Assembly: GCA_038253225.1 (NCBI GenBank)
Contig: JBBSHH010000001.1
Location: 3,537-67,536, forward strand
From: Mycobacteriales bacterium
Lineage (GTDB): Bacteria > Actinomycetota > Actinomycetes > JALYNC01
Reading direction: 5' to 3'
Length of the DNA stretch: 64,000 nucleotides
Shown here: piece after piece, positions 1 to 64,000 of the stretch
How the letters are laid out: each line of letters begins with the position of its first letter
How positions within the stretch are numbered: position 1 is the first letter of the stretch
Notes under the pieces: generated by a model
Database searches by the model: none
The model's input: the letters and a program-made list of their open reading frames with translations, nothing else
What the model was told of the DNA's origin: nothing
Program-made: the position numbers and the translations under genes

Positions 1-66
1 GTGGCCAGGACCTGGAACTGGTCGCGGACGGTATCGCCAGAACGGCCGCGCGGATCTTCGGCTGGT
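1..66 (+). CDS. 3' end of an upstream gene (C-terminal ...GQDLELVADGIARTAARIFGW*), possibly a TatD-family hydrolase as in the Mtb tatD-rpfB arrangement
   Basis: In-frame translation to a TGA at 64-66 gives a protein-like C-terminus. Position upstream of rpfB matches Mtb Rv1008 (tatD). Only 21 codons are visible. Confidence 0.25.
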
Positions 67-317
67 GACCGGTCCCCCCATCCGAGCCACCTGGCGCGGC
101 CGGGACAGCGCCCCGCCCCTCCACTACATCACGTTCCGTTACCGTGACGGGTCTGGTAATCCCCACCGTGCCATTTGGCGGTATCGATGACCGACGGTTA
201 GGTTGCTCGGGTCATCGGCCGGGATCGGGGAAGTCTCGGCGGTCGGACTGCGCGTGGGCGGGGCGCAGTGGTGCCGCCGTTTCCCCCGTGCCCGGATTCC
301 CTGAGGTTCGGAGTTCC
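67..317 (+). promoter_or_regulatory. rpfB promoter and long 5' leader, a candidate structured RNA
   Basis: There is ~250 nt of non-coding sequence between the upstream stop and the best rpfB start (GTG 318). In mycobacteria the rpfB-ksgA-ispE operon is reported to be controlled by a 5' leader RNA switch. No motif could be verified by eye. Confidence 0.25.
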
Positions 318-1442
318 GTGCGCCGCTCACCGCGTGTTCTCGCCCTGTTCGCTCTCAGCCTGGCTCTTCTCGTCGGCGGTAGCACCGCCTTCGTACGGCT
401 CGACAAGACCGTCACGGTCTCCGTGGACGGCAAGACCCGCTCGGTCCGCACCTTCGCCCGCACCGTCGGCGGGGTCCTGGACCGGGCCGGCATCCCGGTC
501 GGCCGGCACGACTCGGTCGCCCCGAGCCGGTCCACCGCCGCCCGCGACGGCGCCCTGGTCAGCGTCCGGCGCGGCCGGCTGCTGACCCTCACCGTCGACG
601 GGGCCACCCGCCGGGTGTGGGTGCAGGCGACCAGCGTCGCCGAGGCCCTCGACCAGCTCGGGCTGCGGGCGACCGACGCGTTCCTCTCCGCCTCCCGCTC
701 GCGCCGGATCCCGCTCGGCGGCATGGACCTGACGCTGCGCACCCCCCAGCGCATCTCGATCCTCGCCGACGGCCGGGCCACCCCGCTGCTGACCACCGCG
801 GCGACGGTCGGCGAGGCGCTCGCGCAGGCCCGGATCACGGTCGGGCGTACCGACAAGGTCTCCGTGCCGGTCAGCGTCTACCCGACCGCGGGCCTGGTCG
901 TCCGGGTCACCCGGATCCGGGCCGCGACCGAGGTCGCCACCCGGCCGATCGCGGCCACCACGCTGCGCCGCACCTCGGCCACCCTCTACCGGGGCCGGAC
1001 GGCCATCGCGGACGCCGGCGCGGCCGGCGTGCTGCGGCAGGTCTACGCGCTGACCTACGTCGACGGCCGGCTCGCCAGCCGCCGGCTGACCGCCCAGCAG
1101 GTCATCACCCCGGCCCGGGCCCGGATCGTCCTGGTCGGCTCGAAGCCGCTGCCGGTCGCCGCTTCGACGCCGACGTACACCCCGCTCAGCGGCTCGGTCG
1201 GCAGCTCCGGCGGCCTGAACTGGGCGGCGCTGGCCCGGTGCGAGTCCGGCGGCAACCCGCGGGCGGTGAACTCCACCGGCACCTACCGCGGGCTGTACCA
1301 GTTCAGCATCGGCACCTGGCAGTCCGTCGGTGGCTCGGGCGACCCGATCAACGCCTCCGCCAGCGAGCAGACCTACCGCGCGCAGCTGCTCTACAACCGG
1401 TCCGGGCGCTCGCCGTGGCCGGTCTGCGGCCGCTACCTCTGA
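318..1442 (+). CDS. rpfB: Resuscitation-promoting factor RpfB (G5 domains plus C-terminal lysozyme-like transglycosylase domain)
   Basis: The C-terminus [39 protein letters not shown]...WPVCG is the Rpf transglycosylase signature, with G5-like repeats upstream. There is a TM/signal segment after the GTG at 318 ([21 protein letters not shown]). Synteny rpfB-rsmA-ispE matches Mtb. The track ORF starts at 144, but a later in-frame GTG at 318 is more plausible. Confidence 0.85.
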
Positions 1443-2299
1443 GCGAACCCGCGCTGCTGGGGGCCGCCGAGATCCGACGGATCGCGGCGGCCCTCGCGCT
1501 GCGGCCCACCAAGGCGCTCGGCCAGAACTTCGTCCTCGACGCGAACACCGTCCGCCGGATCGTGCGCGCCGCCGGCTGCGGCCCCGACGACGTCGTGCTC
1601 GAGGTCGGGCCAGGGCTCGGGTCGCTGACGCTGGGCCTGCTGCCGACCGTCGCCCGGGTGGTCGCGGTCGAGGTGGACCCGGTGCTGGCCGGCGCCCTGC
1701 CGGCCACGGTCCGGCGCCACCAGCCGGCGTACGCCGACCGGCTCGCCGTCGTCACCGCGGACGCGCTCGGGCTGCAGGCCGTCGCCGGGCCGCCGCCGAC
1801 GGCGCTGGTGGCGAACCTGCCGTACAACGTCGCGGTGCCGGTGCTGCTGCATCTGCTGGACCGGCTGCCCTCGCTGCGCTCCGGGCTGGTGATGGTGCAG
1901 GCGGAGGTGGCCGACCGGCTGGCCGCCGCCCCCGGCAGCCGGACCTACGGCGTTCCGTCGGTCAAGGCGGCCTGGTACGCCGACCTGCGCCGCGCCGGCG
2001 CGGTGCCGCGCACGGTGTTCTGGCCGGCGCCCAACGTCGACTCCGGGCTGGTCGCGTTCACCCGCCGCGAGCCGCCGCCGACAACCGCCAGCCGGCTCGC
2101 GGTGTTCGCGGTCATCGACGCCGCGTTCGGGCAGCGGCGCAAGACGTTGCGGGCGGCGTTGTCCGGGTGGGCCGGGTCGGCGGCGGCCGCCGAGACGGCG
2201 CTGCGCCGCGCCGGCATCGACCCCGGCGCCCGAGGCGAGGCGCTCGACGTCGCGGCCTTCGCCCGCCTCGCCGCGGAGCGGCCCGGCGGTGCTGCGTAG
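1415..2299 (+). CDS. rsmA: 16S rRNA (adenine1518/1519-N6)-dimethyltransferase RsmA/KsgA
   Basis: [18 protein letters not shown]...[11 protein letters not shown]...ANLPYNV are classic KsgA motifs. The start is taken as an in-frame GTG (1415) that overlaps the rpfB end. The track ORF 617..2299 is an over-extended frame. Confidence 0.85.
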
Positions 2300-3293
2300 C
2301 ATCGGCACCGCCCGTCACCTCCGCCGTCGAGGAGCAGCCCTGCCCTCCGATTCCAGCGACGCACCGGTCACGCTGGTCGGGCCGGCGCCGGTCGTCGTCC
2401 GGGTCCCCGCAAAGGTGAACCTGCACCTCGCGGTCGGGCCGCGCCGCGCCGACGGCTACCACGAGCTGGCCACGGTGTTCCAAGCGGTCTCGCTCTACGA
2501 CCAGGTGACCGCCTCCCCCGCCGACCGTCTCATCGTCGAGACCGTCGGCGAGGGCGCCGACGAGGTCCCCGCCGACGACACCAACCTCGCCGCTCAGGCG
2601 GCCCGCGCGCTGGCCGGCCTCACCGGCATCGAGCCGGCGGTGCGGCTGCAGGTCCGCAAGGGCATCCCGGTGGCCGGCGGGCTGGCCGGCGGCAGCGCCG
2701 ATGCGGCCGCGGCGCTGGTGGCCTGCGACGCGCTGTGGGGCACGAACCTGGACCGCCCGACGCTGTCCGCGCTCGCCGCCGGGCTCGGCAGCGACGTGCC
2801 GTTCGCGTTGCACGGCGGCACCGCGCTCGGCACCGGCCGGGGTGAGCAGCTCAGCCCGGTGCTGGGCCGTGGCCGCTACGACTGGGTACTCGCCTTTGCG
2901 GACGGCGGCCTGTCGACCGCGGCTGTGTACGCCGAGCTGGACAGCCAGCGGGAGGCGGGAATCGCGCCGGCCGCCTCCGACCCGGACCGGGTTCTCGCCG
3001 CGCTGCGGGCGGGGGAGCCGGCGCGCCTCGGCCGGACCCTCGCCAACGACCTGGAGGCCGCGGCGATGCGGTTGCGTCCGCAGCTGCGCCGGGTCCTCGA
3101 CGCCGGCCGGGAGCTCGGCGCGCTGGGGGCGGTGGTCTGCGGGTCCGGCCCGACGTGTGCCTTTTTGGCTCGGTCCGCGGCGCACTCGGTACGGCTGGCC
3201 GCGGCGCTGGCCGGGCTCGACGTCTGCCGGACCGTGCGCCGGGCGTCCGGTCCGGTCGGCGGCGCGCACGTGCTGACCGGCTCCGGCGGCTAG
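2289..3293 (+). CDS. ispE: 4-diphosphocytidyl-2-C-methyl-D-erythritol kinase IspE
   Basis: [24 protein letters not shown]...[17 protein letters not shown] are GHMP kinase / IspE motifs. A GTG start overlaps the rsmA stop. Gene order matches Mtb Rv1011. Confidence 0.85.
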
Positions 3294-3296
3294 CCG

Positions 3297-5056
<1,760 letters not shown>

Positions 5057-5060
<4 letters not shown>

Positions 5061-5749
5061 CGGTGATCGAGCTGGAGTGGGGACCGGCGGGTGCCGCCGC
5101 GCTGGCGCTCGACTGCGCCGCCCTCGTCGTCGTCGATGTGCTCTCGTTCACCACCTGCGTGTCGGTCGCGGTTGACCGGGGGGTGAGCGTGTGGCCGCAC
5201 CCGTGGCGGGACGGGTCGGCCGCGACCCGGGCCGCCGAGCTCGGCGCGGTGCTCGCAGCACCCCGGGGCGGACCGGGCCCGAGCCTGTCCCCGGTGTCGC
5301 TGAGCGGGCTGGCGTCGGGGGGCCGGCTGGTGCTGCCCTCCCCGAACGGTTCGCAGATCGCCGCTGCAGCCGGCGGCTCCGGGGGGCTGGTGCTCGCGGC
5401 GAGCCTGCGCAACGCCGCCGCCGTCGGCGGCTGGCTGGCGGGTCGGTTCGAGCGGGTGGGGCTGGTCCCGGCCGGGGAGCGCTGGCCGGACGGGTCGTTG
5501 CGACCGGCCTACGAGGATCTCGTCGGCGCCGGCGCGGTGATCGCCCGGATCGGCGGCCGGCCCGGCGCGGACGCCGAGGTGGCACTCGCGGCGTACCGGG
5601 GGTGGTCGCCGGACCGGCTGCTGGCCTGCCGGTCCGGCCGGGAGCTGGTCGGCCGCGGCTTTCGCGCCGACGTGGTGATGGCGGCGGCGGAGGACGTCGA
5701 CGCGGTGGTGCCGGTGCTGACCGGCGGGGCGTTCCGCGAAGCGACCTAG
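5057..5749 (+). CDS. 2-phosphosulfolactate phosphatase (ComB) family protein
   Basis: VVDVLSFTTCVSVAVDRG and overall similarity to the ComB/2-phosphosulfolactate phosphatase family. A GTG start overlaps the ABC-F stop (GTGA), suggesting translational coupling. Confidence 0.6.
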
Positions 5750-7335
5750 GGCCGGCCGCGCGCCGTCCGGGTGGCCGGCAGCCAGACGGTCACGCGTAGC
5801 CCGGCACCGCCGCGGGTGTCCGGGTCGGACAGCTCGATGCTGCCGCCGTGCCGGAGCACGATCTCCCGCACGATGGACAACCCGAGGCCGGCGCCGCCGG
5901 TGTCCCGGCCGCGGGCCTCGTCCACCCTCGCGAACCGCTCGAACACCCGTTGCCGCTGGTCGGCCGGGATGCCCGGCCCGTCGTCGACGACCACGAGCCG
6001 GACCCCGCCCGCAGCCGGCGCGACGTCGACCGTGACCTGCCGGCGGGCGTAGCGCAGCGCGTTGTCGACGACGTTGGCCACCACCCGGCGCAGCGCGTCG
6101 GCGTCGCCGCGGACCGGCGCCCGCGCGGCGCCGGTGCGCTCGACCCGTACCGGCCCGGTACCGGCACCGGTACCGGCACCGGCACCGGCAAAGTCGCCGA
6201 TCCCGGCGAGCACGGCGTCGACGACGCCGACCAGGTCGACCACTCCGACCAGGTCGACCACTCCGACCAGCTCGCCCAGGGCTGGGCCGGCGGCGGCGAC
6301 CGCGTCGTCGAGCCGGGCCAGCACGAGCAGGTCGTCCACCAGCCGGCTCATCCGCTCCGCCTCGACCAGCACGCCGGCCGCGGTCGTCGGCCACTCGGCG
6401 TCGGCCGGATGCCGCAGCGCGACCTCCAGCTGGGTTCGCAGCGAGGCCAGCGGGCTGCGCAGCTCGTGCGCGGCGTCCGCGACGAACCCGCGCTGCCGGA
6501 CGCCGGCAGCCTCCAGCCGTTCGAGCATCCGGTTCAGCGTGACCGCGAGCCGGTGCACCTCGTCGGCGGCGACCGGTACCGGAAGCCGCCGGGAGCCGCC
6601 GGTGCCGCTGATCTCCTCCGCGCCGATGCGCAGCGCCGCCACCGGGCGCAGGGCGGAGCCCGCGGTCACCCAGCTCAGCCCGGCCAGGCCGGCCAGCAGC
6701 ACCGGCAGCCCGAGCACCACCGCGAGCTCCACGACCCGCAGGCTGCGCCGCAGGTCCACCAGGCTGACCGCGACCAGAACGGTCTGCGGGTCGCGGGCGG
6801 GTCCGGCCGGCACGCCGAGAACCCGCAGCCGGTCGACGATCCCGATCCGGGCGCCGTCGAGGCCGACCGGCCGGCCGCGGCGGGCGCGGGCCAGCGGTCC
6901 CGGTTCGAGCAGCGGGACCAGCCGGTCACCGCCCGGCGAGGCGGCGCGGACCCGCCCGTGGGTGTCCACCACCTGCACCACGGCCGTGCCGCCCGACGCC
7001 GGCACCGGGTCGGGCAGCCGGCCCGCGTCGACCAGCGCCGCGACGTCGCGGGCCTGCTGCCGGGCCGAGTCGTCCACCGCCCGTAGCAGCGTGCGGTCGA
7101 GCGCGCCGACCAGCAGCAGCGCGCCCAGGCCGAGGCCGAGCGCCAACAGGCCGGTGGACACCAGCGTCAGCCGGGCCCGCAGGCTTCGACGCCGCCACCA
7201 GCCGGCTCGGTCAGCGCTCAGCGTCGACCAACCGGTAACCGGCCCCCCGCACGGTCTGGAGCGTCCGGCGGCCGAACGGCTCGTCGATCTTGCGCCGGAG
7301 GTAGCCGACGTAGACCTCCACCACGTTGACGTCAC
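5746..7335 (-). CDS. Sensor histidine kinase (2 TM, HAMP, HisKA, HATPase_c) with an in-frame tandem-repeat insertion
   Basis: H-box FVADAAHELRSPL, N/G boxes VVDNALRYA ... DDGPGIP ... GGAGLGLSIV. It overlaps the RR gene by 125 nt if the annotated GTG at 7335 is used, so the true start may be downstream. It converges with the ComB-like gene with a 4-nt overlap. Confidence 0.8.
   Translation of the reverse strand: MTSTWWRSTSATSGARSTSRSAAGRSRPCGGPVTGWSTLSADRAGWWRRRSLRARLTLVSTGLLALGLGLGALLLVGALDRTLLRAVDDSARQQARDVAALVDAGRLPDPVPASGGTAVVQVVDTHGRVRAASPGGDRLVPLLEPGPLARARRGRPVGLDGARIGIVDRLRVLGVPAGPARDPQTVLVAVSLVDLRRSLRVVELAVVLGLPVLLAGLAGLSWVTAGSALRPVAALRIGAEEISGTGGSRRLPVPVAADEVHRLAVTLNRMLERLEAAGVRQRGFVADAAHELRSPLASLRTQLEVALRHPADAEWPTTAAGVLVEAERMSRLVDDLLVLARLDDAVAAAGPALGELVGVVDLVGVVDLVGVVDAVLAGIGDFAGAGAGTGAGTGPVRVERTGAARAPVRGDADALRRVVANVVDNALRYARRQVTVDVAPAAGGVRLVVVDDGPGIPADQRQRVFERFARVDEARGRDTGGAGLGLSIVREIVLRHGGSIELSDPDTRGGAGLRVTVWLPATRTARGRP
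6150..6290. repeat. Two in-frame perfect tandem repeats inside the histidine-kinase gene: an (18-bp)x2.7 unit 'cactccgaccaggtcgac' and a (12-bp)x2.8 unit 'ggtaccggcacc'
   Basis: Seen directly: ...gaccaggtcgaccactccgaccaggtcgaccactccgaccagctc... and ...ggtaccggcaccggtaccggcaccggcaccggca.... They translate on the minus strand to (DLVGVV)x3 and GAGAGTGAGTG. Confidence 0.8.
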
Positions 7336-7888
7336 CGTCGAAGTTCGCGTCCCAGACGTGCTCGAGCAGCTGGGTCTTCGACACCACCTCGTCCGGGTGG
7401 CGCATGAGGTACTCGAGGACGGCGAACTCGCGCGGGGTCAGACCGATCTCGGTGCGGCCCCGGGTCACCCGCCGCCGGGCCGGGTCGAGCGCCAGGTCCC
7501 CGGTCCGTAGGACCGCCGGCCGGGGCGGCGCGCCGCGACGGACCAGCGCCCGCAGCCGGGCGAGCAGGACGACGTAGGAGAACGGCTTGGTGAGGTAGTC
7601 GTCGGCGCCGACGTCGAGCCCGTCCGCCTGGTCGTACTCCCCGTCCTTGGCGGAGAGCATCAGCACCGGCACCCAGTTGCCCTCGGCCCGCAGCGCCTCG
7701 CACACCCGATACCCGGACAGCTTGGGCAGCATGACGTCGAGCACCACCGCGTCGTAGCTGCCCTCCCGGGCCAGGTGCAGGCCGTCCTCCCCGTCGTGCG
7801 CGACGTCGACCGCGAACCCGTCGGCACGCAGCCCCCGCTGCAGCGCGTCGGCGAAGCGCACCTCGTCGTCGACCACCAGCACCCGCAC
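7211..7888 (-). CDS. OmpR-family two-component response regulator
   Basis: Receiver domain MRVLVVDDE...D...LTKPF with phospho-acceptor Asp context, plus a C-terminal winged-helix (GYLRRKID...VRGAGYRL). Confidence 0.9.
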   Translation of the reverse strand: MRVLVVDDEVRFADALQRGLRADGFAVDVAHDGEDGLHLAREGSYDAVVLDVMLPKLSGYRVCEALRAEGNWVPVLMLSAKDGEYDQADGLDVGADDYLTKPFSYVVLLARLRALVRRGAPPRPAVLRTGDLALDPARRRVTRGRTEIGLTPREFAVLEYLMRHPDEVVSKTQLLEHVWDANFDGDVNVVEVYVGYLRRKIDEPFGRRTLQTVRGAGYRLVDAER

Positions 7889-8028
7889 CGGTCACCTCCC
7901 GCACGCCTCTCCGACGCCGAGCCTGCCGCGCCGCCCGGCGCGGCACCAGGCGCTCTCAGCCTGGTCACAGCCGGCGTCGGTCAGTCTGGCCGCTCTCTCG
8001 CTGTCCCTCGTACGGAGAAGGTCACCCG

Positions 8029-9162
8029 ATGACTCGGCCTAGGTTCCTGTCCGGCCCACCCGCCCGCTGGGCGGTCCCGATCGGCGTCGCCACGACCATC
8101 GGCCTGGCGGTCGGGCTCGTGCCGGTGGTCGCCGGGGCCAGCTCGCCGCTGCCGCACCGGTCGGCGGCCCAGCTGCTGGCCGGGGTCACGGCCGCCAACC
8201 AGCACCCGTTCGCGGGCACGATCGTGGAGACCGCGCGGCTGGGGCTGCCGGCGCTGCCCAGCGTCGCCGGCGCCCCGACGTCGCTGAGCTCGCTGGTGAC
8301 CGGATCGCACACCGCCCGGATCTGGTACGCCGCCCCCGACCGGGTCCGGTTCGCGCTGGTGGGGACGCTGGCCGAGACCGACGTGATCCGCAACGGCCGT
8401 GACCTGTGGTTCTGGACCAGCGGGGTCAACACGGCCCGGCATCAGGTGCTCCCGGCCGGTGCGGGCACGAACGGCGCGGCGCCGGAGACGCCAGCCACCG
8501 CAATGACACCGCAGCAGGCGGCGCAGCAGGCGCTGGCGGCGGTCGACCCGTCCACCGCGGTCACGGTGGAGGGCACCGCCGAGGTCGCCGGACGGGCGGC
8601 GTACGAGCTCGTCCTGGCGCCCAGGGACCCCCGATCGCTGATCGGTCAGGTGCGGCTCGCGGTCGATAGCGCGACCTCTGTCCCGCTCCGGGTCCGGGTC
8701 TACGCCCGCAACCGCACCACGCCGGCGTTCGAGACCGCCTTCACCTCGATCCGCTTCACCACCCCGGCGAGCTCGACCTTCCGGTTCGTCCCGCCGCCCG
8801 GCGCCAAGGTCAGTGGCACCGGCGCGCCGGCCGGCCCGGCGCCGGCCGGCCCCGGTGCGGGCCTTGCGGCCACCGGTGCGCCCACCGTGATCGGACGGGG
8901 CTGGACGGCGGTTCTCGTCCTGCGCGGCGTGGACCTGAGCTCGGCCGGAGACAACTCGCAGGCCAACGCACTGCTCAAGGCCAGCACCCCGGTTCGCGGC
9001 AGCTACGGCAGCGGCCGACTGCTGCGCACCACGCTGGTCTCCGCGCTGCTCCTCGACGACGGGCGGCTGCTGGTCGGTGCGGTCCGGCCGGCGCTGCTCA
9101 CCGCCGCCGCCGCGCAGCCGGCTGCCGCCCTCCGCCCACCGGCGGCCGGGACGGCCCGGTGA
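8029..9162 (+). CDS. Secreted LolA-like (DUF2092/DUF4367-type outer-membrane-lipoprotein-carrier-like) protein
   Basis: N-terminal signal/anchor, then a beta-rich LolA-like region (WYAAPDRVRFALVG...RNGRDLWFWTSG) and a Gly/Pro/Ala-rich tail. It is divergent from the TCS and followed by an ABC ATPase and permease. Confidence 0.55.
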   Translation: MTRPRFLSGPPARWAVPIGVATTIGLAVGLVPVVAGASSPLPHRSAAQLLAGVTAANQHPFAGTIVETARLGLPALPSVAGAPTSLSSLVTGSHTARIWYAAPDRVRFALVGTLAETDVIRNGRDLWFWTSGVNTARHQVLPAGAGTNGAAPETPATAMTPQQAAQQALAAVDPSTAVTVEGTAEVAGRAAYELVLAPRDPRSLIGQVRLAVDSATSVPLRVRVYARNRTTPAFETAFTSIRFTTPASSTFRFVPPPGAKVSGTGAPAGPAPAGPGAGLAATGAPTVIGRGWTAVLVLRGVDLSSAGDNSQANALLKASTPVRGSYGSGRLLRTTLVSALLLDDGRLLVGAVRPALLTAAAAQPAAALRPPAAGTAR

Positions 9163-10151
9163 CTGCCGGCACCGCCACCACCGCGCCCGTCGTACGCCGA
9201 CCGCCGGCGCAACCGGCGGTGACCTACGCGCTGGTCACCCGCGGCCTGACCAAGCGGTTCCGGGGTGGACAGGTCGCGGTCGACCGGTTGGACCTCGAGG
9301 TACCGCGCGGCTCGGTGTTCGGCTTCCTCGGGCCCAACGGTTCCGGGAAGACCACGACGATCCGCATGCTGCTGGGCCTGGTGGCCCCGACCGCCGGGGA
9401 CCATGACCTGCTCGGTGCGCCGATGCCCGGCTCCGCCGCGGCGGTGCTGCCCCGGGTCGGGGCGCTGGTCGAGGGGCCGGCCTTTCATCCCTACCTCTCC
9501 GGCCGGGCCAACCTCGAGCGGCTCGACGCGGCGGACCGCAGCGCCGACCCGCGCACCTGTCGGGCCCGCACCGGCACCGCGCTGGAGCGGGTCGGGCTCT
9601 CCGCCGCCGCCGGCAAGCGGTACCGCAACTACTCCCTGGGCATGCGACAGCGGCTCGGGATCGCGGCCGCGCTGCTCCAGCCGCGGGAGCTGCTGGTGCT
9701 CGACGAGCCGACCAACGGCCTGGACCCGCAGGGCACCCGTGAGGTCCGCGCGCTGGTGCGCGACCTGGCCGCCGAAGGCGCCACGGTCGTGCTGTCCTCG
9801 CACCTGCTCGGCGAGGTCGAACAGGTCTGCACCCATGTCGGGGTGATGCGGGTCGGCCGGCTGGTGGCGCAGGGGCCGCTGGCCGAGCTGCGCAACGCCG
9901 CGCCGGCGCTGGTCCACGTCGGCACGACCGCGCCGGCGGCCGCCGCCGAGGTGCTGGCGCGGCTGGGGCTGGCGGACGTCGCGGTGCGCGAGGAGGAGGC
10001 GATCGCGCGGATCGGGGCGGCGGAGCCGGAGACCGTGAGCGCGGCGCTGGCGGCGGCCGGCGTACCGCTGCGCCGCTTCGCCGTCGAGCGACCGGGCCTC
10101 GAGGAGCTGTTCGTCTCGCTCACCGGGGAGGGCTTCGATGTCGACCAGTAG
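9159..10151 (+). CDS. ABC transporter ATP-binding protein (ABC-2/DrrA-like)
   Basis: Walker A GPNGSGKTT, signature YSLGMRQRL, Walker B LLVLDEPTNGLD. Its start overlaps the upstream stop. Confidence 0.85.
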   Translation: MTAGTATTAPVVRRPPAQPAVTYALVTRGLTKRFRGGQVAVDRLDLEVPRGSVFGFLGPNGSGKTTTIRMLLGLVAPTAGDHDLLGAPMPGSAAAVLPRVGALVEGPAFHPYLSGRANLERLDAADRSADPRTCRARTGTALERVGLSAAAGKRYRNYSLGMRQRLGIAAALLQPRELLVLDEPTNGLDPQGTREVRALVRDLAAEGATVVLSSHLLGEVEQVCTHVGVMRVGRLVAQGPLAELRNAAPALVHVGTTAPAAAAEVLARLGLADVAVREEEAIARIGAAEPETVSAALAAAGVPLRRFAVERPGLEELFVSLTGEGFDVDQ

Positions 10152-11001
10152 CGTGCTCGCCACCCGGCCGCTGCCGCTGGTACGCCGGCCGGTCAGCAGC
10201 CGGTTGCTCCGCTCGGAGCTGTCGATGGTGTTCCGCCGACCGCGCAACCTCGCGATGCTCGCGGTGCTGGCCGTCATCCCGACGCTGATCGGGGTGGCGG
10301 TCAAGCTCTCCGCCCCGAAGCCCGGCGACGGGCCGGCGTTCCTCGGCCAGATCACCGACAACGGCCTGTTCCTCGCCTTCACCGCGCTCGTCGTGGTGCT
10401 GCCGTTGTTCATGCCGCTCGCCGTGTCGGTCGTGTCCGGCGACGCGGTGGCCGGGGAGGCCAACCAAGGCACCCTGCGCTACCTGCTGGTCGTGCCGGTC
10501 AACCGGACCCGTCTGCTCGCCGTGAAGTACACGGCGACCGTGGCCTACGGGCTCGTCGCGGGGCTGACCGTCGGCGCCGCGGGCGTCGTGGTCGGCCTGC
10601 TCCTCTTTCCGGCCGGACCGGTGACGCTGCTCTCCGGCGGCGCGATCCCGTTCTCCGCCGCGCTGGTCCGGGTGCCGCTGGTCGTGCTGTACGTCGCGGC
10701 GATGCTGGCCGGTGTCGCGGCGATCGGGCTGTTCCTCTCGACGCTGACCGAGGTGCCGGTCGGCGCCATGGCTGCCACGGTCGTATTGACCATCCTGTGC
10801 GAGATCCTCGACTCCATCCCCCAGGTCGCGGCCATCCATCCGTACCTGTTCACCCACTGGTGGCTCCAGTTCGGTGACCTGCTCCGCTCCCCGGTGCAGC
10901 TCCACGACATGCTGCAGGGGTTGCTCGTCCAGGCGGCGTACATCGCGGTGTTCTTCTCCCTGGCGTGGGCGCGGTTCTCCACCCGCGACGTCTCCTCGTA
11001 A
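10138..11001 (+). CDS. ABC-2 family transporter permease
   Basis: Six predicted TM helices. It overlaps the ATPase gene by 14 nt in the typical ABC-2 operon arrangement. Confidence 0.75.
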   Translation: MSTSSVLATRPLPLVRRPVSSRLLRSELSMVFRRPRNLAMLAVLAVIPTLIGVAVKLSAPKPGDGPAFLGQITDNGLFLAFTALVVVLPLFMPLAVSVVSGDAVAGEANQGTLRYLLVVPVNRTRLLAVKYTATVAYGLVAGLTVGAAGVVVGLLLFPAGPVTLLSGGAIPFSAALVRVPLVVLYVAAMLAGVAAIGLFLSTLTEVPVGAMAATVVLTILCEILDSIPQVAAIHPYLFTHWWLQFGDLLRSPVQLHDMLQGLLVQAAYIAVFFSLAWARFSTRDVSS

Positions 11002-11011
11002 CGCGGGACGG

Positions 11012-11671
11012 CTAGCTCCCGCCGGCCGCCGCCGGCCGTCCCCCGATGCGCGGCCGCGGATCCAACCCGGAGAGCCCGTTCCACGCCAGGTTGACCAGGT
11101 GCGCCGCGACCTCGTCGCGCTCGGGGCGCGCAGCGTCGAGCCACCACTGGCCGGTCAGGGCCACCATGCCGACCAGCGCCTGGCTGTACAGCGGCGCCAG
11201 CATCGCGTCGTACCCCCGGCTGGTGAACTCCTGGCCGAGGATGTGCTCGACCTGGCTGGCGATGTCGTTGATGAGGCTGGCGAAGGTGCCGGTGGAGGCG
11301 GCGACCGGCGAGTCACGGACCAGGACCCGGAAGCCGTCGGTGTCCTCCTCGATGTAGCACAGCAGCGCGGTGGCCGCCTCCTCGAGGAGCTCGCGGGGGT
11401 GCCCACCGACCAGCGCGCCGGTGATCTTGTCCAGCAGCCGCTGCATCTCCCGGTCGACGACGACGGCGTAGAGCCCTTCCTTGCCGCCGAAATGCTCGTA
11501 GACCACCGGCTTGGACACCCCCGCGCGGCTGGCGATCTCCTCGATCGAGGTGGCCTCGAAACCCCGCTCCGCGAACAGCGCACGCCCCACGTCGAGCAGC
11601 TGCTCGCGGCGCTCCTTACCGCTCATCCGGACCCGGCCGGGGCGTGCGCTGCCGTTCGGGCCGGCCGTCAT
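11012..11671 (-). CDS. TetR-family transcriptional regulator
   Basis: N-terminal HTH RREQLLDVGRALFAERGFEATSIEEIASRAGVSKPVVYEHFGGKEGLY is the TetR_N signature. Its ATG overlaps the desaturase stop (ATGA), indicating a desaturase-TetR operon. Confidence 0.85.
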   Translation of the reverse strand: MTAGPNGSARPGRVRMSGKERREQLLDVGRALFAERGFEATSIEEIASRAGVSKPVVYEHFGGKEGLYAVVVDREMQRLLDKITGALVGGHPRELLEEAATALLCYIEEDTDGFRVLVRDSPVAASTGTFASLINDIASQVEHILGQEFTSRGYDAMLAPLYSQALVGMVALTGQWWLDAARPERDEVAAHLVNLAWNGLSGLDPRPRIGGRPAAAGGS

Positions 11672-12663
11672 ACCCGCATTCTCACCGTTCGGCGCGCCTC
11701 GATCCGCTCCCGGGACGGCCAGCGCACGTCGGTGGCCCAGCCCAGCTTCTCGAACAGCCGGATCAGCTCCGCGCTGCTGTCGAGCTGGCCCGGGAGGACG
11801 CCGTGCCGAGCCGCGGTGGGATCGGCATGGTGCAGGTTGTGCCAGGACTCGCCCATGGAGATGAACGCGAGGGCCCAAACGTTGCCGGAGCGGTCCCGGG
11901 TGGCGAACGGCTTGGTCCCGACGGTGTGGCACACCGAGTTGATCGACCAGGTGACGTGGTGCAGGACGCAGATGCGGACCAGGCTGCCCCAGAAGAAGGC
12001 GCTCGCAGCACCCGCCCACGACATCGACCACAAGCCGCCGACGACGGCAGGCAGCAGCAGCGAGACCGCGACCAGGAGCGGGAACGCCCGGGACACCCGC
12101 GCGATGTCACGGTCCTTCGCCAGATCCGGGACGAACCGGCGCTGGTCGGTCTGCTCGACGTCGAACAGCCAACCGACGTGGGCATGGAACAGCCCCTTGC
12201 ACAATGCCCCGAGGGTCTCGCCGTAGCGCCACGGCGAGTGCGGGTCGCCGTCCCGGTCGCTGTAGGCGTGGTGCCGCCGGTGGTCGGCGACCCAGCGCAG
12301 CACCGGTCCCTCGATGGCCATCGAACCGGCGAGTGCCAACGCGATCCGCAGCGGTCGGCTGGCCTTGAAGCTGCCGTGCGTGAAGTACCGGTGGAACCCG
12401 ATCGTGATGCCGTGGCCGGTGACCGCGTACATCACCGCGGAGATCACCACATCGTGCCAGCCGATTCCCGAGCCCCACAGCAGCGGGACGGCACCGGCGA
12501 CGGCCAGCAGCGGTACGACGACGAACACGAACAGGGCCACCTGCTCCCAGCGGGCCTTGACCTCGGCTCCGGGCACCTGCTGGAGCGCCCGTCGCGGCGC
12601 CACCGCCGGCTCGCCGGGCCGCCGGGGCGGGGCGGTGGTGGCGGTGGTGGCGGGTGGCGTCAC
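11668..12663 (-). CDS. Acyl-CoA (stearoyl-CoA delta-9-type) membrane fatty-acid desaturase
   Basis: Three histidine boxes (HRYFTH, HRRHH, HNLHH) and TM segments. The start is assigned to an in-frame GTG at 12663, because the track ORF upstream extension is Pro/Arg-rich junk that would run toward the tRNA. Confidence 0.8.
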   Translation of the reverse strand: MTPPATTATTAPPRRPGEPAVAPRRALQQVPGAEVKARWEQVALFVFVVVPLLAVAGAVPLLWGSGIGWHDVVISAVMYAVTGHGITIGFHRYFTHGSFKASRPLRIALALAGSMAIEGPVLRWVADHRRHHAYSDRDGDPHSPWRYGETLGALCKGLFHAHVGWLFDVEQTDQRRFVPDLAKDRDIARVSRAFPLLVAVSLLLPAVVGGLWSMSWAGAASAFFWGSLVRICVLHHVTWSINSVCHTVGTKPFATRDRSGNVWALAFISMGESWHNLHHADPTAARHGVLPGQLDSSAELIRLFEKLGWATDVRWPSRERIEARRTVRMRV

Positions 12664-12693
12664 GGCGGTCCTCGAATCTGTCCGGTGCTCTTG

Positions 12694-12711
12694 GGTTACG
12701 GCACCGTAACC
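12694..12711. promoter_or_regulatory. Perfect inverted repeat GGTTACGGcaCCGTAACC ~30 nt upstream of the desaturase start, a candidate TetR operator
   Basis: Seen directly: ttGGGTTACGGCACCGTAACCta. It is an 8-bp half-site palindrome with a 2-nt spacer in the promoter region of the desaturase-TetR operon. Confidence 0.5.
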
Positions 12712-12843
12712 TACGCTTCGGTAAGAAGGATGGGGAGGCCGACGCCGACCGGTGGCGGGCTCCGTCACCCGGCGACGGAGTCGGATCCGTCGGGCTCGGC
12801 CCGGGGGGTGGGAGACTGGCGGCTGTATCGCGTGAACGTGCAT

Positions 12844-12917
12844 TCCGCCGTGGTGTAACCAGGCAGCACGCCGATTTTTGGTGTCGGTAGGTCCACGTTC
12901 GAATCGTGGCGGCGGAG
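12844..12917 (+). tRNA. tRNA-Gln (anticodon TTG)
   Basis: Hand-folded cloverleaf: acceptor TCCGCCG/CGGCGGA (U1:A72), D-arm GTGT-AACCAGGCA-GCAC, anticodon stem CCGAT/GTCGG with loop TTTTGGT (anticodon TTG), a 5-nt variable loop, T-arm CCACG-TTCGAAT-CGTGG and discriminator G. The ORF track missed it and placed an over-extended glmU ORF over it. Confidence 0.8.
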
Positions 12918-13012
12918 CGGAGTCGGCTCGTGGGCACGGCGGTACCCTGGCCGGCGTCGTCCGGCGTCCCGCTCGCTGCCGCTGCCGGTCCCCAGGTGGG
13001 AGGAGTGCACCC

Positions 13013-14530
13013 GTGACCGACGTACGGGCGGCGGCGGTCGTGGTGCTGGCCGCCGGCGAGGGCACCCGGATGCGTTCGGCGACACCGAAGGTCCTGCACC
13101 AGATGTGCGGGCGGACCCTGCTCGGTCATGTGCTGGCCGCCACCGCCGGGCTGGGAGCCGAGCACACCCTGGTCGTCGTCGGGCACGGTCGGGAGGCGGT
13201 GTCCGCGCAGCTGGCCGACGACCAGCCGGCCGGGACCGAGGGGCGCCGGCTGACGCCGGTGGTGCAGGCAGACCAGCGCGGGACCGGGCATGCGGTGCGG
13301 CTGGCGTTGGCGGCGGTGCCGGACCTCGTCGGAGCGGTCCTCGTCGTCCCGGGTGACGCCCCGCTGCTCACCACCGAGACGCTGACCGAGCTGCTGGAGC
13401 AGCACGTGACCCGGCACAACGCCGCCACGCTGCTGACCGCGGAGCCGCCCGACCCGAGCGGCTACGGCCGGGTGGTGCGCGCCGGCGGCGGTGTGACGGC
13501 GGTCGTCGAGCAGCGGGACGCCGACGAGGCCACGCTGGCGATCCGGGAGGTCGCCACGTCGGTCTATGCCTTTGACGCCGCCGAGCTGCGCGGCTCCCTC
13601 GACCGGCTCGGCACCGAGAACAGCCAGGGCGAGGAGTACCTCACCGACGTCGTCGGGATCCTGGCCGCCGCCGGCCGGCCGGTCGGCGCGCTGCCGGTGG
13701 CCGACTGGCGGGAGACGCTGGGGGTCAACGACCGGGTGCAGTTGGCCGCCGCCCGCCGGCTGCTGCGGGACCGGCTGTTGCGACGCTGGATGCTCGCTGG
13801 TGTCACGGTCACCGACCCGGAAACCACCTGGCTCGGGGTCGGGGTGACGCTCGAGCCGGACGTCACCGTGCACCAGAACACCCAGCTGCACGGCACGACC
13901 CGGATCGCCACCGGCGCTGTGGTCGGGCCCAACGTGACGCTGACCGACTGCCTGGTCGACGGGCGGGCGCAGATCACCAACGCCACCTGCGAGGGAGCGG
14001 TGATCGGCCCGGGCGCCACCGTCGGGCCGTACACGTTCCTGCGGCCCGGCACCAAGCTCGGTGCCGGCGCCAGGGCCGGCGGTTTCGTCGAGATGAAGGC
14101 CGCCGAGCTCGGCCCGGAGGCGAAGGTGCCGCACCTGTCCTACGTCGGGGACGCGACGATCGGCGCCCGCAGCAACATCGGTGCGGCGACGGTCTTCGTC
14201 AACTACGACGGCCAGGAGAAGTTCCGCAGTACGGTGGGGGAGGACGCCCGGGTCGGCAGCGACACGATGCTCGTTGCGCCGGTGCACATCGGGGACGGCG
14301 CCTACACCGCCGCCGGTTCGGTCATCGTCGACGACGTGCCACCGGGCGCCATCGGGATCGGGCGAACCCGGCAGCGCAACGTCGAGGGCTGGGTGGAGCG
14401 TCGGCGCGCCGGGACCCCGGCCGCGGCCGCCGCCCGGCGCGCCCGGCTCGCGACCCGCGGCTCGGAGGACACCCCGACCGGGACGCAGCCGCCGACCCCG
14501 CCGGAGCGGCTCGGCGTCGAGCCGGCATGA
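13013..14530 (+). CDS. glmU: Bifunctional UDP-N-acetylglucosamine pyrophosphorylase / glucosamine-1-phosphate N-acetyltransferase GlmU
   Basis: LAAGEGTRM pyrophosphorylase motif, left-handed beta-helix hexapeptide repeats and a long C-terminal tail as in Mtb GlmU. A GTG at 13013 follows RBS gggaggag. The track start 12878 overlaps the tRNA. Confidence 0.9.
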
Positions 14531-15534
14531 CGCGCACACCAGGGAGCGGCAGCGTGAGCGGCATTCGCAGCAAGAGCCGGAAGACGTTGATGCTCTTCTC
14601 CGGCCGGGCCTTCCCCGACCTGGTCGAGGAGGTCGCCAGCGAGCTCGGTGTCGCGCCGGTGGTCACCTCGGCATACGACTTCGCCAACGGTGAGATCTAC
14701 GTACGGTTCGAAGAGTCGGTGCGCGGCTGCGACGCGTTCGTGCTGCAGAGCCACACCGCCCCGATCAACCAGTGGCTGATGGAACATCTGCTCATGGTGG
14801 ATGCGCTCAAGCGGGCGAGCGCCAAGCGCATCACGGTGGTCGCGCCGTTCTACCCCTACTCGCGACAGGACAAGAAGCACCGCGGCCGCGAACCGATCTC
14901 CGCCCGGCTGATCGCCGACCTGTTCCGCACCGCCGGGGCGCACCGGTTGATGTCCGTCGATCTGCACACCGCGCAGATCCAAGGGTTCTTCGACGGGCCG
15001 GTTGACCACCTGTTCGCGCTGCCGCTGCTCGCCGACTACGTCGCGCAGCGCTACGCCGGCGCGGACCTGACGATGGTCTCCCCGGACGCGGGCCGGGTCC
15101 GGGTCGCCGAGCGGTGGACCGACCGGCTGGGCGGCTGTCCGTTGGCCTTCATCCACAAGACCCGCGATCCGATGAGCCCCAACCAGGTCCGGGCCAACCG
15201 CGTCGTGGGCGACGTCGCCGGGCGCACCTGCATCATCGTCGACGACATGATCGACACCGGTAGTACGACGGTGAAGGCGTCGGAGGTGCTCTTCGACGCC
15301 GGAGCGGCGGACGTCATCGCCGCGGCCACCCACGCCATCCTCTCGGGGCCGGCCGTCGACCGGCTCAAGAACTCCCGGATCAGCGAGATCATCGTGACGA
15401 ACACGCTCCCGATCAACGACGACCGGCGCATCGACAAGCTGACCGTGCTCTCCATCGCGCCGCTCATCGCCCGGGCCATCCGGGAGGTCTTCGAGGACGG
15501 TTCGGTGACCAGCCTGTTCGGCGGGAACGCCTGA
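14527..15534 (+). CDS. prs: Ribose-phosphate pyrophosphokinase (PRPP synthetase)
   Basis: PRPP-binding motif [10 protein letters not shown], and its ATG overlaps the glmU stop. The glmU-prs order matches Mtb. Confidence 0.9.
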
Positions 15535-15650
15535 CCGACCGGGTAGACTGGCGGCTCCGCGCGCCACCGGCCTCGGCCGGGCGGCCGCCGTGCCTACCGC
15601 GCCGTGCGCGCGCCCCTGCTTCGCTGCTGTTCCTCGAGGAGATCTGCGCC

Positions 15651-16370
15651 GTGTCCGAAGTCCGCATCACCGCCGCGCCGCGTACCCAGTTCGGCAAGGG
15701 AGGGGCTCGGCGCACCCGGCGGGCCGGTCAGGTGCCGGCGGTGCTCTACGGCCACGGTGAGGCACCTCGCCACATCGCGCTGCCCGCCCGGGACCTCTGG
15801 CAGGCGATGAAGACCGACGCCGGCGCGAACGTGCTGCTCGAGCTCCAGCTCGACGGCGGCGTCGAGCTGGCGCTGCCCAAGGCCATCCAGCGGGACCCGC
15901 TGCGCGGTGACATCGAGCACGTCGACCTGATCCTGGTCCGGCGGGGCGAGAAGGTGACCGTGGAGGTCGCCGTCACGCTGACCGGCGAGGCCACCCGCGA
16001 CGGCATGGTCGACCAGCAGCTCACGACGCTGTCGGTGGAGGCCGAGGCCACCCACATCCCGCAGTCCTTCGAGGTGAGCATCGAAGGGCTGCAGGTCGGC
16101 GACTCCGTGCCCGCCCGGGCGGTCAAGCTGCCCAGCGGCACCACGCTGCAGGGCGACCCCGACGCGGTGGTCGTGCACATCCTCGGCGCCCCGTCGGCCG
16201 AGCAGCTCGAGGCGGAGCTGGCCGAGGCCGAGGCGGAGCTCGGTGCGGGTGCGGCCGGCACGGTCGCCGAGCCGGCCGAGCCCGGGACCGGCGAGGGGGA
16301 CGTGGTCGCCGACACCGAGGCCGGCTCCGGCGGGCCGGGCGCGCCCGCCGAGCGGACCTCCACGACCTGA
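15651..16370 (+). CDS. rplY: 50S ribosomal protein L25 / general stress protein Ctc
   Basis: N-terminus [37 protein letters not shown] is the L25/Ctc signature, with an acidic Ala/Glu-rich C-terminal extension. The GTG at 15651 follows an RBS. Confidence 0.85.
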
Positions 16371-16390
16371 CCGCGGGACCGGGAGCGCCG

Positions 16391-16960
16391 ATGAGCGACG
16401 ACGCGTGGCTGGTCGTCGGGCTCGGCAACCCGGGGCCCTCCTACGCCGGCAACCGGCACAACGCCGGCTTCCTCGTCGCCGACGTCCTCGCCGGTCGGGC
16501 CGGCGGGCGGTTCAAGGCCCACAAGGGCCGCGCCGACCTGGTCGAGGGGCGGCTCGACGGTGTCCGGACGATGCTGGTCAAGCCCAAGTGCTACATGAAC
16601 GACTCCGGCGGTCCGGTCGCGTCCCTGGCGAACTTCTTCAAGATCCCGCCTGACCGTCTGGTCGTCATCCACGACGAGCTGGACATCCCCTACGGAGACA
16701 TCCGGCTCAAGCTCGGCGGCGGCGACAACGGGCACAACGGGCTGCGCTCGGTGACCAAGGCTGTCGGGACCCGCGAGTACCTGCGGGTCCGGTTCGGGAT
16801 CGGCCGGCCGCCGGGGCGGATGGACCCCGCCGACTTCGTGCTCCGGGACTTCGCCGGCGCCGAGCGCAAGGAGCTGCCCTTGCACGTCGACCGGGCCGCG
16901 GACGCCGTCGAGGCGCTGCTCGTCGAGGGTCTCGACCGGGCCCAGAACGCCTACCACTAG
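16391..16960 (+). CDS. pth: Peptidyl-tRNA hydrolase
   Basis: [22 protein letters not shown]...HNGLRS are Pth motifs. The rplY-pth order matches Mtb. Confidence 0.9.
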
Positions 16961-17024
16961 AGGCCCGCGCCGGGCGGGTTAGTCTGGACACCGACCCCGT
17001 ACGGCGCGCTGCGGATTCGCCGCG

Positions 17025-17068
17025 CCCGGAACCCGCCCGGAACCCCGCTCCCGGAACCGCCCGGAAAG
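17025..17068. repeat. Four direct repeats of CCCGGAA(C/A) spaced 10-14 bp, immediately upstream of the mfd start
   Basis: Seen directly: gcgCCCGGAACccgCCCGGAACcccgctCCCGGAACcgCCCGGAAAgaag, ending 18 nt before the mfd ATG. Confidence 0.6.
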
Positions 17069-17085
17069 AAGTCTCCCTCGCTCTC

Positions 17086-20613
<3,528 letters not shown>

Positions 20614-20663
20614 GGACTCGCACGGCACCGGAGCACTCGACTCGGACGATCGGAAGGACTCCT

Positions 20664-21701
20664 GTGACACGCACATCCCGACGGCACGCGCTCGGCGCGC
20701 TGGCGCTCGCCGGTGCGCTCGGGCTGTCGGCGTGCGGCGCCCAGCAGCACGCCGGCGCGGCCGCCACGGTCGGCGACACCCGGATCAGCAGCGACCAGCT
20801 GCGGGCGCTGGTCGACCGATCGCTGGCCAACCCGCAGGCCAAGCAGCGCCTCGGCGCGGACCGAGCCACCTTCGAGCGCCGGGAGCTCGGCCAGCTCATC
20901 GACCGGGCGATCGTGGCGGCGGCGGCGAGAAAGCTGAGGGTGTCGGTGACCGCGGGCGAGGTGGACGCGCGGATCCAGCAGTTCGTGCAGCAGGCCGGTA
21001 GCCGGCAGGCGCTCGAGCAGCAGGCGGAGCAGAGCGGCGTCGCCAAGCGGGACATCACGGCGTTCGTCCGTGACCTCGTGCTCTCCGACAAGATTGCCGA
21101 CAAGCTGATCAAGGACCAGCCGGTCCCGACGGCCAAGTTGGAGGCGTTGTACAAGCAGAACGCCGACGCGTTCAACCAGGTGCACTCGGCGCACATCCTG
21201 GTCAAGGTCAAGGCCACCGCCGACACGATCCTCGCGCAGGTCAAGGCCGCCCCGAGCCGGTTCGCCGCCCTCGCCGCGCAGTACTCGATCGACACCTCGA
21301 ACAAGGCCAAGGGCGGTGACCTCGGCTTCGCCCCGCGCAGCCAGTTCGTGAAGCCCTTCGCCGACGCGATTTTCGCGGCGAAGCCCGGCAGCTTCGTCGA
21401 GGTGCAGACCCAGTTCGGCTGGCACGTCATCCACGTGTTGGAGCGCAAGACCACCACGCTGGCCGAGGCCACCCCGCAGCTGCGCCAGCAGGCGCTCAAG
21501 GACGTGCGGGCGACCAAGCTGCGCGAGCTGTTCAGCTCCACCGCGAAGAAGCTCGGCGTGAGCGTCAGTCCCCGGTACGGCAGCTGGAACGCCAAGACCG
21601 GGCAGGTGGACCCGCCGAAGAACAAGCTGTCGAGCCCCACCGGCGCGCCGCAGCAGAGCGGCTCCGGCGGCGGCCAGCCGTCGTCGTCACCCACCGGGTG
21701 A
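20664..21701 (+). CDS. Parvulin (PpiC/SurA-type) peptidyl-prolyl cis-trans isomerase lipoprotein
   Basis: Lipobox ALGLSAC after a GTG with RBS ggaagga, and a PpiC domain (SAHILVKVK...GGDLGFAP...GWHVIHVLER). Confidence 0.8.
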   Translation: MTRTSRRHALGALALAGALGLSACGAQQHAGAAATVGDTRISSDQLRALVDRSLANPQAKQRLGADRATFERRELGQLIDRAIVAAAARKLRVSVTAGEVDARIQQFVQQAGSRQALEQQAEQSGVAKRDITAFVRDLVLSDKIADKLIKDQPVPTAKLEALYKQNADAFNQVHSAHILVKVKATADTILAQVKAAPSRFAALAAQYSIDTSNKAKGGDLGFAPRSQFVKPFADAIFAAKPGSFVEVQTQFGWHVIHVLERKTTTLAEATPQLRQQALKDVRATKLRELFSSTAKKLGVSVSPRYGSWNAKTGQVDPPKNKLSSPTGAPQQSGSGGGQPSSSPTG

Positions 21702-22879
21702 CCGACCGGGTGGTGCTGCTCGTCAGCACCGCCCGGGTCGCCCCCGGGCTGCTGTCCTGGCCGGCATGGCAGGAGCTGCACGGGGGACACGTCTGCACGG
21801 CCTCCGCGGACCACCCGCAGCTCGAGGCGCTCGCGGCCGCCGGGGTCGCGGCCGAGGTGCTGACCGCGGCCGACCCGGTGGCGCTGGCCCGGGCGGTGCG
21901 CGCCCGGACGGCCGACGGGCGAAGCGCGGTGTGGCTGGCCGACCCGGGCGGCGACCAGGACATCGCCCGCGAGCTGGGCGAGCTGGCTCGCCGCGGGGAC
22001 CTGCTTCTCGAGGTGGTCTACGGGTCCTACGACCTGCCCGGGGCGCGGCTGCTCGATGTCGTCGCCACCATGGACCGGCTGCGCTCGCCCGACGGCTGCC
22101 CCTGGGACGCCGAGCAGACCCACGCCTCGCTCGCTCACTACCTCATCGAGGAGGCCTACGAGGCGGTCGAGGCGATCGAGTCCGGCGACCCGCGGGCGCT
22201 CCGGGAGGAGCTCGGGGACGTTCTGCTGCAGGTCGCCTTCCACGCCCGGCTCGCCGAGGAGCTGCCGTCGCCGCAGCGGTGGTCCATCGACGACGTCGCC
22301 GGTGACCTGGTGGCCAAGCTGGTCCGCCGGCACCCGCACGTCTTCGCCGGCCGGTCGGTCGACGGCGTCCCGGAGGTCCTCGCCAACTGGGAGACGATCA
22401 AGGAGGCGGAGAAGGGCCGCAGCTCGGTGACCGAGGGCGTCCCGCTCGGCCAGCCGGCGCTGGCGCTGGCCGCCAAGCTGCAGTCGCGGGCCGGCCGGCT
22501 CGGCCTGCCGGTGGCGTTGGTCGGCGGTGCCGCCGAGACGCTGCCCCAGTCGGTCGCGGCGGCGGCCACGAGCGCCGCCGCCGCCGGTTCGGTCACGGCC
22601 GTCGGGGAGCTGCTGTTTGCGGCGGCGGCGCTGGCCGTGGCGCAGGGCGTCGAGCCTGAGGCGGCGTTGCGCGGCACCGCCCGGCGGTTCCGGGACCGCC
22701 TGGCCACCGTCGAACGCGCCGCCCGGGCCGACGGGCTGGACCCGGCGCAGCTGCAGCCGCTGGACTGGCACGAGCGGTGGGCAGCCAGCGCCGAGGACAC
22801 CGAGGCCGGCGACGATCTCGATGCGGACGGGGCCGCTGCTGATGCCGGCCTCGGCGACGAGTCGCACCACGAGCCGTAG
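21698..22879 (+). CDS. mazG: Nucleoside triphosphate pyrophosphohydrolase MazG (extended actinobacterial form)
   Basis: EEAYE/EVAE...ELGDVLLQV is the MazG catalytic motif. The mfd-...-mazG-...-eno order matches Mtb. Confidence 0.85.
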   Translation: MTDRVVLLVSTARVAPGLLSWPAWQELHGGHVCTASADHPQLEALAAAGVAAEVLTAADPVALARAVRARTADGRSAVWLADPGGDQDIARELGELARRGDLLLEVVYGSYDLPGARLLDVVATMDRLRSPDGCPWDAEQTHASLAHYLIEEAYEAVEAIESGDPRALREELGDVLLQVAFHARLAEELPSPQRWSIDDVAGDLVAKLVRRHPHVFAGRSVDGVPEVLANWETIKEAEKGRSSVTEGVPLGQPALALAAKLQSRAGRLGLPVALVGGAAETLPQSVAAAATSAAAAGSVTAVGELLFAAAALAVAQGVEPEAALRGTARRFRDRLATVERAARADGLDPAQLQPLDWHERWAASAEDTEAGDDLDADGAAADAGLGDESHHEP

Positions 22880-22947
22880 CCGGCCGCACGCGCCCCGAGT
22901 TGCCCGGCTGGATTTTTCTCGATAGCCCTGCGAACAACTCCGCCGCG

Positions 22948-22987
22948 GTCCTAGTGTCCGGCCTAGGACGGCCCGACCGACCGTCCT
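22948..22987 (+). promoter_or_regulatory. Two overlapping, mutually exclusive hairpins in the 5' leader of the downstream secreted-protein gene
   Basis: Seen directly: GGTCCTAG-tgtccggc-CTAGGAC(G) competes with AGGACGG-cccgaccga-CCGTCCT. The shared AGGAC segment can pair in only one of the two. Confidence 0.35.
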
Positions 22988-23010
22988 CACCGCAGCTCGA
23001 GGAGATCGTC

Positions 23011-23526
23011 ATGAGAACCCGGATCTGGGCGGTCAGCGCCGCCACCTGTCTCGCCGGCGGTGCGCTGCTCGTCGCGGCGCTCGGCCCGGCGACGGCCGCG
23101 AGCTCGGCCCGCCCGCACGGCTGGGCCGGCGCGGTCGGGACGGCGCCAGCCGCCGCCCAACGGGCCGCGAACGCCCGCAGCATCAGCCTGGTCGCCCACC
23201 AGATCTTCAACCAGGACGTCGACGTCAAGCCGGCCGGCTTCAGCGCCGGCGACTACTTCGTGTTCGCGGAGACGCTGAGCTCCGGCGGCAAGGTCGTCGG
23301 CCGGGACGAGGTCCGCTGCATGGTCATGTACACGACCTTCCGCTGCGAAGGCGCGCTCATCCTCAACGGCAAGGGCCAGGTCGACGTCGCCGGCTCGTTA
23401 AGCCGGTACGGCTCGACGCTCGCCGTCACCGGCGGTACCAACAACTTCGTCGGTGCCCGCGGCCAGCTGGTCGTCGGCCGCAGTTCCGGCGACGACACCC
23501 CGCTGACCCTCGAGCTGCTGCCGTAA
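23011..23526 (+). CDS. Secreted hypothetical protein (signal peptide; possible allene-oxide-cyclase/dirigent-like beta-barrel)
   Basis: ATG after RBS gaggag, with a signal peptide AATCLAGGALLVAALGPATAASSA. It occupies the position of lpqU between mazG and eno in Mtb, but the product is not recognisably the same. Confidence 0.6.
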   Translation: MRTRIWAVSAATCLAGGALLVAALGPATAASSARPHGWAGAVGTAPAAAQRAANARSISLVAHQIFNQDVDVKPAGFSAGDYFVFAETLSSGGKVVGRDEVRCMVMYTTFRCEGALILNGKGQVDVAGSLSRYGSTLAVTGGTNNFVGARGQLVVGRSSGDDTPLTLELLP

Positions 23527-24915
<1,389 letters not shown>

Positions 24916-24918
24916 CCG

Positions 24919-25533
24919 GTGCAGATGCCGCGACGGCGGCGACCGCGCCACCCGACCGCTCACCGGACCGGGCTGCCGGCGGCGGGCGGGGGGCCGGCCA
25001 GCCGGCCGGCCGCGCCGCCGCGCCGCGCGACGGTGCGCCGGCCCACCCGTCCCGGCGCCGGGGCGGCCGCACCCCGGACCGGCGCCGGAGCGAGCCCGGC
25101 CGGGGGGCCGCAGCGCCGGTCGGCGCGTCGGCGTACCGGGCTGACGACGCGGGCGGCGATCCTCGCGGTCGCGGTCTGCGCGGTGGTGCTCTCGGTGGCC
25201 TATCCGCTGCGCGCGTTCGTCTCGCAGCGGGGCGAGATCTCCGCCATGCAGCAGCACCAGCGCGGGCAGCAGCAGCGGGTCGCCGCCCTGCAGCGGCAGC
25301 GGGACCGGCTCGCCGACCCCGCCTACATCCGCTCGCAGGCGCGGCAGCGGCTGCACTTCGTCGCACCGGGGGAGACGACGTTGCTGCTGCTCGGCCCGCC
25401 GACGGCCGCCGGCCGGCCGGCGCAGCATCCCGACGCCGGGGTCGCCGCCACGCCGGGCCCCTGGTACGCCAGGCTCTGGGCCACCGCGCAGGTCGCCGCG
25501 CAGCCGGCGGCAGCGCACCGCTCGAGCCGGTGA
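24919..25533 (+). CDS. FtsB/DivIC-family septum-formation initiator (Mtb Rv1024-like)
   Basis: Pro/Arg-rich N-terminus, a single TM (AAILAVAVCAVVLSVAY) and a coiled coil (RGEISAMQQHQRGQQQRVAALQRQRDRL). Confidence 0.65.
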   Translation: MQMPRRRRPRHPTAHRTGLPAAGGGPASRPAAPPRRATVRRPTRPGAGAAAPRTGAGASPAGGPQRRSARRRTGLTTRAAILAVAVCAVVLSVAYPLRAFVSQRGEISAMQQHQRGQQQRVAALQRQRDRLADPAYIRSQARQRLHFVAPGETTLLLLGPPTAAGRPAQHPDAGVAATPGPWYARLWATAQVAAQPAAAHRSSR

Positions 25534-26009
25534 ACCCCGCCGACAGGGCCGCGGTCGCCGCGCAGCTCGGTCGCCCGCCCCGCGCCCTGCGGTCGGTCGC
25601 GCATCGCTGCGTGTGCCGGCTGCCGGACGTGGTGGAGACCGCGCCCCGGTTGCCGGACGGCACCCCGTTCCCGACGCTGTACTACCTCAGCTGCCCGCGG
25701 GCCAGCGCGGCGGTCGGCCGGCTGGAGGCCGCCGGGGTGATGCGGGAGATGACGGCTCGGCTAGGCCGGGACCCGGCCCTCGCGGCGGCCTACCGCGCCG
25801 CGCACGAGGACTACCTACGCCGGCGGGACGCCATCGAGGCGCTGCCCGGCCGGGTGAGCGCCGGTGGGATGCCGGAGCGGGTGAAATGCCTGCACGCGCT
25901 CGTCGCGCAGGAGCTGGCGGTTCCCGGCAGCAACCCGCTCGGCCGGGAGGCGCTGGACCGGATAGCGGGCTGGGGCGAGCGGGGCCGCTGCGTCCCGAAC
26001 CCGGCGTGA
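25530..26009 (+). CDS. DUF501-domain protein (Mtb Rv1025-like)
   Basis: The track's long ORF is mostly GC-frame junk; the 3' 160-codon segment is the gene, and its GTG start overlaps the ftsB-like stop. Confidence 0.6.
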   Translation: MNPADRAAVAAQLGRPPRALRSVAHRCVCRLPDVVETAPRLPDGTPFPTLYYLSCPRASAAVGRLEAAGVMREMTARLGRDPALAAAYRAAHEDYLRRRDAIEALPGRVSAGGMPERVKCLHALVAQELAVPGSNPLGREALDRIAGWGERGRCVPNPA

Positions 26010-26959
26010 GGACCGGGGAGTCGCGGCGGGTCGCGGCGATCGACTGCGGGACGAACTCCATCCGGCTGCTCATCGCCGACACCGGAGCAGGTGGGCTGCG
26101 CGACGTCGTACGCCGGATGGAGATCGTCCGGCTCGGTCAGGGCGTCGACCGCACCGGCCGACTCGCCCCGGATGCCCTGCAACGCACGTTCACGGCGCTG
26201 CGCGGCTACGCCGCAGACATCGAGCGGTACGGCGCAGAGACGGTCAGGATGTGCGCCACCAGCGCCACCCGGGACGCCGCCAACCGGGACCGCTTCGTCC
26301 GCGGGGTCGTCGAGATCCTCGGTGTCGAGCCCGAGGTGGTCAGCGGCGAGGAGGAGGCCGCGCTGTCCTTCGCCGGCGCCACCGCCGACCTCGGCGACTC
26401 CCTGATCCGGCCCTACCTGGTCGTGGACATCGGCGGCGGCTCCACCGAGTTCGTGCTGGGTGACACCGAGGTGCGGGCGGCTCGCTCGGTCGACATCGGC
26501 TGCGTGCGGCTCACCGAGCGGCACCTGCACACCGACCCGCCGACCGTCGCCGAGGTCGCCGCCGCCACCGCGGACGTCGACGCGGCGCTGGTGACGGTCG
26601 GTCGCAGCGTGCCGGGCGCGCGCGCCCGGACGTTGATCGGGCTGGCCGGGACCGTCACGACCGTCGCCGGCCTGGCCCTGGACCTGCCGGCGTACGACCC
26701 GGAGCGGATCCACCACGCCCGGATCCCGGCCGCCGCGGTCGCCGCGGTCGCCGACCGGTTGCTCACCACGACCGCGGCCGAGCGGGCCGCGCTGCCGGTC
26801 ATGCACCCGGGTCGGGTGGACATCATCGGCGCCGGTGCGCTGATCCTGCGGCGGGTCGTCGAACGGTTCGGCTTCGCCGATGTCGTCGCCAGCGAGCACG
26901 ACATCCTGGACGGCATCGCCTGGAGTCTCGGCGCCGCCGCGGACCCTCCGGCGAGCTAG
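26006..26959 (+). CDS. ppx: Exopolyphosphatase / guanosine pentaphosphate phosphohydrolase (Ppx/GppA family)
   Basis: VAAIDCGTNSIRLLIAD ... DIGGGSTEF are Ppx/GppA actin-like ATPase motifs. Its GTG start overlaps the DUF501 stop. Confidence 0.85.
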   Translation: MRTGESRRVAAIDCGTNSIRLLIADTGAGGLRDVVRRMEIVRLGQGVDRTGRLAPDALQRTFTALRGYAADIERYGAETVRMCATSATRDAANRDRFVRGVVEILGVEPEVVSGEEEAALSFAGATADLGDSLIRPYLVVDIGGGSTEFVLGDTEVRAARSVDIGCVRLTERHLHTDPPTVAEVAAATADVDAALVTVGRSVPGARARTLIGLAGTVTTVAGLALDLPAYDPERIHHARIPAAAVAAVADRLLTTTAAERAALPVMHPGRVDIIGAGALILRRVVERFGFADVVASEHDILDGIAWSLGAAADPPAS

Positions 26960-27846
26960 CGCGCCGCAGGGTCGGCCGTGGCCGCGACGATGGCGGCCGC
27001 GAACCGCTGCGCCGCACCCGCGCTCGTGGTGAGGAACATCGACGGCTCGGTCACCTCGAGCTCGAGCAGCAGCGGCCGCCCGTCCCGGCCGGGGACCAGG
27101 TCGACCCGGGCGTAGAGCAGCGGGCGGTCGCCGGCTGGCGTCGCCGCCAGCGCGGCGGCGGCCACCTCGCGCTGCGCGGCGGAGGGCGTCCGCGGCTGGA
27201 TGGACTCGGCGGTGAACAGTACCGCCGGGACCGGGCGGCCACGGGCGAGCAGCGCCCCCTTGCGGACCGCGTGGCTGAGCTGCCCGTCGAGGAAGAGCAG
27301 CGCGGTCTCCCCGGCGTCGTCCACGCCGGTCAGGTAGGGCTGCACCATCACGGTCCGCCCGGCGTCGAGCAGGCCGGCGGCGTGCGCGTGCGCCTGCTTC
27401 CGGTCGGCGGTGGTGTAGCGGGCGGTGTCCCTGGCTCCGGCCGAGACCGCCGGCTTGACGACGTACTCGCCGGTCGACGGCAGCTCGACGCGCTCACCGG
27501 GCTCCAGCCAGTCGGTGGGGACCACCGGGACCCCCGCCGCGGCCAGCTCGCGCAGGTAGCGCTTGTCGGTGTTCCAGCGCAGCACCGGCAACGGGTTGTG
27601 CAGCCGGGTCCGCTCCGACGTCGCCGCCGCCCAGGCCAGGAACTCCGCGTGCCGTCGGGCGTAGTCCCAGGTGGAGCGGATGACCGCGATGTCGTAGGCC
27701 GACCAGTCCGTCGTCGGGTCGTCCCAGGCCACCATGGTGGGCGCCGCCCCGGCGCGGCGCAGCGCCGCGAGCAGCAGCGGCTCGTCCTCGTCCAGCCCGA
27801 CGGCGCCGTACGCCGTGACCAGCGCGACCGATCTCACGGTCCCCAC
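26956..27846 (-). CDS. ATP-grasp domain protein (RimK/glutathione-synthetase-like ligase, substrate unknown)
   Basis: Pre-ATP-grasp N-terminus and an ATP-grasp core (YVVKPAVSAGARDT...DLVPGRDGRPLLLELEVTEP). Confidence 0.65.
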   Translation of the reverse strand: MGTVRSVALVTAYGAVGLDEDEPLLLAALRRAGAAPTMVAWDDPTTDWSAYDIAVIRSTWDYARRHAEFLAWAAATSERTRLHNPLPVLRWNTDKRYLRELAAAGVPVVPTDWLEPGERVELPSTGEYVVKPAVSAGARDTARYTTADRKQAHAHAAGLLDAGRTVMVQPYLTGVDDAGETALLFLDGQLSHAVRKGALLARGRPVPAVLFTAESIQPRTPSAAQREVAAAALAATPAGDRPLLYARVDLVPGRDGRPLLLELEVTEPSMFLTTSAGAAQRFAAAIVAATADPAAR

Positions 27847-27896
27847 CCTGCCAGCCGGCGGTACCGGGCCGGGCCGCGGTAGGTCATCATGCCCGG

Positions 27897-28841
27897 GTGC
27901 CTGTCGTGGAAGTGCACCAGCTGCGCAAGGCCTACCGGCGGCGCGGCCGGCGCGGGCTGCCCAGCCGGGAGCGCCGGTCGGCGCTGGACGGCCTCGACCT
28001 GGTCGTCGCCGACGGCGGCGTGCACGGCTTCCTCGGGCCGAACGGGTCCGGCAAGACCACCACGCTGCGGATCCTGCTGGGGCTGGTGCGCGCCGACGCC
28101 GGCGAGGTCCGGCTGCTCGACAACGCGGTGCCAGCCGGACTCGACCGGGTCGTCGGCGGGGTCGGCGCGCTGATCGAGGCCCCGCAGTTCTTCCCGGTCT
28201 TCACCGGCCGCCGCAACCTGGAGCTGCTGGCCGGTGTCGCCGGGCTCCCCAGGCAGCGGGTCGCGGAGGTGCTCAGCCAGGTCGGGCTGGCCGGTCGGGC
28301 CGACGACCGGGTGAAGGCCTACTCGCTCGGCATGCGGCAGCGGCTCGGCATCGCCGCCGCGCTGCTCAAGCGGCCGCGGCTGCTCGTGCTCGACGAGCCG
28401 ACGAACGGGCTGGACCCGGCCGGTATGCGGGAGGTCCGCGAGCTGCTGCGCTCGCTCGGCCGCCGCGGGGTCACGGTCCTGCTCTCCTCGCATCTGCTCG
28501 CCGAGGTCGAGCAGGTCTGCGACGCGGTCACGATCGTCGCGAACGGCCGGACGGTGGTCTCCGGCTCGGTCCGCGAGGTGCTCGCCAGCGCGTCCGGCGG
28601 CGGCCGGCTGCGCGTCGTCGTCGAGCACGCCGCCCAGGCGGCGGCCGTGCTGCGCGCCGGTGGCCTTGCGGTGACCGAGGACGCCGGTGCGCTGCTGGTC
28701 ACCGGCGCGGAGGACCCGGCCACGGTCAGCCGGCTGCTCGGCGAGCAGGGGCTGTGGCTGCGGGAGCTCCAGCCCGAGCACGTCGACCTCGAGGACGCGT
28801 TCCTGGCCCTGACCGGGGCGGCGACCGAGGGGGTGCGGTGA
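27897..28841 (+). CDS. ABC transporter ATP-binding protein (ABC-2 type exporter subunit)
   Basis: Walker A GPNGSGKTT, signature YSLGMRQRL, Walker B LLVLDEPTNGLD and H-loop. The start is a GTG. Confidence 0.85.
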   Translation: MPVVEVHQLRKAYRRRGRRGLPSRERRSALDGLDLVVADGGVHGFLGPNGSGKTTTLRILLGLVRADAGEVRLLDNAVPAGLDRVVGGVGALIEAPQFFPVFTGRRNLELLAGVAGLPRQRVAEVLSQVGLAGRADDRVKAYSLGMRQRLGIAAALLKRPRLLVLDEPTNGLDPAGMREVRELLRSLGRRGVTVLLSSHLLAEVEQVCDAVTIVANGRTVVSGSVREVLASASGGGRLRVVVEHAAQAAAVLRAGGLAVTEDAGALLVTGAEDPATVSRLLGEQGLWLRELQPEHVDLEDAFLALTGAATEGVR

Positions 28842-29797
28842 GCCGGCTGCTCGGTGTCGAGATCCGCCGGCTCACCTCCCGACGGCTGCTCCGGCTGCTC
28901 GTGCTGCTGCTGCTCGCCACGATCGTCGTGGTGGCGGTGGTCGACGGGGTGCGCTCCCACCGGGACGTCGCGGCAGCCCGGGCCGCCGCCGCGGCGCAGG
29001 CGGCGCAGTACGCCCGGCAGGCGCCGCCGCCGGCGGAGCAGCAGCAGCTCTGCGAGGACGCCAAGGCCCGCGGGGAGGCCCCGCCGGACGCGAACTGCGA
29101 GGTCAAGGCACCCACCGCGGCGGACTTCTTCGCCGACCCCCGGTACCGACTGGCCACCCAGCTCCCGAACGCGGTCGGTGGGGTGCTGGTGGGCGTCGGG
29201 CTGCTCGGTGTCGTGGTCGGCGCGAGCGCGATCGGCGCCGAATGGTCGGCCGGCACCTACGCCGGACTCCTCGCCTGGGAGCCGCGCCGGGTCCGCGTGC
29301 TCACGGCCAAGCTGCTGGCGATCCTGGCCGTGCTCGGCGTCGTCGGCGTCGTGGCGCTCGGCCTCGAGACACTGCTCGGCTGGGTGGTGGCTGCGACCCG
29401 CGGTACGACGGCGGGCACCACCGGCGCGGTGGTCAGCGAGGTCCTGCTGCGCTGCGGGCGCGGGCTCGGGCTGGTCGCGCTGCTCTCGGTCGCGGCCGCC
29501 TCGGTCGCCGGGCTGCTGCGCTCGACCGCGGGCGCGCTCGGGGTGGCCGCGGCCTACCTCGTCGGCGGCGAGCTGGTGCTGCGCGGGCTGCGGCCGGGCT
29601 GGGAGCGCTGGCTGCTGACCAGCAACGCCGGTGCGATCGTCACCGGCCGGGTCCAGGTCGTCGGCAGGCGTTTCCGCACCGGGATGACGACCCTCTACAC
29701 CCTGCACGCGGGTCGCGCCGCGGTCTATCTCGGCCTCGGCGTGGTGGTGCTGGTCGCCGTCTCGGCGGTGGTGCTGCGCCGCCGCGACGTCACGTGA
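28838..29797 (+). CDS. ABC-2 family transporter permease
   Basis: GTGA overlap with the ATPase gene and ~6 predicted TM helices. The track ORF is over-extended upstream in the same frame. Confidence 0.75.
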
Positions 29798-29810
29798 GCC
29801 CGGTCGGCCG

Positions 29811-30599
29811 GTGAGCGGTGTGCCGCCCGGCTCGGGGTGGCCGGGGGATCCGGCGACGCCGCGCACCCCGGTGGCCGGCGGCTCGGCCGAGGTGGTCGAG
29901 CTCGCCGCCACGGCCGGGAGCCTCGCCGACGTCCGGGCCCGCAGCTCGGTCTGCCGGGCCTGCCCCCGCCTGCTGCGATGGCGGGAGCAGGTGGCGGTCG
30001 AGCGCCGCGCGGCGTACGCCGACCAGGTCTACTGGGGCCGGCCGATCCCCGGCTGGGGCGACCCGGCGGCCACGATCGCGGTCGTCGGGCTCGCCCCGGC
30101 GGCCCACGGCGGCAACCGGACCGGGCGCATCTTCACCGGGGACCGCAGCGGGGACTGGCTGTTCGCGGCCCTGCACCGCGCCGGGCTGGCGGCGAGCCCG
30201 GCTAGCACCGCCGCCGACGACGGGCAGCGACTGATCTCCACCTGGCTGGCGGCGGCGGTTCGTTGCGCCCCGCCAGCGAACCGGCCGACGCCGGCGGAGC
30301 GGGACACCTGCCGACCGTGGCTGGAGCGGGAGCTGGCGCTGCTGACGCCGTCGCTGCGGGTCGTCGTCGCTCTCGGCGGCTTCGCCTGGACGGCGCTGTG
30401 GCCGGTGCTGCGGCGGCTCGGGCACCGGCTGCCCGTGCCGCGGCCGGCCTTCGGGCACCGCGCGGAGGTCGATCTGGGCCACGTGTCGTTGCTCGGTTGT
30501 TACCACCCCAGCCAGCAGAACACCTTCACGGGCCGGCTGACGGCAGCCATGCTCGACGACGTGTTCGCCCGTGCCATCGCCATCGCCGGCCCGGGCTGA
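29811..30599 (+). CDS. Uracil-DNA glycosylase superfamily protein, family-5 (UdgB-like)
   Basis: Motif [26 protein letters not shown] (the GLAPA form without a catalytic Glu is typical of UdgB). An upstream Cys cluster CRACPRLL suggests an Fe-S site, and motif B is GCYHPSQQN. Confidence 0.7.
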
Positions 30600-31360
30600 T
30601 GGCTGAGGCGTCCGGGCCGCCCACGCCCGCGCGGCCGCCACGACCGCGGGCCCGGCCGGCAGCGCGCTCGGCGGTCTCGGCGATGGCGCTCGCCGGGCTG
30701 GTGCCGCTGCTGCTGCTGATCGCCTGGGCGGCGCGCAGCGGCTCCCCGGTGACGGGACGGCCACTGCCGCTGGGCCGGCGACCGGCGGCCGGGGCCGGGT
30801 CCGACCCGCCCGCCAGCTTCGGCCCGATCATCCCGGTCCGAGAGCAGAACACCCACTTCAGCCTGCTGTTCTACGTCGCGATGGCCCTGGTGCTGGTCGG
30901 CATCGTGCTGCTCGTCGTGCTGGTCGGCTGGCTGCTGCGGATGATCGCCGTCCCGGCCGGTCTGCGCCGGGGTCCGCGGGACGCCGACGACGCACCACCG
31001 ACGGGGGACGCCGCGGTGGCGCCCGTGGTCGACCGCGGGCGGCTGCACGGTGAGGTCGTCGCCGGGCTGGAGGAGCTCGAGAACACCGCCGACCCGAGGC
31101 GGGCGGTCATCGGCTGCTGGCTGCGGCTGGAGGCGGCCGCAGCGGCGGCGGGCACGGCCCGCCTCGCCGCCGAGGCACCGGGTGAGCTCGTCCGCCGGGT
31201 GCTCCGGGCGCACGACGTCCGGCCGCCGCCGCTGGAGCAGCTCGGCGCGCTCTACCGGGAGGCCCGCTACTCCGGCCACCCGATCGGCGAGGACCGGCGC
31301 CGGGCCGCCCGGGCGGCCCTCGACGAAGTCCGCCGGGACCTGATCGGGACGCCACGGTGA
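30599..31360 (+). CDS. DUF4129-domain membrane protein
   Basis: Two N-terminal TM helices followed by the DUF4129 region (GCWLRLEAAAA...YREARYSGHP). Its ATG overlaps the UDG stop. It is the first gene of the MoxR/DUF58 cluster. Confidence 0.6.
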   Translation: MAEASGPPTPARPPRPRARPAARSAVSAMALAGLVPLLLLIAWAARSGSPVTGRPLPLGRRPAAGAGSDPPASFGPIIPVREQNTHFSLLFYVAMALVLVGIVLLVVLVGWLLRMIAVPAGLRRGPRDADDAPPTGDAAVAPVVDRGRLHGEVVAGLEELENTADPRRAVIGCWLRLEAAAAAAGTARLAAEAPGELVRRVLRAHDVRPPPLEQLGALYREARYSGHPIGEDRRRAARAALDEVRRDLIGTPR

Positions 31361-31857
31361 CCGGGTTCGTCCGCGGCGTGGTCCGCAGCCTGGTGTGGGG
31401 CGGTGCCACCGGTCTGGGTGCGGCCCTGGGCGCGCTGCGGCTCGGCCTCGCCGTCGACGGCCGCGGCCTGGTCGCGCTGGGCATCCTCGTCGCCGCCCTC
31501 TACCGGCTGATCGCGCTGACCCGGGAGGGTGCCGGCCCGCTGCCCCTGCCGCGCACCGTCGGCGGCCCGCCGCCGGACCGACCGTTCGAACGGCTGGACC
31601 GGCTCGAGGACCGGCTGTCCTGGGGGATTCGGACGGCGCACCACTTCGACAGCGGCGTCCGACCGGTGCTGACCGGCATCGCCGCCGACCGGCTCCGCCG
31701 CCGGCACGGCATCGACCTCGCCCGTGAACCCGAGCGGGCCCGACACCTCCTCGGAGACGACCTGTGGCGACTGGTGACGCCGGCGCAGCCTGGACCCGTC
31801 CGCCCGCCGGCACCGCAGGAGCTGGCGGGCTGGGTGAGTCGGCTCGAGTCGCTGTAG
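31357..31857 (+). CDS. Small membrane protein of the MoxR/DUF58 cluster
   Basis: GTG start overlapping the upstream stop and two predicted TM helices. Confidence 0.5.
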   Translation: MTGFVRGVVRSLVWGGATGLGAALGALRLGLAVDGRGLVALGILVAALYRLIALTREGAGPLPLPRTVGGPPPDRPFERLDRLEDRLSWGIRTAHHFDSGVRPVLTGIAADRLRRRHGIDLAREPERARHLLGDDLWRLVTPAQPGPVRPPAPQELAGWVSRLESL

Positions 31858-31910
31858 CGACGCCGGTCCCCCCGCGCGACGCCGCCGCCGCCGGGCGGAG
31901 CTGCGACCGG

Positions 31911-32858
31911 GTGTTCGAGATGGTGGCGCGCGCGGTGGTCGGGAAGCGGCCGGCGCTCGAGCTGGTCCTGGCCGGGATCCTCGCCGGCGGCCATGTGCTG
32001 CTCGAGGACTACCCCGGTCTGGGCAAGACGCTGATCGCCCGATCGTTCGCGCAGGCGCTCGGGATCCGGTTCCGGCGGATCCAGTTCACCCCCGACCTGC
32101 TGCCCGCCGACATCACCGGCTCGTTCATCTACGACCAGCGGACGTCGGAGTTCGACTTCCGGCCCGGGCCGATCTTCACCTCGCTGCTGCTCGCCGACGA
32201 GGTCAACCGCACGCCGCCGAAGACGCAGGCCGCGCTGCTGGAGGCGATGCAGGAGGCGCAGGTCAGTGTCGAGGGCACCACCTACCCGCTCGAGCCCCCG
32301 TTCCACGTGCTGGCTACCGCGAACCCGATCGAGTACGAGGGCACCTACCCGTTGCCCGAGGCGCAACTCGACCGCTTCCTGCTGCGGGTGTCCCTGGGCT
32401 ACCCGTCTGCGGACGAGGAGTGGCAGGTGCTCGAACGCCGGGTCGCCCGGCGCCGGGAGGACCAGACGGTGCCGGCGGCCGTCGACGCCGCCGGCCTGCT
32501 CGACCTGCAGCGGACCGTCGAGTCGGTGCCGGTGGAGGAGAGCGTCGGTCGCTACATCGTCGAGCTGACCGCGGCGACCCGATCGCACCCGCAGATCCTC
32601 GTCGGGGCCTCCCCGCGCGGTGCGCTCGCGATGCTGCTGTGCGCCCGCGCGCTGGCCGTGCTGCGGGGCCGCGACTTCGTCACCCCCGACGACGTCAAGG
32701 AGGTGGCCGTACCCGCGCTGTCCCACCGGGTGACGCTGCGGCCGGAGCTGTGGCTGCGCCGGGTCACCGCCGAGGACGTCATCGGCGGCCTGCTGGCCGA
32801 CGTGCCGGTGCCGGTCAGCGGCGCGCTGCCGTCGTACGGCGCCGGCGGGTCACGCTGA
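31911..32858 (+). CDS. MoxR-family AAA+ ATPase
   Basis: VVGKRPALELVLAGILAGGHVLLEDYPGLGKT (Walker A), LADEVNRTPPKTQAALLEAMQE (Walker B / sensor) and the C-terminal MoxR lid. An in-frame GTG at 31911 (or ATG 31920) is a likelier start than the track's 31764. Confidence 0.9.
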   Translation: MFEMVARAVVGKRPALELVLAGILAGGHVLLEDYPGLGKTLIARSFAQALGIRFRRIQFTPDLLPADITGSFIYDQRTSEFDFRPGPIFTSLLLADEVNRTPPKTQAALLEAMQEAQVSVEGTTYPLEPPFHVLATANPIEYEGTYPLPEAQLDRFLLRVSLGYPSADEEWQVLERRVARRREDQTVPAAVDAAGLLDLQRTVESVPVEESVGRYIVELTAATRSHPQILVGASPRGALAMLLCARALAVLRGRDFVTPDDVKEVAVPALSHRVTLRPELWLRRVTAEDVIGGLLADVPVPVSGALPSYGAGGSR

Positions 32859-34195
32859 GCATCCTCGCCACCACCGGCCGGGACCGCGGTTGGCCGCGGC
32901 GGTCCTTTGCCGGTTGGTACGCCACCCGGGCGCTGGGTCGGGCCGCCGCCACCGCGGCCACCCTGCTGGTCGGCGGGCTGGTCCTGGGCCGGGTGGACCT
33001 GGTGGTGATCGCGGTGCCGTTCCTGGTCGGCACCACGCTGGCTGTCGGGCGCCGCGGGCCGGCCGGGGTGCAGGCCCGGCTCGAGCTGCCGGTCACCACG
33101 CTGCCGGAGGGGTTGGCGGTGGAGGCGGTGGTGCGGGTGGCCGCCGACACCGCGCTCGACGCCGTGCTGGTCAGCGTCACCACCGCGCCGGGCGTCGCGG
33201 TGGTCGACGGTCCCCGGCAGCGGGTCGTCGCGCTGCGGGCCGGCGAGGAGGTCAGCCTGTCGGTCCGGGTGCGGGTGCTGCGCTGGGGCCGGCGGGCGGT
33301 CGGTCCGGTCACGGTGCGCGCCGTCGGCACCGGGCTGCTGCTCGGGCCGGAGCCGGTGACGGTCGCCGCGGTCGGTGTCCGGGCCGTCCCGGTCGGGGAG
33401 CGCTTCGCCGCCGAGAGCCCGATGCCGCAGGCGCTGGCGCACGCCGGCTCGCACCTGTCCCCTCGCCCCGGGGAGGGCGCCGAGTTCGCCGGTATCCGGC
33501 CCTTCGACCGCGGTGACCGGCCACGCCGGGTGAACTGGCGGGTGAGCCTGCGGGCCCGCGAGCTGCACGTGACCAGCACCCGAACCGAGCGCAGCACCGA
33601 TGTGCTGGTGCTGCTCGACTCCCTGCACGACGCCGGTCGGTCCGGCGGTGTCGACGGGGTGGCGAGCAGCCTCGACGTCACGGTCCGGGCCGCGGCCGGC
33701 ATCGCGGAGCACTACCTCGCCCGCGGCGACCGGGTCGGGCTGGTCGACTACGGCGGCCGGTTCCGGGTGCTGCCACCCGCCGCCGGCCGAGCGCACCGCA
33801 CCCGGATCCTGGACTGGCTGCTCGACACGGCGGTGGACACCCGCGGCGCCGAGACACCGACCCGGCTGCTCGGCCCGCGGGTCATCCCCCCGCGCGCCCT
33901 GGTGCTCGCGTTGACGCCGCTGCTGGACCCGCGGGCGGCGAACCTGCTCGCCGAGCTGCGGCGCCGCGGTCAGGCGGTGCTGGTCGTCGACACGCTGCCC
34001 GCCGCCGCGGTGGAACCGTCCCGGCGGCCGTTGCGCGGGCTCGCCGAGCGGCTGTGGCGGCTGGAGCGGGAGGAGCTACTGGCCCGGCTGGCGGAGATCG
34101 GCGTGCCGGTGGCCGGCTGGTCGGGCGCCGGCAGCCTCGACGCCGTACTCGCCGACGTGGCCCGGATGTCCGCCGCCCCGAGGGCGCTGCGGTGA
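32849..34195 (+). CDS. DUF58-domain protein (VWA-like, MoxR partner)
   Basis: DUF58 core ...FAGIRPFDRGDRPRRVNWRVSLRARELHV...DVLVLLD... The 5' end is uncertain: no canonical start codon sits near the MoxR stop, and the first in-frame GTG is at ~32993. Confidence 0.7.
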   Translation, partial: VTLSILATTGRDRGWPRRSFAGWYATRALGRAAATAATLLVGGLVLGRVDLVVIAVPFLVGTTLAVGRRGPAGVQARLELPVTTLPEGLAVEAVVRVAADTALDAVLVSVTTAPGVAVVDGPRQRVVALRAGEEVSLSVRVRVLRWGRRAVGPVTVRAVGTGLLLGPEPVTVAAVGVRAVPVGERFAAESPMPQALAHAGSHLSPRPGEGAEFAGIRPFDRGDRPRRVNWRVSLRARELHVTSTRTERSTDVLVLLDSLHDAGRSGGVDGVASSLDVTVRAAAGIAEHYLARGDRVGLVDYGGRFRVLPPAAGRAHRTRILDWLLDTAVDTRGAETPTRLLGPRVIPPRALVLALTPLLDPRAANLLAELRRRGQAVLVVDTLPAAAVEPSRRPLRGLAERLWRLEREELLARLAEIGVPVAGWSGAGSLDAVLADVARMSAAPRALR

Positions 34196-34746
34196 CCGCC
34201 GAGCGACCCGGCCGACCCCGGCGGTGGGGCGTGCCGGTGCGGACTCCGGCGCTGCTCGCCGCCGCCGTCCTCGGCGTCGGGCTCGACATCGCCACGGTGC
34301 TCGTCGCCGGGGGCGCCAACCCGGTGCGCGGCCTGGCCGGGTTGGTGGCGCTGCTGCTGCTCGGCGCCCTGGTCCGCCCGGGCGGCGGCTTCCCGACCGC
34401 CGCCGTGCTGGGGCTGGTCGCCAGCTACACGCTGGCGGTGCTGCTGGCCGGTGGTGCGCGCCCAGCGGTCCCCGCCGTCCTCGCGTTCGGCGCCGGGCTC
34501 TACCTGCTGCACGCCGTGCTGTCGCTGGTCGCGGTGGTCCCGACCGGCGCGGGAGTGGAGCCGGCGGTGCTGGTCCGGTGGGCGACCGGCACCGGCTCGA
34601 CCCTGGCGCTGTCGGCCCCGCTGGCCACGGTCATGCTGGTGCTCGGCTCGCCCGGGCCGGCGGCTCCCGCGGTCCGGGCCGCCGGCATGGCGGCCACCCT
34701 GCTGGCGCTCGCCGTACCGATCGGCCTGCTGGCCCGACGCCGCTGA
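34192..34746 (+). CDS. Integral membrane protein (4-5 TM) ending the MoxR cluster
   Basis: GTGA overlap with the DUF58 stop and strongly hydrophobic. Confidence 0.5.
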   Translation: MTAERPGRPRRWGVPVRTPALLAAAVLGVGLDIATVLVAGGANPVRGLAGLVALLLLGALVRPGGGFPTAAVLGLVASYTLAVLLAGGARPAVPAVLAFGAGLYLLHAVLSLVAVVPTGAGVEPAVLVRWATGTGSTLALSAPLATVMLVLGSPGPAAPAVRAAGMAATLLALAVPIGLLARRR

Positions 34747-34792
34747 CCAACCGTCGCGGAGCCCGGGAAGGGCCTGGTGGGAGCATCACGGC

Positions 34793-36127
34793 ATGACGTT
34801 TCAGCAGCGCCCGCACATCCTCGTGGTCGGCGGTGGCTACGTCGGCATGTACGCCGCGTTGCGGCTCCAGCGACGGCTGCGGGCCGGTGAGGCGAGCATC
34901 ACGGTGGTCGACCCGAACTCCTACATGACCTACCAGCCGTTCCTACCGGAGGCGGCCGCCGGCAACCTCGAGCCCCGCCACGTCGTGGTGTCGCTGCGTC
35001 GGGTGCTGCGCCGCTGCCAGGTCCTCAGCGGCTTCGTCCGGCGCATCGACCACCAGCGTCGGGTGGCGACGTTCCATCCACTGGCGGGAGACCCGGTCGA
35101 CCTTTCCTACGACATCCTCGTCTACGCCGCCGGCTCGGTGGCGCGCACGCTGCCGATCCCCGGCCTCGCCGACGTCGGCATCGGGTTCCGGACCGTCGCC
35201 GAGGCGATCTACCTCCGCAACCACGTGCTGGCGAAACTCGACCTCGCCGCCTCCAGCCCCGACCCGCAGCTGCGCCGACGGGCGCTGACGTTCCTGGTCA
35301 TCGGCGGTGGCTACGCCGGCGTGGAGGCGCTCGCCGAGCTGCAGGACATGGCGGTCGACGCGCTGCGCTACTACGACGGGCTACGCGCCTCGGACATGCG
35401 CTGGGTGCTGGTGGAGGCCGCGGCGCGCATCCTGCCCGAGGTCAGCGCCGGCCTCGGCAGCTACACCGTCGAGGAGCTGCGCCGGCACGGCATCGAAGTG
35501 CTGCTGAACGCCCGGGTCAGCTCGCTCACCGGCGGCCACGTCGTTCTGGACAGCGGTGCGGCCTTCGACGCGGAGACCGTCGTGTGGACGGCGGGTGTCC
35601 GGCCCAACCCGCTGGCCCGCGCCACGGACCTTCCGGTCGACGACAAGGGACGGCTGCGCGCCACCGAGTTCCTGACCGTCGAGGGGCTCGAGGACGCCTG
35701 GACCGCCGGCGACTGTGCCGCCGTGCCGGACCTGACCAGGGCGCCGGGGGAGTTCACCGGACCGAGCGCGCAGCACGCCGTGCGGCAGGCGAAGCGACTC
35801 GCGGACAACGTTGTCGCCGCGCTACGCTGCCAGCAGGTCCGCCCGTACAAGCACGCCTACGCCGGCTCGGTCGCCAGCCTGGGCCTGCACCAGGGCGTCG
35901 CGGAGATCTACGGGGTTCGGCTGCGTGGCTGGCCGGCGTGGGTGATGCACCGCAGCTACCACCTGAGCCGGGTGCCGACGCTCAACCGCAAGGTGCGGGT
36001 CGCGGCCGACTGGACCCTGGCCCTGTTCTTCCAGCGCGAGATCGTCTCACTCGGTGGCTTCACCGACCCCCGAGCGGACTTCGTCTCCGCGGCCCGACCC
36101 GGCCCGGACGCCGCGGTTGAGCGGTAA
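34793..36127 (+). CDS. ndh: Type II NADH:quinone oxidoreductase (NDH-2)
   Basis: Two Rossmann motifs (ILVVGGGYVGMYAA; FLVIGGGYAGVEALAEL) and a C-terminal membrane-anchoring region. The start is the ATG at 34793. Confidence 0.85.
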   Translation: MTFQQRPHILVVGGGYVGMYAALRLQRRLRAGEASITVVDPNSYMTYQPFLPEAAAGNLEPRHVVVSLRRVLRRCQVLSGFVRRIDHQRRVATFHPLAGDPVDLSYDILVYAAGSVARTLPIPGLADVGIGFRTVAEAIYLRNHVLAKLDLAASSPDPQLRRRALTFLVIGGGYAGVEALAELQDMAVDALRYYDGLRASDMRWVLVEAAARILPEVSAGLGSYTVEELRRHGIEVLLNARVSSLTGGHVVLDSGAAFDAETVVWTAGVRPNPLARATDLPVDDKGRLRATEFLTVEGLEDAWTAGDCAAVPDLTRAPGEFTGPSAQHAVRQAKRLADNVVAALRCQQVRPYKHAYAGSVASLGLHQGVAEIYGVRLRGWPAWVMHRSYHLSRVPTLNRKVRVAADWTLALFFQREIVSLGGFTDPRADFVSAARPGPDAAVER

Positions 36128-36199
36128 GCCCACCGCAGCCGGCCGGCGCGTGGCACGGTGGCGAAGCCGATCCGTCCCCAGCTCACCCGGAGGTGCCCC

Positions 36200-37576
36200 G
36201 TGTCGGGGATCGCAGAGTCGTTGGAGCCGATGCTCACCGACTTCGTCGGCCCGCTGCCGCTGCGGCTGCGGGCCTGGGACGGCAGCGAGGTCGGCCCCCC
36301 GGATGCGCCGGTGGTGCTGGTGGTCCGGTCCCCGCGCGCGCTGCGCCGGCTGCTGTGGTCACCGAACGAGCTGGGGCTGGGCCGCGCGTACGTCGCGGGC
36401 GAGCTTGACATCGACGGCGACCTGTTCGCCGCGCTGGCGCTGCCGGACATGCTGCCGCGCCGGCCGGAGATGACGCTGCGCGCCGCGGGCCGGCTGCGGC
36501 TGGTGCTGACCGCACTGCGGCTGGGCGCCGTCGGTCCTCGTCCGGCGCCGCCGCCGGAGGAGGCCGCGGTATCCGGCTCCCGACACAGCCAGCGCCGTGA
36601 CGCCGCCGCGGTCGCGCACCACTACGACGTCGGCAACGAGTTCTACCGGCTCGTGCTCGGATCCTCGATGGTCTACTCCTGCGCGTTCTGGCCCACCCCG
36701 CCCGGGCCGACGTTCACGCTGGCGGACGCGCAGGAGGCCAAGTGCTCGCTGGTCGCCCGCAAGCTCGGGTTGCGCGCCGGCCAGCGGCTGCTCGACGTCG
36801 GGTGCGGCTGGGGGACGATGGTGCTGCACGCGGCCCGGGAGTACGGCGTGGAGGCGGTCGGCGTGACGGTCTCCGCCGAGCAGGCCGAGCTGGCGCGGCA
36901 GCGGGTCGCGGCCGCCGGGCTCGCGGACCGGGTCGAGATCCGGCTGCAGGACTACCGCGAGGTCAGCGACGGGCCCTTCGACGCGATCTCGAGCATCGGC
37001 ATGGCCGAGCACGTGGGCGCCGCCCAGACCAGCGCCTACGCCGCCCGGCTGGCTTCCCTGCTGCGGCCGGAGGGTCGGCTGCTGCACCACGCGATCTCCC
37101 GGCGTCCCGGGCCCCACCCGATCACGGAAAACTCCTTTCTGCAGCGCTACGTCTTCCCCGACGGCGAGCTGCTGCCGGTCGCGGAGACGGTCGGCGCGCT
37201 GGAGGACGCCGGGCTCGAGGTCCGCGACGTGCAGTCGCTGCGGGAGCACTACGCGCTCACGCTGCGGCAGTGGATCGGCAACCTGGAGGCGAACTGGGAC
37301 ACCGCGGTGCGGGTGACCAGCGAGGGCCGCGCCCGGGTGTGGCGGCTCTACATGGCCGCCGCGGCCGTCGCGTTCGACTCGGGCCGGATCGGGGTCAACC
37401 AGACCGTGGCCGTGCGGCCCGGGGTGCGCGGGACCAGCGGTATGCCGCTGACCCGGGCGCAGTGGCTCGTGCCGCCGGCCCGGTCGGTCGGCGAGACGGC
37501 GGCTGCCGCTCCGCCGCATCCGGCGCCCCGGCTCAACTCGGACGCCTGCGCCGACCAGCGAAGGGGGCCCGCGTGA
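36200..37576 (+). CDS. Cyclopropane-fatty-acyl-phospholipid synthase family SAM-dependent methyltransferase
   Basis: HYDVGNEFYRLVLGSSMVYSCAFW ... LLDVGCGWGT ... are CFA-synthase/mycolic acid cyclopropane synthase family motifs. The start is taken as the GTG at 36200 after RBS ggagg. Confidence 0.8.
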   Translation: MSGIAESLEPMLTDFVGPLPLRLRAWDGSEVGPPDAPVVLVVRSPRALRRLLWSPNELGLGRAYVAGELDIDGDLFAALALPDMLPRRPEMTLRAAGRLRLVLTALRLGAVGPRPAPPPEEAAVSGSRHSQRRDAAAVAHHYDVGNEFYRLVLGSSMVYSCAFWPTPPGPTFTLADAQEAKCSLVARKLGLRAGQRLLDVGCGWGTMVLHAAREYGVEAVGVTVSAEQAELARQRVAAAGLADRVEIRLQDYREVSDGPFDAISSIGMAEHVGAAQTSAYAARLASLLRPEGRLLHHAISRRPGPHPITENSFLQRYVFPDGELLPVAETVGALEDAGLEVRDVQSLREHYALTLRQWIGNLEANWDTAVRVTSEGRARVWRLYMAAAAVAFDSGRIGVNQTVAVRPGVRGTSGMPLTRAQWLVPPARSVGETAAAAPPHPAPRLNSDACADQRRGPA

Positions 37577-38091
37577 CGCCGCTCGCCGTCACGGTTCTGG
37601 GGGTGGACCGGCCCGGCATCGTCGCGGCGGTCACCGGCGTACTGGACCAGCTGGGCGGCAACCTCGAGGACTCCGCCTCGTCCATCCTGCGCGGCCAGTT
37701 CGCGATGACGCTGATCGTCAGCGCGCCGGTCGATGCGGAGCAGGTCCGGGCCAGGCTGGCGCCGGTGGCCGAGGCGCTCGACCTGACCCTCGCGGTCCGG
37801 CCGGTGCCACCGGTGACCTCTCACCCCGGCACCGGCAGCAGCTTCGTGCTCTCGGTGCACGGCGCGGACAAGCCGGGCATCGTCGCCGCCGTCGCCGGCC
37901 TGCTGGCCGACCGGCGGGGCAACATCACCAGCCTGTCGACCCGGGTGGCCGGCGAGTTGTACGTGCTGGTCGCGGAGGTGGAGCTGCCGGCCGGGGTCGC
38001 CATGGCGGACCTCACCGCAGCGCTGGACCGGCTGGCCGCCGAGCTCGGGGTGCGGGCCAGCCTCCACGCCGCCGACGCCGACCTGATCTAG
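37573..38091 (+). CDS. Tandem ACT-domain protein (GcvR-like regulatory protein)
   Basis: Two ACT repeats (AVTVLGVDRPGIVAAVTGVL...; VLSVHGADKPGIVAAVAGLL...). Its GTG overlaps the upstream stop. Confidence 0.65.
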   Translation: MTPLAVTVLGVDRPGIVAAVTGVLDQLGGNLEDSASSILRGQFAMTLIVSAPVDAEQVRARLAPVAEALDLTLAVRPVPPVTSHPGTGSSFVLSVHGADKPGIVAAVAGLLADRRGNITSLSTRVAGELYVLVAEVELPAGVAMADLTAALDRLAAELGVRASLHAADADLI

Positions 38092-38101
38092 GGCTCTCCC
38101 G

Positions 38102-38608
38102 GTGAGCCGAGTTCTGCCGGTGCGGCTGGCCCCGGACCCGGTGCTGGCCACCGTCGCCGCGCCGGTCGACCCCTGCGCGGCGTCGACGGTTGAGCTCGCC
38201 GCGGACCTACTGGCCACCATGCGGGCCTCGCTCGGCTGCGTCGGGCTGGCCGCGCCGCAGGTCGGCGTCGCGGCCCGGGTGTTCTGCCTGGACGTCACCG
38301 GCCACCGCAAGGCGCGCTCCTGCGCCGGCCCGGTGGTGGTCGTCAACCCGCAGCTGCTGCTCGCCGAGGACCCGGAGCAGGCCCGCGAGGGGTGCCTGTC
38401 GGTGCCGGACCTCACCGGTGACGTGCTGCGGGCCCGCCGGGTCGTGCTCCGCGGGGCGGTGCCCGGCAGCGGGGCGCCGGTCGAGCTCGTCGCGGACGCC
38501 TTCGAGGCCCGCGCCGTGCTGCACGAGCTGGACCACCTCGACGGCAAGTTGTTCCTCGACCGGGTCGCCGGCGCGCATTCGGTCTTCACCCGCAAGCGTT
38601 ACCTCTGA
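38102..38608 (+). CDS. def: Peptide deformylase
   Basis: Motifs GVGLAAPQ, EGCLSVP and HELDHLDG. Confidence 0.85.
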   Translation: MSRVLPVRLAPDPVLATVAAPVDPCAASTVELAADLLATMRASLGCVGLAAPQVGVAARVFCLDVTGHRKARSCAGPVVVVNPQLLLAEDPEQAREGCLSVPDLTGDVLRARRVVLRGAVPGSGAPVELVADAFEARAVLHELDHLDGKLFLDRVAGAHSVFTRKRYL

Positions 38609-38644
38609 CCGCCACCCGGTCGGGTGGGCCATCATGGTGACTCC

Positions 38645-38728
38645 GCCCGGGTGGTGGAATGGCAGACACGGGGGCCTTAAAAGCCTCTGCCGCAAGGCGT
38701 GCGGGTTCGAGCCCCGCCCCGGGCACCG
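38645..38728 (+). tRNA. tRNA-Leu (anticodon TAA)
   Basis: Hand-folded: acceptor GCCCGGG/CCCGGGC, anticodon stem GGGGC/GCCUC with loop CUUAAAA (anticodon UAA), long variable arm UGCCGCAAGGCGU (type II, Leu), T-arm GCGGG-TTCGAGC-CCCGC and discriminator A. Confidence 0.8.
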
Positions 38729-38838
38729 GGCGCCGTACAGCGCGGGCGAGAGCCGGTCCGTCCGCGCCGGGAACTTCTCGGCTTTACTAAGTGTTGACCT
38801 ACCCGGATGTCCGCCACGGTTGCCCTCGAGGGAGAGCG

Positions 38839-39618
38839 ATGAGAACCAGCAACAACCCCGTGCTGTCGCGTCGGGACGTGTTCAGCCGCGGGAGCTACCC
38901 GGGCGTGGCCACACCGTCCACCGAGACCCTCGACGCGATGTACGGCGCGACGCCGACCATCACCCGGCGGATGACGATCGACGACGTCGTGGTCCGCACC
39001 GCCACGCTGCTCGGCATCGTGGTGGTCACCGGCGGCGGCGCCTGGGCGCTGCGGTTGAGCACCGGCCCGGCGATCATCGCCGCGCTGGCCGGGTTCGTCA
39101 TCGCGATGCTCGTGACGGTCCGACGGACGATCAACCCGCCGTTGATCCTGACCTACGCCGCGCTCGAGGGTGTGTTCCTGGGCGCCATCAGCCGGGTCTT
39201 CGAGCTCGCCTATCCGGGGATCGTTGTACAGGCCGTCGTCGGCACGGTGGCGACGTTCGCGGGGATCCTGATCGCGTACAAGAGCGGTCGGATCCGGGTC
39301 ACCCCGAAGTTCCAGAAGATGGTCGTCGGCGCGCTGTTCGGGCTGGTCGGGCTGATGGTCGTCAACCTGCTCGCGAGCGTCTTCGTCAGCGGCGGGCTGG
39401 GGCTGCGCAGCGGCGGTCCGCTCGCGATCGTGTTCAGCCTGGTGTGCATCGGTGTCGCCGCGCTGTCCTTCGCGCTCGACTTCGACGCCATCGAGAAGGG
39501 CATCGCCCGGGGGGCCCCTGAGCGGGAGTCGTGGCTGGCGGCGTTCGGCCTGCTGGTCACGCTGGTCTGGCTCTACCTCGAGATCCTCCGGCTGCTCAGC
39601 TACCTGCGCGAGCGCTGA
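38839..39618 (+). CDS. Bax-inhibitor-1/YccA-family (TMBIM-like) membrane protein
   Basis: Seven predicted TM helices and a glycine-rich hydrophobic profile typical of the BI-1/YccA family. The ATG follows RBS gagggagag, and a promoter-like TTGACC lies ~60 nt upstream. Confidence 0.6.
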   Translation: MRTSNNPVLSRRDVFSRGSYPGVATPSTETLDAMYGATPTITRRMTIDDVVVRTATLLGIVVVTGGGAWALRLSTGPAIIAALAGFVIAMLVTVRRTINPPLILTYAALEGVFLGAISRVFELAYPGIVVQAVVGTVATFAGILIAYKSGRIRVTPKFQKMVVGALFGLVGLMVVNLLASVFVSGGLGLRSGGPLAIVFSLVCIGVAALSFALDFDAIEKGIARGAPERESWLAAFGLLVTLVWLYLEILRLLSYLRER

Positions 39619-39630
39619 GCGCCGGCGGGG

Positions 39631-40041
39631 TCAGCCGCTGACGTCCGGGCCGGCCCGGGTCAGCGAGAGCCGCAGCAGCACCCGCTGTTCGCGCTGCATG
39701 GCCGTGCGGTAGTCGTCCCAGTCCGGGTGCTCACCGGCGACGGCCCGGTAGTACTCGACCAGCGGCTCCATCGCCGCAGGCAGGCTGAGGATCTCGACGT
39801 CGCCCTCGACCTGCACCCAGCGCCCGTAGAACGCGGCCGGGAACACGCACAGCCAGGCGGTCGGCCGGCGGCGCAGGTTCTTGGTCTTGATGGCGGTCTC
39901 CCGGCTGCTGACCACCACCCGACCGGCCTCGTCGACGGCGGCACCGACCGGGGACAGCTGCGGCGTCCCGTCCCGCCGCAGGGTCGCCAGCACGGCGTGG
40001 GAGTTCTCCCGGACGTAGTCCCGGGCGACGTCGAGGTCCAC
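39631..40041 (-). CDS. PPOX-class F420-dependent (pyridoxamine 5'-phosphate oxidase-like) enzyme
   Basis: VRENSHAVLATLRRDGTPQLSPV...RVVVSSRETAIKTKNLRRRP is the PPOX class split-barrel signature. Confidence 0.7.
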   Translation of the reverse strand: MDLDVARDYVRENSHAVLATLRRDGTPQLSPVGAAVDEAGRVVVSSRETAIKTKNLRRRPTAWLCVFPAAFYGRWVQVEGDVEILSLPAAMEPLVEYYRAVAGEHPDWDDYRTAMQREQRVLLRLSLTRAGPDVSG

Positions 40042-40045
40042 GGCT

Positions 40046-40273
40046 TCAGCCGCGAGCGGCCATCCGCCGGCGGTCGTGCTCGTGCACGATCGCCCGCGCG
40101 TACCCGTGCGGGAGGTCGTGCTCGCGCTGCAGCCAGGTGACCAGCTCGTCGAACCGGACCAGCCCCGGCCCGGCCTCGAGGCACTCGAACCACTGCGGTA
40201 GCGGTCGCCCGGTCACTTCGGGGATTCGAGCCAGCAGGCTCTGATGAGTCTCCTCGGAGTGGTGGAGCGGCAT
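40046..40273 (-). CDS. DUF4287-domain small protein
   Basis: The 75-aa C-terminal part of the track ORF. The internal ATG has a perfect RBS (caggaggcgcacATG). Confidence 0.5.
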   Translation of the reverse strand: MPLHHSEETHQSLLARIPEVTGRPLPQWFECLEAGPGLVRFDELVTWLQREHDLPHGYARAIVHEHDRRRMAARG

Positions 40274-40370
40274 GTGCGCCTCCTGCATCGGGTGACCGAG
40301 TCCCGACCAGCGTGCACCAGCACGTCGCGGAAGGACAACCCCTGGCCGGGGCGCCGGTAGCGTCGGGCCG

Positions 40371-40889
40371 GTGCCCGCGGATCTGCTCGGCCTGCTCGAC
40401 CGGGAAGGTGCGCTGCTCGCGGACCGGCTCCGGCGCGTCGGCCCCGGCTGGTACGCCGCCGCGGCCTGGCCGTTCCCCAACCGGGCCGCCGCCGTCCACC
40501 ACCTCGCCGCCACGCTCGCCGTGACGGCGCAGGGCCTGGAGGCCGCCGACGCGGTCGCCGAGCCGCGGTGGCGACCGTTCCCCCGGGTGCCGACGACGGT
40601 GCTGGCGGACGCGCTGGCGGTGGCGGTCGGCGACGTGCTCGCCGCGGCGGCGGGCTCGGCTGCCCCGCTCACCGGTCGGTCGGTCTGGCGGCCGGGTGGC
40701 CGGGTCCCGGCGGAGACGACGTTCGCCGCGAGCGTCGCCGAGCTGCTGCTGCACCGCAGCGACCTCGACGGCGCCCCGCCGCCGCGCCGGCTGGCCGCGG
40801 CGGCCCTCGCGGTCCTCGAGCCCGGCCAGCCCGCGGAGCGGTTCGTGCCGCTCGCGCGGAGCCGCTGTCCGGCGTACGGCGGGGGTTAG
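40371..40889 (+). CDS. Hypothetical protein (possibly DinB_2/maleylpyruvate-isomerase-N-like fold)
   Basis: GTG-initiated ORF with Ala-rich protein-like composition and a His-containing N-terminal segment (AAAVHHLAATLA). Confidence 0.4.
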   Translation: MPADLLGLLDREGALLADRLRRVGPGWYAAAAWPFPNRAAAVHHLAATLAVTAQGLEAADAVAEPRWRPFPRVPTTVLADALAVAVGDVLAAAAGSAAPLTGRSVWRPGGRVPAETTFAASVAELLLHRSDLDGAPPPRRLAAAALAVLEPGQPAERFVPLARSRCPAYGGG

Positions 40890-42130
40890 GAGAGCCGCTC
40901 CAGCACCATCGCCATGCCCTGGCCGCCGCCGACGCACATCGCCTCGAGGCCGAACGTGGCGTCCCGGGTCTGCAGGCCGTTGATCAGCGTGGTCGTGATC
41001 CGGGCGCCGGTCATCCCGAACGGGTGGCCGAGCGCGATCGAGCCGCCGTGCACGTTGAGCCGGTCCAGGTCGATACCGAGGTCGCGGTAGGAGGGGATCA
41101 CCTGGGCGGCGAACGCCTCGTTGATCTCCACCAGGTCGATGTCGGCGATGCCGAGACCGGCGCGGGCGAGCGCCTGCCGGGAGGCCTCGACCGGGCCGAG
41201 CCCCATGATCTCCGGCGACAGTGCCGTCACCCCGGTGGAGACGATCCGGGCCAGCGGGGTGATGCCGAGGTCGCGGGCCCTGGTGTCGCTCATGACGATC
41301 ACCGCCGCGGCGCCGTCGTTGAGCGGGCAGGCGTTTCCGGCGGTGACGGTGCCGTCCGGCCGGAACACCGGCCTCAGCCCGGCCATGCCCGCCGGGGTCA
41401 CCCCCGGCCGCGGCCCGTCGTCGGCGCCGACCACGGTGCCGTCCGGCCGGGTCACCGGGGTGATCTCGCGGGCGTAGAACCCGTCCGCGATGGCCTTCTC
41501 GGCGAGGTTCTGCGACCGGGCGCCGAACTCGTCCTGCATCTCGCGGGTGACACCCCGCTGGCCGGCGAGGTTCTCGGCGGTCTGTCCCATCGCCGCGTAG
41601 ATATCCGGCATCCGGCCGTCGGACCGCGGGTCGCGCCAGGCCGGCGCGCCACCCTGCACCCGGTCGGCGGTGCGCTGCCGCGGGTCGTCGAAAACCGGGT
41701 TGGTCCAGCGGCCGGTCAGCTCCTGGGCGGCCGGTGGCAGCTGGTCGCTGTTGCCCTTGACGAAGCGGCTGACCATCTCGACGCCGGCCGAGATGAACAC
41801 CTCACCCTCCCCGGCTCGGATCGCGTGCATCGCCATCCGGGTGGTCTGCAGCGAGGAGCTGCAGTACCGGGTCACCGTGGTGGCCGGCAGCCGGTCGTAG
41901 CCGAGCAGCACCGCCACGACCCGGGCCAGGTTGAACCCCTGCTCCCCGCCCGGCAGGCCGCAGCCGACCATGAGGTCGTCGACCGTGGTCGGGTCGAGCG
42001 CCGGGACCTTGTCCAACGCCGCCCGCACGATCGTGGCGGCGAGGTCATCCGGCCGCAGGTCCGTCAGCGACCCCTTGTACGCCCGGCCGATGGGTGATCG
42101 GGCGGTGGCGACGATGACGGCGTCGGGCAT
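40886..42130 (-). CDS. Acetyl-CoA C-acyltransferase (thiolase, FadA3-like)
   Basis: Thiolase motifs YCSSSLQT (active Cys), NVHGGSIALGHPFGMTGAR and CVGGGQGMA. The start is the ATG at 42130, and the track's upstream extension is junk. Confidence 0.9.
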   Translation of the reverse strand: MPDAVIVATARSPIGRAYKGSLTDLRPDDLAATIVRAALDKVPALDPTTVDDLMVGCGLPGGEQGFNLARVVAVLLGYDRLPATTVTRYCSSSLQTTRMAMHAIRAGEGEVFISAGVEMVSRFVKGNSDQLPPAAQELTGRWTNPVFDDPRQRTADRVQGGAPAWRDPRSDGRMPDIYAAMGQTAENLAGQRGVTREMQDEFGARSQNLAEKAIADGFYAREITPVTRPDGTVVGADDGPRPGVTPAGMAGLRPVFRPDGTVTAGNACPLNDGAAAVIVMSDTRARDLGITPLARIVSTGVTALSPEIMGLGPVEASRQALARAGLGIADIDLVEINEAFAAQVIPSYRDLGIDLDRLNVHGGSIALGHPFGMTGARITTTLINGLQTRDATFGLEAMCVGGGQGMAMVLERLS

Positions 42131-42182
42131 GTCGGCTCCTACGAAAGTGCGCACCGCGGGGACTGCGGCGGCGGGCTCGACG

Positions 42183-43010
42183 TTATCCCACCGACCCCGG
42201 TGCGCCGCCGGCCGCGACAGCGCCGGCCGCGACCCCGTCGGCCGCGGCCAGGACGGCCGGCGCCAGCGCCTGCGCCCACAGCCGATAGCCACGGTCGGAG
42301 GGGTGGAAGCGGTCCCGGGACAGCGTCCGCGGGTCGGCCCGGAAGGCTGGACCGGTCGCCCGACCGAGGTCCACGACGCGGGCTCCGGCCGTCGCGGCGG
42401 CGGCGTCCTCCGCGGCCGCCACCCCGCGGCCCCGCCAGGCCGCGACGAGGCGCAGCGGCTGCGGGAACGCCCGGGCCGCGCCGAGGTCCGGGCAGCTGCC
42501 GACGACGACCCGGACACCGGCGCCGCGCAGCCGGCGTACGGCGTCGGTCAGGTCGCGCCGGACGGTGCCGAGCCGACTGAGGTGGGTGGCGTCGTTGGCC
42601 CCGATCAGCACCACCGCGACGTCCGGGGCGGCGCCGTGCAGGGCCCGGGTCAGCTGGCCGCGCAGGTCCGCCGCTCGGGAGCCGGACACCGCTACCGAGG
42701 ACAGCTCGACCCGCCGACCGCCGGCGGCCAGCGCCGCGGCGAGGCGGCCCCCGACGCTGGTCGCGGTGCTCGACGCGCCGACGCCGGCGGCGGTGGAGTC
42801 ACCCACCAGCAGCAGCCGCAGCGGCCGGCCCGCCCCAGCGCCCGCTTCGGTGCCGAACGCGCCGGTGGGCGGCGGGGCCGAGCCGGCCGGCAGGTAGCTG
42901 CGGCCGGCGACGTAGCCCGCCTCCGCGCCGAGCAGCAGTACGGCGGCGAGGGCGCTCGTGGCCAGCGCGGTGGCCGCCCGCCGGCCGGCCCGCCGGCGGC
43001 GGGCGCTCAC
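42183..43010 (-). CDS. SGNH/GDSL-family hydrolase (lipase/acylhydrolase), paralog 1
   Basis: N-terminal TM/signal, GDS block (LLLVGDSTAAG), GAND block (VLIGANDATH) and DRFHPS catalytic His block. Confidence 0.8.
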   Translation of the reverse strand: MSARRRRAGRRAATALATSALAAVLLLGAEAGYVAGRSYLPAGSAPPPTGAFGTEAGAGAGRPLRLLLVGDSTAAGVGASSTATSVGGRLAAALAAGGRRVELSSVAVSGSRAADLRGQLTRALHGAAPDVAVVLIGANDATHLSRLGTVRRDLTDAVRRLRGAGVRVVVGSCPDLGAARAFPQPLRLVAAWRGRGVAAAEDAAAATAGARVVDLGRATGPAFRADPRTLSRDRFHPSDRGYRLWAQALAPAVLAAADGVAAGAVAAGGAPGSVG

Positions 43011-43861
43011 CGGGCCGGCGCCGCCGCCCGGTCGGCGCTGGTCACCCCGCCCGGCTCCGCCTCGGCGCCCGAGTCGGCGCCCGGCTCGGCGCCGGCGGCG
43101 ATGCGCACCGCCGGCAGCAGCGCCGCGGCGATGAGCCCGTATCCCGATCCGGACGGGTGGAACCGGTCCGGGCAGAACAACCCCGGGTCGGCGCAGAACA
43201 CCGGACCCAGCTCGGTGCCGAACGACACCACTGTCGCGCCGGCCCCCGCCGCCGCCCGTCGCTGCGCCACGGCCATCTGGGCGCTGCGCAGGTAGGCGAC
43301 GAGCCGCAGCGGCTGCGGGATAGGACGCACCGCGCCGAGGTTGGGGCAGGTACCGACCACGACGCGGACGCCGTCGTCGACCAGCCGCTCGACGGCCCGG
43401 CGCAGTTCGGCCGCCGCGGTGGCCGGCGGCACCCAGTGCGTCACGTCGTTCGCGCCGATCGAGATCACCGCCACGTGCGGTGGCTGCAGCAGGACCCGGG
43501 TCACCTGCGCCGAGAGGTCCGCACTGCGGGCGCCGGAGACCGCCGCGACCTCCAGCAGCACCCCGCGGCCCACCGCCGCAAGGTCCCCGGCCAGCGTCGC
43601 GGCCAGGATCGCCCCCGGGGTCTCCGCCGGGCTGTCGGCGCCGACCCCGCAGCCGCTCGAGTCGCCCAGCATCGCCAACCGGGTCAGCGGCCCGTCGCCG
43701 GCACCGAACACGCCGTCGGCGTACGGCGCGCCGGCGAGGATCGGGATCGCGCGGCGGGCCAGCTTCGCCTCGCCCCAGAGCAGGGTCCAGCCGAAGACCC
43801 CGAGCAGTCCGACGCTGCCGCTGCCGACCGCGCCGTACCGGGCGATCCGGCGGCGCCTCAT
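43007..43861 (-). CDS. SGNH/GDSL-family hydrolase, paralog 2 (tandem duplicate)
   Basis: Same block structure (LAMLGDSSGCG, ISIGANDVTH, DRFHPS), with an ATGA overlap with paralog 1. Confidence 0.8.
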   Translation of the reverse strand: MRRRRIARYGAVGSGSVGLLGVFGWTLLWGEAKLARRAIPILAGAPYADGVFGAGDGPLTRLAMLGDSSGCGVGADSPAETPGAILAATLAGDLAAVGRGVLLEVAAVSGARSADLSAQVTRVLLQPPHVAVISIGANDVTHWVPPATAAAELRRAVERLVDDGVRVVVGTCPNLGAVRPIPQPLRLVAYLRSAQMAVAQRRAAAGAGATVVSFGTELGPVFCADPGLFCPDRFHPSGSGYGLIAAALLPAVRIAAGAEPGADSGAEAEPGGVTSADRAAAPAR

Positions 43862-44153
43862 CGCGGCACCCCGCCGAGCACGTCCGGGGGTGCCGAGCCT
43901 GGGCGCGCGTCGCCGCCGGTCACCGCACCCCCAGTCCCATGATCCTTCAAGACGCTACGGCGCGCGCCGGCGTTCCCCCACATTGTGCGGTCTGACCACC
44001 GGACCCGGCGCCGGTTTTCCCAGCCAACCACCGGGGCACGTCGGGGCGCCGGCCGCGGCCGCCGCGGCGCGCAGCCCGCACACCCGACCCGTCGCACTAC
44101 CCTGGAGCGGCGGGCGACGGCGACCGCGCCGAGGCGGATCCGAAGGGCAACTC

Positions 44154-45524
44154 GTGCAGGTCTACGACTCGCTGGCCGAGCTGGTCGGCAACACCCCGTT
44201 GGTCCGGCTGAACCGGCTCGGCGCGGGCCTGCCCGCCCCGGTCGTCGCGAAGGTCGAGTACTTCAACCCGGGCGGCTCGGTCAAGGACCGCATCGCGCTC
44301 GCGATGGTCGAGGCGGCCGAGGCCAGCGGCGAGCTTGCGGCCGGCGGGACGATCGTCGAGCCGACGTCGGGCAACACCGGCGTCGGGCTCGCGATCCTCG
44401 CCCAGGCCCGCGGCTACAAGTGCGTGTTCGTCTGCCCGGACAAGGTGTCCACCGACAAGATCAACGTGCTGCGGGCGTACGGCGCCGAGGTCGTCGTCTG
44501 CCCGACCGCTGTCGCGCCGGAGCACCCCGGCTCCTACTACAGCGTCTCCGACCGGCTGGCCCGGGAGATCCCGGGCGGCTGGAAGCCCGACCAGTACGCG
44601 AACGTCCACAACCCCGAGTCCCACTACGCCTCGACCGGGCCGGAGGTCTGGGCGCAGACCGACGGTCGGGTCACCCACTTCGTCGCCGGGATCGGCACCG
44701 GCGGCACGATCAGCGGCGCCGGGCGCTACCTCAAGGAGGTCTCCGGCGGCCGGGTCCGCATCGTCGGCGCCGACCCGGAGGGGTCGGTGTACTCGGGCGG
44801 CACCGGTCGGCCGTACCTCGTCGAAGGTGTCGGGGAGGACTTCTGGCCGGCGACGTACGACCCGAGCGTCTGCGACGAGATCCTGCCGGTCAGCGACCGG
44901 GACTCGTTCGTGACCACCCGCCGGCTGGCCCGCGAGGAGGCGCTGCTGGTCGGCGGCTCCTGCGGCATGGCCACCGCCGCCGCGCTGCGTCTCGCCGCCC
45001 GGCTGACCCCGCAGGACCTCGTCGTGGTGCTGCTGCCCGACGGTGGCCGCGGGTACCTCTCCAAGATCTTCAACGACGACTGGATGGCCGACTACGGCTT
45101 CTTGACCTCGGCGAGCAACGAGCCGCGGGTCGGCGACGTGCTGGGCCGCAAGGGCGCGCGGCTGCCGGACTTCGTCCACGTCCATCCGGACGAGACCGTC
45201 GGCTCCGCGGTCGCGATCCTGCGCGAGTACGGCGTCTCGCAGATGCCGGTCGTCAAGGAGGAGCCGCCGGTGATGGCCGCCGAGGTGGTCGGCTCGGTGA
45301 TCGAGCGGGAGCTGCTGCACCTGCTGTTCTCGGGGGTGGCCGCACCGCAGGACCGGCTGGAGCGGCACATGTCGCCACCGTTGCCGATGATCGGCTCCGG
45401 GGAGCCGCTGTCCGCCGCGATGGGAGCGCTGGAGAAGGCCGATGCCGCGGTCGTGCTCGACGACGGCAAGCCGCGCGGTGTCATCACCCGGCAGGACGTC
45501 CTCGGCTTCCTGGCCGCCCGGTGA
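44154..45524 (+). CDS. cbs: Cystathionine beta-synthase (PLP domain plus C-terminal CBS pair)
   Basis: PLP-enzyme motifs (FNPGGSVKDR; EPTSGNTG) and a C-terminal CBS-domain pair. The start is the in-frame GTG at 44154. It is followed by metB as in Mtb Rv1077-Rv1079. Confidence 0.9.
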   Translation: MQVYDSLAELVGNTPLVRLNRLGAGLPAPVVAKVEYFNPGGSVKDRIALAMVEAAEASGELAAGGTIVEPTSGNTGVGLAILAQARGYKCVFVCPDKVSTDKINVLRAYGAEVVVCPTAVAPEHPGSYYSVSDRLAREIPGGWKPDQYANVHNPESHYASTGPEVWAQTDGRVTHFVAGIGTGGTISGAGRYLKEVSGGRVRIVGADPEGSVYSGGTGRPYLVEGVGEDFWPATYDPSVCDEILPVSDRDSFVTTRRLAREEALLVGGSCGMATAAALRLAARLTPQDLVVVLLPDGGRGYLSKIFNDDWMADYGFLTSASNEPRVGDVLGRKGARLPDFVHVHPDETVGSAVAILREYGVSQMPVVKEEPPVMAAEVVGSVIERELLHLLFSGVAAPQDRLERHMSPPLPMIGSGEPLSAAMGALEKADAAVVLDDGKPRGVITRQDVLGFLAAR

Positions 45525-46723
45525 GCCGGCTCGACGGGTCGCCGGTCGAGGGCCCGCACGACCGGGGCGGCTGGGATCCGGCGACGTACGGCTTCGAGAC
45601 GCTGGCGATCCACGCCGGCCAGGACCCCGACCCCGCGACCGGCGCGGTCGTCACGCCCATCTACGCCACGTCGACGTACGCCCAGGATGCCGTCGGTGTG
45701 CACAAGGGCTACGAGTACAGCCGGTCGGGGAACCCGACCCGCACGGCGCTGGAGACCTGCCTGGCCGTGCTCGAGGGCGGCAGCCGTGGGCTGGCGTTCG
45801 CCTCCGGGCTGGCCGCCGAGGACTGCCTGCTGCGGACCGTGTGCCGGCCGGGTGACCACGCGGTGATCCCCGACGACGCCTACGGCGGCTCGTTCCGCCT
45901 GTTCGCCCGGGTGCTGCGGGACTGGGGGCTCTCGTTCACGCCGGTCGCGCTGGGCGACCTCGACGCGGTGCAGTCGGCGCTCCGGCCGGAGACCAGGGTG
46001 ATCTGGTGCGAGACGCCGACGAACCCGCTGCTCGGCATCGCCGACATCGCCGGGCTCGCCGGCATCGCCGGCGGCGCCGGGGCCCGGCTGGTGGTCGACA
46101 ACACGTTCGCCTCGCCCTACCTCCAGCAGCCGCTCGGGCTCGGCGCCGACGTGGTGGTGCACTCCACCACGAAGTACCTCGGCGGCCACTCCGACGTCGT
46201 CGGCGGCGCGCTGGTCTGCACGGACCCGGCGCTGGGCGAGGAGCTGCTCTACAACCAGAACGCGATGGGTGCGGTGCCCGACCCGTTCGGCGCCTGGCTG
46301 GTGCTGCGCGGCGCGAAGACCCTCGGCGTCCGGATGGACCGGCACTGCGCCAACGCCCGCCGCGTCGTCGACCTCCTCCGGGCGCACCCGGCGGTCGACC
46401 GGGTGCTCTACCCGGGGCTGCCCGAGCATCCCGGCCACGAGGTCGCCGCCAAGCAGATGCGCGACTTCGGCGGGATGGTGTCGTTCACCCTGCACGGTGG
46501 GGAGGCGGCGGCGCTCGACGTCGTCACCCGCACGCTGGTCTTCACCCTCGCGGAGTCCCTCGGCGGGGTGGAGTCGCTGATCGAGCACCCGGGCCGGATG
46601 ACCCACGCCTCGGTCGCGGGCTCGCCGCTGGAGGTGCCGGCCGACCTGGTGCGGCTCTCGGTCGGCATCGAGTCCGCCGACGACCTGGTCGCCGACCTGG
46701 CCCGCGCGCTGGGCTCGCTCTAA
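45521..46723 (+). CDS. metB: Cystathionine gamma-synthase/lyase (Cys/Met metabolism PLP enzyme)
   Basis: YSRSGNPT, HSTTKYLGGHSDVVGG (PLP-Lys) and GVESLIEHP. Its GTG overlaps the cbs stop. Confidence 0.9.
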   Translation: MSRLDGSPVEGPHDRGGWDPATYGFETLAIHAGQDPDPATGAVVTPIYATSTYAQDAVGVHKGYEYSRSGNPTRTALETCLAVLEGGSRGLAFASGLAAEDCLLRTVCRPGDHAVIPDDAYGGSFRLFARVLRDWGLSFTPVALGDLDAVQSALRPETRVIWCETPTNPLLGIADIAGLAGIAGGAGARLVVDNTFASPYLQQPLGLGADVVVHSTTKYLGGHSDVVGGALVCTDPALGEELLYNQNAMGAVPDPFGAWLVLRGAKTLGVRMDRHCANARRVVDLLRAHPAVDRVLYPGLPEHPGHEVAAKQMRDFGGMVSFTLHGGEAAALDVVTRTLVFTLAESLGGVESLIEHPGRMTHASVAGSPLEVPADLVRLSVGIESADDLVADLARALGSL

Positions 46724-46743
46724 GCCGCCCGCCGCCGCGCCGG

Positions 46744-47088
46744 TCAGCCCCAACCGAGCTCGTGCAGGCGCTCGTCGTCGATGCCGAAGTGGTGCGCGAC
46801 CTCGTGCACCACCGTGACCAGTACCTCAGTCACCGCCTCTGCTTCGGTGCGGCAGCGGGCGAGGATCGGACCCCGGAAGATCGTGATCCGGTCCGGGAGC
46901 ACGCCGGCGTACGCCGACCCCCGCGAGGTCAGCGCCACCCCCTCGTAGAGCCCAAGCAGCCCCGGCTCCGGCGCGTCGTCCTCGACGAGCACGACGACGT
47001 TGTCCATCACCCGCGCCAGCTCCGCCGGTAGCGCGTCGAGCGCGTCGGCGACGAGCTCCTCGAACCGCTGCGCGGACACCTCGACCAT
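46744..47088 (-). CDS. Zinc metallopeptidase-like small protein (HExxH; DUF1025/zincin-like)
   Basis: HEVAHHFG motif. The real gene is the 114-aa 3' part of the track ORF, with an ATG after RBS ggagg. Confidence 0.55.
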   Translation of the reverse strand: MVEVSAQRFEELVADALDALPAELARVMDNVVVLVEDDAPEPGLLGLYEGVALTSRGSAYAGVLPDRITIFRGPILARCRTEAEAVTEVLVTVVHEVAHHFGIDDERLHELGWG

Positions 47089-47146
47089 CCCCCCATCCTC
47101 CCCGGGTCCCCGACCGCGGCTGCGGTCGCCGGTAGGTTCGGCGCCC

Positions 47147-47944
47147 ATGCGGAGCAGGGAGTACGGGCCGGACGTGCTCACCGGACGGACCCGGAGTCGC
47201 CCGGCGCCGCCCGAGCTGGCCGCCGAGCTCGGGCTCGTCGTGGAGGACCCGGTCTCGGGCTGGGTCGGCGCGGTGGTGGGGATCGACCGGGACGGCGTCA
47301 CGCTCGAGGACCGGCACGGTCGGCGCCGGTTCTGCCCGTACGGCGTCCTGGCGGTGGACGACGCCGCCGTCGCGCTGACCCGGCCGCGACCGGCGGCCGC
47401 GACACCCGGCCGCACCGCGTCCGGCTCGGTCGCGCCCGCACCGATGCGGGCCCGGGTGGCGCGGGCTGGGCGCATCTACGTCGAGGGGCGGCACGACGCC
47501 GAGCTGGTCGAGCAGGTGTGGGGGGAGGACCTGCGGGTCGAGGGCGTCGTCGTCGAGTACATGGAAGGTGTCGACGGCCTGGCTGCCGTCGTCGCGGCGT
47601 TCCGGCCGGGGCCCGGCCGGCGGCTCGGCGTGCTGGTCGACCACCTGGTCCCCGGCTCGAAGGAGAGCCGGCTCGCCGCCGCGGTCACCGCCCCGGACGT
47701 GCTCGTCGTCGGCCACCCCTACGTCGACATCTGGCAGGCGGTGCGACCCGCCGCTCTCGGCATCCCGGGCTGGCCGGTGGTCGCGCGCGGGACGGCCTGG
47801 AAGGACGGCGTGTGCGCCGCCCTCGGGCTCGGCGACCCGCGGGCCGCCTGGCCGCGGATCCGCGGCGCCGTCCGCAGCTACGCCGACCTCGAGCCGCCGC
47901 TGCTCGCCGCGGTGGAGCGACTGATCGACTTCGTGACGGCCTGA
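47147..47944 (+). CDS. DUF3097-domain protein
   Basis: Conserved actinobacterial hypothetical that is divergent from the metallopeptidase-like gene. The start is the in-frame ATG at 47147. Confidence 0.55.
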   Translation: MRSREYGPDVLTGRTRSRPAPPELAAELGLVVEDPVSGWVGAVVGIDRDGVTLEDRHGRRRFCPYGVLAVDDAAVALTRPRPAAATPGRTASGSVAPAPMRARVARAGRIYVEGRHDAELVEQVWGEDLRVEGVVVEYMEGVDGLAAVVAAFRPGPGRRLGVLVDHLVPGSKESRLAAAVTAPDVLVVGHPYVDIWQAVRPAALGIPGWPVVARGTAWKDGVCAALGLGDPRAAWPRIRGAVRSYADLEPPLLAAVERLIDFVTA

Positions 47945-47954
47945 GCCCGGCCGG

Positions 47955-48395
47955 TCAGGTGCTCGGCTGCCCCGGCTGGAAGACCATCAGCAGCAGGATC
48001 ACCAGCCAGATCAGCGCGACGGCGGCGGACACACCGGCCACCCGGCCGGCCTTGACGCTGGCGGCCTCGCCGGCGGAGATCCGGGCGACCGCGCGGGCCT
48101 GGTCGCGGTAGACCAGCCCGAACACCAGGCCCAGCGCGACGATGAACAACGTCATCGACACCGTCAACCACGGTTGGCTGAGGTGGTTGTCGCCGGTGCT
48201 GCCGAGCCAGAGCCCGAGCAGGAAGACCAGCACCGACGCGCCGCCGTAGATCCGGGTGGTCTGGTGCAGGAAGCGCAGCACCGGCAGGCCCTCGGCCCCG
48301 AGCCGGATGTAGCGCGGCGAGACCGACGTCGCGACGGTCAGCGGGCCGATCAGGAAGATCGACGCGGCGACGTGCAGGAACAGGACGAAGGACAT
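47955..48395 (-). CDS. DUF2269-family integral membrane protein
   Basis: Four TM helices in 146 aa. Confidence 0.5.
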   Translation of the reverse strand: MSFVLFLHVAASIFLIGPLTVATSVSPRYIRLGAEGLPVLRFLHQTTRIYGGASVLVFLLGLWLGSTGDNHLSQPWLTVSMTLFIVALGLVFGLVYRDQARAVARISAGEAASVKAGRVAGVSAAVALIWLVILLLMVFQPGQPST

Positions 48396-48405
48396 GGGCC
48401 GGACC

Positions 48406-49614
48406 CTAGTCCGCGAGGACCGCCGGCTCCGGCCGGGACGCGCGGGTCTCCGGCGCGAGCGTGGCGAGCAGCGCCGCCAGCCCGAGGACGCCGGCGGTGG
48501 CGCCGAACGCGGCGCCGTAGGAGAAGCTGTCGGCCAGCCGGCCGGTCACCAGCGGACCGATCACCTGGCCGGCGTCACCGGCCATCTGGTACGTCGCGAC
48601 GACCGTCCCGCCGCGGCCGGCGACCACGTCCCCGACGACGGCCGCCGGGGCCACGTCGAGCAGGCCCGAGCCCAGCCCGAAGACGACCATCGCGACCAGG
48701 TAGCCCGGCAGCGTCGGGGCGAGCGCGAGCAACAGGATGCCGAGCCCGGAGGTGGCGCAGCCGGCGATCAGCACCGGGCGCCGACCGCGGGTGTCGGCGA
48801 CCGTGCCGGCCGGGAGCAGGACCAGGGCGTTCACCGCCGCGACGATCACGAAGCCGATGCCGACCCAGACGAAGCCGACGCCGAGCACGTCCACGACGAA
48901 CAGCGGGATCAGCGCGCTGCGTACCCCCAGCACGGCCCAGGTGTCGGCGAAGTTCGCCGCCAACGCGGCCCGGTACGCCGGCCGGCGCAGCGCCGCCCCG
49001 AGGCCGGTCCGCTGCATCCGCGGGTCGTCGCCGGCCCGACCGGCCAGGGCGGTGTGCCGCAGCGCGAACACCCCGATGCCGCCGGCCACGCTCAGCGTGG
49101 CGGCGTAGAGGAAGAACGGCGCCCGGATCGACCAGGCCGTGACCACGCCGCCGAGCGCCGGGCCGGTCACGCCTCCGAGCAGGAACCCGCCGGAGAACAG
49201 CCCGGAGGCCCGGCCGCGCTGCTCGGCGGTGACGACCCGCAGCAGCAGGCTGACCGCGCTGACCGAGAACATCGCCGAGCCGATCCCGCCGACGCCGCGC
49301 AGCAGCAGCAGCTGCAGGTAGCTCTGCGCCAGCCCGGCCAGCGCGCTGCTCACCCCCACGATCGCGATCCCGCCGGCGAGCACCAGGCGTTCGCCGAAGC
49401 GGTCCACCAGCCGCCCGCAGCCCAGCACGGACACCAGCCGCATCAGCGCGAAGGCGCTGATCACCGCCCCGGAGGCGGTGCGCCCGACCCCGAAGTCGCG
49501 GGCGAAGACGGGGATCGCCGGCGCGACCACGCCGAATCCGACGGCGACGGAGAACGCCACCGCCACGAGGACCCCGACCTCGCGAGGCAGGCCGGCCAGC
49601 GAGGGGAGGCGCAC
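48406..49614 (-). CDS. MFS transporter
   Basis: 12 predicted TM segments and an MFS motif (GRLVDRFGERL). The start is uncertain (GTG 49614 or the track ATG 49668). Confidence 0.8.
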   Translation of the reverse strand: MRLPSLAGLPREVGVLVAVAFSVAVGFGVVAPAIPVFARDFGVGRTASGAVISAFALMRLVSVLGCGRLVDRFGERLVLAGGIAIVGVSSALAGLAQSYLQLLLLRGVGGIGSAMFSVSAVSLLLRVVTAEQRGRASGLFSGGFLLGGVTGPALGGVVTAWSIRAPFFLYAATLSVAGGIGVFALRHTALAGRAGDDPRMQRTGLGAALRRPAYRAALAANFADTWAVLGVRSALIPLFVVDVLGVGFVWVGIGFVIVAAVNALVLLPAGTVADTRGRRPVLIAGCATSGLGILLLALAPTLPGYLVAMVVFGLGSGLLDVAPAAVVGDVVAGRGGTVVATYQMAGDAGQVIGPLVTGRLADSFSYGAAFGATAGVLGLAALLATLAPETRASRPEPAVLAD

Positions 49615-49809
49615 GGGGCGCAGTCTCGCACCCCGCCTACTTGTGCGCCGTTCTCGCCCAGCGTACAAAGATCAGCACGCGCAGTCACGGGATGGGCCGC
49701 GGGAGGCCGTCTCGATACTGCGCGGCGGAGCGACCGTCACCGCCGTGCCAGGCGGCGGTCGCGGAGCCGCGGGCGGTCACGGCGACCGTGGCCCCCCGCG
49801 GCTCACCGG

Positions 49810-51750
49810 CTATCGGCCGCGGCGCGCCCGCAGGTAGTCCCGGACGACGTACTCGCCGAGGCGGTCCGGCGACGGCGCGAACACCCGGCCGCCGTTGCGC
49901 CGGGCCAGGCTGTCGACGAAGCGCACCAGCCGCGGCTCGTCGTCGAGCATGAAGACGTTGATCGTCGCACCGCGCCGGCTGATCTTCTCGACCTCGGCCA
50001 TGGTCCGCTCGATCGTCTCGGGCAGCGGCGGCCAGCAGAACTCGGCCCGCCCGCTCGGCAGCAGGTGCGCGGTCGGCTCGCCGTCGGTGACGACCAGCAC
50101 CACCGGCTCGGCGTCGGGATGCCGGGCCAGGTGCCGACCGGCGATCATCAGGGCGTGCTGCAGGTTCGTGCCCTGCACCATGTCCCAGGACAGCCCGGCC
50201 AGCTCGGTCGGCCGCAGCACCCGGGCGTAGTCGCTGAAGCCGATGATCTCGATGGCGTCCTGCGGGTACCTCGTGGTGACCAGCGAGTGCAGCGCCAGCG
50301 CCGTGGACTTCGCGGTCCCCCAGGTGCCGCGCAGCGCCATCGAGTAGGACAGGTCCACCAGCAGGCAGACGGCCGCAGCGGTCCGCCGCTCGGTCTCCAC
50401 CACCTCGAAGTCCTCGACCCGCAGCGCGACCCGGGCGCCGGGGCCGGCCCGCAGCACCGCGTTGCGCACGGTGCGGACGACGTCGAGCGGCTGCTCGTCG
50501 CCGAACTCCCACGGCCGGCTGTCGCCGGTGTGCTCACCGGTCGCGCCGGCGTCCGCGACGTCGTGCTCGCCGCGGCTGTGGGCCGCCAGCCGGGCGAACA
50601 CCCGGCGCAGGGCGGTGCCGCCGATCCGGCGAACCGCCCGCGGGGTCAGCTCCAGCCGGCCGGCCACCCGCTGCAGGTAGCCCTGCTGCTCCAGCTCGCG
50701 TTCGATCTGCCGCAGCGCGGCGACGTCGTCCACCGCGGGCCGGCCCAACGCCCGGGCGACGGCGTCCTGGTCGACGTCGTCGAGGCTGGCGCCGGGGTAG
50801 TCCTGCCCGAGCGTCGAGGAGAGCTCGTCGAGGTCGGCGAGCTCCTCCAGCGCGGTGGTGGCGTCGCCGAGACCCATCCCGCCCTCGCCGCGCATCCGTT
50901 CCCGGCCGGACCAGTCGAGGTCGGGCCGGCGGGAGCGCAGCGCCGCGCCCAGCCGATCCATCTCGCCGGTCAGGCCCATGTCCGCCATCGCGGCGGCCAT
51001 CAGGTTGGCCAGCTCCTCCCGCTGCTCGCCGGAGAGCGACTGCATCAGCCGCTGGCCGGCCGCGGCCCGGCGGGCGAGGGCGTCGACGAGCTCCTCGAGG
51101 TTCGCCGGGTGCTCGGGAAACAGGTCGCCGTAGCGCTGCATGAACTGCTCGAAGGCCGGCCCGGTGTCCTCCCCGCGGGCGTCCGCCTCGAGCATCGCGT
51201 TGAGCTCGGCCAGCATGTCCTTGACCCGGGCCAGCTCGGCCGGGCCGGCGTTCTGCAGCGCGGACTTGAGCCCCCGGAACTGGCTGTCGAGCACCTCCCG
51301 GCGGAGCAGGTCCTGGATCTGCTGGTAGGACGCCCGCGCGTCCGGGGAGCGCCACGGGTAGTCGGCCAGGGTCCGGACCGCTCGGGCGGTGTCGCGCGGC
51401 AGCGCGTCCAGCTCGCTCTCGGCCAGCCGGGCGGCGTCGTCCGGGTCCGGGAACAGGGCCGCCCGCTCCTGCCCCAGCGCCCGGTCGAGCAGCTCCCGGA
51501 CCTCCTCCAGCGTGCCGTCGAGCCGGCCGCGCTCGCGGACCTCACGTACCCGGGCGCGCACCGAACGCGCCAGCTCGTCCAGGCCGCGCCGGCCGTCGGT
51601 GCCGCGGCGCAGCAGCTGCGAGAGCGCCTCCCGCGGGCTCATGCCGTCGAGGACGGCGTCACCCATCTCATCGAGCGCGCCGGCGATGTCGTACGGCGGG
51701 GCCAGCGGGTCCCGGCCGCCGGACCAGGCGCCGTAGCGGTAGCCGGTCAC
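49810..51750 (-). CDS. VWA-domain protein (CoxE/BchD-like partner of the adjacent AAA+ ATPase; Mtb Rv0959-like)
   Basis: Long acidic coiled N-terminal region and a C-terminal VWA (VCLLVDLSYSM...VVLVVTDGEPT). Confidence 0.75.
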   Translation of the reverse strand: MTGYRYGAWSGGRDPLAPPYDIAGALDEMGDAVLDGMSPREALSQLLRRGTDGRRGLDELARSVRARVREVRERGRLDGTLEEVRELLDRALGQERAALFPDPDDAARLAESELDALPRDTARAVRTLADYPWRSPDARASYQQIQDLLRREVLDSQFRGLKSALQNAGPAELARVKDMLAELNAMLEADARGEDTGPAFEQFMQRYGDLFPEHPANLEELVDALARRAAAGQRLMQSLSGEQREELANLMAAAMADMGLTGEMDRLGAALRSRRPDLDWSGRERMRGEGGMGLGDATTALEELADLDELSSTLGQDYPGASLDDVDQDAVARALGRPAVDDVAALRQIERELEQQGYLQRVAGRLELTPRAVRRIGGTALRRVFARLAAHSRGEHDVADAGATGEHTGDSRPWEFGDEQPLDVVRTVRNAVLRAGPGARVALRVEDFEVVETERRTAAAVCLLVDLSYSMALRGTWGTAKSTALALHSLVTTRYPQDAIEIIGFSDYARVLRPTELAGLSWDMVQGTNLQHALMIAGRHLARHPDAEPVVLVVTDGEPTAHLLPSGRAEFCWPPLPETIERTMAEVEKISRRGATINVFMLDDEPRLVRFVDSLARRNGGRVFAPSPDRLGEYVVRDYLRARRGR

Positions 51751-51754
51751 CGGC

Positions 51755-53176
51755 TCATCCGCCGTACACCGTCCGGCCGGGCAGCTCGTCCTTCGCCAGC
51801 TTGCGGCCCAGGTGCAGCCCCTCCAGGACGAACTCCAGCGCGGCGGCGGCCAGCCCCGGGGTCTCGGCGCCCTCGTCGATGCCGAGCCGCTCGAGGATCC
51901 GGGCCAGCCCCGGCACCGGGCCGAGCCGGGTCAGCAGCTCGGTGGCCGCCACCAGCTCGCCGGTCTCCACCGTCTCGCCCTCGGCGAAGCGGTGCAGCAC
52001 CCCGGAGAGGTCGACGCCGGCCAGCCGGGCCCGGAAGGTCTCGGCGGTGGCGCGGCGGAGCAGGTGCGCGAGCACCTCGGCCTCCCGGCCCTCCTCGGCC
52101 TGCTCGAACTCGACCTTGCCCATCGACGCCGGCACCACGGCCGGCAGGTCGGCGACCCGGGCCACGGCGACCGGCTCACCGGTCAGCGCCGCACGCCGGA
52201 CGGCGGAGGCCGCCACGGTCTCGGCGGCGGCGATCGCGAACCGGGCCGACACCCCGCTGCGCGCGTCCACGGCCGGGGACTCGCGCACCAGCCGGGTGAA
52301 CCGGGCCAGCACCTCGAGCAGATGGTCCGGCAGCAGCGCCGACACCGCGTCCGGGCCCCACCCGAGCACCGCCTCCTGGCGGATCAGGGTCAGCTCGTCG
52401 GCCAGCCGCAGCGGGTAGTGGGTGCGGACCTCGGCGCCGAACCGGTCCTTGAGCGGGGTGATGATCCGGCCGCGGTTGGTGTAGTCCTCGGGGTTGGCGC
52501 TGGCCACCAGCAGCAGGTCCAGCGGCAGCCGCAGCGTGTAGCCGCGGACCTGGATGTCACGCTCCTCCAGCACGTTGAGCAGGGCCACCTGGATCCGCTC
52601 GGCCAGGTCCGGCAGCTCGTTGACGCTGAAGATGCCGCGGTTGGTGCGCGGCACCAGCCCGTAGTGCACGGTCTCCGGGTCGCCGAGGGTGCGCCCCTCC
52701 GCCACCTTGATCGGGTCGACGTCGCCGATCAGGTCGCCGACGCTCGTGTCCGGCGTCGCGAGCTTCTCGCCGTACCGGTCCGCCCGGGGCAGCCAGGCGA
52801 CCGGGGTGCCCTCGCGGCGCTCGGCCACCAGCCGGGTGCAGCGCACGCAGACCGGGGCGTAGGGGTGGTCGTTGATCTCGCAGCCGGAGACCACCGGCGT
52901 CCAGTCGTCGAGGAGCCCGACCAGGCTGCGGATCAGCCGGGTCTTGCCCTGCCCGCGCTCGCCGAGCAGCACGAGGTCGTGGCCGGCGAGCAGTGCCCGT
53001 TCCACCTGCGGGAGCACGGTCGCGTCGAACCCGACGATGCCGGGGAAACGGTCCACCCCGGCCGTCATCCGAGCCAGCAAATTGTCGCGGATCTCCGCCT
53101 TGACGCTTCGATGCCGGTGACCGCTGGCGCGCAGCTCAGCGAGTGTCGCGATGGCGGGGGCAGGGCTCGTCGTCAC
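51755..53176 (-). CDS. Magnesium-chelatase-subunit-like (ChlI/BchI-family) AAA+ ATPase (Mtb Rv0958-like)
   Basis: FPGIVGFDATVLPQVERALLAGHDLVLLGERGQGKTRLIRSL (Walker A region) and FSVNELPDLAERIQVALLNVLEERDIQVRG (Walker B / sensor). Start choice: the track's GTG at 53242 overlaps the upstream HNH ORF by 107 nt, the in-frame GTG at 53176 overlaps it by 41 nt, and an ATG at ~53074 would avoid the overlap. Confidence 0.75.
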   Translation of the reverse strand: MTTSPAPAIATLAELRASGHRHRSVKAEIRDNLLARMTAGVDRFPGIVGFDATVLPQVERALLAGHDLVLLGERGQGKTRLIRSLVGLLDDWTPVVSGCEINDHPYAPVCVRCTRLVAERREGTPVAWLPRADRYGEKLATPDTSVGDLIGDVDPIKVAEGRTLGDPETVHYGLVPRTNRGIFSVNELPDLAERIQVALLNVLEERDIQVRGYTLRLPLDLLLVASANPEDYTNRGRIITPLKDRFGAEVRTHYPLRLADELTLIRQEAVLGWGPDAVSALLPDHLLEVLARFTRLVRESPAVDARSGVSARFAIAAAETVAASAVRRAALTGEPVAVARVADLPAVVPASMGKVEFEQAEEGREAEVLAHLLRRATAETFRARLAGVDLSGVLHRFAEGETVETGELVAATELLTRLGPVPGLARILERLGIDEGAETPGLAAAALEFVLEGLHLGRKLAKDELPGRTVYGG

Positions 53177-54596
53177 AGTGGCCAACGCTACGTCCGGCCC
53201 TCGCGGCGTGCACGGGCGATCCGCTCCCGGCATACGGGTCACCCGAATCGAGCAGGGGACACCCTGCCGAGGCTGGCGGTCGGGTCAAGGGCGGTGGCGC
53301 GAGGGCGTGCGCGAGATCGTGGAGGCGTTCTCGCCAGCCGTGGCTCCTGGGAACCTGGGCCGGGTCGACCCACGGTGGCGGGATGAACATCGGCCGCCCG
53401 TCGGCACCGACGCAGGCCCGCCAGCCGCCGTGGTGGACCGTCGCGTGGTGCCGTCCGCAGAGCGCGACGAGGTTGGCCAGAGCGGTGGCTCCGCCGTCGG
53501 CCCAGTGGGTGCAGTGATGGACGTCGCACCAGGGCGGCGGTCGGTCGCAGCCGGGAAAGGCACATCCGCCGTCGCGGACGAGCACGGCACGGCGTAGCCC
53601 GGCCGGCGCGGTGTAGGCGCCTCGGCCGACGTCCAACGGTTCGCCCCGGGTGCCGAGGACGACCGGGATGACCCGCGCGTCGCAGGCGAGCAGCCGTGCG
53701 GTCTCGGCGGACACCGGCCCGGCCCAGTCGAGGACACCGCCGACGGCGCCGAGGCGCTTCTCCAGGGTCTGCAGGTCGACGGTGAGCTGGACCTGCGGCT
53801 GCCGGCCGCCCTCGGTCGGCATCGCCGGGCTGTGCAGCGCCAGCTCGACCAGCTCGACGAGGGCGTCGGCGCGGCGGCGGGCCGGGGAGCGCAGGTCGCG
53901 CTCGGCGTCGCCGGCTGCCGCCCGGGGCGCGGCGAGCGGGCTGAGCGCGCCGAGCAACGCCGCTGCCGCGACCGGGTCCAGGCGGCCGCGCAGCACGAAC
54001 TGGCCGGACAGATCCGGTGAGACGAACAGCTCCCGCCCGGCAACCGCCGCCTGCTCGTCGCGAGCCAGCGTGTCACCGGCGTCAGGGTCGACGGCGTGGC
54101 GCAGATGCCGGCCGAGTCGGGCCAGGACCTGCGGGTCGTGCTCGGCGGCCTGCTCGAGCAGGAAGACTTCGGCGCTGCCCCGGGTCTCCGCCGGTACGCC
54201 GGCCGGCAGCGCGCCAAGGGTGCGCACCACCACCTCGGCATGCGCACGGCTGATCTCCCCGGCGGCCAGTGCCGACCCGGTCGCGGTGTGCTCCTCGGTG
54301 AGGGCGCGGGCCAGCACGACGTCGCGGTGCGCGGCCGCCGGGTGGCGGCGCAGCCGGGAGCAAAGCCATGCGGCGGTGGACACCGCCCCGGCGCTGGTGG
54401 CCGCCCCGCGGCTGTCGGCTTCCCGCACCAGCCGCAGCCGGGCATGGTCGAATTTGGCCGTCAGCGTCTCGGCCTCGTCCAGCGCATCGAGCACGTCCGG
54501 CTCGGTCATCGACCACAGCGGCGCGCCGGCCAGCGCATCGACCGCCGCGCGCAGTCGGCCCAGCGCCTCGATCACCGTATGCTCGACCACCTGCAT
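53136..54596 (-). CDS. DUF222 + HNH endonuclease protein (REP13E12-family selfish element)
   Basis: DUF222 N-terminal region and a C-terminal HNH (CAFPGCDRPPPWCDVHHCTHWADGG...CGRHH). The C-terminus continues ~60 aa beyond the usual family end (FIPPPWVDPAQVPRSHGW...), into the 5' end of the ATPase gene. Confidence 0.8.
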   Translation of the reverse strand: MQVVEHTVIEALGRLRAAVDALAGAPLWSMTEPDVLDALDEAETLTAKFDHARLRLVREADSRGAATSAGAVSTAAWLCSRLRRHPAAAHRDVVLARALTEEHTATGSALAAGEISRAHAEVVVRTLGALPAGVPAETRGSAEVFLLEQAAEHDPQVLARLGRHLRHAVDPDAGDTLARDEQAAVAGRELFVSPDLSGQFVLRGRLDPVAAAALLGALSPLAAPRAAAGDAERDLRSPARRRADALVELVELALHSPAMPTEGGRQPQVQLTVDLQTLEKRLGAVGGVLDWAGPVSAETARLLACDARVIPVVLGTRGEPLDVGRGAYTAPAGLRRAVLVRDGGCAFPGCDRPPPWCDVHHCTHWADGGATALANLVALCGRHHATVHHGGWRACVGADGRPMFIPPPWVDPAQVPRSHGWRERLHDLAHALAPPPLTRPPASAGCPLLDSGDPYAGSGSPVHAARAGRSVGHCDDEPCPRHRDTR

Positions 54597-54790
54597 ACCG
54601 AGACCATAGGTGCGGCCACCGACAGAACCCGTTCGCCGGAAATCCTTATGCACAAGGACTTCTTGGCTCGCTCCGGCGAACCGGTCGGGGCGCCCGGCTC
54701 CCGGTACGACCGCCGTTCCGCACCGCGCCGCGGGCGGCATCCGCGGTGTCGCCGCAGCGGCCGGCCCCGGAGGCAGGCGAGGATGGTCCG

Positions 54791-55363
54791 GTGCCCCCGG
54801 CCGACACCCGTTCGCTCTACGTCGTCGTCTCCGGTCCGCCGGCCAGCGGCAAGACCACGCTGGCGCGCGACCTGGCGCCCCGGCTGGGGCTGCCGCTGCT
54901 GGCCAAGGACACGATCAAGCAGGCGCTGATGAGCGTGCTCGACGTCTCCGACGTCGAGGCGTCTCGGCGGCTCGGTCGGGCGTCGGCGGCGGCGCTGCTG
55001 GCGGTCGCCGCCGAGAGCGGGTGCGGCGTGCTGGAGAGCGTCTGGTACCGGAGTCGGGCGCTGCCGGCCCTCGCCGGCCTGCCCGGCGCGGTCGTGGAGG
55101 TGTTCTGCCGTTGCGACGAGGCGACCCTGCGGCGGCGATACCGCGCCCGGGCGGGCACCAGGTCGGCCGGGCACTTCGACGACCAGCGGCTGCCGGATGA
55201 GCTGTGGAACGCCGACATCGGCGAGCCGGTGGCCGGTGGCTGGCCGGTGATCGAGGTGGACACAGCCGGGCCGGTCGACATCGGCGCGCTGGTCGCCCGG
55301 GTGCTCGCCGCGACCCGGCCGCGGCCGCCCGTCAGTGCGGGCAGACGGCCCCGGTCTGGGTGA
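54791..55363 (+). CDS. P-loop NTPase / small kinase-like protein (AAA_33-type)
   Basis: Walker A VVVSGPPASGKTTLARDL and ~190 aa. Divergent from the HNH gene. The start is the in-frame GTG at 54791. Confidence 0.6.
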   Translation: MPPADTRSLYVVVSGPPASGKTTLARDLAPRLGLPLLAKDTIKQALMSVLDVSDVEASRRLGRASAAALLAVAAESGCGVLESVWYRSRALPALAGLPGAVVEVFCRCDEATLRRRYRARAGTRSAGHFDDQRLPDELWNADIGEPVAGGWPVIEVDTAGPVDIGALVARVLAATRPRPPVSAGRRPRSG

Positions 55364-55955
55364 CCTGCCACGGGAGCACGACTGGCCGGCCGTCCGGGTC
55401 GCGCAGCGGTACGCCGCCGAACCCGACCACTGTGCTGTCACCGAGCGGCACCCGAAGCGCCTGGGTGACCCCGCCGATGACGGCTCGGACCAGCAGCGGT
55501 GCGGGACGGACCCGGATCGCCGCACAGTCGTAGCGGATGCGCAGCACCACCGGGACCTGCCCGCCGGCCGGCAGCAGGACCGGAGCCGCCAGCCGGCCCC
55601 CGACCGCGAGCTGCCGATGGCCGGCCGAGCCCACTTCGGCTCGCTGCAGCGCGAGCCCCGGCTCGGCGAGGCCCACGGTGAGGACCCGGACCTGACGCAG
55701 CCCCTGGTTGGCGAGCGCGAAGCCGTAGTCGAACGTGTGCGCCGCCGGGTCGCCGGTGAACGTGGTGGCCCCGGTGAACAGCAGCGGGTCGGTGCCGGGG
55801 CGGGGCGCCACCAGCAGCTGCGGGGCCGCGCTGGTCGGACCGACCGTCGGCCGGACCGGCTGCCGGCCGAGCGCGCGGGTCTCCCGGCTGTCCGCGCGGG
55901 ACACCGCCACGGCCACTAGCAGCCCGGCCCCGACCGCCCCCGCGATGCCCAGCAT
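55332..55955 (-). CDS. Membrane-anchored hypothetical protein
   Basis: The real part is the 207-aa C-terminal segment of the track ORF, with ATG then TM MLGIAGAVGAGLLVAVAV. The rest of the 515-aa track ORF is antisense to the ROK gene. Confidence 0.4.
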   Translation of the reverse strand: MLGIAGAVGAGLLVAVAVSRADSRETRALGRQPVRPTVGPTSAAPQLLVAPRPGTDPLLFTGATTFTGDPAAHTFDYGFALANQGLRQVRVLTVGLAEPGLALQRAEVGSAGHRQLAVGGRLAAPVLLPAGGQVPVVLRIRYDCAAIRVRPAPLLVRAVIGGVTQALRVPLGDSTVVGFGGVPLRDPDGRPVVLPWQVTQTGAVCPH

Positions 55956-56042
55956 CCGGCCGCCCCGCCCGCGCCGGCCGGGCCGGCGCGGCGGGCGCTC
56001 GGTGCCGATGATGTCCGGCGGTGCTGCTGCCACCCGGCCAGT

Positions 56043-56999
56043 GTGAGCCAGGATGGGTCGGTGCGGAGCGCGGTCCTGGCCATCGACATCGGCGGCACCA
56101 AGCTGGCGGCCGCGCTCGTCGGCCCGGCCGGCGAGCTGGTCGGAGAGCCGCTGCGCGTACCGACGCCGGTCGGGGACGGCGAGCAGGTGTTCGCCGCGGT
56201 GACGGCGCTGGCCGGGAGGGTGCTCGCCGGCTCGACCGAACGACCGGCCGCCGCGGGCGTCGGCTGCGGCGGCCCGATGCGCTGGCCGGCTGGTGAGGTG
56301 TCGCCGCTGAACATCCCGGGCTGGCGGGGCTTCCCGTTGCGGTCCCGGCTCGCCGCCCAGCTGGGCCTCGACGTCCGGCTGCACAACGACGCCGTCTGCT
56401 TGGCGGTGGGGGAGCACTGGCGGGGCGCCGGCCGCGGGGTCGGCTCGATGCTCGGGATGGTCGTCAGCACCGGGGTCGGCGGTGGTCTGGTGATCCGTGA
56501 CCGGCTGGTGGACGGGGCCACCGGCAACGCCGGTCATGTCGGTCACATCGTGGTCGACCCCGGCGGGGCGCCGTGCAGCTGCGGTGGCCGGGGCTGCCTG
56601 GAGGCGGTGGCGCGCGGGCCGGCGGTGGTTGCCTGGGCGCGGGAGCGCGGCTGGTCGCCGGCCGGGGCGGCGCCCGCGGACGGGGTGCTGCTGGCGGCGG
56701 CGGCCCGAGCCGGTGACCCGGTCGCCGCGGCCGCGTTCGAGCGGGCCGGTGCGTTCATCGGGGTCGCGCTCGCCTCCGCCGTGGCGCTCTGCGACCTGGA
56801 GCTGGTGGTGGTCGGCGGCGGCCTGTCCGCGGCCGAGGACCTGCTGTTGCCACCGCTGCGGGCCGCCTTCGCCCGCCATGCCCGGCTTCCGTTCGCGGTC
56901 GGCGTACCGATCGTCGCGGCGGCGCTGGGGCAGTCCGCCGGTCTGCTCGGCGCGGCCGCGCTGGTCCTCGCCGGCGACCGGTACTGGTCGGCCGGCTGA
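56043..56999 (+). CDS. ROK-family sugar kinase (glucokinase / N-acetylglucosamine kinase-like)
   Basis: LAIDIGGTK ATP motif and zinc motif GHVGHIVVDPGGAPCSCGGRGCLE. Confidence 0.85.
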   Translation: MSQDGSVRSAVLAIDIGGTKLAAALVGPAGELVGEPLRVPTPVGDGEQVFAAVTALAGRVLAGSTERPAAAGVGCGGPMRWPAGEVSPLNIPGWRGFPLRSRLAAQLGLDVRLHNDAVCLAVGEHWRGAGRGVGSMLGMVVSTGVGGGLVIRDRLVDGATGNAGHVGHIVVDPGGAPCSCGGRGCLEAVARGPAVVAWARERGWSPAGAAPADGVLLAAAARAGDPVAAAAFERAGAFIGVALASAVALCDLELVVVGGGLSAAEDLLLPPLRAAFARHARLPFAVGVPIVAAALGQSAGLLGAAALVLAGDRYWSAG

Positions 57000-57034
57000 C
57001 CGACGGTGCCGGGCGCGGGTGCCACACTGACCGG

Positions 57035-58255
57035 GTGACGATCGCGACGGGGCTGATCGGTCTGGCCGAGGTGACGGCCGCCCGCGAGCTGCTGGCCGAC
57101 GTCGTGCGGTTCACCCCGCTGGAGGGCTCCCGGCCGCTCTCGACCGCCGTCGGCGGCCCGGTCAGCCTCAAGTGCGAGAACCTGCAGCGGGCCGGCTCGT
57201 TCAAGATCCGCGGAGCGTACGTCCGGCTGGCCCGGCTCAGCGCCGCGGAGCGGGCCCGCGGGGTGGTGGCGGCCAGCGCGGGCAACCACGGGCAGGGTGT
57301 CGCGCTCGCCGCCAGCCTGCTCGGCACCGACGCGACGGTGTTCATGCCCGAGGGGGCGCCGCTGGTCAAGGTCGCCGCAACCCGGGCGTACGGCGCCCAG
57401 GTGCACTTCGCCGGTGTCACGGTCGACGATGCGCTGGTGGCCGCGCAGCGGCACGCCGGTGACTCCGGGTCGGTCTTCATCCACCCGTTCGACCACCCGG
57501 ACATCATCGCCGGGCAGGGCACCGTGGGCCTGGAGATCCTCGACCAGTGCCCGGACGTGCGCACGATTGTGGTTTGCACCGGCGGCGGGGGGCTGGTCGC
57601 CGGGATCGCGGCGGCGGTGTGCGGGCGCCGGTCCGACGTTCGGGTCGTCGCCGCCCAGGCGGCCGGCGCGGCGGCGTTCCCCACCTCGTTGGCGGCCGGG
57701 GCGCCGGTCGCGCTGACCAGCATGTCGACGATCGCCGACGGCATCGCGGTGGGGCGCCCCGGTGAGATCACCTATGCCCACGTCGCCGCGCTGGTCGATC
57801 GGGTGGTGACGGTCTCGGAGGAGTCGCTGTCCCGGGCGCTGCTGCTGTGCCTGGAGCGGGCGAAGCTCGTCGTCGAGCCGGCCGGGGCGGCGGCGGTCGC
57901 CGCGGTGATGGACGACCCGACGGCCTTCGAGCCGCCGGTGGTCGCGGTGCTCTCCGGCGGCAACATCGACCCGGTGCTGCTGCTGCGGGTGATCCGGCAC
58001 GGTCTGATCGCGGCCGGGCGCTACCTGTCGTTCCGGCTGCGCATCCCGGACCGGCCGGGCGAGCTGGCCCGGCTGCTCGGGGTGCTCGCCGGCACCGGGT
58101 CGAACGTGCTCGACATCGAGCACCAACGAACGGGACCCAAGCTGCACCTCGACGAGGTCGAGGTGGCCCTCCAGTTGGAGACCCGCGGGCCGGAGCACTG
58201 CGACGCCGTCCTCGCCGAGCTGCGGGCCGCCGGCTATCCGCTGCTGTTCAGCTAG
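57035..58255 (+). CDS. ilvA: Threonine ammonia-lyase (threonine dehydratase) with C-terminal ACT-like domain
   Basis: PLP motif SLKCENLQRAGSFKIRGA, Gly-rich VCTGGGGLVAG and a C-terminal regulatory domain. Confidence 0.85.
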   Translation: MTIATGLIGLAEVTAARELLADVVRFTPLEGSRPLSTAVGGPVSLKCENLQRAGSFKIRGAYVRLARLSAAERARGVVAASAGNHGQGVALAASLLGTDATVFMPEGAPLVKVAATRAYGAQVHFAGVTVDDALVAAQRHAGDSGSVFIHPFDHPDIIAGQGTVGLEILDQCPDVRTIVVCTGGGGLVAGIAAAVCGRRSDVRVVAAQAAGAAAFPTSLAAGAPVALTSMSTIADGIAVGRPGEITYAHVAALVDRVVTVSEESLSRALLLCLERAKLVVEPAGAAAVAAVMDDPTAFEPPVVAVLSGGNIDPVLLLRVIRHGLIAAGRYLSFRLRIPDRPGELARLLGVLAGTGSNVLDIEHQRTGPKLHLDEVEVALQLETRGPEHCDAVLAELRAAGYPLLFS

Positions 58256-58345
58256 CGCCGGGCTCGTCGGGCCGGAGCAGTCTGAGCCCGTCGACGCCGG
58301 GGAATGCGGCCGGACTTCTCCGTCTGGGAGGGCGGGCGCCACGGG

Positions 58346-58846
58346 TCAGCTGGCGTAGGCCTCCACGTCGACGATCTCGACGGTCATCTCGGTGCCGTTG
58401 GGCAAGGTGTACCGGGCGCTGTCCCCGGGACGCTTGCCGGTCAGTGACCGGCCGAGCGGGGACTGCGCCGAGTAGATCTCGAGGTGCCCGGAGGTGGAGT
58501 CCTCGCGGGAACCGATGAGGAACCGCTCGGTGGCGTCCTCGCCGACGAACCGGACCGTGACGACCATGCCCGGACCGGCGACGCCGGCCGCGGTGGGCGC
58601 CTCGCCGACCTTCGCGTCGCGCAGCAGCGCGGTGAGCTGCCGGATCCGCGCCTCCTGCTTGCCCTGCTCCTCCTTCGCGGCGTGGTAGCCGCCGTTCTCC
58701 TTGAGGTCGCCCTCCTCCCGGGCCGTCTCGATCTTCTTCACGATCTCGCTGCGGCCCGGACCGGACAGGGACTCGAGCTCGGCCTGAAGCCGGCCGTACG
58801 CCTCCGAGGTGAGCCAGGTGACGTTGGCTGCGGACGTCTCGATCAC
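58346..58846 (-). CDS. greA: Transcription elongation factor GreA
   Basis: WLTSEAYGRLQAELESL...EGDLKENGGYHAAKEEQ is the GreA signature. The GTG start follows RBS gaggag. greA-DUF4307-mca matches Mtb Rv1080c-1082. Confidence 0.9.
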   Translation of the reverse strand: MIETSAANVTWLTSEAYGRLQAELESLSGPGRSEIVKKIETAREEGDLKENGGYHAAKEEQGKQEARIRQLTALLRDAKVGEAPTAAGVAGPGMVVTVRFVGEDATERFLIGSREDSTSGHLEIYSAQSPLGRSLTGKRPGDSARYTLPNGTEMTVEIVDVEAYAS

Positions 58847-58929
58847 GGTGGTGCTCCTCGTCGGGATGCGGTCGGGGCCGCGGTGGGCTTCGAGGCTAAC
58901 AAGCGCGCGGCCCGGCGACCGGCGAACGA

Positions 58930-59349
58930 TCACCTCGGCCGACCCGCTCGGGTGCAGATGGTCACCTCGGCGATGTTCGCCCGACCGCGGGTCGGCAGGT
59001 CGTAGCGGACCGTCGTGACCCGCCGGCCGTCGGCCCGGGCGGGCACCCGCAGCCGCGCCAGCCCGACCTGGGCGCCGGCGCGGTCCCGGGCTCGAACCGT
59101 GCACAGCACCGCGTCGGCCGGCGCCTTGACCACCTCGAACCGGACCTCGACGCCGCCGGGACGCACCGCATAGCTGATCAACCGGGTCTGCACCGCCGGG
59201 TCGGACTGATGGACGGCGATCGTCAGCAGACCGGCGAGCAGGATGGCGGCGAGCAGCCCCAGGCCGCCGTAGGTCGCGAGCCGCCGCCGGCGGCCGGCCG
59301 GGCGGCCGTAGCGACCGGCCGGTGTCCGGCGGGCTGCGCGAGCGGTCAC
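58930..59349 (-). CDS. DUF4307-domain membrane protein (Mtb Rv1081c-like)
   Basis: One TM ([17 protein letters not shown]) plus an extracytoplasmic domain. The start is an in-frame GTG. Confidence 0.55.
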
Positions 59350-59426
59350 GGCGTCCTCGGGGACAATGTCGGGAACCGCATCATCGCGCCCCAGCCAGAC
59401 TCTGCCCCGAACCCAGGAGGCCGCCC

Positions 59427-60305
59427 GTGACCGAGCCGCTGCGGCTGATGGCCGTCCACGCGCACCCGGACGACGAGTCGAGCAAGGGCGCCGCGGCGAT
59501 GGCACGCTACGTCGCCGAGGGCGTCGACGTGCTCGTGGTGACGCTGACCGGCGGTGAGCGGGGCTCGATCCTCAACCCGGCGATGGAGCGGCCCGACGTG
59601 CTGGCCAACCTGGCCGAGATCCGCCGGCAGGAGATGGCCCGGGCCCGTGAGATCCTCGGGGTCCGTCAGGTTTGGCTCGGCTTCGTCGACTCCGGGCTGC
59701 CGGAGGGCGACCCGCTGCCCCCGCTGCCGCCCGGCTGCTTCGCGCTTCAGCCGGTGGAGACCGGCGCGGCGGCGCTGGTCGCGCTGATACGCCGGCAGCG
59801 GCCGCACGTGGTGCTCACCTACGACGAGAACGGCGGCTACCCACACCCCGACCACATCATGTGCCATCAGGTCTCGGTGGCCGCGTTCGAGGCGGCCGGT
59901 GACCCCGAGCGATACCCGGCCGCCGGCAGCCCGTGGCAGCCGCTGAAGCTCTACTACCAGATGGGGTTCCACAAGGCCCGGTTCGAGGCGCTGCACGCCG
60001 CGATGGTGGGGCTGGGGCTGGACTCGCCGTACGGGGAGCGGCTGGAGCAGTGGGAGGACAAGCCGGGTGACGCCGGGCGGGTGACGACCCGGGTGCCGTG
60101 CGGGGACTACTTCCAAGTGCGCGACCAGGCGCTGCTGGCGCATGCCACCCAGGTCGACCCGAACAGCTTCTGGTTCCTCTGCCCGCTGGAGGTCCAGCGC
60201 TCCGCCTGGCCGACCGAGGACTTCCAGCTGGCCCGCTCGCTGGTCGACACCATCCTGCCGGAGGACGACCTGTTCGCCGGTGTCCGGGAGCGGGTCAGCG
60301 CGTGA
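59427..60305 (+). CDS. mca: Mycothiol S-conjugate amidase (Mca) / MshB-family LmbE deacetylase
   Basis: LmbE motif [10 protein letters not shown] and HPDH zinc ligands. The position downstream of greA matches Mtb Rv1082 (mca), but Mca and MshB cannot be separated by eye. The GTG start follows RBS aggagg. Confidence 0.75.
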
Positions 60306-60487
60306 GCGGGGGCTCCGCCGGTACGGCGGGCTTCGTCGTGGTCCTGCTGCTCTGCATCGCGTGTTTCCTGCTGTTCCGCTCGATGAACCGGCACCTACGC
60401 CGGGTCCCCCGCCAGTTCGACCCACCGCCGCGGCGCCCGGAGGATCCGGGCGACGCGGCCCCACGGCCGGACCGGCCGGCGCGGTAG
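60302..60487 (+). CDS. Small membrane protein (61 aa) translationally coupled to mca
   Basis: GTGA overlap with the mca stop, one TM ([15 protein letters not shown]) and a basic tail. Confidence 0.4.
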
Positions 60488-60497
60488 CCACCCGCGG

Positions 60498-60929
60498 TCA
60501 GCCGCCGTCGTCGGTGGAGCCGCGGAGCCGTTTGATGTCGCCGCGGCGACGCTTGGCCTGGATCCTGCGCTCGGTCGCGGCCCGGCCCGGCCGGGTGGGT
60601 CGCCGCCGCCGGGCCGGTGGCGCGACGGCGTCTTTGAGCAGCGCGGCCAGTCGGGCCAGCGCGGCCTCCCGGTTGCGCAGCTGCGAACGGTGCTCGGCGG
60701 CGGTCACGGTCAGCACCCCGGCGACGAGCCGGTGCCCGAGCCGGTCGAGGGCGCGGGTGCGGTGGACGGCAACGAGCGTCGGGGAACCGGCCACGTCGAA
60801 GGACAGCTCCACCCGGGAGTCGGCGGTGTTGACCGACTGACCGCCCGGACCGGAGGAGCGGGAGAACCGCCAGGACAGCTCCGCCGCCGGGATGACGAGC
60901 CCCGGCCCGACCGGGAGGTCACCGAACAC
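60498..60929 (-). CDS. arfB: Alternative ribosome-rescue factor ArfB (peptidyl-tRNA hydrolase, GGQ family)
   Basis: SSGPGGQSVN GGQ motif and the basic C-terminal tail ...QLRNREAALARLAALLKD...RRRPTRPGRAATERRIQAKRRRGDIKRLR, typical of ArfB. Confidence 0.75.
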   Translation of the reverse strand: MFGDLPVGPGLVIPAAELSWRFSRSSGPGGQSVNTADSRVELSFDVAGSPTLVAVHRTRALDRLGHRLVAGVLTVTAAEHRSQLRNREAALARLAALLKDAVAPPARRRRPTRPGRAATERRIQAKRRRGDIKRLRGSTDDGG

Positions 60930-60986
60930 CGGACCAGTCTGCCGCGGAGGGCGGCGGCCGGCGGGATGGGCTGGGAGGATCGAGTC

Positions 60987-61598
60987 ATGGAGGAGCCCCG
61001 ACGCCGGCCGGCCCTGCGCGCGAGCTGGGAGACGACCGGCCGAGCGCCGAGCGCCGCGGACGACCCCGGCGTACGACGGGACATGGCCCACGCGACCGCC
61101 GCAGCCCTGCTCGAGGCTGGCCGGTCGGGGGGGTGTTCGCCCGACCGGCTGGTCGGCCTGGTGGACCACATCGGCCTGGAGGACATCGCCGAGCTGTGGC
61201 GCGACGCCGGGCCGGAGACGCTGCCCGGCGCGCTGTGGCGGCTCTACCTGCTCCGGACGTGGTGCCGGGAGCAGGGCGGCCCGGCGGCCCGGCTCTACCG
61301 GGCCGGGCGCGCGGTCGCGGCCGTGGCCGACGTCGTCGCCGGCGTCGCCGAGCCGCCGGGGCCGGCCGAGATGGCCGACCTCGGCGACGCGGTGCTCTCC
61401 GGGGTCTACCGCGGCGACCTCGGGGTGGCGCTGGACCGGGCGGCCGCCTTCTGCCGGGTCATCGCCGCCGGTCGCGGGCTGTGCGCGGAGGAGCCGGCGA
61501 CCGAACGGGCCGAGGTGCGCCTGGCCGCGGGCAACCTGCGGGCGGCCGACCAGCTCGAGCGCGCCGCCGCGGCCTGGCGGGCCGGGGCCCTGGACTGA
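60987..61598 (+). CDS. Hypothetical protein
   Basis: ATG with RBS gggagga, and protein-like composition. No recognisable domain. Confidence 0.4.
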   Translation: MEEPRRRPALRASWETTGRAPSAADDPGVRRDMAHATAAALLEAGRSGGCSPDRLVGLVDHIGLEDIAELWRDAGPETLPGALWRLYLLRTWCREQGGPAARLYRAGRAVAAVADVVAGVAEPPGPAEMADLGDAVLSGVYRGDLGVALDRAAAFCRVIAAGRGLCAEEPATERAEVRLAAGNLRAADQLERAAAAWRAGALD

Positions 61599-61663
61599 CG
61601 GGTAGGGCGGGTACGGCGGCTAGTGTGACGCTGCCCTGACGCTGCTCGCCCCGGTGGGATGCC

Positions 61664-62881
61664 ATGTCGAGGATCTCGCCGCCGGTCGGTACCGGGCCGG
61701 GCCGTTCGTGGCTGACGCCGAACGTGCGGACGCTGTCGGGGGTCTCGCTGCTGCAGGACTCGGCCAGCGAGATGCTCTACCCCATCCTGCCGATCTTCCT
61801 GACCGTCACGCTCGGGGCGCCGGCGGCGGTCGTGGGCATCGTGGAGGGCCTCGCCGAAGGCGTGGCCGCGGTCAGCAAGCTGCTGGCCGGGCGGCTGTCC
61901 GACCGGCTGCGGCGCAAGCCCCTGATCGGTCTCGGCTACGGGCTGGCGGCCGTCGGCAAGGTCCTTGTCGCGCTGGCCTTCGGTTGGCCGGTCGTGCTGG
62001 CCGGACGGTGCGTGGACCGGGTCGGCAAGGGCGTGCGGGGCACGCCGCGGGACGCCCTGCTCATGGTCGGCGCCGACCCGGCGGCCCGCGGCCGCATCTT
62101 CGGGTTCCACCGCGCTGCCGATACCTCCGGCGCGGTCATCGGCCCCGCGCTCGGCCTCGGCCTGTACGAGCTGCTCGGTCACCACCTGCGACCGCTGCTG
62201 GTCGTCGCGGTCGTCCCGGCGGTGCTCTCGTGGCTGCTCGTGGCGGCGGTCCGCGACGACGGCCCGGCCGCCCGCCGCCGGCCGCCGGTGCGGCCGGACA
62301 TCGCTTCCCCGGCCTCGATGCCCCCGGCGCTGCGGCGGCTCGTGATCGTGCTGACGCTGTTCAGCCTGGTCAATTTCCCCGACGCGCTGCTGCTGCTGCG
62401 CGCCCACGACCTCGGGCTCTCGACCGGCGCCGTCATCGGCGCGTATATCGCCTACAACGCCGTCTACGCGGCGGCGTCGTACCCGGCCGGGGCGTTGTCG
62501 GACCGCTGGCCCCGGCACCGGATCTTCGCGGCCGGGCTCGCGTTCTTCGCCGTCGGCTATCTCGGCCTGGGCCTCACCCGCTCGCCGCGACTGGTCTTCC
62601 TGCTGCTCCCCCTCTACGGCGGGTTCGCGGCGTGCACCGACGGCGTCGGCAAGGCGTGGGTCGCGAGCCTCGCGCCCACCGACCGGCAGGGCGGCGCGCA
62701 GGGTCTCTATCAGGCCCTCACCGGCGGCGCCGTGCTGCTGGCCGGGGTGTGGGCCGGCCTGGCGTGGCACGGCAACGGCAGGTTCCCGCTGCTGCTGGCC
62801 GGCGGCGTCGGCGCGGCCACCGCCGTCGGCCTGCTCGCCTTTGGCGCCAGGCTCGGCACCGACGCGGCCCAGCCGGTCTGA
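61664..62881 (+). CDS. MFS transporter
   Basis: 12 TM segments and the motif GRLSDRLRRKP. Confidence 0.8.
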   Translation: MSRISPPVGTGPGRSWLTPNVRTLSGVSLLQDSASEMLYPILPIFLTVTLGAPAAVVGIVEGLAEGVAAVSKLLAGRLSDRLRRKPLIGLGYGLAAVGKVLVALAFGWPVVLAGRCVDRVGKGVRGTPRDALLMVGADPAARGRIFGFHRAADTSGAVIGPALGLGLYELLGHHLRPLLVVAVVPAVLSWLLVAAVRDDGPAARRRPPVRPDIASPASMPPALRRLVIVLTLFSLVNFPDALLLLRAHDLGLSTGAVIGAYIAYNAVYAAASYPAGALSDRWPRHRIFAAGLAFFAVGYLGLGLTRSPRLVFLLLPLYGGFAACTDGVGKAWVASLAPTDRQGGAQGLYQALTGGAVLLAGVWAGLAWHGNGRFPLLLAGGVGAATAVGLLAFGARLGTDAAQPV

Positions 62882-63077
62882 GCCCCCGACAGCCGGGGAG
62901 CGCCGGAGCTCGACGCCGCGCCGACGTGCACGCTCGGCACGGGTGAGATGCCCGCTCGGCTCGAGGGCTGGCGCGAGCTGCTGCGGTTGCCTCGGGCCAG
63001 GAGGTCGAGGCGATCGCTCCCGACGCCGCCAGTACGCTCGTCACCTCGCTGCTGGGGGACCTGTCCGCGGCGCGGGC

Positions 63078-63401
63078 CTAGCTGATCAGGTCGGCGTACG
63101 CCGGGTGCTCGCGTACCCAGGCGGCCACGAACGGGCACTGCGGCACCGCGGACCGGCGCCCGGCCCGGACGTCGTCGAGGGCGCCCTGGACGAGGCGGCT
63201 GCCGAGGCCGCGACCTTCGTGCGCCGGTTGCACCTCGGTGTGGGTGAAGACGACCCGGTTGCCCTCCTGGCGGTAGGCCGCGAAGCCGGCCACCGCGCCG
63301 TCGCGGTGGATCTCGTACCGGGACGCGCCCGGGTTGTCGGTCACCGTCACGGTGCCGTCGGCGCTGCCAGTCATCCGAGCCTCCCCGAGGCCGGTCATCA
63401 C
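63078..63401 (-). CDS. Small GNAT-like N-acetyltransferase (Acetyltransf_CG / YjdC-like, ~100 aa)
   Basis: RYEIHRDGAVAGFAAYRQEGNRVVFTHTEVQPAHEGRGLGSRLV matches the small CoA-binding GNAT family. The start is either the track ATG 63401 or the downstream ATG 63377. Confidence 0.6.
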   Translation of the reverse strand: MMTGLGEARMTGSADGTVTVTDNPGASRYEIHRDGAVAGFAAYRQEGNRVVFTHTEVQPAHEGRGLGSRLVQGALDDVRAGRRSAVPQCPFVAAWVREHPAYADLIS

Positions 63402-63482
63402 ACTTCAGTGACCCCCCGGCAACGTGCCGCCGCCGCCACGGCTTCCGAGCGCGGCCGCGCGCCTTACACCTACGATAGGAGG

Positions 63483-64000
63483 ATGAAAGAAGAAAGAACT
63501 ACCGCCGGGATGCGCAGTCGTGCCATTCGGGCGCAGGTGGCCGGCCACCGGCTGACGTTGCGTCCAGAAGACGTTCGGTCCGCTCTGGAGCGCGTCGAGC
63601 CGGGGCCGATCCGGGATCATTTCGTCGTGGTGGGCCGTCGGCGGTACCCGGTGAAGCAGGCTCTGGCCGCGGTGACCGGCATCGACCCGGCCGACTTCAC
63701 CAGCCAGCACGCCCGCTCGGTGCTGCGTCGGTTGGGGCTGGGACTCGGCCGACTGTCCGGCGATCCGGTGTCCCCGCCGGGCGGGGTGGCGCATCGGCAG
63801 GCGGGGAAGCAGGCCATGAGCAGCCGCGCGCAGCCCCCCGGCCGGGGACCAACCGACACCGATGCCGGGGAGGTTCTGCGCCCATACCTCAACCGATGGG
63901 TCGCCTGGCAACGCGGCGACGTGCTGGCGGACGGCGACAGCTTCGGGGAGGTGCTGGCCTGGCTCCGGGCGCACCGGGTGACGGCGGACGCGGTCTTCCT
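63483..64000 (+). CDS. Hypothetical protein, 3'-truncated by the window edge
   Basis: Strong SD (taggagg) 4 nt before the ATG and an unusually AT-rich 5' end (atgaaagaagaaagaact...). The open frame runs to the window end, so it is absent from the ORF track. Confidence 0.55.
   Translation, partial: MKEERTTAGMRSRAIRAQVAGHRLTLRPEDVRSALERVEPGPIRDHFVVVGRRRYPVKQALAAVTGIDPADFTSQHARSVLRRLGLGLGRLSGDPVSPPGGVAHRQAGKQAMSSRAQPPGRGPTDTDAGEVLRPYLNRWVAWQRGDVLADGDSFGEVLAWLRAHRVTADAVF

Follow-up and report, generated by a model that had tools for sequence, protein, structure and literature searches.

Comparison of the 64,000-nt window (the whole stretch of DNA analysed here) with related loci indicates that its gene run at 29811-34746 probably comprises two independent units: a housekeeping udgB gene, and an autonomous five-gene MoxR/DUF58 membrane cassette (30599-34746) with a putative role in ATP-driven remodelling or assembly. 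The genes concerned are the following:

29811-30599, + strand: g1, udgB (UDG), 262 aa; Pfam UDG
30599-31360, + strand: g2, DUF4129 membrane protein, 253 aa (225 aa from the alternative start 30683)
31357-31857, + strand: g3, small membrane protein, 166 aa; without Pfam family
31764-32858, + strand: g4, MoxR AAA+ ATPase; AAA_3 and AAA_lid_2; start uncertain
32855-34195, + strand: g5, DUF58 protein, 446 aa from CTG 32855; Pfam DUF58
34192-34746, + strand: g6, polytopic membrane protein, 184 aa; without Pfam family
34793-36127, + strand: ndh, type II NADH dehydrogenase, 444 aa; Pyr_redox_2 (4.6e-39) and NDH2_C; downstream neighbour

At a window G+C content of about 77%, GC3 frame analysis resolved g1 to g6 as six successive plus-strand genes, in agreement with an earlier, sequence-only reading that had described them as co-directional. 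The same reading had them mostly overlapping, with the glycosylase and DUF4129 genes coupled to the others by ATGA/GTGA overlaps, which holds in part: the g2/g3 and g5/g6 junctions are true GTGA overlaps. At the UDG/g2 junction, a 1-nt TGATG overlap arises only from a g2 start at 30599; frame signal is lacking in the 28 codons from 30599 to 30682 (0.82/0.89/0.86 GC at the three codon positions), and the NCBI source annotation places the start at 30683, leaving an 83-nt gap after UDG. The g3/MoxR junction reads GTAG and contains no start codon; MoxR begins either at GTG 31764 (364 aa, 94-nt overlap with g3) or at the annotated GTG 31911 (315 aa, 53-nt gap after g3), the GC3 of its frame being 1.0 from 31857 onward. 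Finally, the MoxR/DUF58 junction reads CTGA. Translation of the DUF58 protein from CTG 32855, where its frame signal begins, gives 446 aa (homologues usually have 441-460 aa), while the alternative start GTG 32750 gives 481 aa and a 109-nt overlap with MoxR. No sigma-70-like promoter or intrinsic terminator was detected in 27000-38500 by a scan that is nearly blind at this G+C content (shuffles expect 0.0 promoters and 1.0 terminators).

Pfam searches bore out the earlier domain calls for UDG, DUF4129, MoxR and DUF58, the two further membrane proteins matching no family. The g1 product (Pfam UDG, 1.6e-22) has as its best solved relative the Thermus thermophilus UDGB (PDB 2d3y, E 4.6e-56 over 215 residues), followed at E 1.8e-05 to 1.5e-04 by other UDG chains, which we take to be family-4 enzymes; against the NCBIfam family-4 models it stays under the cut-offs (46 bits against 125). 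Its motif A, GLAPAAHGG (residues 93-101), aligns with GLAPGAHGS of the Thermus enzyme and lacks the acidic residue of the family-4 GE(A/G)PG motif; its motif B, HPSQQN, aligns with HVSRQN (H-x-S-x-Q-N), and Cys48, Cys51, Cys151 and Cys167 align with 2d3y cysteines. Both motifs (motif A as GLAPxAHG) and all four cluster cysteines are thus common to the two proteins, which show no notable difference; g1 has an N-terminal extension of about 45 residues, as do many actinobacterial orthologues. Orthologues with 65-77% identity carry the name Type-5 UDG, and M. tuberculosis UdgB (Rv1259) is another family-5 UDG. By sequence, therefore, g1 encodes a family-5 (UdgB-type) 4Fe-4S uracil-DNA glycosylase, with predicted activity on uracil and hypoxanthine in double-stranded DNA, as had been proposed from its GLAPAAHGG motif and cysteine cluster.

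The g4 product matches AAA_3 across the full profile (6e-63) and AAA_lid_2 (1.2e-24), with intact Walker A and B, sensor 1, arginine finger and sensor 2 elements (GLGKT, LLLADEVNR, ATANP, LDRF, SPRG). Its identity to the MoxR proteins of other cassette loci is 61-75%, and the RavA model matches it only at E 0.0088; on these sequence features it is classified as a MoxR AAA+ ATPase of the AAA_3/MRP type. The g5 product consists of an N-terminal TM hairpin, a middle segment and a vWA-related DUF58 domain (1.8e-14), and the family alignment displays a conserved GxGGELAGVRxFxPGDRLRRIDWR motif. The MIDAS signature DxSxS...T...D is not preserved: where DxSxS is expected, the window protein has LLDSLHD and the family as a whole LLDxLHE/D, and because this position is degenerate, canonical metal-mediated vWA binding may not apply to the protein. 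DUF58 lies directly downstream of MoxR, and a separate vWA, BatA-like or TPR gene is absent from the cassette; the MRP operon definition of Snider & Houry 2006, cited in PMC12067865, includes an additional separate vWA gene.

The remaining three products are membrane proteins. The g2 protein matches DUF4129 (3e-12), its family alignment contains an invariant DPRRAVIxCWxRLExAAAAAG motif, and the AF2 model predicts two TM helices, at 25-47 and 86-116, followed at the C-terminal end by DUF4129 as a five-helix bundle (146-249, pLDDT >90). Neither g3 nor g6 matched any family in Pfam or NCBIfam, and both represent unannotated membrane families. In the g3 protein, a Pro-rich linker joins an N-terminal TM hairpin to a conserved helical domain of about 90 aa at the C terminus, and alignment shows the protein to be kept at the same position across cassette loci. 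A profile search retrieved 434 proteins, every one named 'hypothetical' and none with a Pfam domain; sub-threshold DUF7269 matches occur in 5 of 23 g3 members, and DUF4350 was not matched in g3 or in any of 23 homologues even at E<=1. Structure searches with the g2 and g3 models returned generic helical bundles only. The g6 protein is hydrophobic over its full length (about 4-5 TM), with invariant P63, Y104, H107, W130 and G165 in its family alignment; a single-sequence search gave only 12 matches among 1.84 billion representatives, and a gene of g6 size closes nearly every complete cassette.

Gene-neighbourhood comparison revealed that udgB and the cassette come apart in both directions. The UDG homologue nearest to g1 (77% identity) is in locus L040, on a contig collinear with window positions 19992-37467 at 68-75% nucleotide identity; the L040 ndh (78% protein identity to the window Ndh) starts 30 nt after UDG, and the 4.2 kb that intervene in the window are missing. 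Positions 10776 to 10828 of L040 correspond to 30589 to 34807 of the window, the extra 4.2 kb spanning exactly the UDG-to-ndh interval. Tight spacing is uninformative at this site: besides the 30 nt to ndh, the L040 UDG has a 4-nt overlap with the ABC-2 permease gene upstream of it. The arrangement eno-ftsB-DUF501-ppx...UDG-ndh without the cassette recurs in Thermomonospora (L041) and Nonomuraea sediminis (L043), and the window genes downstream of CMAS (ACT, def and BaxI_1) match the block of the latter. The udgB gene belongs to an Actinomycetota-conserved block, mfd-...-eno-ftsB-DUF501-ppx-...-udgB-ndh-(CMAS)-ACT-def-BaxI; it serves base-excision repair as a housekeeping gene and adjoins the cassette without being a component of it.

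Conversely, 11 of 41 cassette loci have no UDG. Neither UDG nor ndh accompanies the DUF4129-g3-MoxR-DUF58-g6 cassette in Streptomyces (L044), Actinopolymorpha (L005, L045), Nonomuraea soli (L026), Streptosporangium (L029) and Planobispora (L035), in a second copy in a Natronosporangium MAG (L034), in MAGs L038 and L039, and in an Acidimicrobiaceae MAG; the flanks of UDG-less cassettes vary and are unrelated (GH48, S15 peptidase, zwf-opcA-pgl). The same five ORFs have been described beside a PKS cluster in S. lavendulae, with function unassigned (PMC12093942). Wherever a relative of the window-type DUF4129 gene has enough flank, g3, MoxR, DUF58 and a membrane gene the size of g6 come after it, and most junctions inside the cassette are -4 nt, a spacing consistent with co-translation in set proportions. 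The earlier claims that the MoxR-DUF58-membrane trio is conserved and that the DUF4129 gene is linked to it are upheld across these loci; the proposed linkage of the glycosylase to MoxR/DUF58 fails by the refuting condition which that reading had itself set. Presence of the cassette does not depend on udgB or ndh, and its gene order is fixed.

UDG directly precedes the cassette in the other 30 of the 41 loci, all of which, like the window, represent one shared position inside the eno...ppx-udgB-ndh block and nearly all of which belong to Micromonosporaceae; the adjacency is confined to the window, one MAG (L001) and this family. The UDG-to-g2 gap ranges from -29 to +252 nt (mostly 2-60) and the g6-to-ndh gap is mostly about 70-160 nt. 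No flanking repeats or mobility genes were found around the cassette. A crude tree did not place the window and Micromonosporaceae cassettes together, though both occupy the udgB-ndh site. Placement at this site could be ancient and retained, and may bring some weak positional benefit.

These data largely refute a single six-gene operon in which the UdgB-like glycosylase works with DUF4129/MoxR/DUF58, MoxR-DUF58 for example maturing or tethering the iron-sulfur enzyme. Such a reading could draw on the 30 UDG-adjacent loci, the possible 1-nt stop/start overlap, the lack of a detected terminator and the help that some MoxR relatives give in metal cofactor insertion (PMC3893208), but the adjacent loci amount to a single position, the UDG-to-g2 spacing is variable against the fixed 4-nt overlaps inside the cassette, the overlap itself depends on an unproven g2 start, and UDG-ndh without the cassette (L040, Thermomonospora, Nonomuraea), like the cassette without UDG, makes functional coupling very unlikely. 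With no terminator found and a 1-nt overlap possible, udgB may nevertheless be co-transcribed with the cassette in the window genome. A role in the respiratory chain, in which the cassette would, like RavA-ViaA with Complex I, assemble or regulate the adjacent Ndh or a different respiratory complex, appears improbable, if somewhat less so. RavA-ViaA interacts with Nuo subunits (PMC3893208), and ndh follows g6 in about 27 loci, with a g6-ndh gap of -4 nt in L001 and 7 nt in L031, against the wider spacing usual elsewhere; however, ndh stands directly beside UDG with no cassette in L040, L041 and L043, and at least ten loci have the cassette without ndh. The UDG-less L008, also among the loci with ndh after g6, groups with a Micromonosporaceae cassette in the tree; probably it has lost UDG from the same placement, or its contig is mis-binned.

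Least probable, to the point of being remote, is a function in conflict or anti-phage defence, in which the cassette would be a MoxR-vWA-type system and its membrane proteins the effectors. Conflict systems do include MoxR-vWA modules (Kaur et al. 2020, cited in PMC12067865), a SLATT_2 gene adjoins the Nonomuraea soli copy, and there is a weak bpMoxR match (E 1.7e-05, 24.5 bits, under the 27-bit cut-off). Against this, PADLOC models gave no matches to the five cassette proteins at E<=0.01, the cassette contains no effector, beta-propeller or nuclease domain, and its stable housekeeping context, free of detected flanking repeats and mobility genes, is that of a cassette apparently inherited vertically across a whole family.

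For the autonomous five-gene cassette, the positive-inside rule, the hairpin topologies and the absence of signal peptides predict that all soluble domains face the cytoplasm. Because MoxR ATPases usually pair with a vWA-type partner and the soluble domains are predicted to be cytoplasmic, the MoxR hexamer may be tethered to the membrane via the DUF58 protein. There its use of ATP would drive the remodelling, assembly or extraction of a protein complex associated with the membrane or envelope, with the DUF4129 protein, g3 and g6 acting as scaffold or adaptor subunits, or as clients. Precedents include chaperone-like maturation of specific complexes by MoxR proteins with vWA cofactor pairing and an MRP member required for membrane integrity (PMC3893208), as well as a MoxR-vWA-transglutaminase operon predicted to act beside the membrane (PMC3495828).

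In terms of known systems, the cassette is a MoxR(MRP)-DUF58 variant with a stand-alone DUF4129, not one at a transglutaminase end. DUF4129 normally forms the C-terminal end of MoxR-DUF58-associated transglutaminase proteins (Pfam architectures), as the earlier reading also had it; here it stands alone, no Pfam match to Transglut_core being found in the five cassette proteins, which lack a transglutaminase/peptidase core. The transglutaminase systems, namely P. aeruginosa PA2875-PA2874-TgpA (genes co-transcribed; PMC3507681), the bifidobacterial PFNA core AAA-ATPase/DUF58/Tgm and the 'MoxR-vWA-YebA' operon (Zhang & Aravind 2012), likewise set a MoxR-type AAA+ ATPase beside DUF58 and a membrane protein (PMC3507681; PMC12067865), at a predicted membrane location (PMC3495828). 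They share the DUF4129 domain with the cassette, where MoxR and DUF58 are adjacent to and co-oriented with the DUF4129 gene, whereas the cassette carries DUF4129 alone on a two-TM protein encoded first in order, adds the unannotated g3 and g6, and has a degenerate DxSxS in DUF58. The mycobacterial moxR2 cluster (Rv3689-Rv3693, with Rv3694c and Rv3695) is also actinobacterial and surrounds MoxR (Rv3692) and DUF58 (Rv3693) with membrane proteins. Rv3690, we assume, carries DUF4129. In this cluster, a DUF4350 protein (Rv3691) precedes MoxR in place of the shorter g3, which has no DUF4350 match, and SpoIIM-like and RDD genes accompany it, whereas the cassette has g6 after DUF58; the cluster is co-regulated in M. 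chelonae, with no assigned function (PMC8191103).

The archaeal/bacterial DUF4350-MoxR-vWA neighbourhood (arCOG01314) similarly combines a MoxR/GvpN-type ATPase, a DUF58-like vWA protein and several small membrane proteins, and has been predicted to form a secretion or membrane-remodelling complex (Makarova, Galperin & Koonin 2015; PMC5898192). The cassette is without its DUF4350 (GldG-like), Ig-like and S-layer components, the tie of g3 to DUF7269 is weak and sub-threshold, and the soluble domains are predicted to be cytoplasmic instead of secreted. RavA-ViaA, NorQ/NorD, CoxD/CoxE and CbbQ/CbbO also encode an AAA+ MoxR ATPase alongside a vWA-type partner, and these pairs serve the maturation of particular complexes, often membrane or respiratory ones (PMC3893208); the cassette MoxR, of AAA_3/MRP type, belongs to another subfamily, and its partner is a membrane-anchored DUF58 protein in contrast to their soluble vWA protein. 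Overall, the cassette appears to be related to both the MoxR-DUF58-TgpA (YebA-like) systems and the mycobacterial moxR2 cluster, but without a transglutaminase.

The G+C content of the window (approximately 77%) generates long spurious open reading frames in all frames, and genes were therefore resolved by codon-position G+C. Together with Pfam matches, this yielded a single plus-strand gene string running from an ABC ATPase gene to a BaxI_1 gene, composed as follows:

27897-28841, plus strand: ABC ATPase
28838-29797, plus strand: ABC-2 permease
29811-30599, plus strand: g1, uracil-DNA glycosylase (Pfam UDG, 1.6e-22)
30599-31360, plus strand: g2, DUF4129 protein (Pfam DUF4129, 3e-12)
31357-31857, plus strand: g3, small membrane protein of 166 aa, no Pfam or NCBIfam family
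ending at 32858, plus strand: g4, MoxR ATPase (Pfam AAA_3, 6e-63, with AAA_lid_2)
ending at 34195, plus strand: g5, DUF58 protein (Pfam DUF58, 1.8e-14)
34192-34746, plus strand: g6, membrane protein of 184 aa, no Pfam or NCBIfam family
34793-36127, plus strand: ndh, type II NADH dehydrogenase
36230-37576, plus strand: cyclopropane-fatty-acid-type methyltransferase (CMAS)
within 37480-38091, plus strand, start not fixed: ACT-domain protein
38102-38608, plus strand: peptide deformylase (def)
38645-38727, plus strand: tRNA-Leu
38791-39618, plus strand: BaxI_1 protein

The sequence-only reading had described g1-g6 as one six-gene operon; as an observation this was largely correct, its four domain calls (UDG, DUF4129, MoxR and DUF58) all being recovered by Pfam, and only the overlap details were off. 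The window contains no rRNA genes, and a scan for promoter and terminator consensus sequences in 27000-38500, which has almost no power at 77% G+C, returned none. Positions 19992-39618 form a conserved Actinomycetota housekeeping block (mfd end, SurA-like, MazG, eno, ftsB/DivIC, DUF501, ppx, ABC-2 transporter, udgB, ndh, CMAS, ACT, def, tRNA-Leu and BaxI). On the minus strand, 26956-27846 is a gene for a 296-aa protein that matches no Pfam family; its coding signal is very strong (GC3 0.97), and it stands where the metagenomic contig L040 has a plus-strand dienelactone-hydrolase gene.

A search anchored on DUF4129, using an alignment of g2 relatives, recovered 39 loci from species-representative genomes, in which gene order was read by tblastn and GC3-guided gene calls. 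The order g2-g3-MoxR-DUF58-g6 was identical in every locus with enough sequence, with 4-nt overlaps at most internal junctions, confirming the proposed link between DUF4129 and MoxR/DUF58 as a fixed five-gene cassette. It occurs in Micromonosporaceae, Nonomuraea, Streptosporangium, Planobispora, Actinopolymorpha, one Acidimicrobiaceae MAG and one MAG labelled Limnocylindrales; the five-gene set is also present in Streptomyces and in a second Actinopolymorpha genome, with Pfam matches limited to DUF4129, MoxR and DUF58. The same five genes also appear, with no function reported, as ORFs that flank the S. lavendulae lavencidin cluster (PMC12093942). In Nonomuraea soli (L026, 9126-11225), DUF4129 genes form a tandem triplet (223, 228 and 230 aa) ahead of g3-MoxR-DUF58-g6, and a SLATT_2 (2-TM effector) gene lies directly upstream of them, after zwf-opcA-pgl. 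A Natronosporangium MAG harbors two cassettes, one between udgB and ndh (L031) and one elsewhere, adjoining a GH48 cellulase gene (L034). The locus labelled Candidatus Limnocylindrales, Chloroflexota (L008, 9599-15063), has the cassette followed by ndh, without udgB; its MoxR and DUF58 proteins cluster with those of Catellatospora (Micromonosporaceae), which points to mis-binning of the contig or to a transfer.

The glycosylase g1 aligned to Thermus thermophilus UDGB (2d3y) with an E-value of 4.6e-56, against approximately 1e-5 for family-4 structures, and shares motifs A and B and the four cluster cysteines with 2d3y. Its homologues, with 65-77% identity and the UniRef name Type-5 UDG, are found across Actinomycetota; judged by its sequence, g1 is an ordinary UdgB orthologue. 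The neighbourhood of UDG itself provided the decisive comparison. The closest homologue (P0057, 77% identity) is encoded on L040, a 295-kb contig with the order mfd-SurA-like-MazG-...-eno-DivIC-DUF501-Ppx-DLH-ABC-ABC2-UDG-Ndh-CMAS, collinear with window positions 19992-37467 at 68-75% nucleotide identity. Position 10776 of L040 corresponds to 30589 of the window and 10828 to 34807, so that the sole large difference is the 4.2 kb containing g2-g6. Thermomonospora and Nonomuraea sediminis likewise have eno-DivIC-DUF501-Ppx...UDG-Ndh with the cassette absent, and Nonomuraea soli carries the cassette at another site. The neighbourhood comparison across Actinobacteria thus upheld the co-occurrence of DUF4129 with MoxR/DUF58 and separated the glycosylase from it: the claim that g1 belongs to the MoxR/DUF58 unit fails on UDG-ndh pairs lacking the cassette in these three genomes or contigs and on unlinked cassettes elsewhere.

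A UDG gene lies upstream of the cassette in 30 of 41 loci, essentially Micromonosporaceae and one MAG (L001). In every UDG-linked locus with enough flank, the eno block is found no more than about 10 kb away, on the upstream side, except that the three Asanoa-type loci have it inverted on the downstream side; it is absent from all UDG-unlinked cassette loci. Neighbours of the unlinked cassettes are unrelated (GH48, S15 peptidase, zwf-opcA-pgl), and no recurrent sixth gene was found beside them. Gaps between UDG and g2 span -29 to +252 nt, most of them 2-60 nt; those between g6 and ndh are usually about 70-160 nt. Close packing of genes is generic at the udgB locus: in L040, the permease gene upstream of UDG shares 4 nt with it, and 30 nt separate UDG from ndh. 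Consequently, each of udgB, the cassette and ndh can be separated from either of the other two, and the adjacency of UDG is positional. In Asanoa and relatives (L009, L013 and L014), a local rearrangement inverts eno-ftsB-DUF501-ppx and leaves udgB-cassette-ndh intact, and in a Dactylosporangium MAG (L023, 6890-7636) a polysaccharide deacetylase gene replaces ndh after g6, with udgB still upstream of the cassette.

Two histories are compatible with the position of the cassette at the udgB-ndh site: repeated insertion there, or an early placement with subsequent losses and relocations, one of the losses being in the L040 lineage. In a crude neighbour-joining tree of MoxR and DUF58, the cassettes of Micromonosporaceae, L001 and L008 group together; the window cassette falls outside that group, with Actinopolymorpha and Streptosporangiales copies in between. 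As for signs of a mobile element, the cassette is accompanied by no mobility genes, and by no direct or inverted flanking repeats beyond G+C-rich chance matches.

Of the ATGA/GTGA coupling that the sequence-only reading proposed for the glycosylase and DUF4129 genes, the g2/g3 overlap (GTGA) is borne out; g5/g6 is likewise a GTGA overlap. At UDG/g2 it hinges on the start of g2: the UDG stop and ATG 30599 share one base (TGATG), and the 28 codons from there to the next ATG at 30683 show no frame signal. The NCBI annotation of the contig uses 30683, whereas a Logan call uses 30599; the short basic stretch that homologues carry ahead of their first TM helix favours, without proving, the longer form. 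The other two junctions show neither ATGA nor GTGA. The g3/MoxR junction (31854-31857) reads GTAG and therefore offers no start codon for MoxR. Candidate starts are GTG 31764, giving a 94-nt overlap, and the annotated GTG 31911. Judging by alignment with homologues and by GC3, which is 1.0 from 31857 onwards, the annotated start seems to leave the protein too short, cutting off about 14 conserved N-terminal residues. The MoxR/DUF58 junction (32855-32858) reads CTGA, and the frame signal switches exactly there. DUF58 may start at CTG 32855, giving a 446-aa protein (homologues usually have 441-460 aa), with GTG 32750 as the alternative. Most homologous cassettes have ATGA or GTGA at these two junctions; with GTAG and CTGA, the window offers MoxR and DUF58 no canonical start codon where the coupling would occur.

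In the AF2 model of g2 (pLDDT 78), residues 25-47 and 86-116 form TM helices, followed by a disordered linker and by the DUF4129 domain, a bundle of five helices at 146-249 (pLDDT >90); the alignment of its relatives has the invariant core DPRRAVIxCWxRLExAAAAAGxxR. The g3 protein has an N-terminal hydrophobic hairpin; its AF2 model (pLDDT 78.7) shows a TM hairpin in residues 2-57 and, beyond a Pro-rich linker, a helical domain in residues 76-165. Its conserved motifs are RWExRL and ERLRxRHG...DPxRARxLLGxxLW. Against Pfam and NCBIfam, the only matches were sub-threshold ones to DUF7269 in a few homologues (16-21 bits, cut-off 29.1; best E-value 3.2e-05). Walker A, Walker B, sensor 1, the arginine finger and sensor 2 can each be recognised in the MoxR sequence. 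In g5, a TM hairpin is followed by a middle segment and the DUF58 domain, in which all family members have LLDxLHE/D in place of the usual DxSxS. The g6 protein is hydrophobic throughout, with about 4-5 TM helices and invariant P63, Y104, H107, W130 and G165; a single-sequence search against 1.84 billion representatives gave only 12 matches, as the family evolves too fast for such searches. Given an even count of TM helices and the positive-inside rule, g2, g3 and g5 would have their soluble domains in the cytoplasm, on the same side as MoxR. Fold searches with the g2 and g3 models gave generic helical matches and nothing specific, and profile-profile comparison detected no relation between g2 and g3 or between g6 and g3 (probability 0.2% and 1.5%). 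A search for defence systems with PADLOC likewise gave no match for any of the five proteins.

MoxR-DUF58 operons rank with the most common prokaryotic gene clusters without known function, and the cassette is a variant of this well-known, functionally obscure type, unsurprising to a specialist. As a clean, self-contained five-gene variant present in Streptomyces, Micromonospora and Actinoplanes, all amenable to genetic manipulation, it is a tractable target; beyond that, it makes no open question directly testable. It shows that DUF4129 accompanies MoxR/DUF58 even without a transglutaminase, flags two membrane-protein families without annotation (g3 and g6), and removes a false lead, cooperation of a DNA glycosylase with a MoxR system.

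MoxR ATPases are chaperone-like maturation or remodelling factors with an adjacently encoded vWA-type partner, and MRP-type members have been implicated in stress tolerance and in the integrity of the membrane (PMC3893208). For MoxR-vWA-transglutaminase operons, membrane-adjacent action has been predicted (PMC3495828), and PA2875-PA2874-tgpA is a single transcription unit whose membrane transglutaminase is essential (PMC3507681). These precedents, and the retention of MoxR, DUF58 and DUF4129 without the transglutaminase core, are the grounds on which the cassette is most likely a membrane-anchored MoxR/DUF58 remodelling or assembly module, with g2, g3 and g6 as putative partners or clients in fixed stoichiometry. 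A more specific proposal, which we consider improbable, is that it constitutes a distinct, so far undescribed Actinomycetota membrane machine, in which stand-alone DUF4129 would be a conserved MoxR/DUF58 docking module, the same that ends TgpA-type transglutaminases, and g3 and g6 dedicated partners or clients in envelope or respiratory-membrane protein assembly; repeated placement at udgB-ndh would then reflect membrane energetics and not DNA repair. Compared with MoxR-DUF58-transglutaminase systems, the cassette keeps the three shared components, lacks the transglutaminase core and adds g3 and g6. Its nearest described relatives, both uncharacterised, are the mycobacterial moxR2 cluster, DUF4350-MoxR-DUF58 (PMC8191103), and the archaeal DUF4350-MoxR-vWA neighbourhood (PMC5898192).

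Follow-up and report, generated by a model that had tools for sequence, protein, structure and literature searches.

A lineage-specific DUF222-HNH gene and predicted kinase, probably inserted upstream of a conserved ATPase/VWA gene pair

Genes at the locus

Within the window (the whole 64-kb stretch of DNA that was analysed), the region between a DUF2269 gene and a ROK-family gene holds the following features.

47955-48395, minus strand: DUF2269 membrane protein (Pfam), a conserved downstream neighbour
48406-49668, minus strand: MFS transporter (Pfam), a conserved downstream neighbour
49810-51750, minus strand: VWA/MIDAS protein of 646 aa (Pfam VWA_2), Rv0959-type partner of the ATPase
51755-53176, minus strand: ChlI/BchI-like AAA+ ATPase of 473 aa (Pfam matches), Rv0958-type, GTG start at 53176
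53177-53245, minus strand: retained native leader of the ATPase, whose homologue in relatives is the 3' terminus of the upstream small gene, or the spacer
53136-54596, minus strand: whole DUF222-HNH ORF (DUF222 + HNH)
53292-54596, minus strand: conserved core of this ORF, 435 aa (DUF222 profile, HNH invariants)
53136-53291, minus strand: its non-native C-terminal tail, about 51 codons plus stop (homologue ends, flat GC)
54597-54790, no strand: divergent intergenic region of 194 bp between the HNH and kinase starts
54791-55363, plus strand: AAA_33 P-loop "predicted kinase" of 190 aa (Pfam PF13671)
55332-56033, minus strand: small membrane-anchored protein of 233 aa, whose diverged orthologue in the closest relatives is encoded directly before the ATPase
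56043-56999, plus strand: ROK-family gene (Pfam ROK, 1.5e-58), syntenic in relatives and marking the far edge of a variable slot

The four genes described in the original prediction, those for the VWA protein, the ATPase, the HNH protein and the kinase, lie where they had been placed and carry the domains named for them; codon-position GC speaks for all four ORFs being coding. The small gene at 55332-56033 is a fifth member of the island that had been overlooked. The ROK gene may alternatively start near 56073.

The ATPase and its VWA partner

The ATPase matches the Pfam models Mg_chelatase, AAA_5 and Sigma54_activat. Its Walker A motif (GERGQGKT) and its Walker B motif ("NELPD") are each invariant in 83 sequences, the latter carrying N-E in place of D-E. 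It resembles BchI/ChlI in belonging to the helix-insert clade of AAA+ proteins, and among solved proteins these subunits are its nearest relatives. ChlI is closest in sequence (E=5e-9), and the predicted fold, from a model of mediocre quality, has BchI (1g8p) as its top match with a probability of 0.99. More than 8000 homologues are found at E<1e-50. Since the conserved N-terminal motif of the homologues, "VT.xAP..TL.ELRA.GH.HKSVKAEIRDNLL", begins at GTG 53176, this codon was taken as the start, and the protein aligns with its homologues from residue 1. The alignment thus shows, at the level of sequence, that the ATPase has retained its native start and N-terminus; its truncation comes from the source annotation and the insertion discussed below is not to blame.

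The VWA gene follows on the same strand, 4 nt after the ATPase stop. Its product scores 29.4 bits with VWA_2, above the cut-off of 27, and, like BchD and CobT, carries a C-terminal MIDAS-containing VWA domain. The MIDAS residues DxSxS...T...D (D466/S468/S470, T528 and D556) are at least 97% conserved in 73 sequences. VWA_2 was the only match in the local Pfam scan, perhaps because the Pfam copy lacked the models PF27532 (Mb0984_helical) and PF27098 (Rv0959_3rd), both of which are precomputed matches of the orthologues (about 80% DNA identity) in the four closest relatives. These relatives are metagenomic (L081, L082, L089 and L090; 83–86% ATPase identity) and, together with 80 genome loci, make up the 84 related loci compared here. 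ATPase and VWA genes are adjacent, in this order, in all 80 genome loci (59–79% identity), and the pair is a widely conserved core gene pair of the Actinomycetota.

The pair had been likened to M. tuberculosis Rv0958/Rv0959 (Mb0983/Mb0984 in M. bovis), a "possible magnesium chelatase" and a VWA hypothetical protein, and this assignment is supported: there too a ChlI-like ATPase of about 470 aa immediately precedes a VWA partner (about 650 aa), and the Pfam families of the orthologues suggest the same type. The Rv0958 orthologue of M. marinum, at 1,392 bp, is similar in length to the window ATPase (PMC11237697). The papers found that mention Rv0958 or Rv0959 report no functional characterisation, in keeping with the original description of a module without an established function. 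Unlike Rv0958/Rv0959, the window pair sits in a ROK/ilvA ... MFS/DUF2269 context with a lineage-specific insert upstream.

Genuine chelatase subunits were also considered, and it was found that the pair falls far short of the NCBIfam equivalog cut-offs for BchI (36 vs 467 bits), BchD (37 vs 500 bits) and cobaltochelatase (TIGR02442; 42/34 vs 779 bits). No BchH/CobN-like large subunit occurs among the called neighbours in the window or in the four closest relatives, and Rfam detects no cobalamin riboswitch in the window. The neighbours (MFS, DUF2269, ROK, ilvA, mshB-like and cbs genes) do not constitute a tetrapyrrole or cobalamin context. By analogy, in a comparison that extends to domain content only, the pair probably works like the BchI-BchD, CobS-CobT and MoxR-VWA pairs: an ATP-driven ATPase hexamer, coupled via the MIDAS-bearing adaptor, would remodel or mature some client.

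The HNH gene, the kinase and the small gene

The HNH ORF matches the DUF222 profile over positions 2–306 of 306 (E=9.9e-50), reaches 20.6 with Pfam HNH, just below the cut-off of 21.4, and matches PHROG HNH families at 1e-5. In an alignment with its homologues all family-invariant Cys, His and Asn residues are present (C345, C350, H360, H361, H364, N375, C380, H383, H384, H388 and H389). The conserved core of the gene appears intact. ATG 54596 was taken as the start, since the upstream extension of the ORF to 54740 has flat codon-position GC. The GC3 of the gene (0.89) differs from that of the ATPase, VWA and MFS genes (0.96–0.97; VWA 0.97).

The end of this ORF is unusual. It meets no stop until 53136-53138 and therefore overlaps the ATPase coding sequence by 41 nt; the figure becomes 107 nt if the longest ATPase ORF (start 53242) is used. 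A frame lacking its usual stop and running 40–100 nt into the ATPase had been predicted. All 11 aligned homologues are shorter at the C-terminus, ending some 50 residues ahead of the stop of the window ORF, and most of the 120 matches listed span only 80–90% of the query. The tail, with a codon-position GC of 0.75/0.71/0.73, has no coding periodicity. It reads through junction DNA, then the native leader, then 41 nt of the ATPase gene in a different frame. The frame thus passes the point at which family members typically stop and continues into host DNA.

Like the mycobacterial REP13E12 or "13E12 repeat family" proteins, the HNH protein combines a complete DUF222 domain with an HNH motif at its C-terminus; in M. 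tuberculosis, REP13E12, HNH endonuclease and DUF222 have been grouped as a single category of repetitive elements (PMC10589994). The label "REP13E12-type" is nonetheless valid in the sense of DUF222-HNH family membership only. In contrast to REP13E12, the window gene is present in a single copy in 64 kb, and near-identical copies were not found in public collections, the best relative among the matches listed being 65% identical. The closest homologues among these matches (65% and 50%) lie in unrelated neighbourhoods without the kinase, and no conserved sequence is common to the DNA flanks of the window gene and those of its closest homologue. Free-standing HNH homing-endonuclease genes offer another likeness: the window gene is solitary, has homologues in unrelated contexts, is absent from the orthologous sites of relatives and has atypical codon usage. 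It differs from them in having neither an intron or intein context nor a recognisable target-site repeat, and in belonging to a family of undemonstrated mobility, rare on phages (2 weak matches) and plasmids (7 weak matches). Pfam analysis of the neighbouring genes revealed no integrase or prophage genes beside it, and a role as prophage attachment site is not apparent.

The kinase scores 40.2 bits with Pfam AAA_33 (PF13671; cut-off 27), is identical to a 190-aa database protein (P0241) and has homologues labelled "predicted kinase" in their sources. Its GC3 is 0.93–0.94. The closest homologue (71%) adjoins glgP/glgE, with no HNH gene nearby. The HNH and kinase genes, previously described as parts of one island, each have their closest homologues in unrelated contexts without the other, and nothing indicates that the two make up a unit.

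The last 32 nt of the small gene (GC3 0.92–0.93) overlap the 3' end of the kinase gene convergently. Its product has in common with that of the relatives' gene an N-terminal "PD(V/I)IG..PP", a hydrophobic helix and "CAA.R", at 25–32% identity; in blastp the two are 29% identical over 189 aa, a weak similarity (E=0.004 with composition correction). The small gene is placed and oriented with respect to the ROK gene as it is in L081, L082 and L090.

PADLOC was used to search for known anti-phage defence systems; its models are unmatched by the VWA, HNH and small proteins, and the ATPase and kinase give short P-loop-level matches only.

Origin of the arrangement upstream of the ATPase

In the four closest relatives the genes follow the order ROK, small gene, ATPase, VWA, MFS, DUF2269, with the small membrane-anchored gene immediately 5' of the ATPase and co-oriented with it. 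In the window, about 2.2 kb with the kinase and HNH genes part these two, and the distance from ROK to the ATPase is about 2.9 kb vs about 60–740 bp in the relatives. DNA homology to the relatives stops at about 56071, near the ROK start, and resumes at 53199-53230 (at 53230 for L081/L082 and at 53199-53202 for L089/L090). Some 55–70 nt of native sequence are thus kept 5' of the ATPase start. The codon-position GC of this leader is flat; a 15-aa stretch of it is 80% identical to the C-terminus of the L081 protein, and 2 of 300 shuffles attained the score of its local alignment with the end of the L081 gene. No DUF222-HNH or kinase homologue occurs within 10 kb of the pair in the 80 genome loci, and none lies near it in the 84 related loci; the kinase is therefore lineage-specific at this position, being absent from all related ATPase loci. 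An HNH-ATPase overlap conserved in relatives had been named as an argument against a recent insertion, and none of them shows one.

These observations are best explained by a conserved gene string that, in one lineage, probably received an HNH/kinase insert of about 2.2 kb upstream of the ATPase. The event would be an ordinary gene insertion beside a conserved pair, and no new system. The ancestral string would have comprised the small membrane-anchored protein, ATPase, VWA/MIDAS, MFS and DUF2269 genes, divergent from the ROK gene and ilvA. The insert, at roughly 53246-55442, would have been placed between the small gene and the ATPase, its cargo being a free-standing DUF222-HNH gene and a divergently transcribed AAA_33 "predicted kinase". 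Because the closest relative found has 86% ATPase identity, the timing and the exact boundaries are approximate, each boundary being placed to within about ±50 nt; the insertion proposed originally agrees with the lineage-specificity of both genes (0 of 84 loci), while "recent" can be taken only as younger than the split at 83–86% identity. A search around the insert for target-site duplications, terminal repeats, an integrase or a tRNA found none.

The tight packing of the locus, with the HNH, ATPase and VWA genes on one strand and their ORFs overlapping or nearly abutting, invites the view that all four genes form one functional island, such as an NTP-dependent system for conflict or defence in which the HNH nuclease would serve the AAA+/VWA core as effector. 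AAA+/VWA and HNH modules are indeed present in some defence systems. However, the pair lacks HNH and kinase genes in 84 of 84 related loci and keeps a conserved housekeeping synteny, the apparent HNH-ATPase overlap consists of a non-conserved tail without coding periodicity, and PADLOC gives nothing meaningful for any of the proteins. This reading is most improbable and largely refuted, and with it goes the earlier framing of a universally conserved, syntenic pair as a conflict system. It is also hard to believe that metagenome assembly created a chimeric HNH/ATPase junction, for instance by a join via a repeated HNH gene. The source does appear to be metagenome-assembled, the same sequencing run contains a 65%-identical HNH paralogue, and L085, an independent contig from Logan, ends within the HNH gene, so that the junction at 53245-53291 lies outside its coverage and no independent assembly confirms it. 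Yet L085 matches 54192-56101 at 99.5% identity and so confirms the ROK, small gene, kinase and HNH 5' side; a break inside the HNH gene would still require an HNH 3' end beside the ATPase leader, and the paralogue, 71.5% identical at the DNA level, is too diverged for collapse.

The slot upstream of the ATPase is variable across the Actinomycetota, where either a transporter (MFS or AI-2E), a FIST gene, the small membrane protein or no gene at all is found. Such evident gene gain and loss would also suit an HNH and/or kinase gene that was ancestral at the site and lost in all sampled relatives. This is unlikely, as loss would have had to occur at all 84 loci, among them those of four close relatives in which the small gene directly precedes the ATPase; moreover, the non-coding-like HNH tail overlies DNA homologous to the relatives' leader, and the HNH gene departs from the codon usage typical of the locus. 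A distinctly possible variant of the insertion is that the kinase and HNH genes entered one permissive slot independently and not as a single 2.2-kb block. They are unlinked at every other locus (HNH loci with flanks, and kinase loci) and differ in GC3 (0.93–0.94 vs 0.89). On the other hand, both border one compact divergent intergenic region of 194 bp, they jointly account exactly for the extra DNA, and no intermediate genome was seen to carry one without the other.

Under the preferred reading, an HNH/kinase insert next to a conserved string, the HNH frame would run its additional 51 or so codons into the ATPase because its own stop was absent on arrival or lost later. The original prediction that the start and promoter of the ATPase were displaced does not hold for the start, the N-terminus and leader being kept; the ATPase would have been severed only from the upstream co-oriented gene and from the promoter that it presumably shared with that gene. 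As the HNH gene lies on the same strand and no terminator appeared in the scan, the ATPase and VWA genes are now probably read through from it. This transcription model is an inference, since a consensus scan of the locus, including 54597-54790, gave neither promoters nor terminators. A TATGGT can be read 6 nt before the HNH ATG, a start that may be leaderless.

Genes of the locus and their support

The window has a GC content of about 75 %, which produces long ORFs in all frames, and genuine genes were thus chosen by codon-position GC. By this measure and by their Pfam domains, the four genes named in the original prediction are genuine and lie where they had been placed. A small gene between ROK and the kinase, overlooked earlier, is now added to the locus, which comprises:

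49810-51750, minus strand, VWA protein (Pfam VWA_2)
51755-53176, minus strand, ChlI-like AAA+ ATPase (Pfam Mg_chelatase, AAA_5 and Sigma54_activat, weak, yet over the cut-offs)
53136-54596, minus strand, DUF222-HNH ORF (full-length DUF222, E=1e-49, then an HNH motif)
54791-55363, plus strand, AAA_33 P-loop 'predicted kinase', divergent from the HNH gene
55332-56033, minus strand, small membrane-anchored protein, 233 aa

A 1301-aa ORF that runs antisense to the genes for VWA, ATPase and MFS (48394-52299, plus strand) was discarded as a high-GC artefact (codon-position GC 0.94/0.60/0.74).

Alignment with homologues puts the ATPase start at GTG 53176, because the conserved N-terminus of the family starts exactly there. 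Since the first stop in the HNH frame is at 53136-53138, the two coding sequences share 41 nt, each read in its own frame. The public-database gene call from the same contig (P0001; 437 aa, 100 % identical to the ATPase) starts at ATG 53068, 36 codons late, and consequently lacks the conserved stretch at 53068-53176 that includes 'LxELRxSGHxHKSVKAEIRDNLL'. One possibility is that the gene caller truncated the protein while avoiding the overlap with the HNH ORF. Annotation and curation are the chief value of the locus: the ATPase gene is orthologous over its full length to a core gene of actinobacteria.

An independent Logan contig from the same population (L085, SRR24807095_216364) corresponds to positions 54192-56101 with 99.5 % identity (9 mismatches) and confirms the side that carries ROK, the small gene, the kinase and the 5' end of the HNH gene. 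Because it stops inside the HNH gene, the junction between the HNH 3' end and the ATPase is without second-assembly confirmation. Exact-protein look-ups of the VWA protein, P0001 and the 486-aa HNH protein returned no independent copy of this junction, and that of the kinase returned L085 only. Run SRR24807095 also contains a 65 %-identical HNH paralogue beside crcB/DUF190 genes.

A core ATPase/VWA pair

At one genome per species, a scan yielded at least 596 ATPase relatives, and a protein search gave at least 8000 homologues at E<1e-50. In all of the best 80 of these at least 596 loci (59–79 % identity, many actinobacterial orders) the ATPase is followed by the VWA gene. The Walker A motif (GERGQGKT), the N-E Walker B motif and many arginines are conserved in at least 97 % of 83 sequences of 59–100 % identity; within the Walker B 'SVNELPDL' ('NELPD'; residues 183-191, window 52616-52630, minus strand) this applies to both N186 and E187. 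The canonical Walker B motif has D-E, and N-E is unusual. The MIDAS site of the VWA protein is complete (D466-x-S468-x-S470, T528, D556), its residues being at least 97 % conserved in 73 sequences. The comparative gain is a pair that is near-universal in the sampled Actinomycetota, with an invariant MIDAS site and N-E Walker B.

Between Walker A and B lies a Cys-x4-His-x5-Cys-x2-Cys cluster (C99, H104, C110, C113; ATPase residues 99-113, window 52838-52882, minus strand) that is invariant in close relatives (79–86 % identity), though not in the wider family. A zinc-binding role for these residues was rejected since they are conserved in close relatives only and not across the 83 sequences; the cluster may be a lineage-restricted metal-binding insert.

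The VWA orthologues of the four closest metagenomic relatives (L081, L082, L089 and L090) have precomputed matches to Pfam families named after Rv0959/Mb0984, which backs the description of the pair as the Rv0958/Rv0959 type. The papers found that name Rv0958 or Rv0959 have them as entries in screens and tables and include no functional study, and nothing new about the function of the pair was learned from the locus. The test for bona fide BchI/BchD was negative: NCBIfam equivalog scores for BchI, BchD and cobaltochelatase amount to about a tenth or less of the cut-offs. No BchH/CobN-type subunit is encoded near the pair, and an Rfam scan found no cobalamin riboswitch nearby. The pair is no genuine chelatase. 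ChlI/BchI are the nearest solved proteins to the ATPase, and distant ones. Its AlphaFold model is mediocre (mean pLDDT 71.8, AAA+ core residues 136-254 below 50), and a Foldseek search with this model supports only BchI/ChlI as the nearest fold and nothing finer.

AAA+/VWA pairs had also been put forward as cores of conflict systems. A PADLOC search gave no meaningful match for the locus proteins, and this null result, together with the adjacency in all of the best 80 loci and the conserved motifs, identifies the pair as a core, housekeeping-like module and leaves the conflict framing unsupported. Domain content and the analogy to BchI-BchD, CobS-CobT and MoxR-VWA would make an ATP-driven hexamer the most likely mechanism; coupled via a MIDAS adaptor, it would remodel or mature a client protein. 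In the clade of the window, the gene of a small membrane protein precedes the pair and MFS and DUF2269 genes follow it in a linked order; as a speculative and rather unlikely reading, this string of genes may indicate an envelope-associated role.

A probable insertion upstream of the ATPase

The four closest relatives retrieved, whose ATPases are 83–86 % identical to that of the window, carry PAS-GAF-SpoIIE, ilvA and ROK genes on one strand and a small unknown gene, ATPase, VWA, MFS and DUF2269 on the other; in L081 the small gene's stop and the start of the ATPase gene have 4 nt in common. The flanks of the window match theirs, while the ROK-ATPase spacing is about 2.9 kb versus about 0.06–0.74 kb. 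No homologue of either DUF222-HNH or the kinase lies within 10 kb of the ATPase in the best 80 genome loci. At the DNA level, homology to the relatives ends at the ROK start and restarts at 53199-53230, still upstream of GTG 53176, and the segment 53177-53245 is similar to the end of the small gene in L081 (a score reached by 2 of 300 shuffles, with a 15-aa segment matching at 80 %). The restart and this likeness show that the ATPase start and its leader are native. A recent insertion or rearrangement that displaced the ATPase start had been proposed; the gene order of the relatives backs the insertion, whereas the start proves intact behind its native leader.

The HNH gene does, as predicted, lack its usual stop and run into host DNA. 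Its homologues (11 aligned) end 8–15 residues past a conserved 'WR..L..L', about 50 residues before the stop of the window ORF, and query coverage is 80–90 % in most of the 120 HNH matches listed. Codon-position GC is flat over the 51 codons of the tail (53139-53291; 0.75/0.71/0.73) compared with the core (0.83/0.56/0.89). The HNH/host junction falls in a stretch of about 45 nt between the family-typical gene end at about 53292 and the host homology, which starts at or below 53245. A MAFFT hint of host homology past 53245 towards the HNH end was set aside, as local alignment of 53246-53330 did no better than shuffles, and the junction was kept at 53245-53291. The long ORF is a read-through artefact of the insertion and no novel fusion. 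Every invariant residue is present in the HNH core, which looks intact from its sequence; GC3 of the gene is 0.89 versus 0.96–0.97 in the ATPase, VWA and MFS genes.

A search for insertion scars in the form of direct or inverted repeats on the flanks gave short chance-level GC-rich matches only. Rfam and tRNA scans showed no riboswitch near the island, and no integrase or tRNA marks the insert, the only tRNAs of the window being located at 12.8 kb and 38.6 kb. These two tRNAs, far from the island, and three housekeeping genes that are syntenic in relatives are:

12844-12918, plus strand, tRNA-Gln(TTG), not confirmed at the Rfam gathering score
38645-38727, plus strand, tRNA-Leu(TAA), confirmed at the Rfam gathering score
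43296-45524, plus strand, PALP+CBS cystathionine beta-synthase-like gene
57035-58255, plus strand, PALP+ACT threonine dehydratase-like gene
59178-60305, plus strand, PIG-L (MshB-like) deacetylase

The event is an ordinary one, in which a selfish-looking gene of a known kind was inserted beside a known, uncharacterised core pair. Among more distant loci (L002-L042; Streptosporangiales, Actinomadura and others) the slot upstream of the ATPase holds in many cases a divergent FIST-domain sensor gene (e.g., L006:8663-9934, L004:8712-9917 and L012:8711-10150), in others an MFS or AI-2E transporter, or it is empty. Gene turnover in this slot is frequent.

Possible mobility of the HNH gene and proposed expression of the pair

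The REP13E12-type label stands at the level of the protein family only. REP13E12, HNH endonuclease and DUF222 have been treated as a single repetitive-element class without defined function, which holds a putative prophage attachment site (PMC10589994; PMC13061034). Public searches including JGI metagenomes gave, among the matches listed, no HNH copy more than 65 % identical. The closest homologues listed (65 % and 50 %) adjoin fluoride-channel and katG/furA genes, respectively, neither with a kinase near; the JGI metagenomes hold five HNH loci, the best at 51 % identity. In plasmid and phage collections DUF222-HNH is nearly absent (few weak partial matches), and the 64-kb window contains no second copy of the HNH, kinase or small gene. 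The closest kinase homologue (71 %) adjoins glgP/glgE with no HNH gene near, and nothing ties kinase to HNH beyond their common 194-bp divergent intergenic region; the two may have arrived in one insertion or in two. The locus is a clean natural case of a DUF222-HNH gene landed within an operon. It lends modest circumstantial support to movement between sites by this family, members of which form the REP13E12 repeats in M. tuberculosis.

The small gene adjoins ROK with the same position and orientation as the relatives' gene. Its product combines an arginine-rich N-terminus with a single hydrophobic helix and a further domain (about 150 aa), is 25–32 % identical to the relatives' protein and has the motifs 'PD(V/I)IG..PP' and 'CAA.R' in common with it. 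It is probably a diverged, fast-evolving orthologue of the gene found directly before the ATPase in L081, L082, L089 and L090; as the E-value with composition correction is only 0.004, confidence in this reading is moderate. The protein may be a third component, specific to the lineage, of the operon that encodes ATPase and VWA.

The ATPase/VWA pair would now be cut off by the convergent kinase gene and the HNH gene from a promoter presumably once common with the small gene. Consensus scans, uninformative in DNA of 75 % GC, found no promoter or terminator; read directly, the sequence has a TATGGT before the HNH ATG. The spacing of this element to the ATG is typical of actinobacterial leaderless promoters. 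As no terminator was found and TATGGT precedes the HNH ATG, read-through from the HNH gene would be the most plausible present source of the ATPase/VWA transcript. That the selfish HNH gene took over expression of a core, universally conserved operon, a host addiction by promoter replacement, is a speculative and rather unlikely extension. Severed by the insertion from its first gene and from the native promoter, the ATPase/VWA pair would then be driven by the HNH gene's own promoter, possibly leaderless, together with read-through translation. If so, the host would need to retain the selfish gene, which would amount to a form of addiction.

A GC-rich imperfect palindrome (55964-55995, about 91 % over 33 nt) lies near the 5' end of the small gene and the divergent ROK start; it may serve as an operator or have arisen by chance from the GC content.
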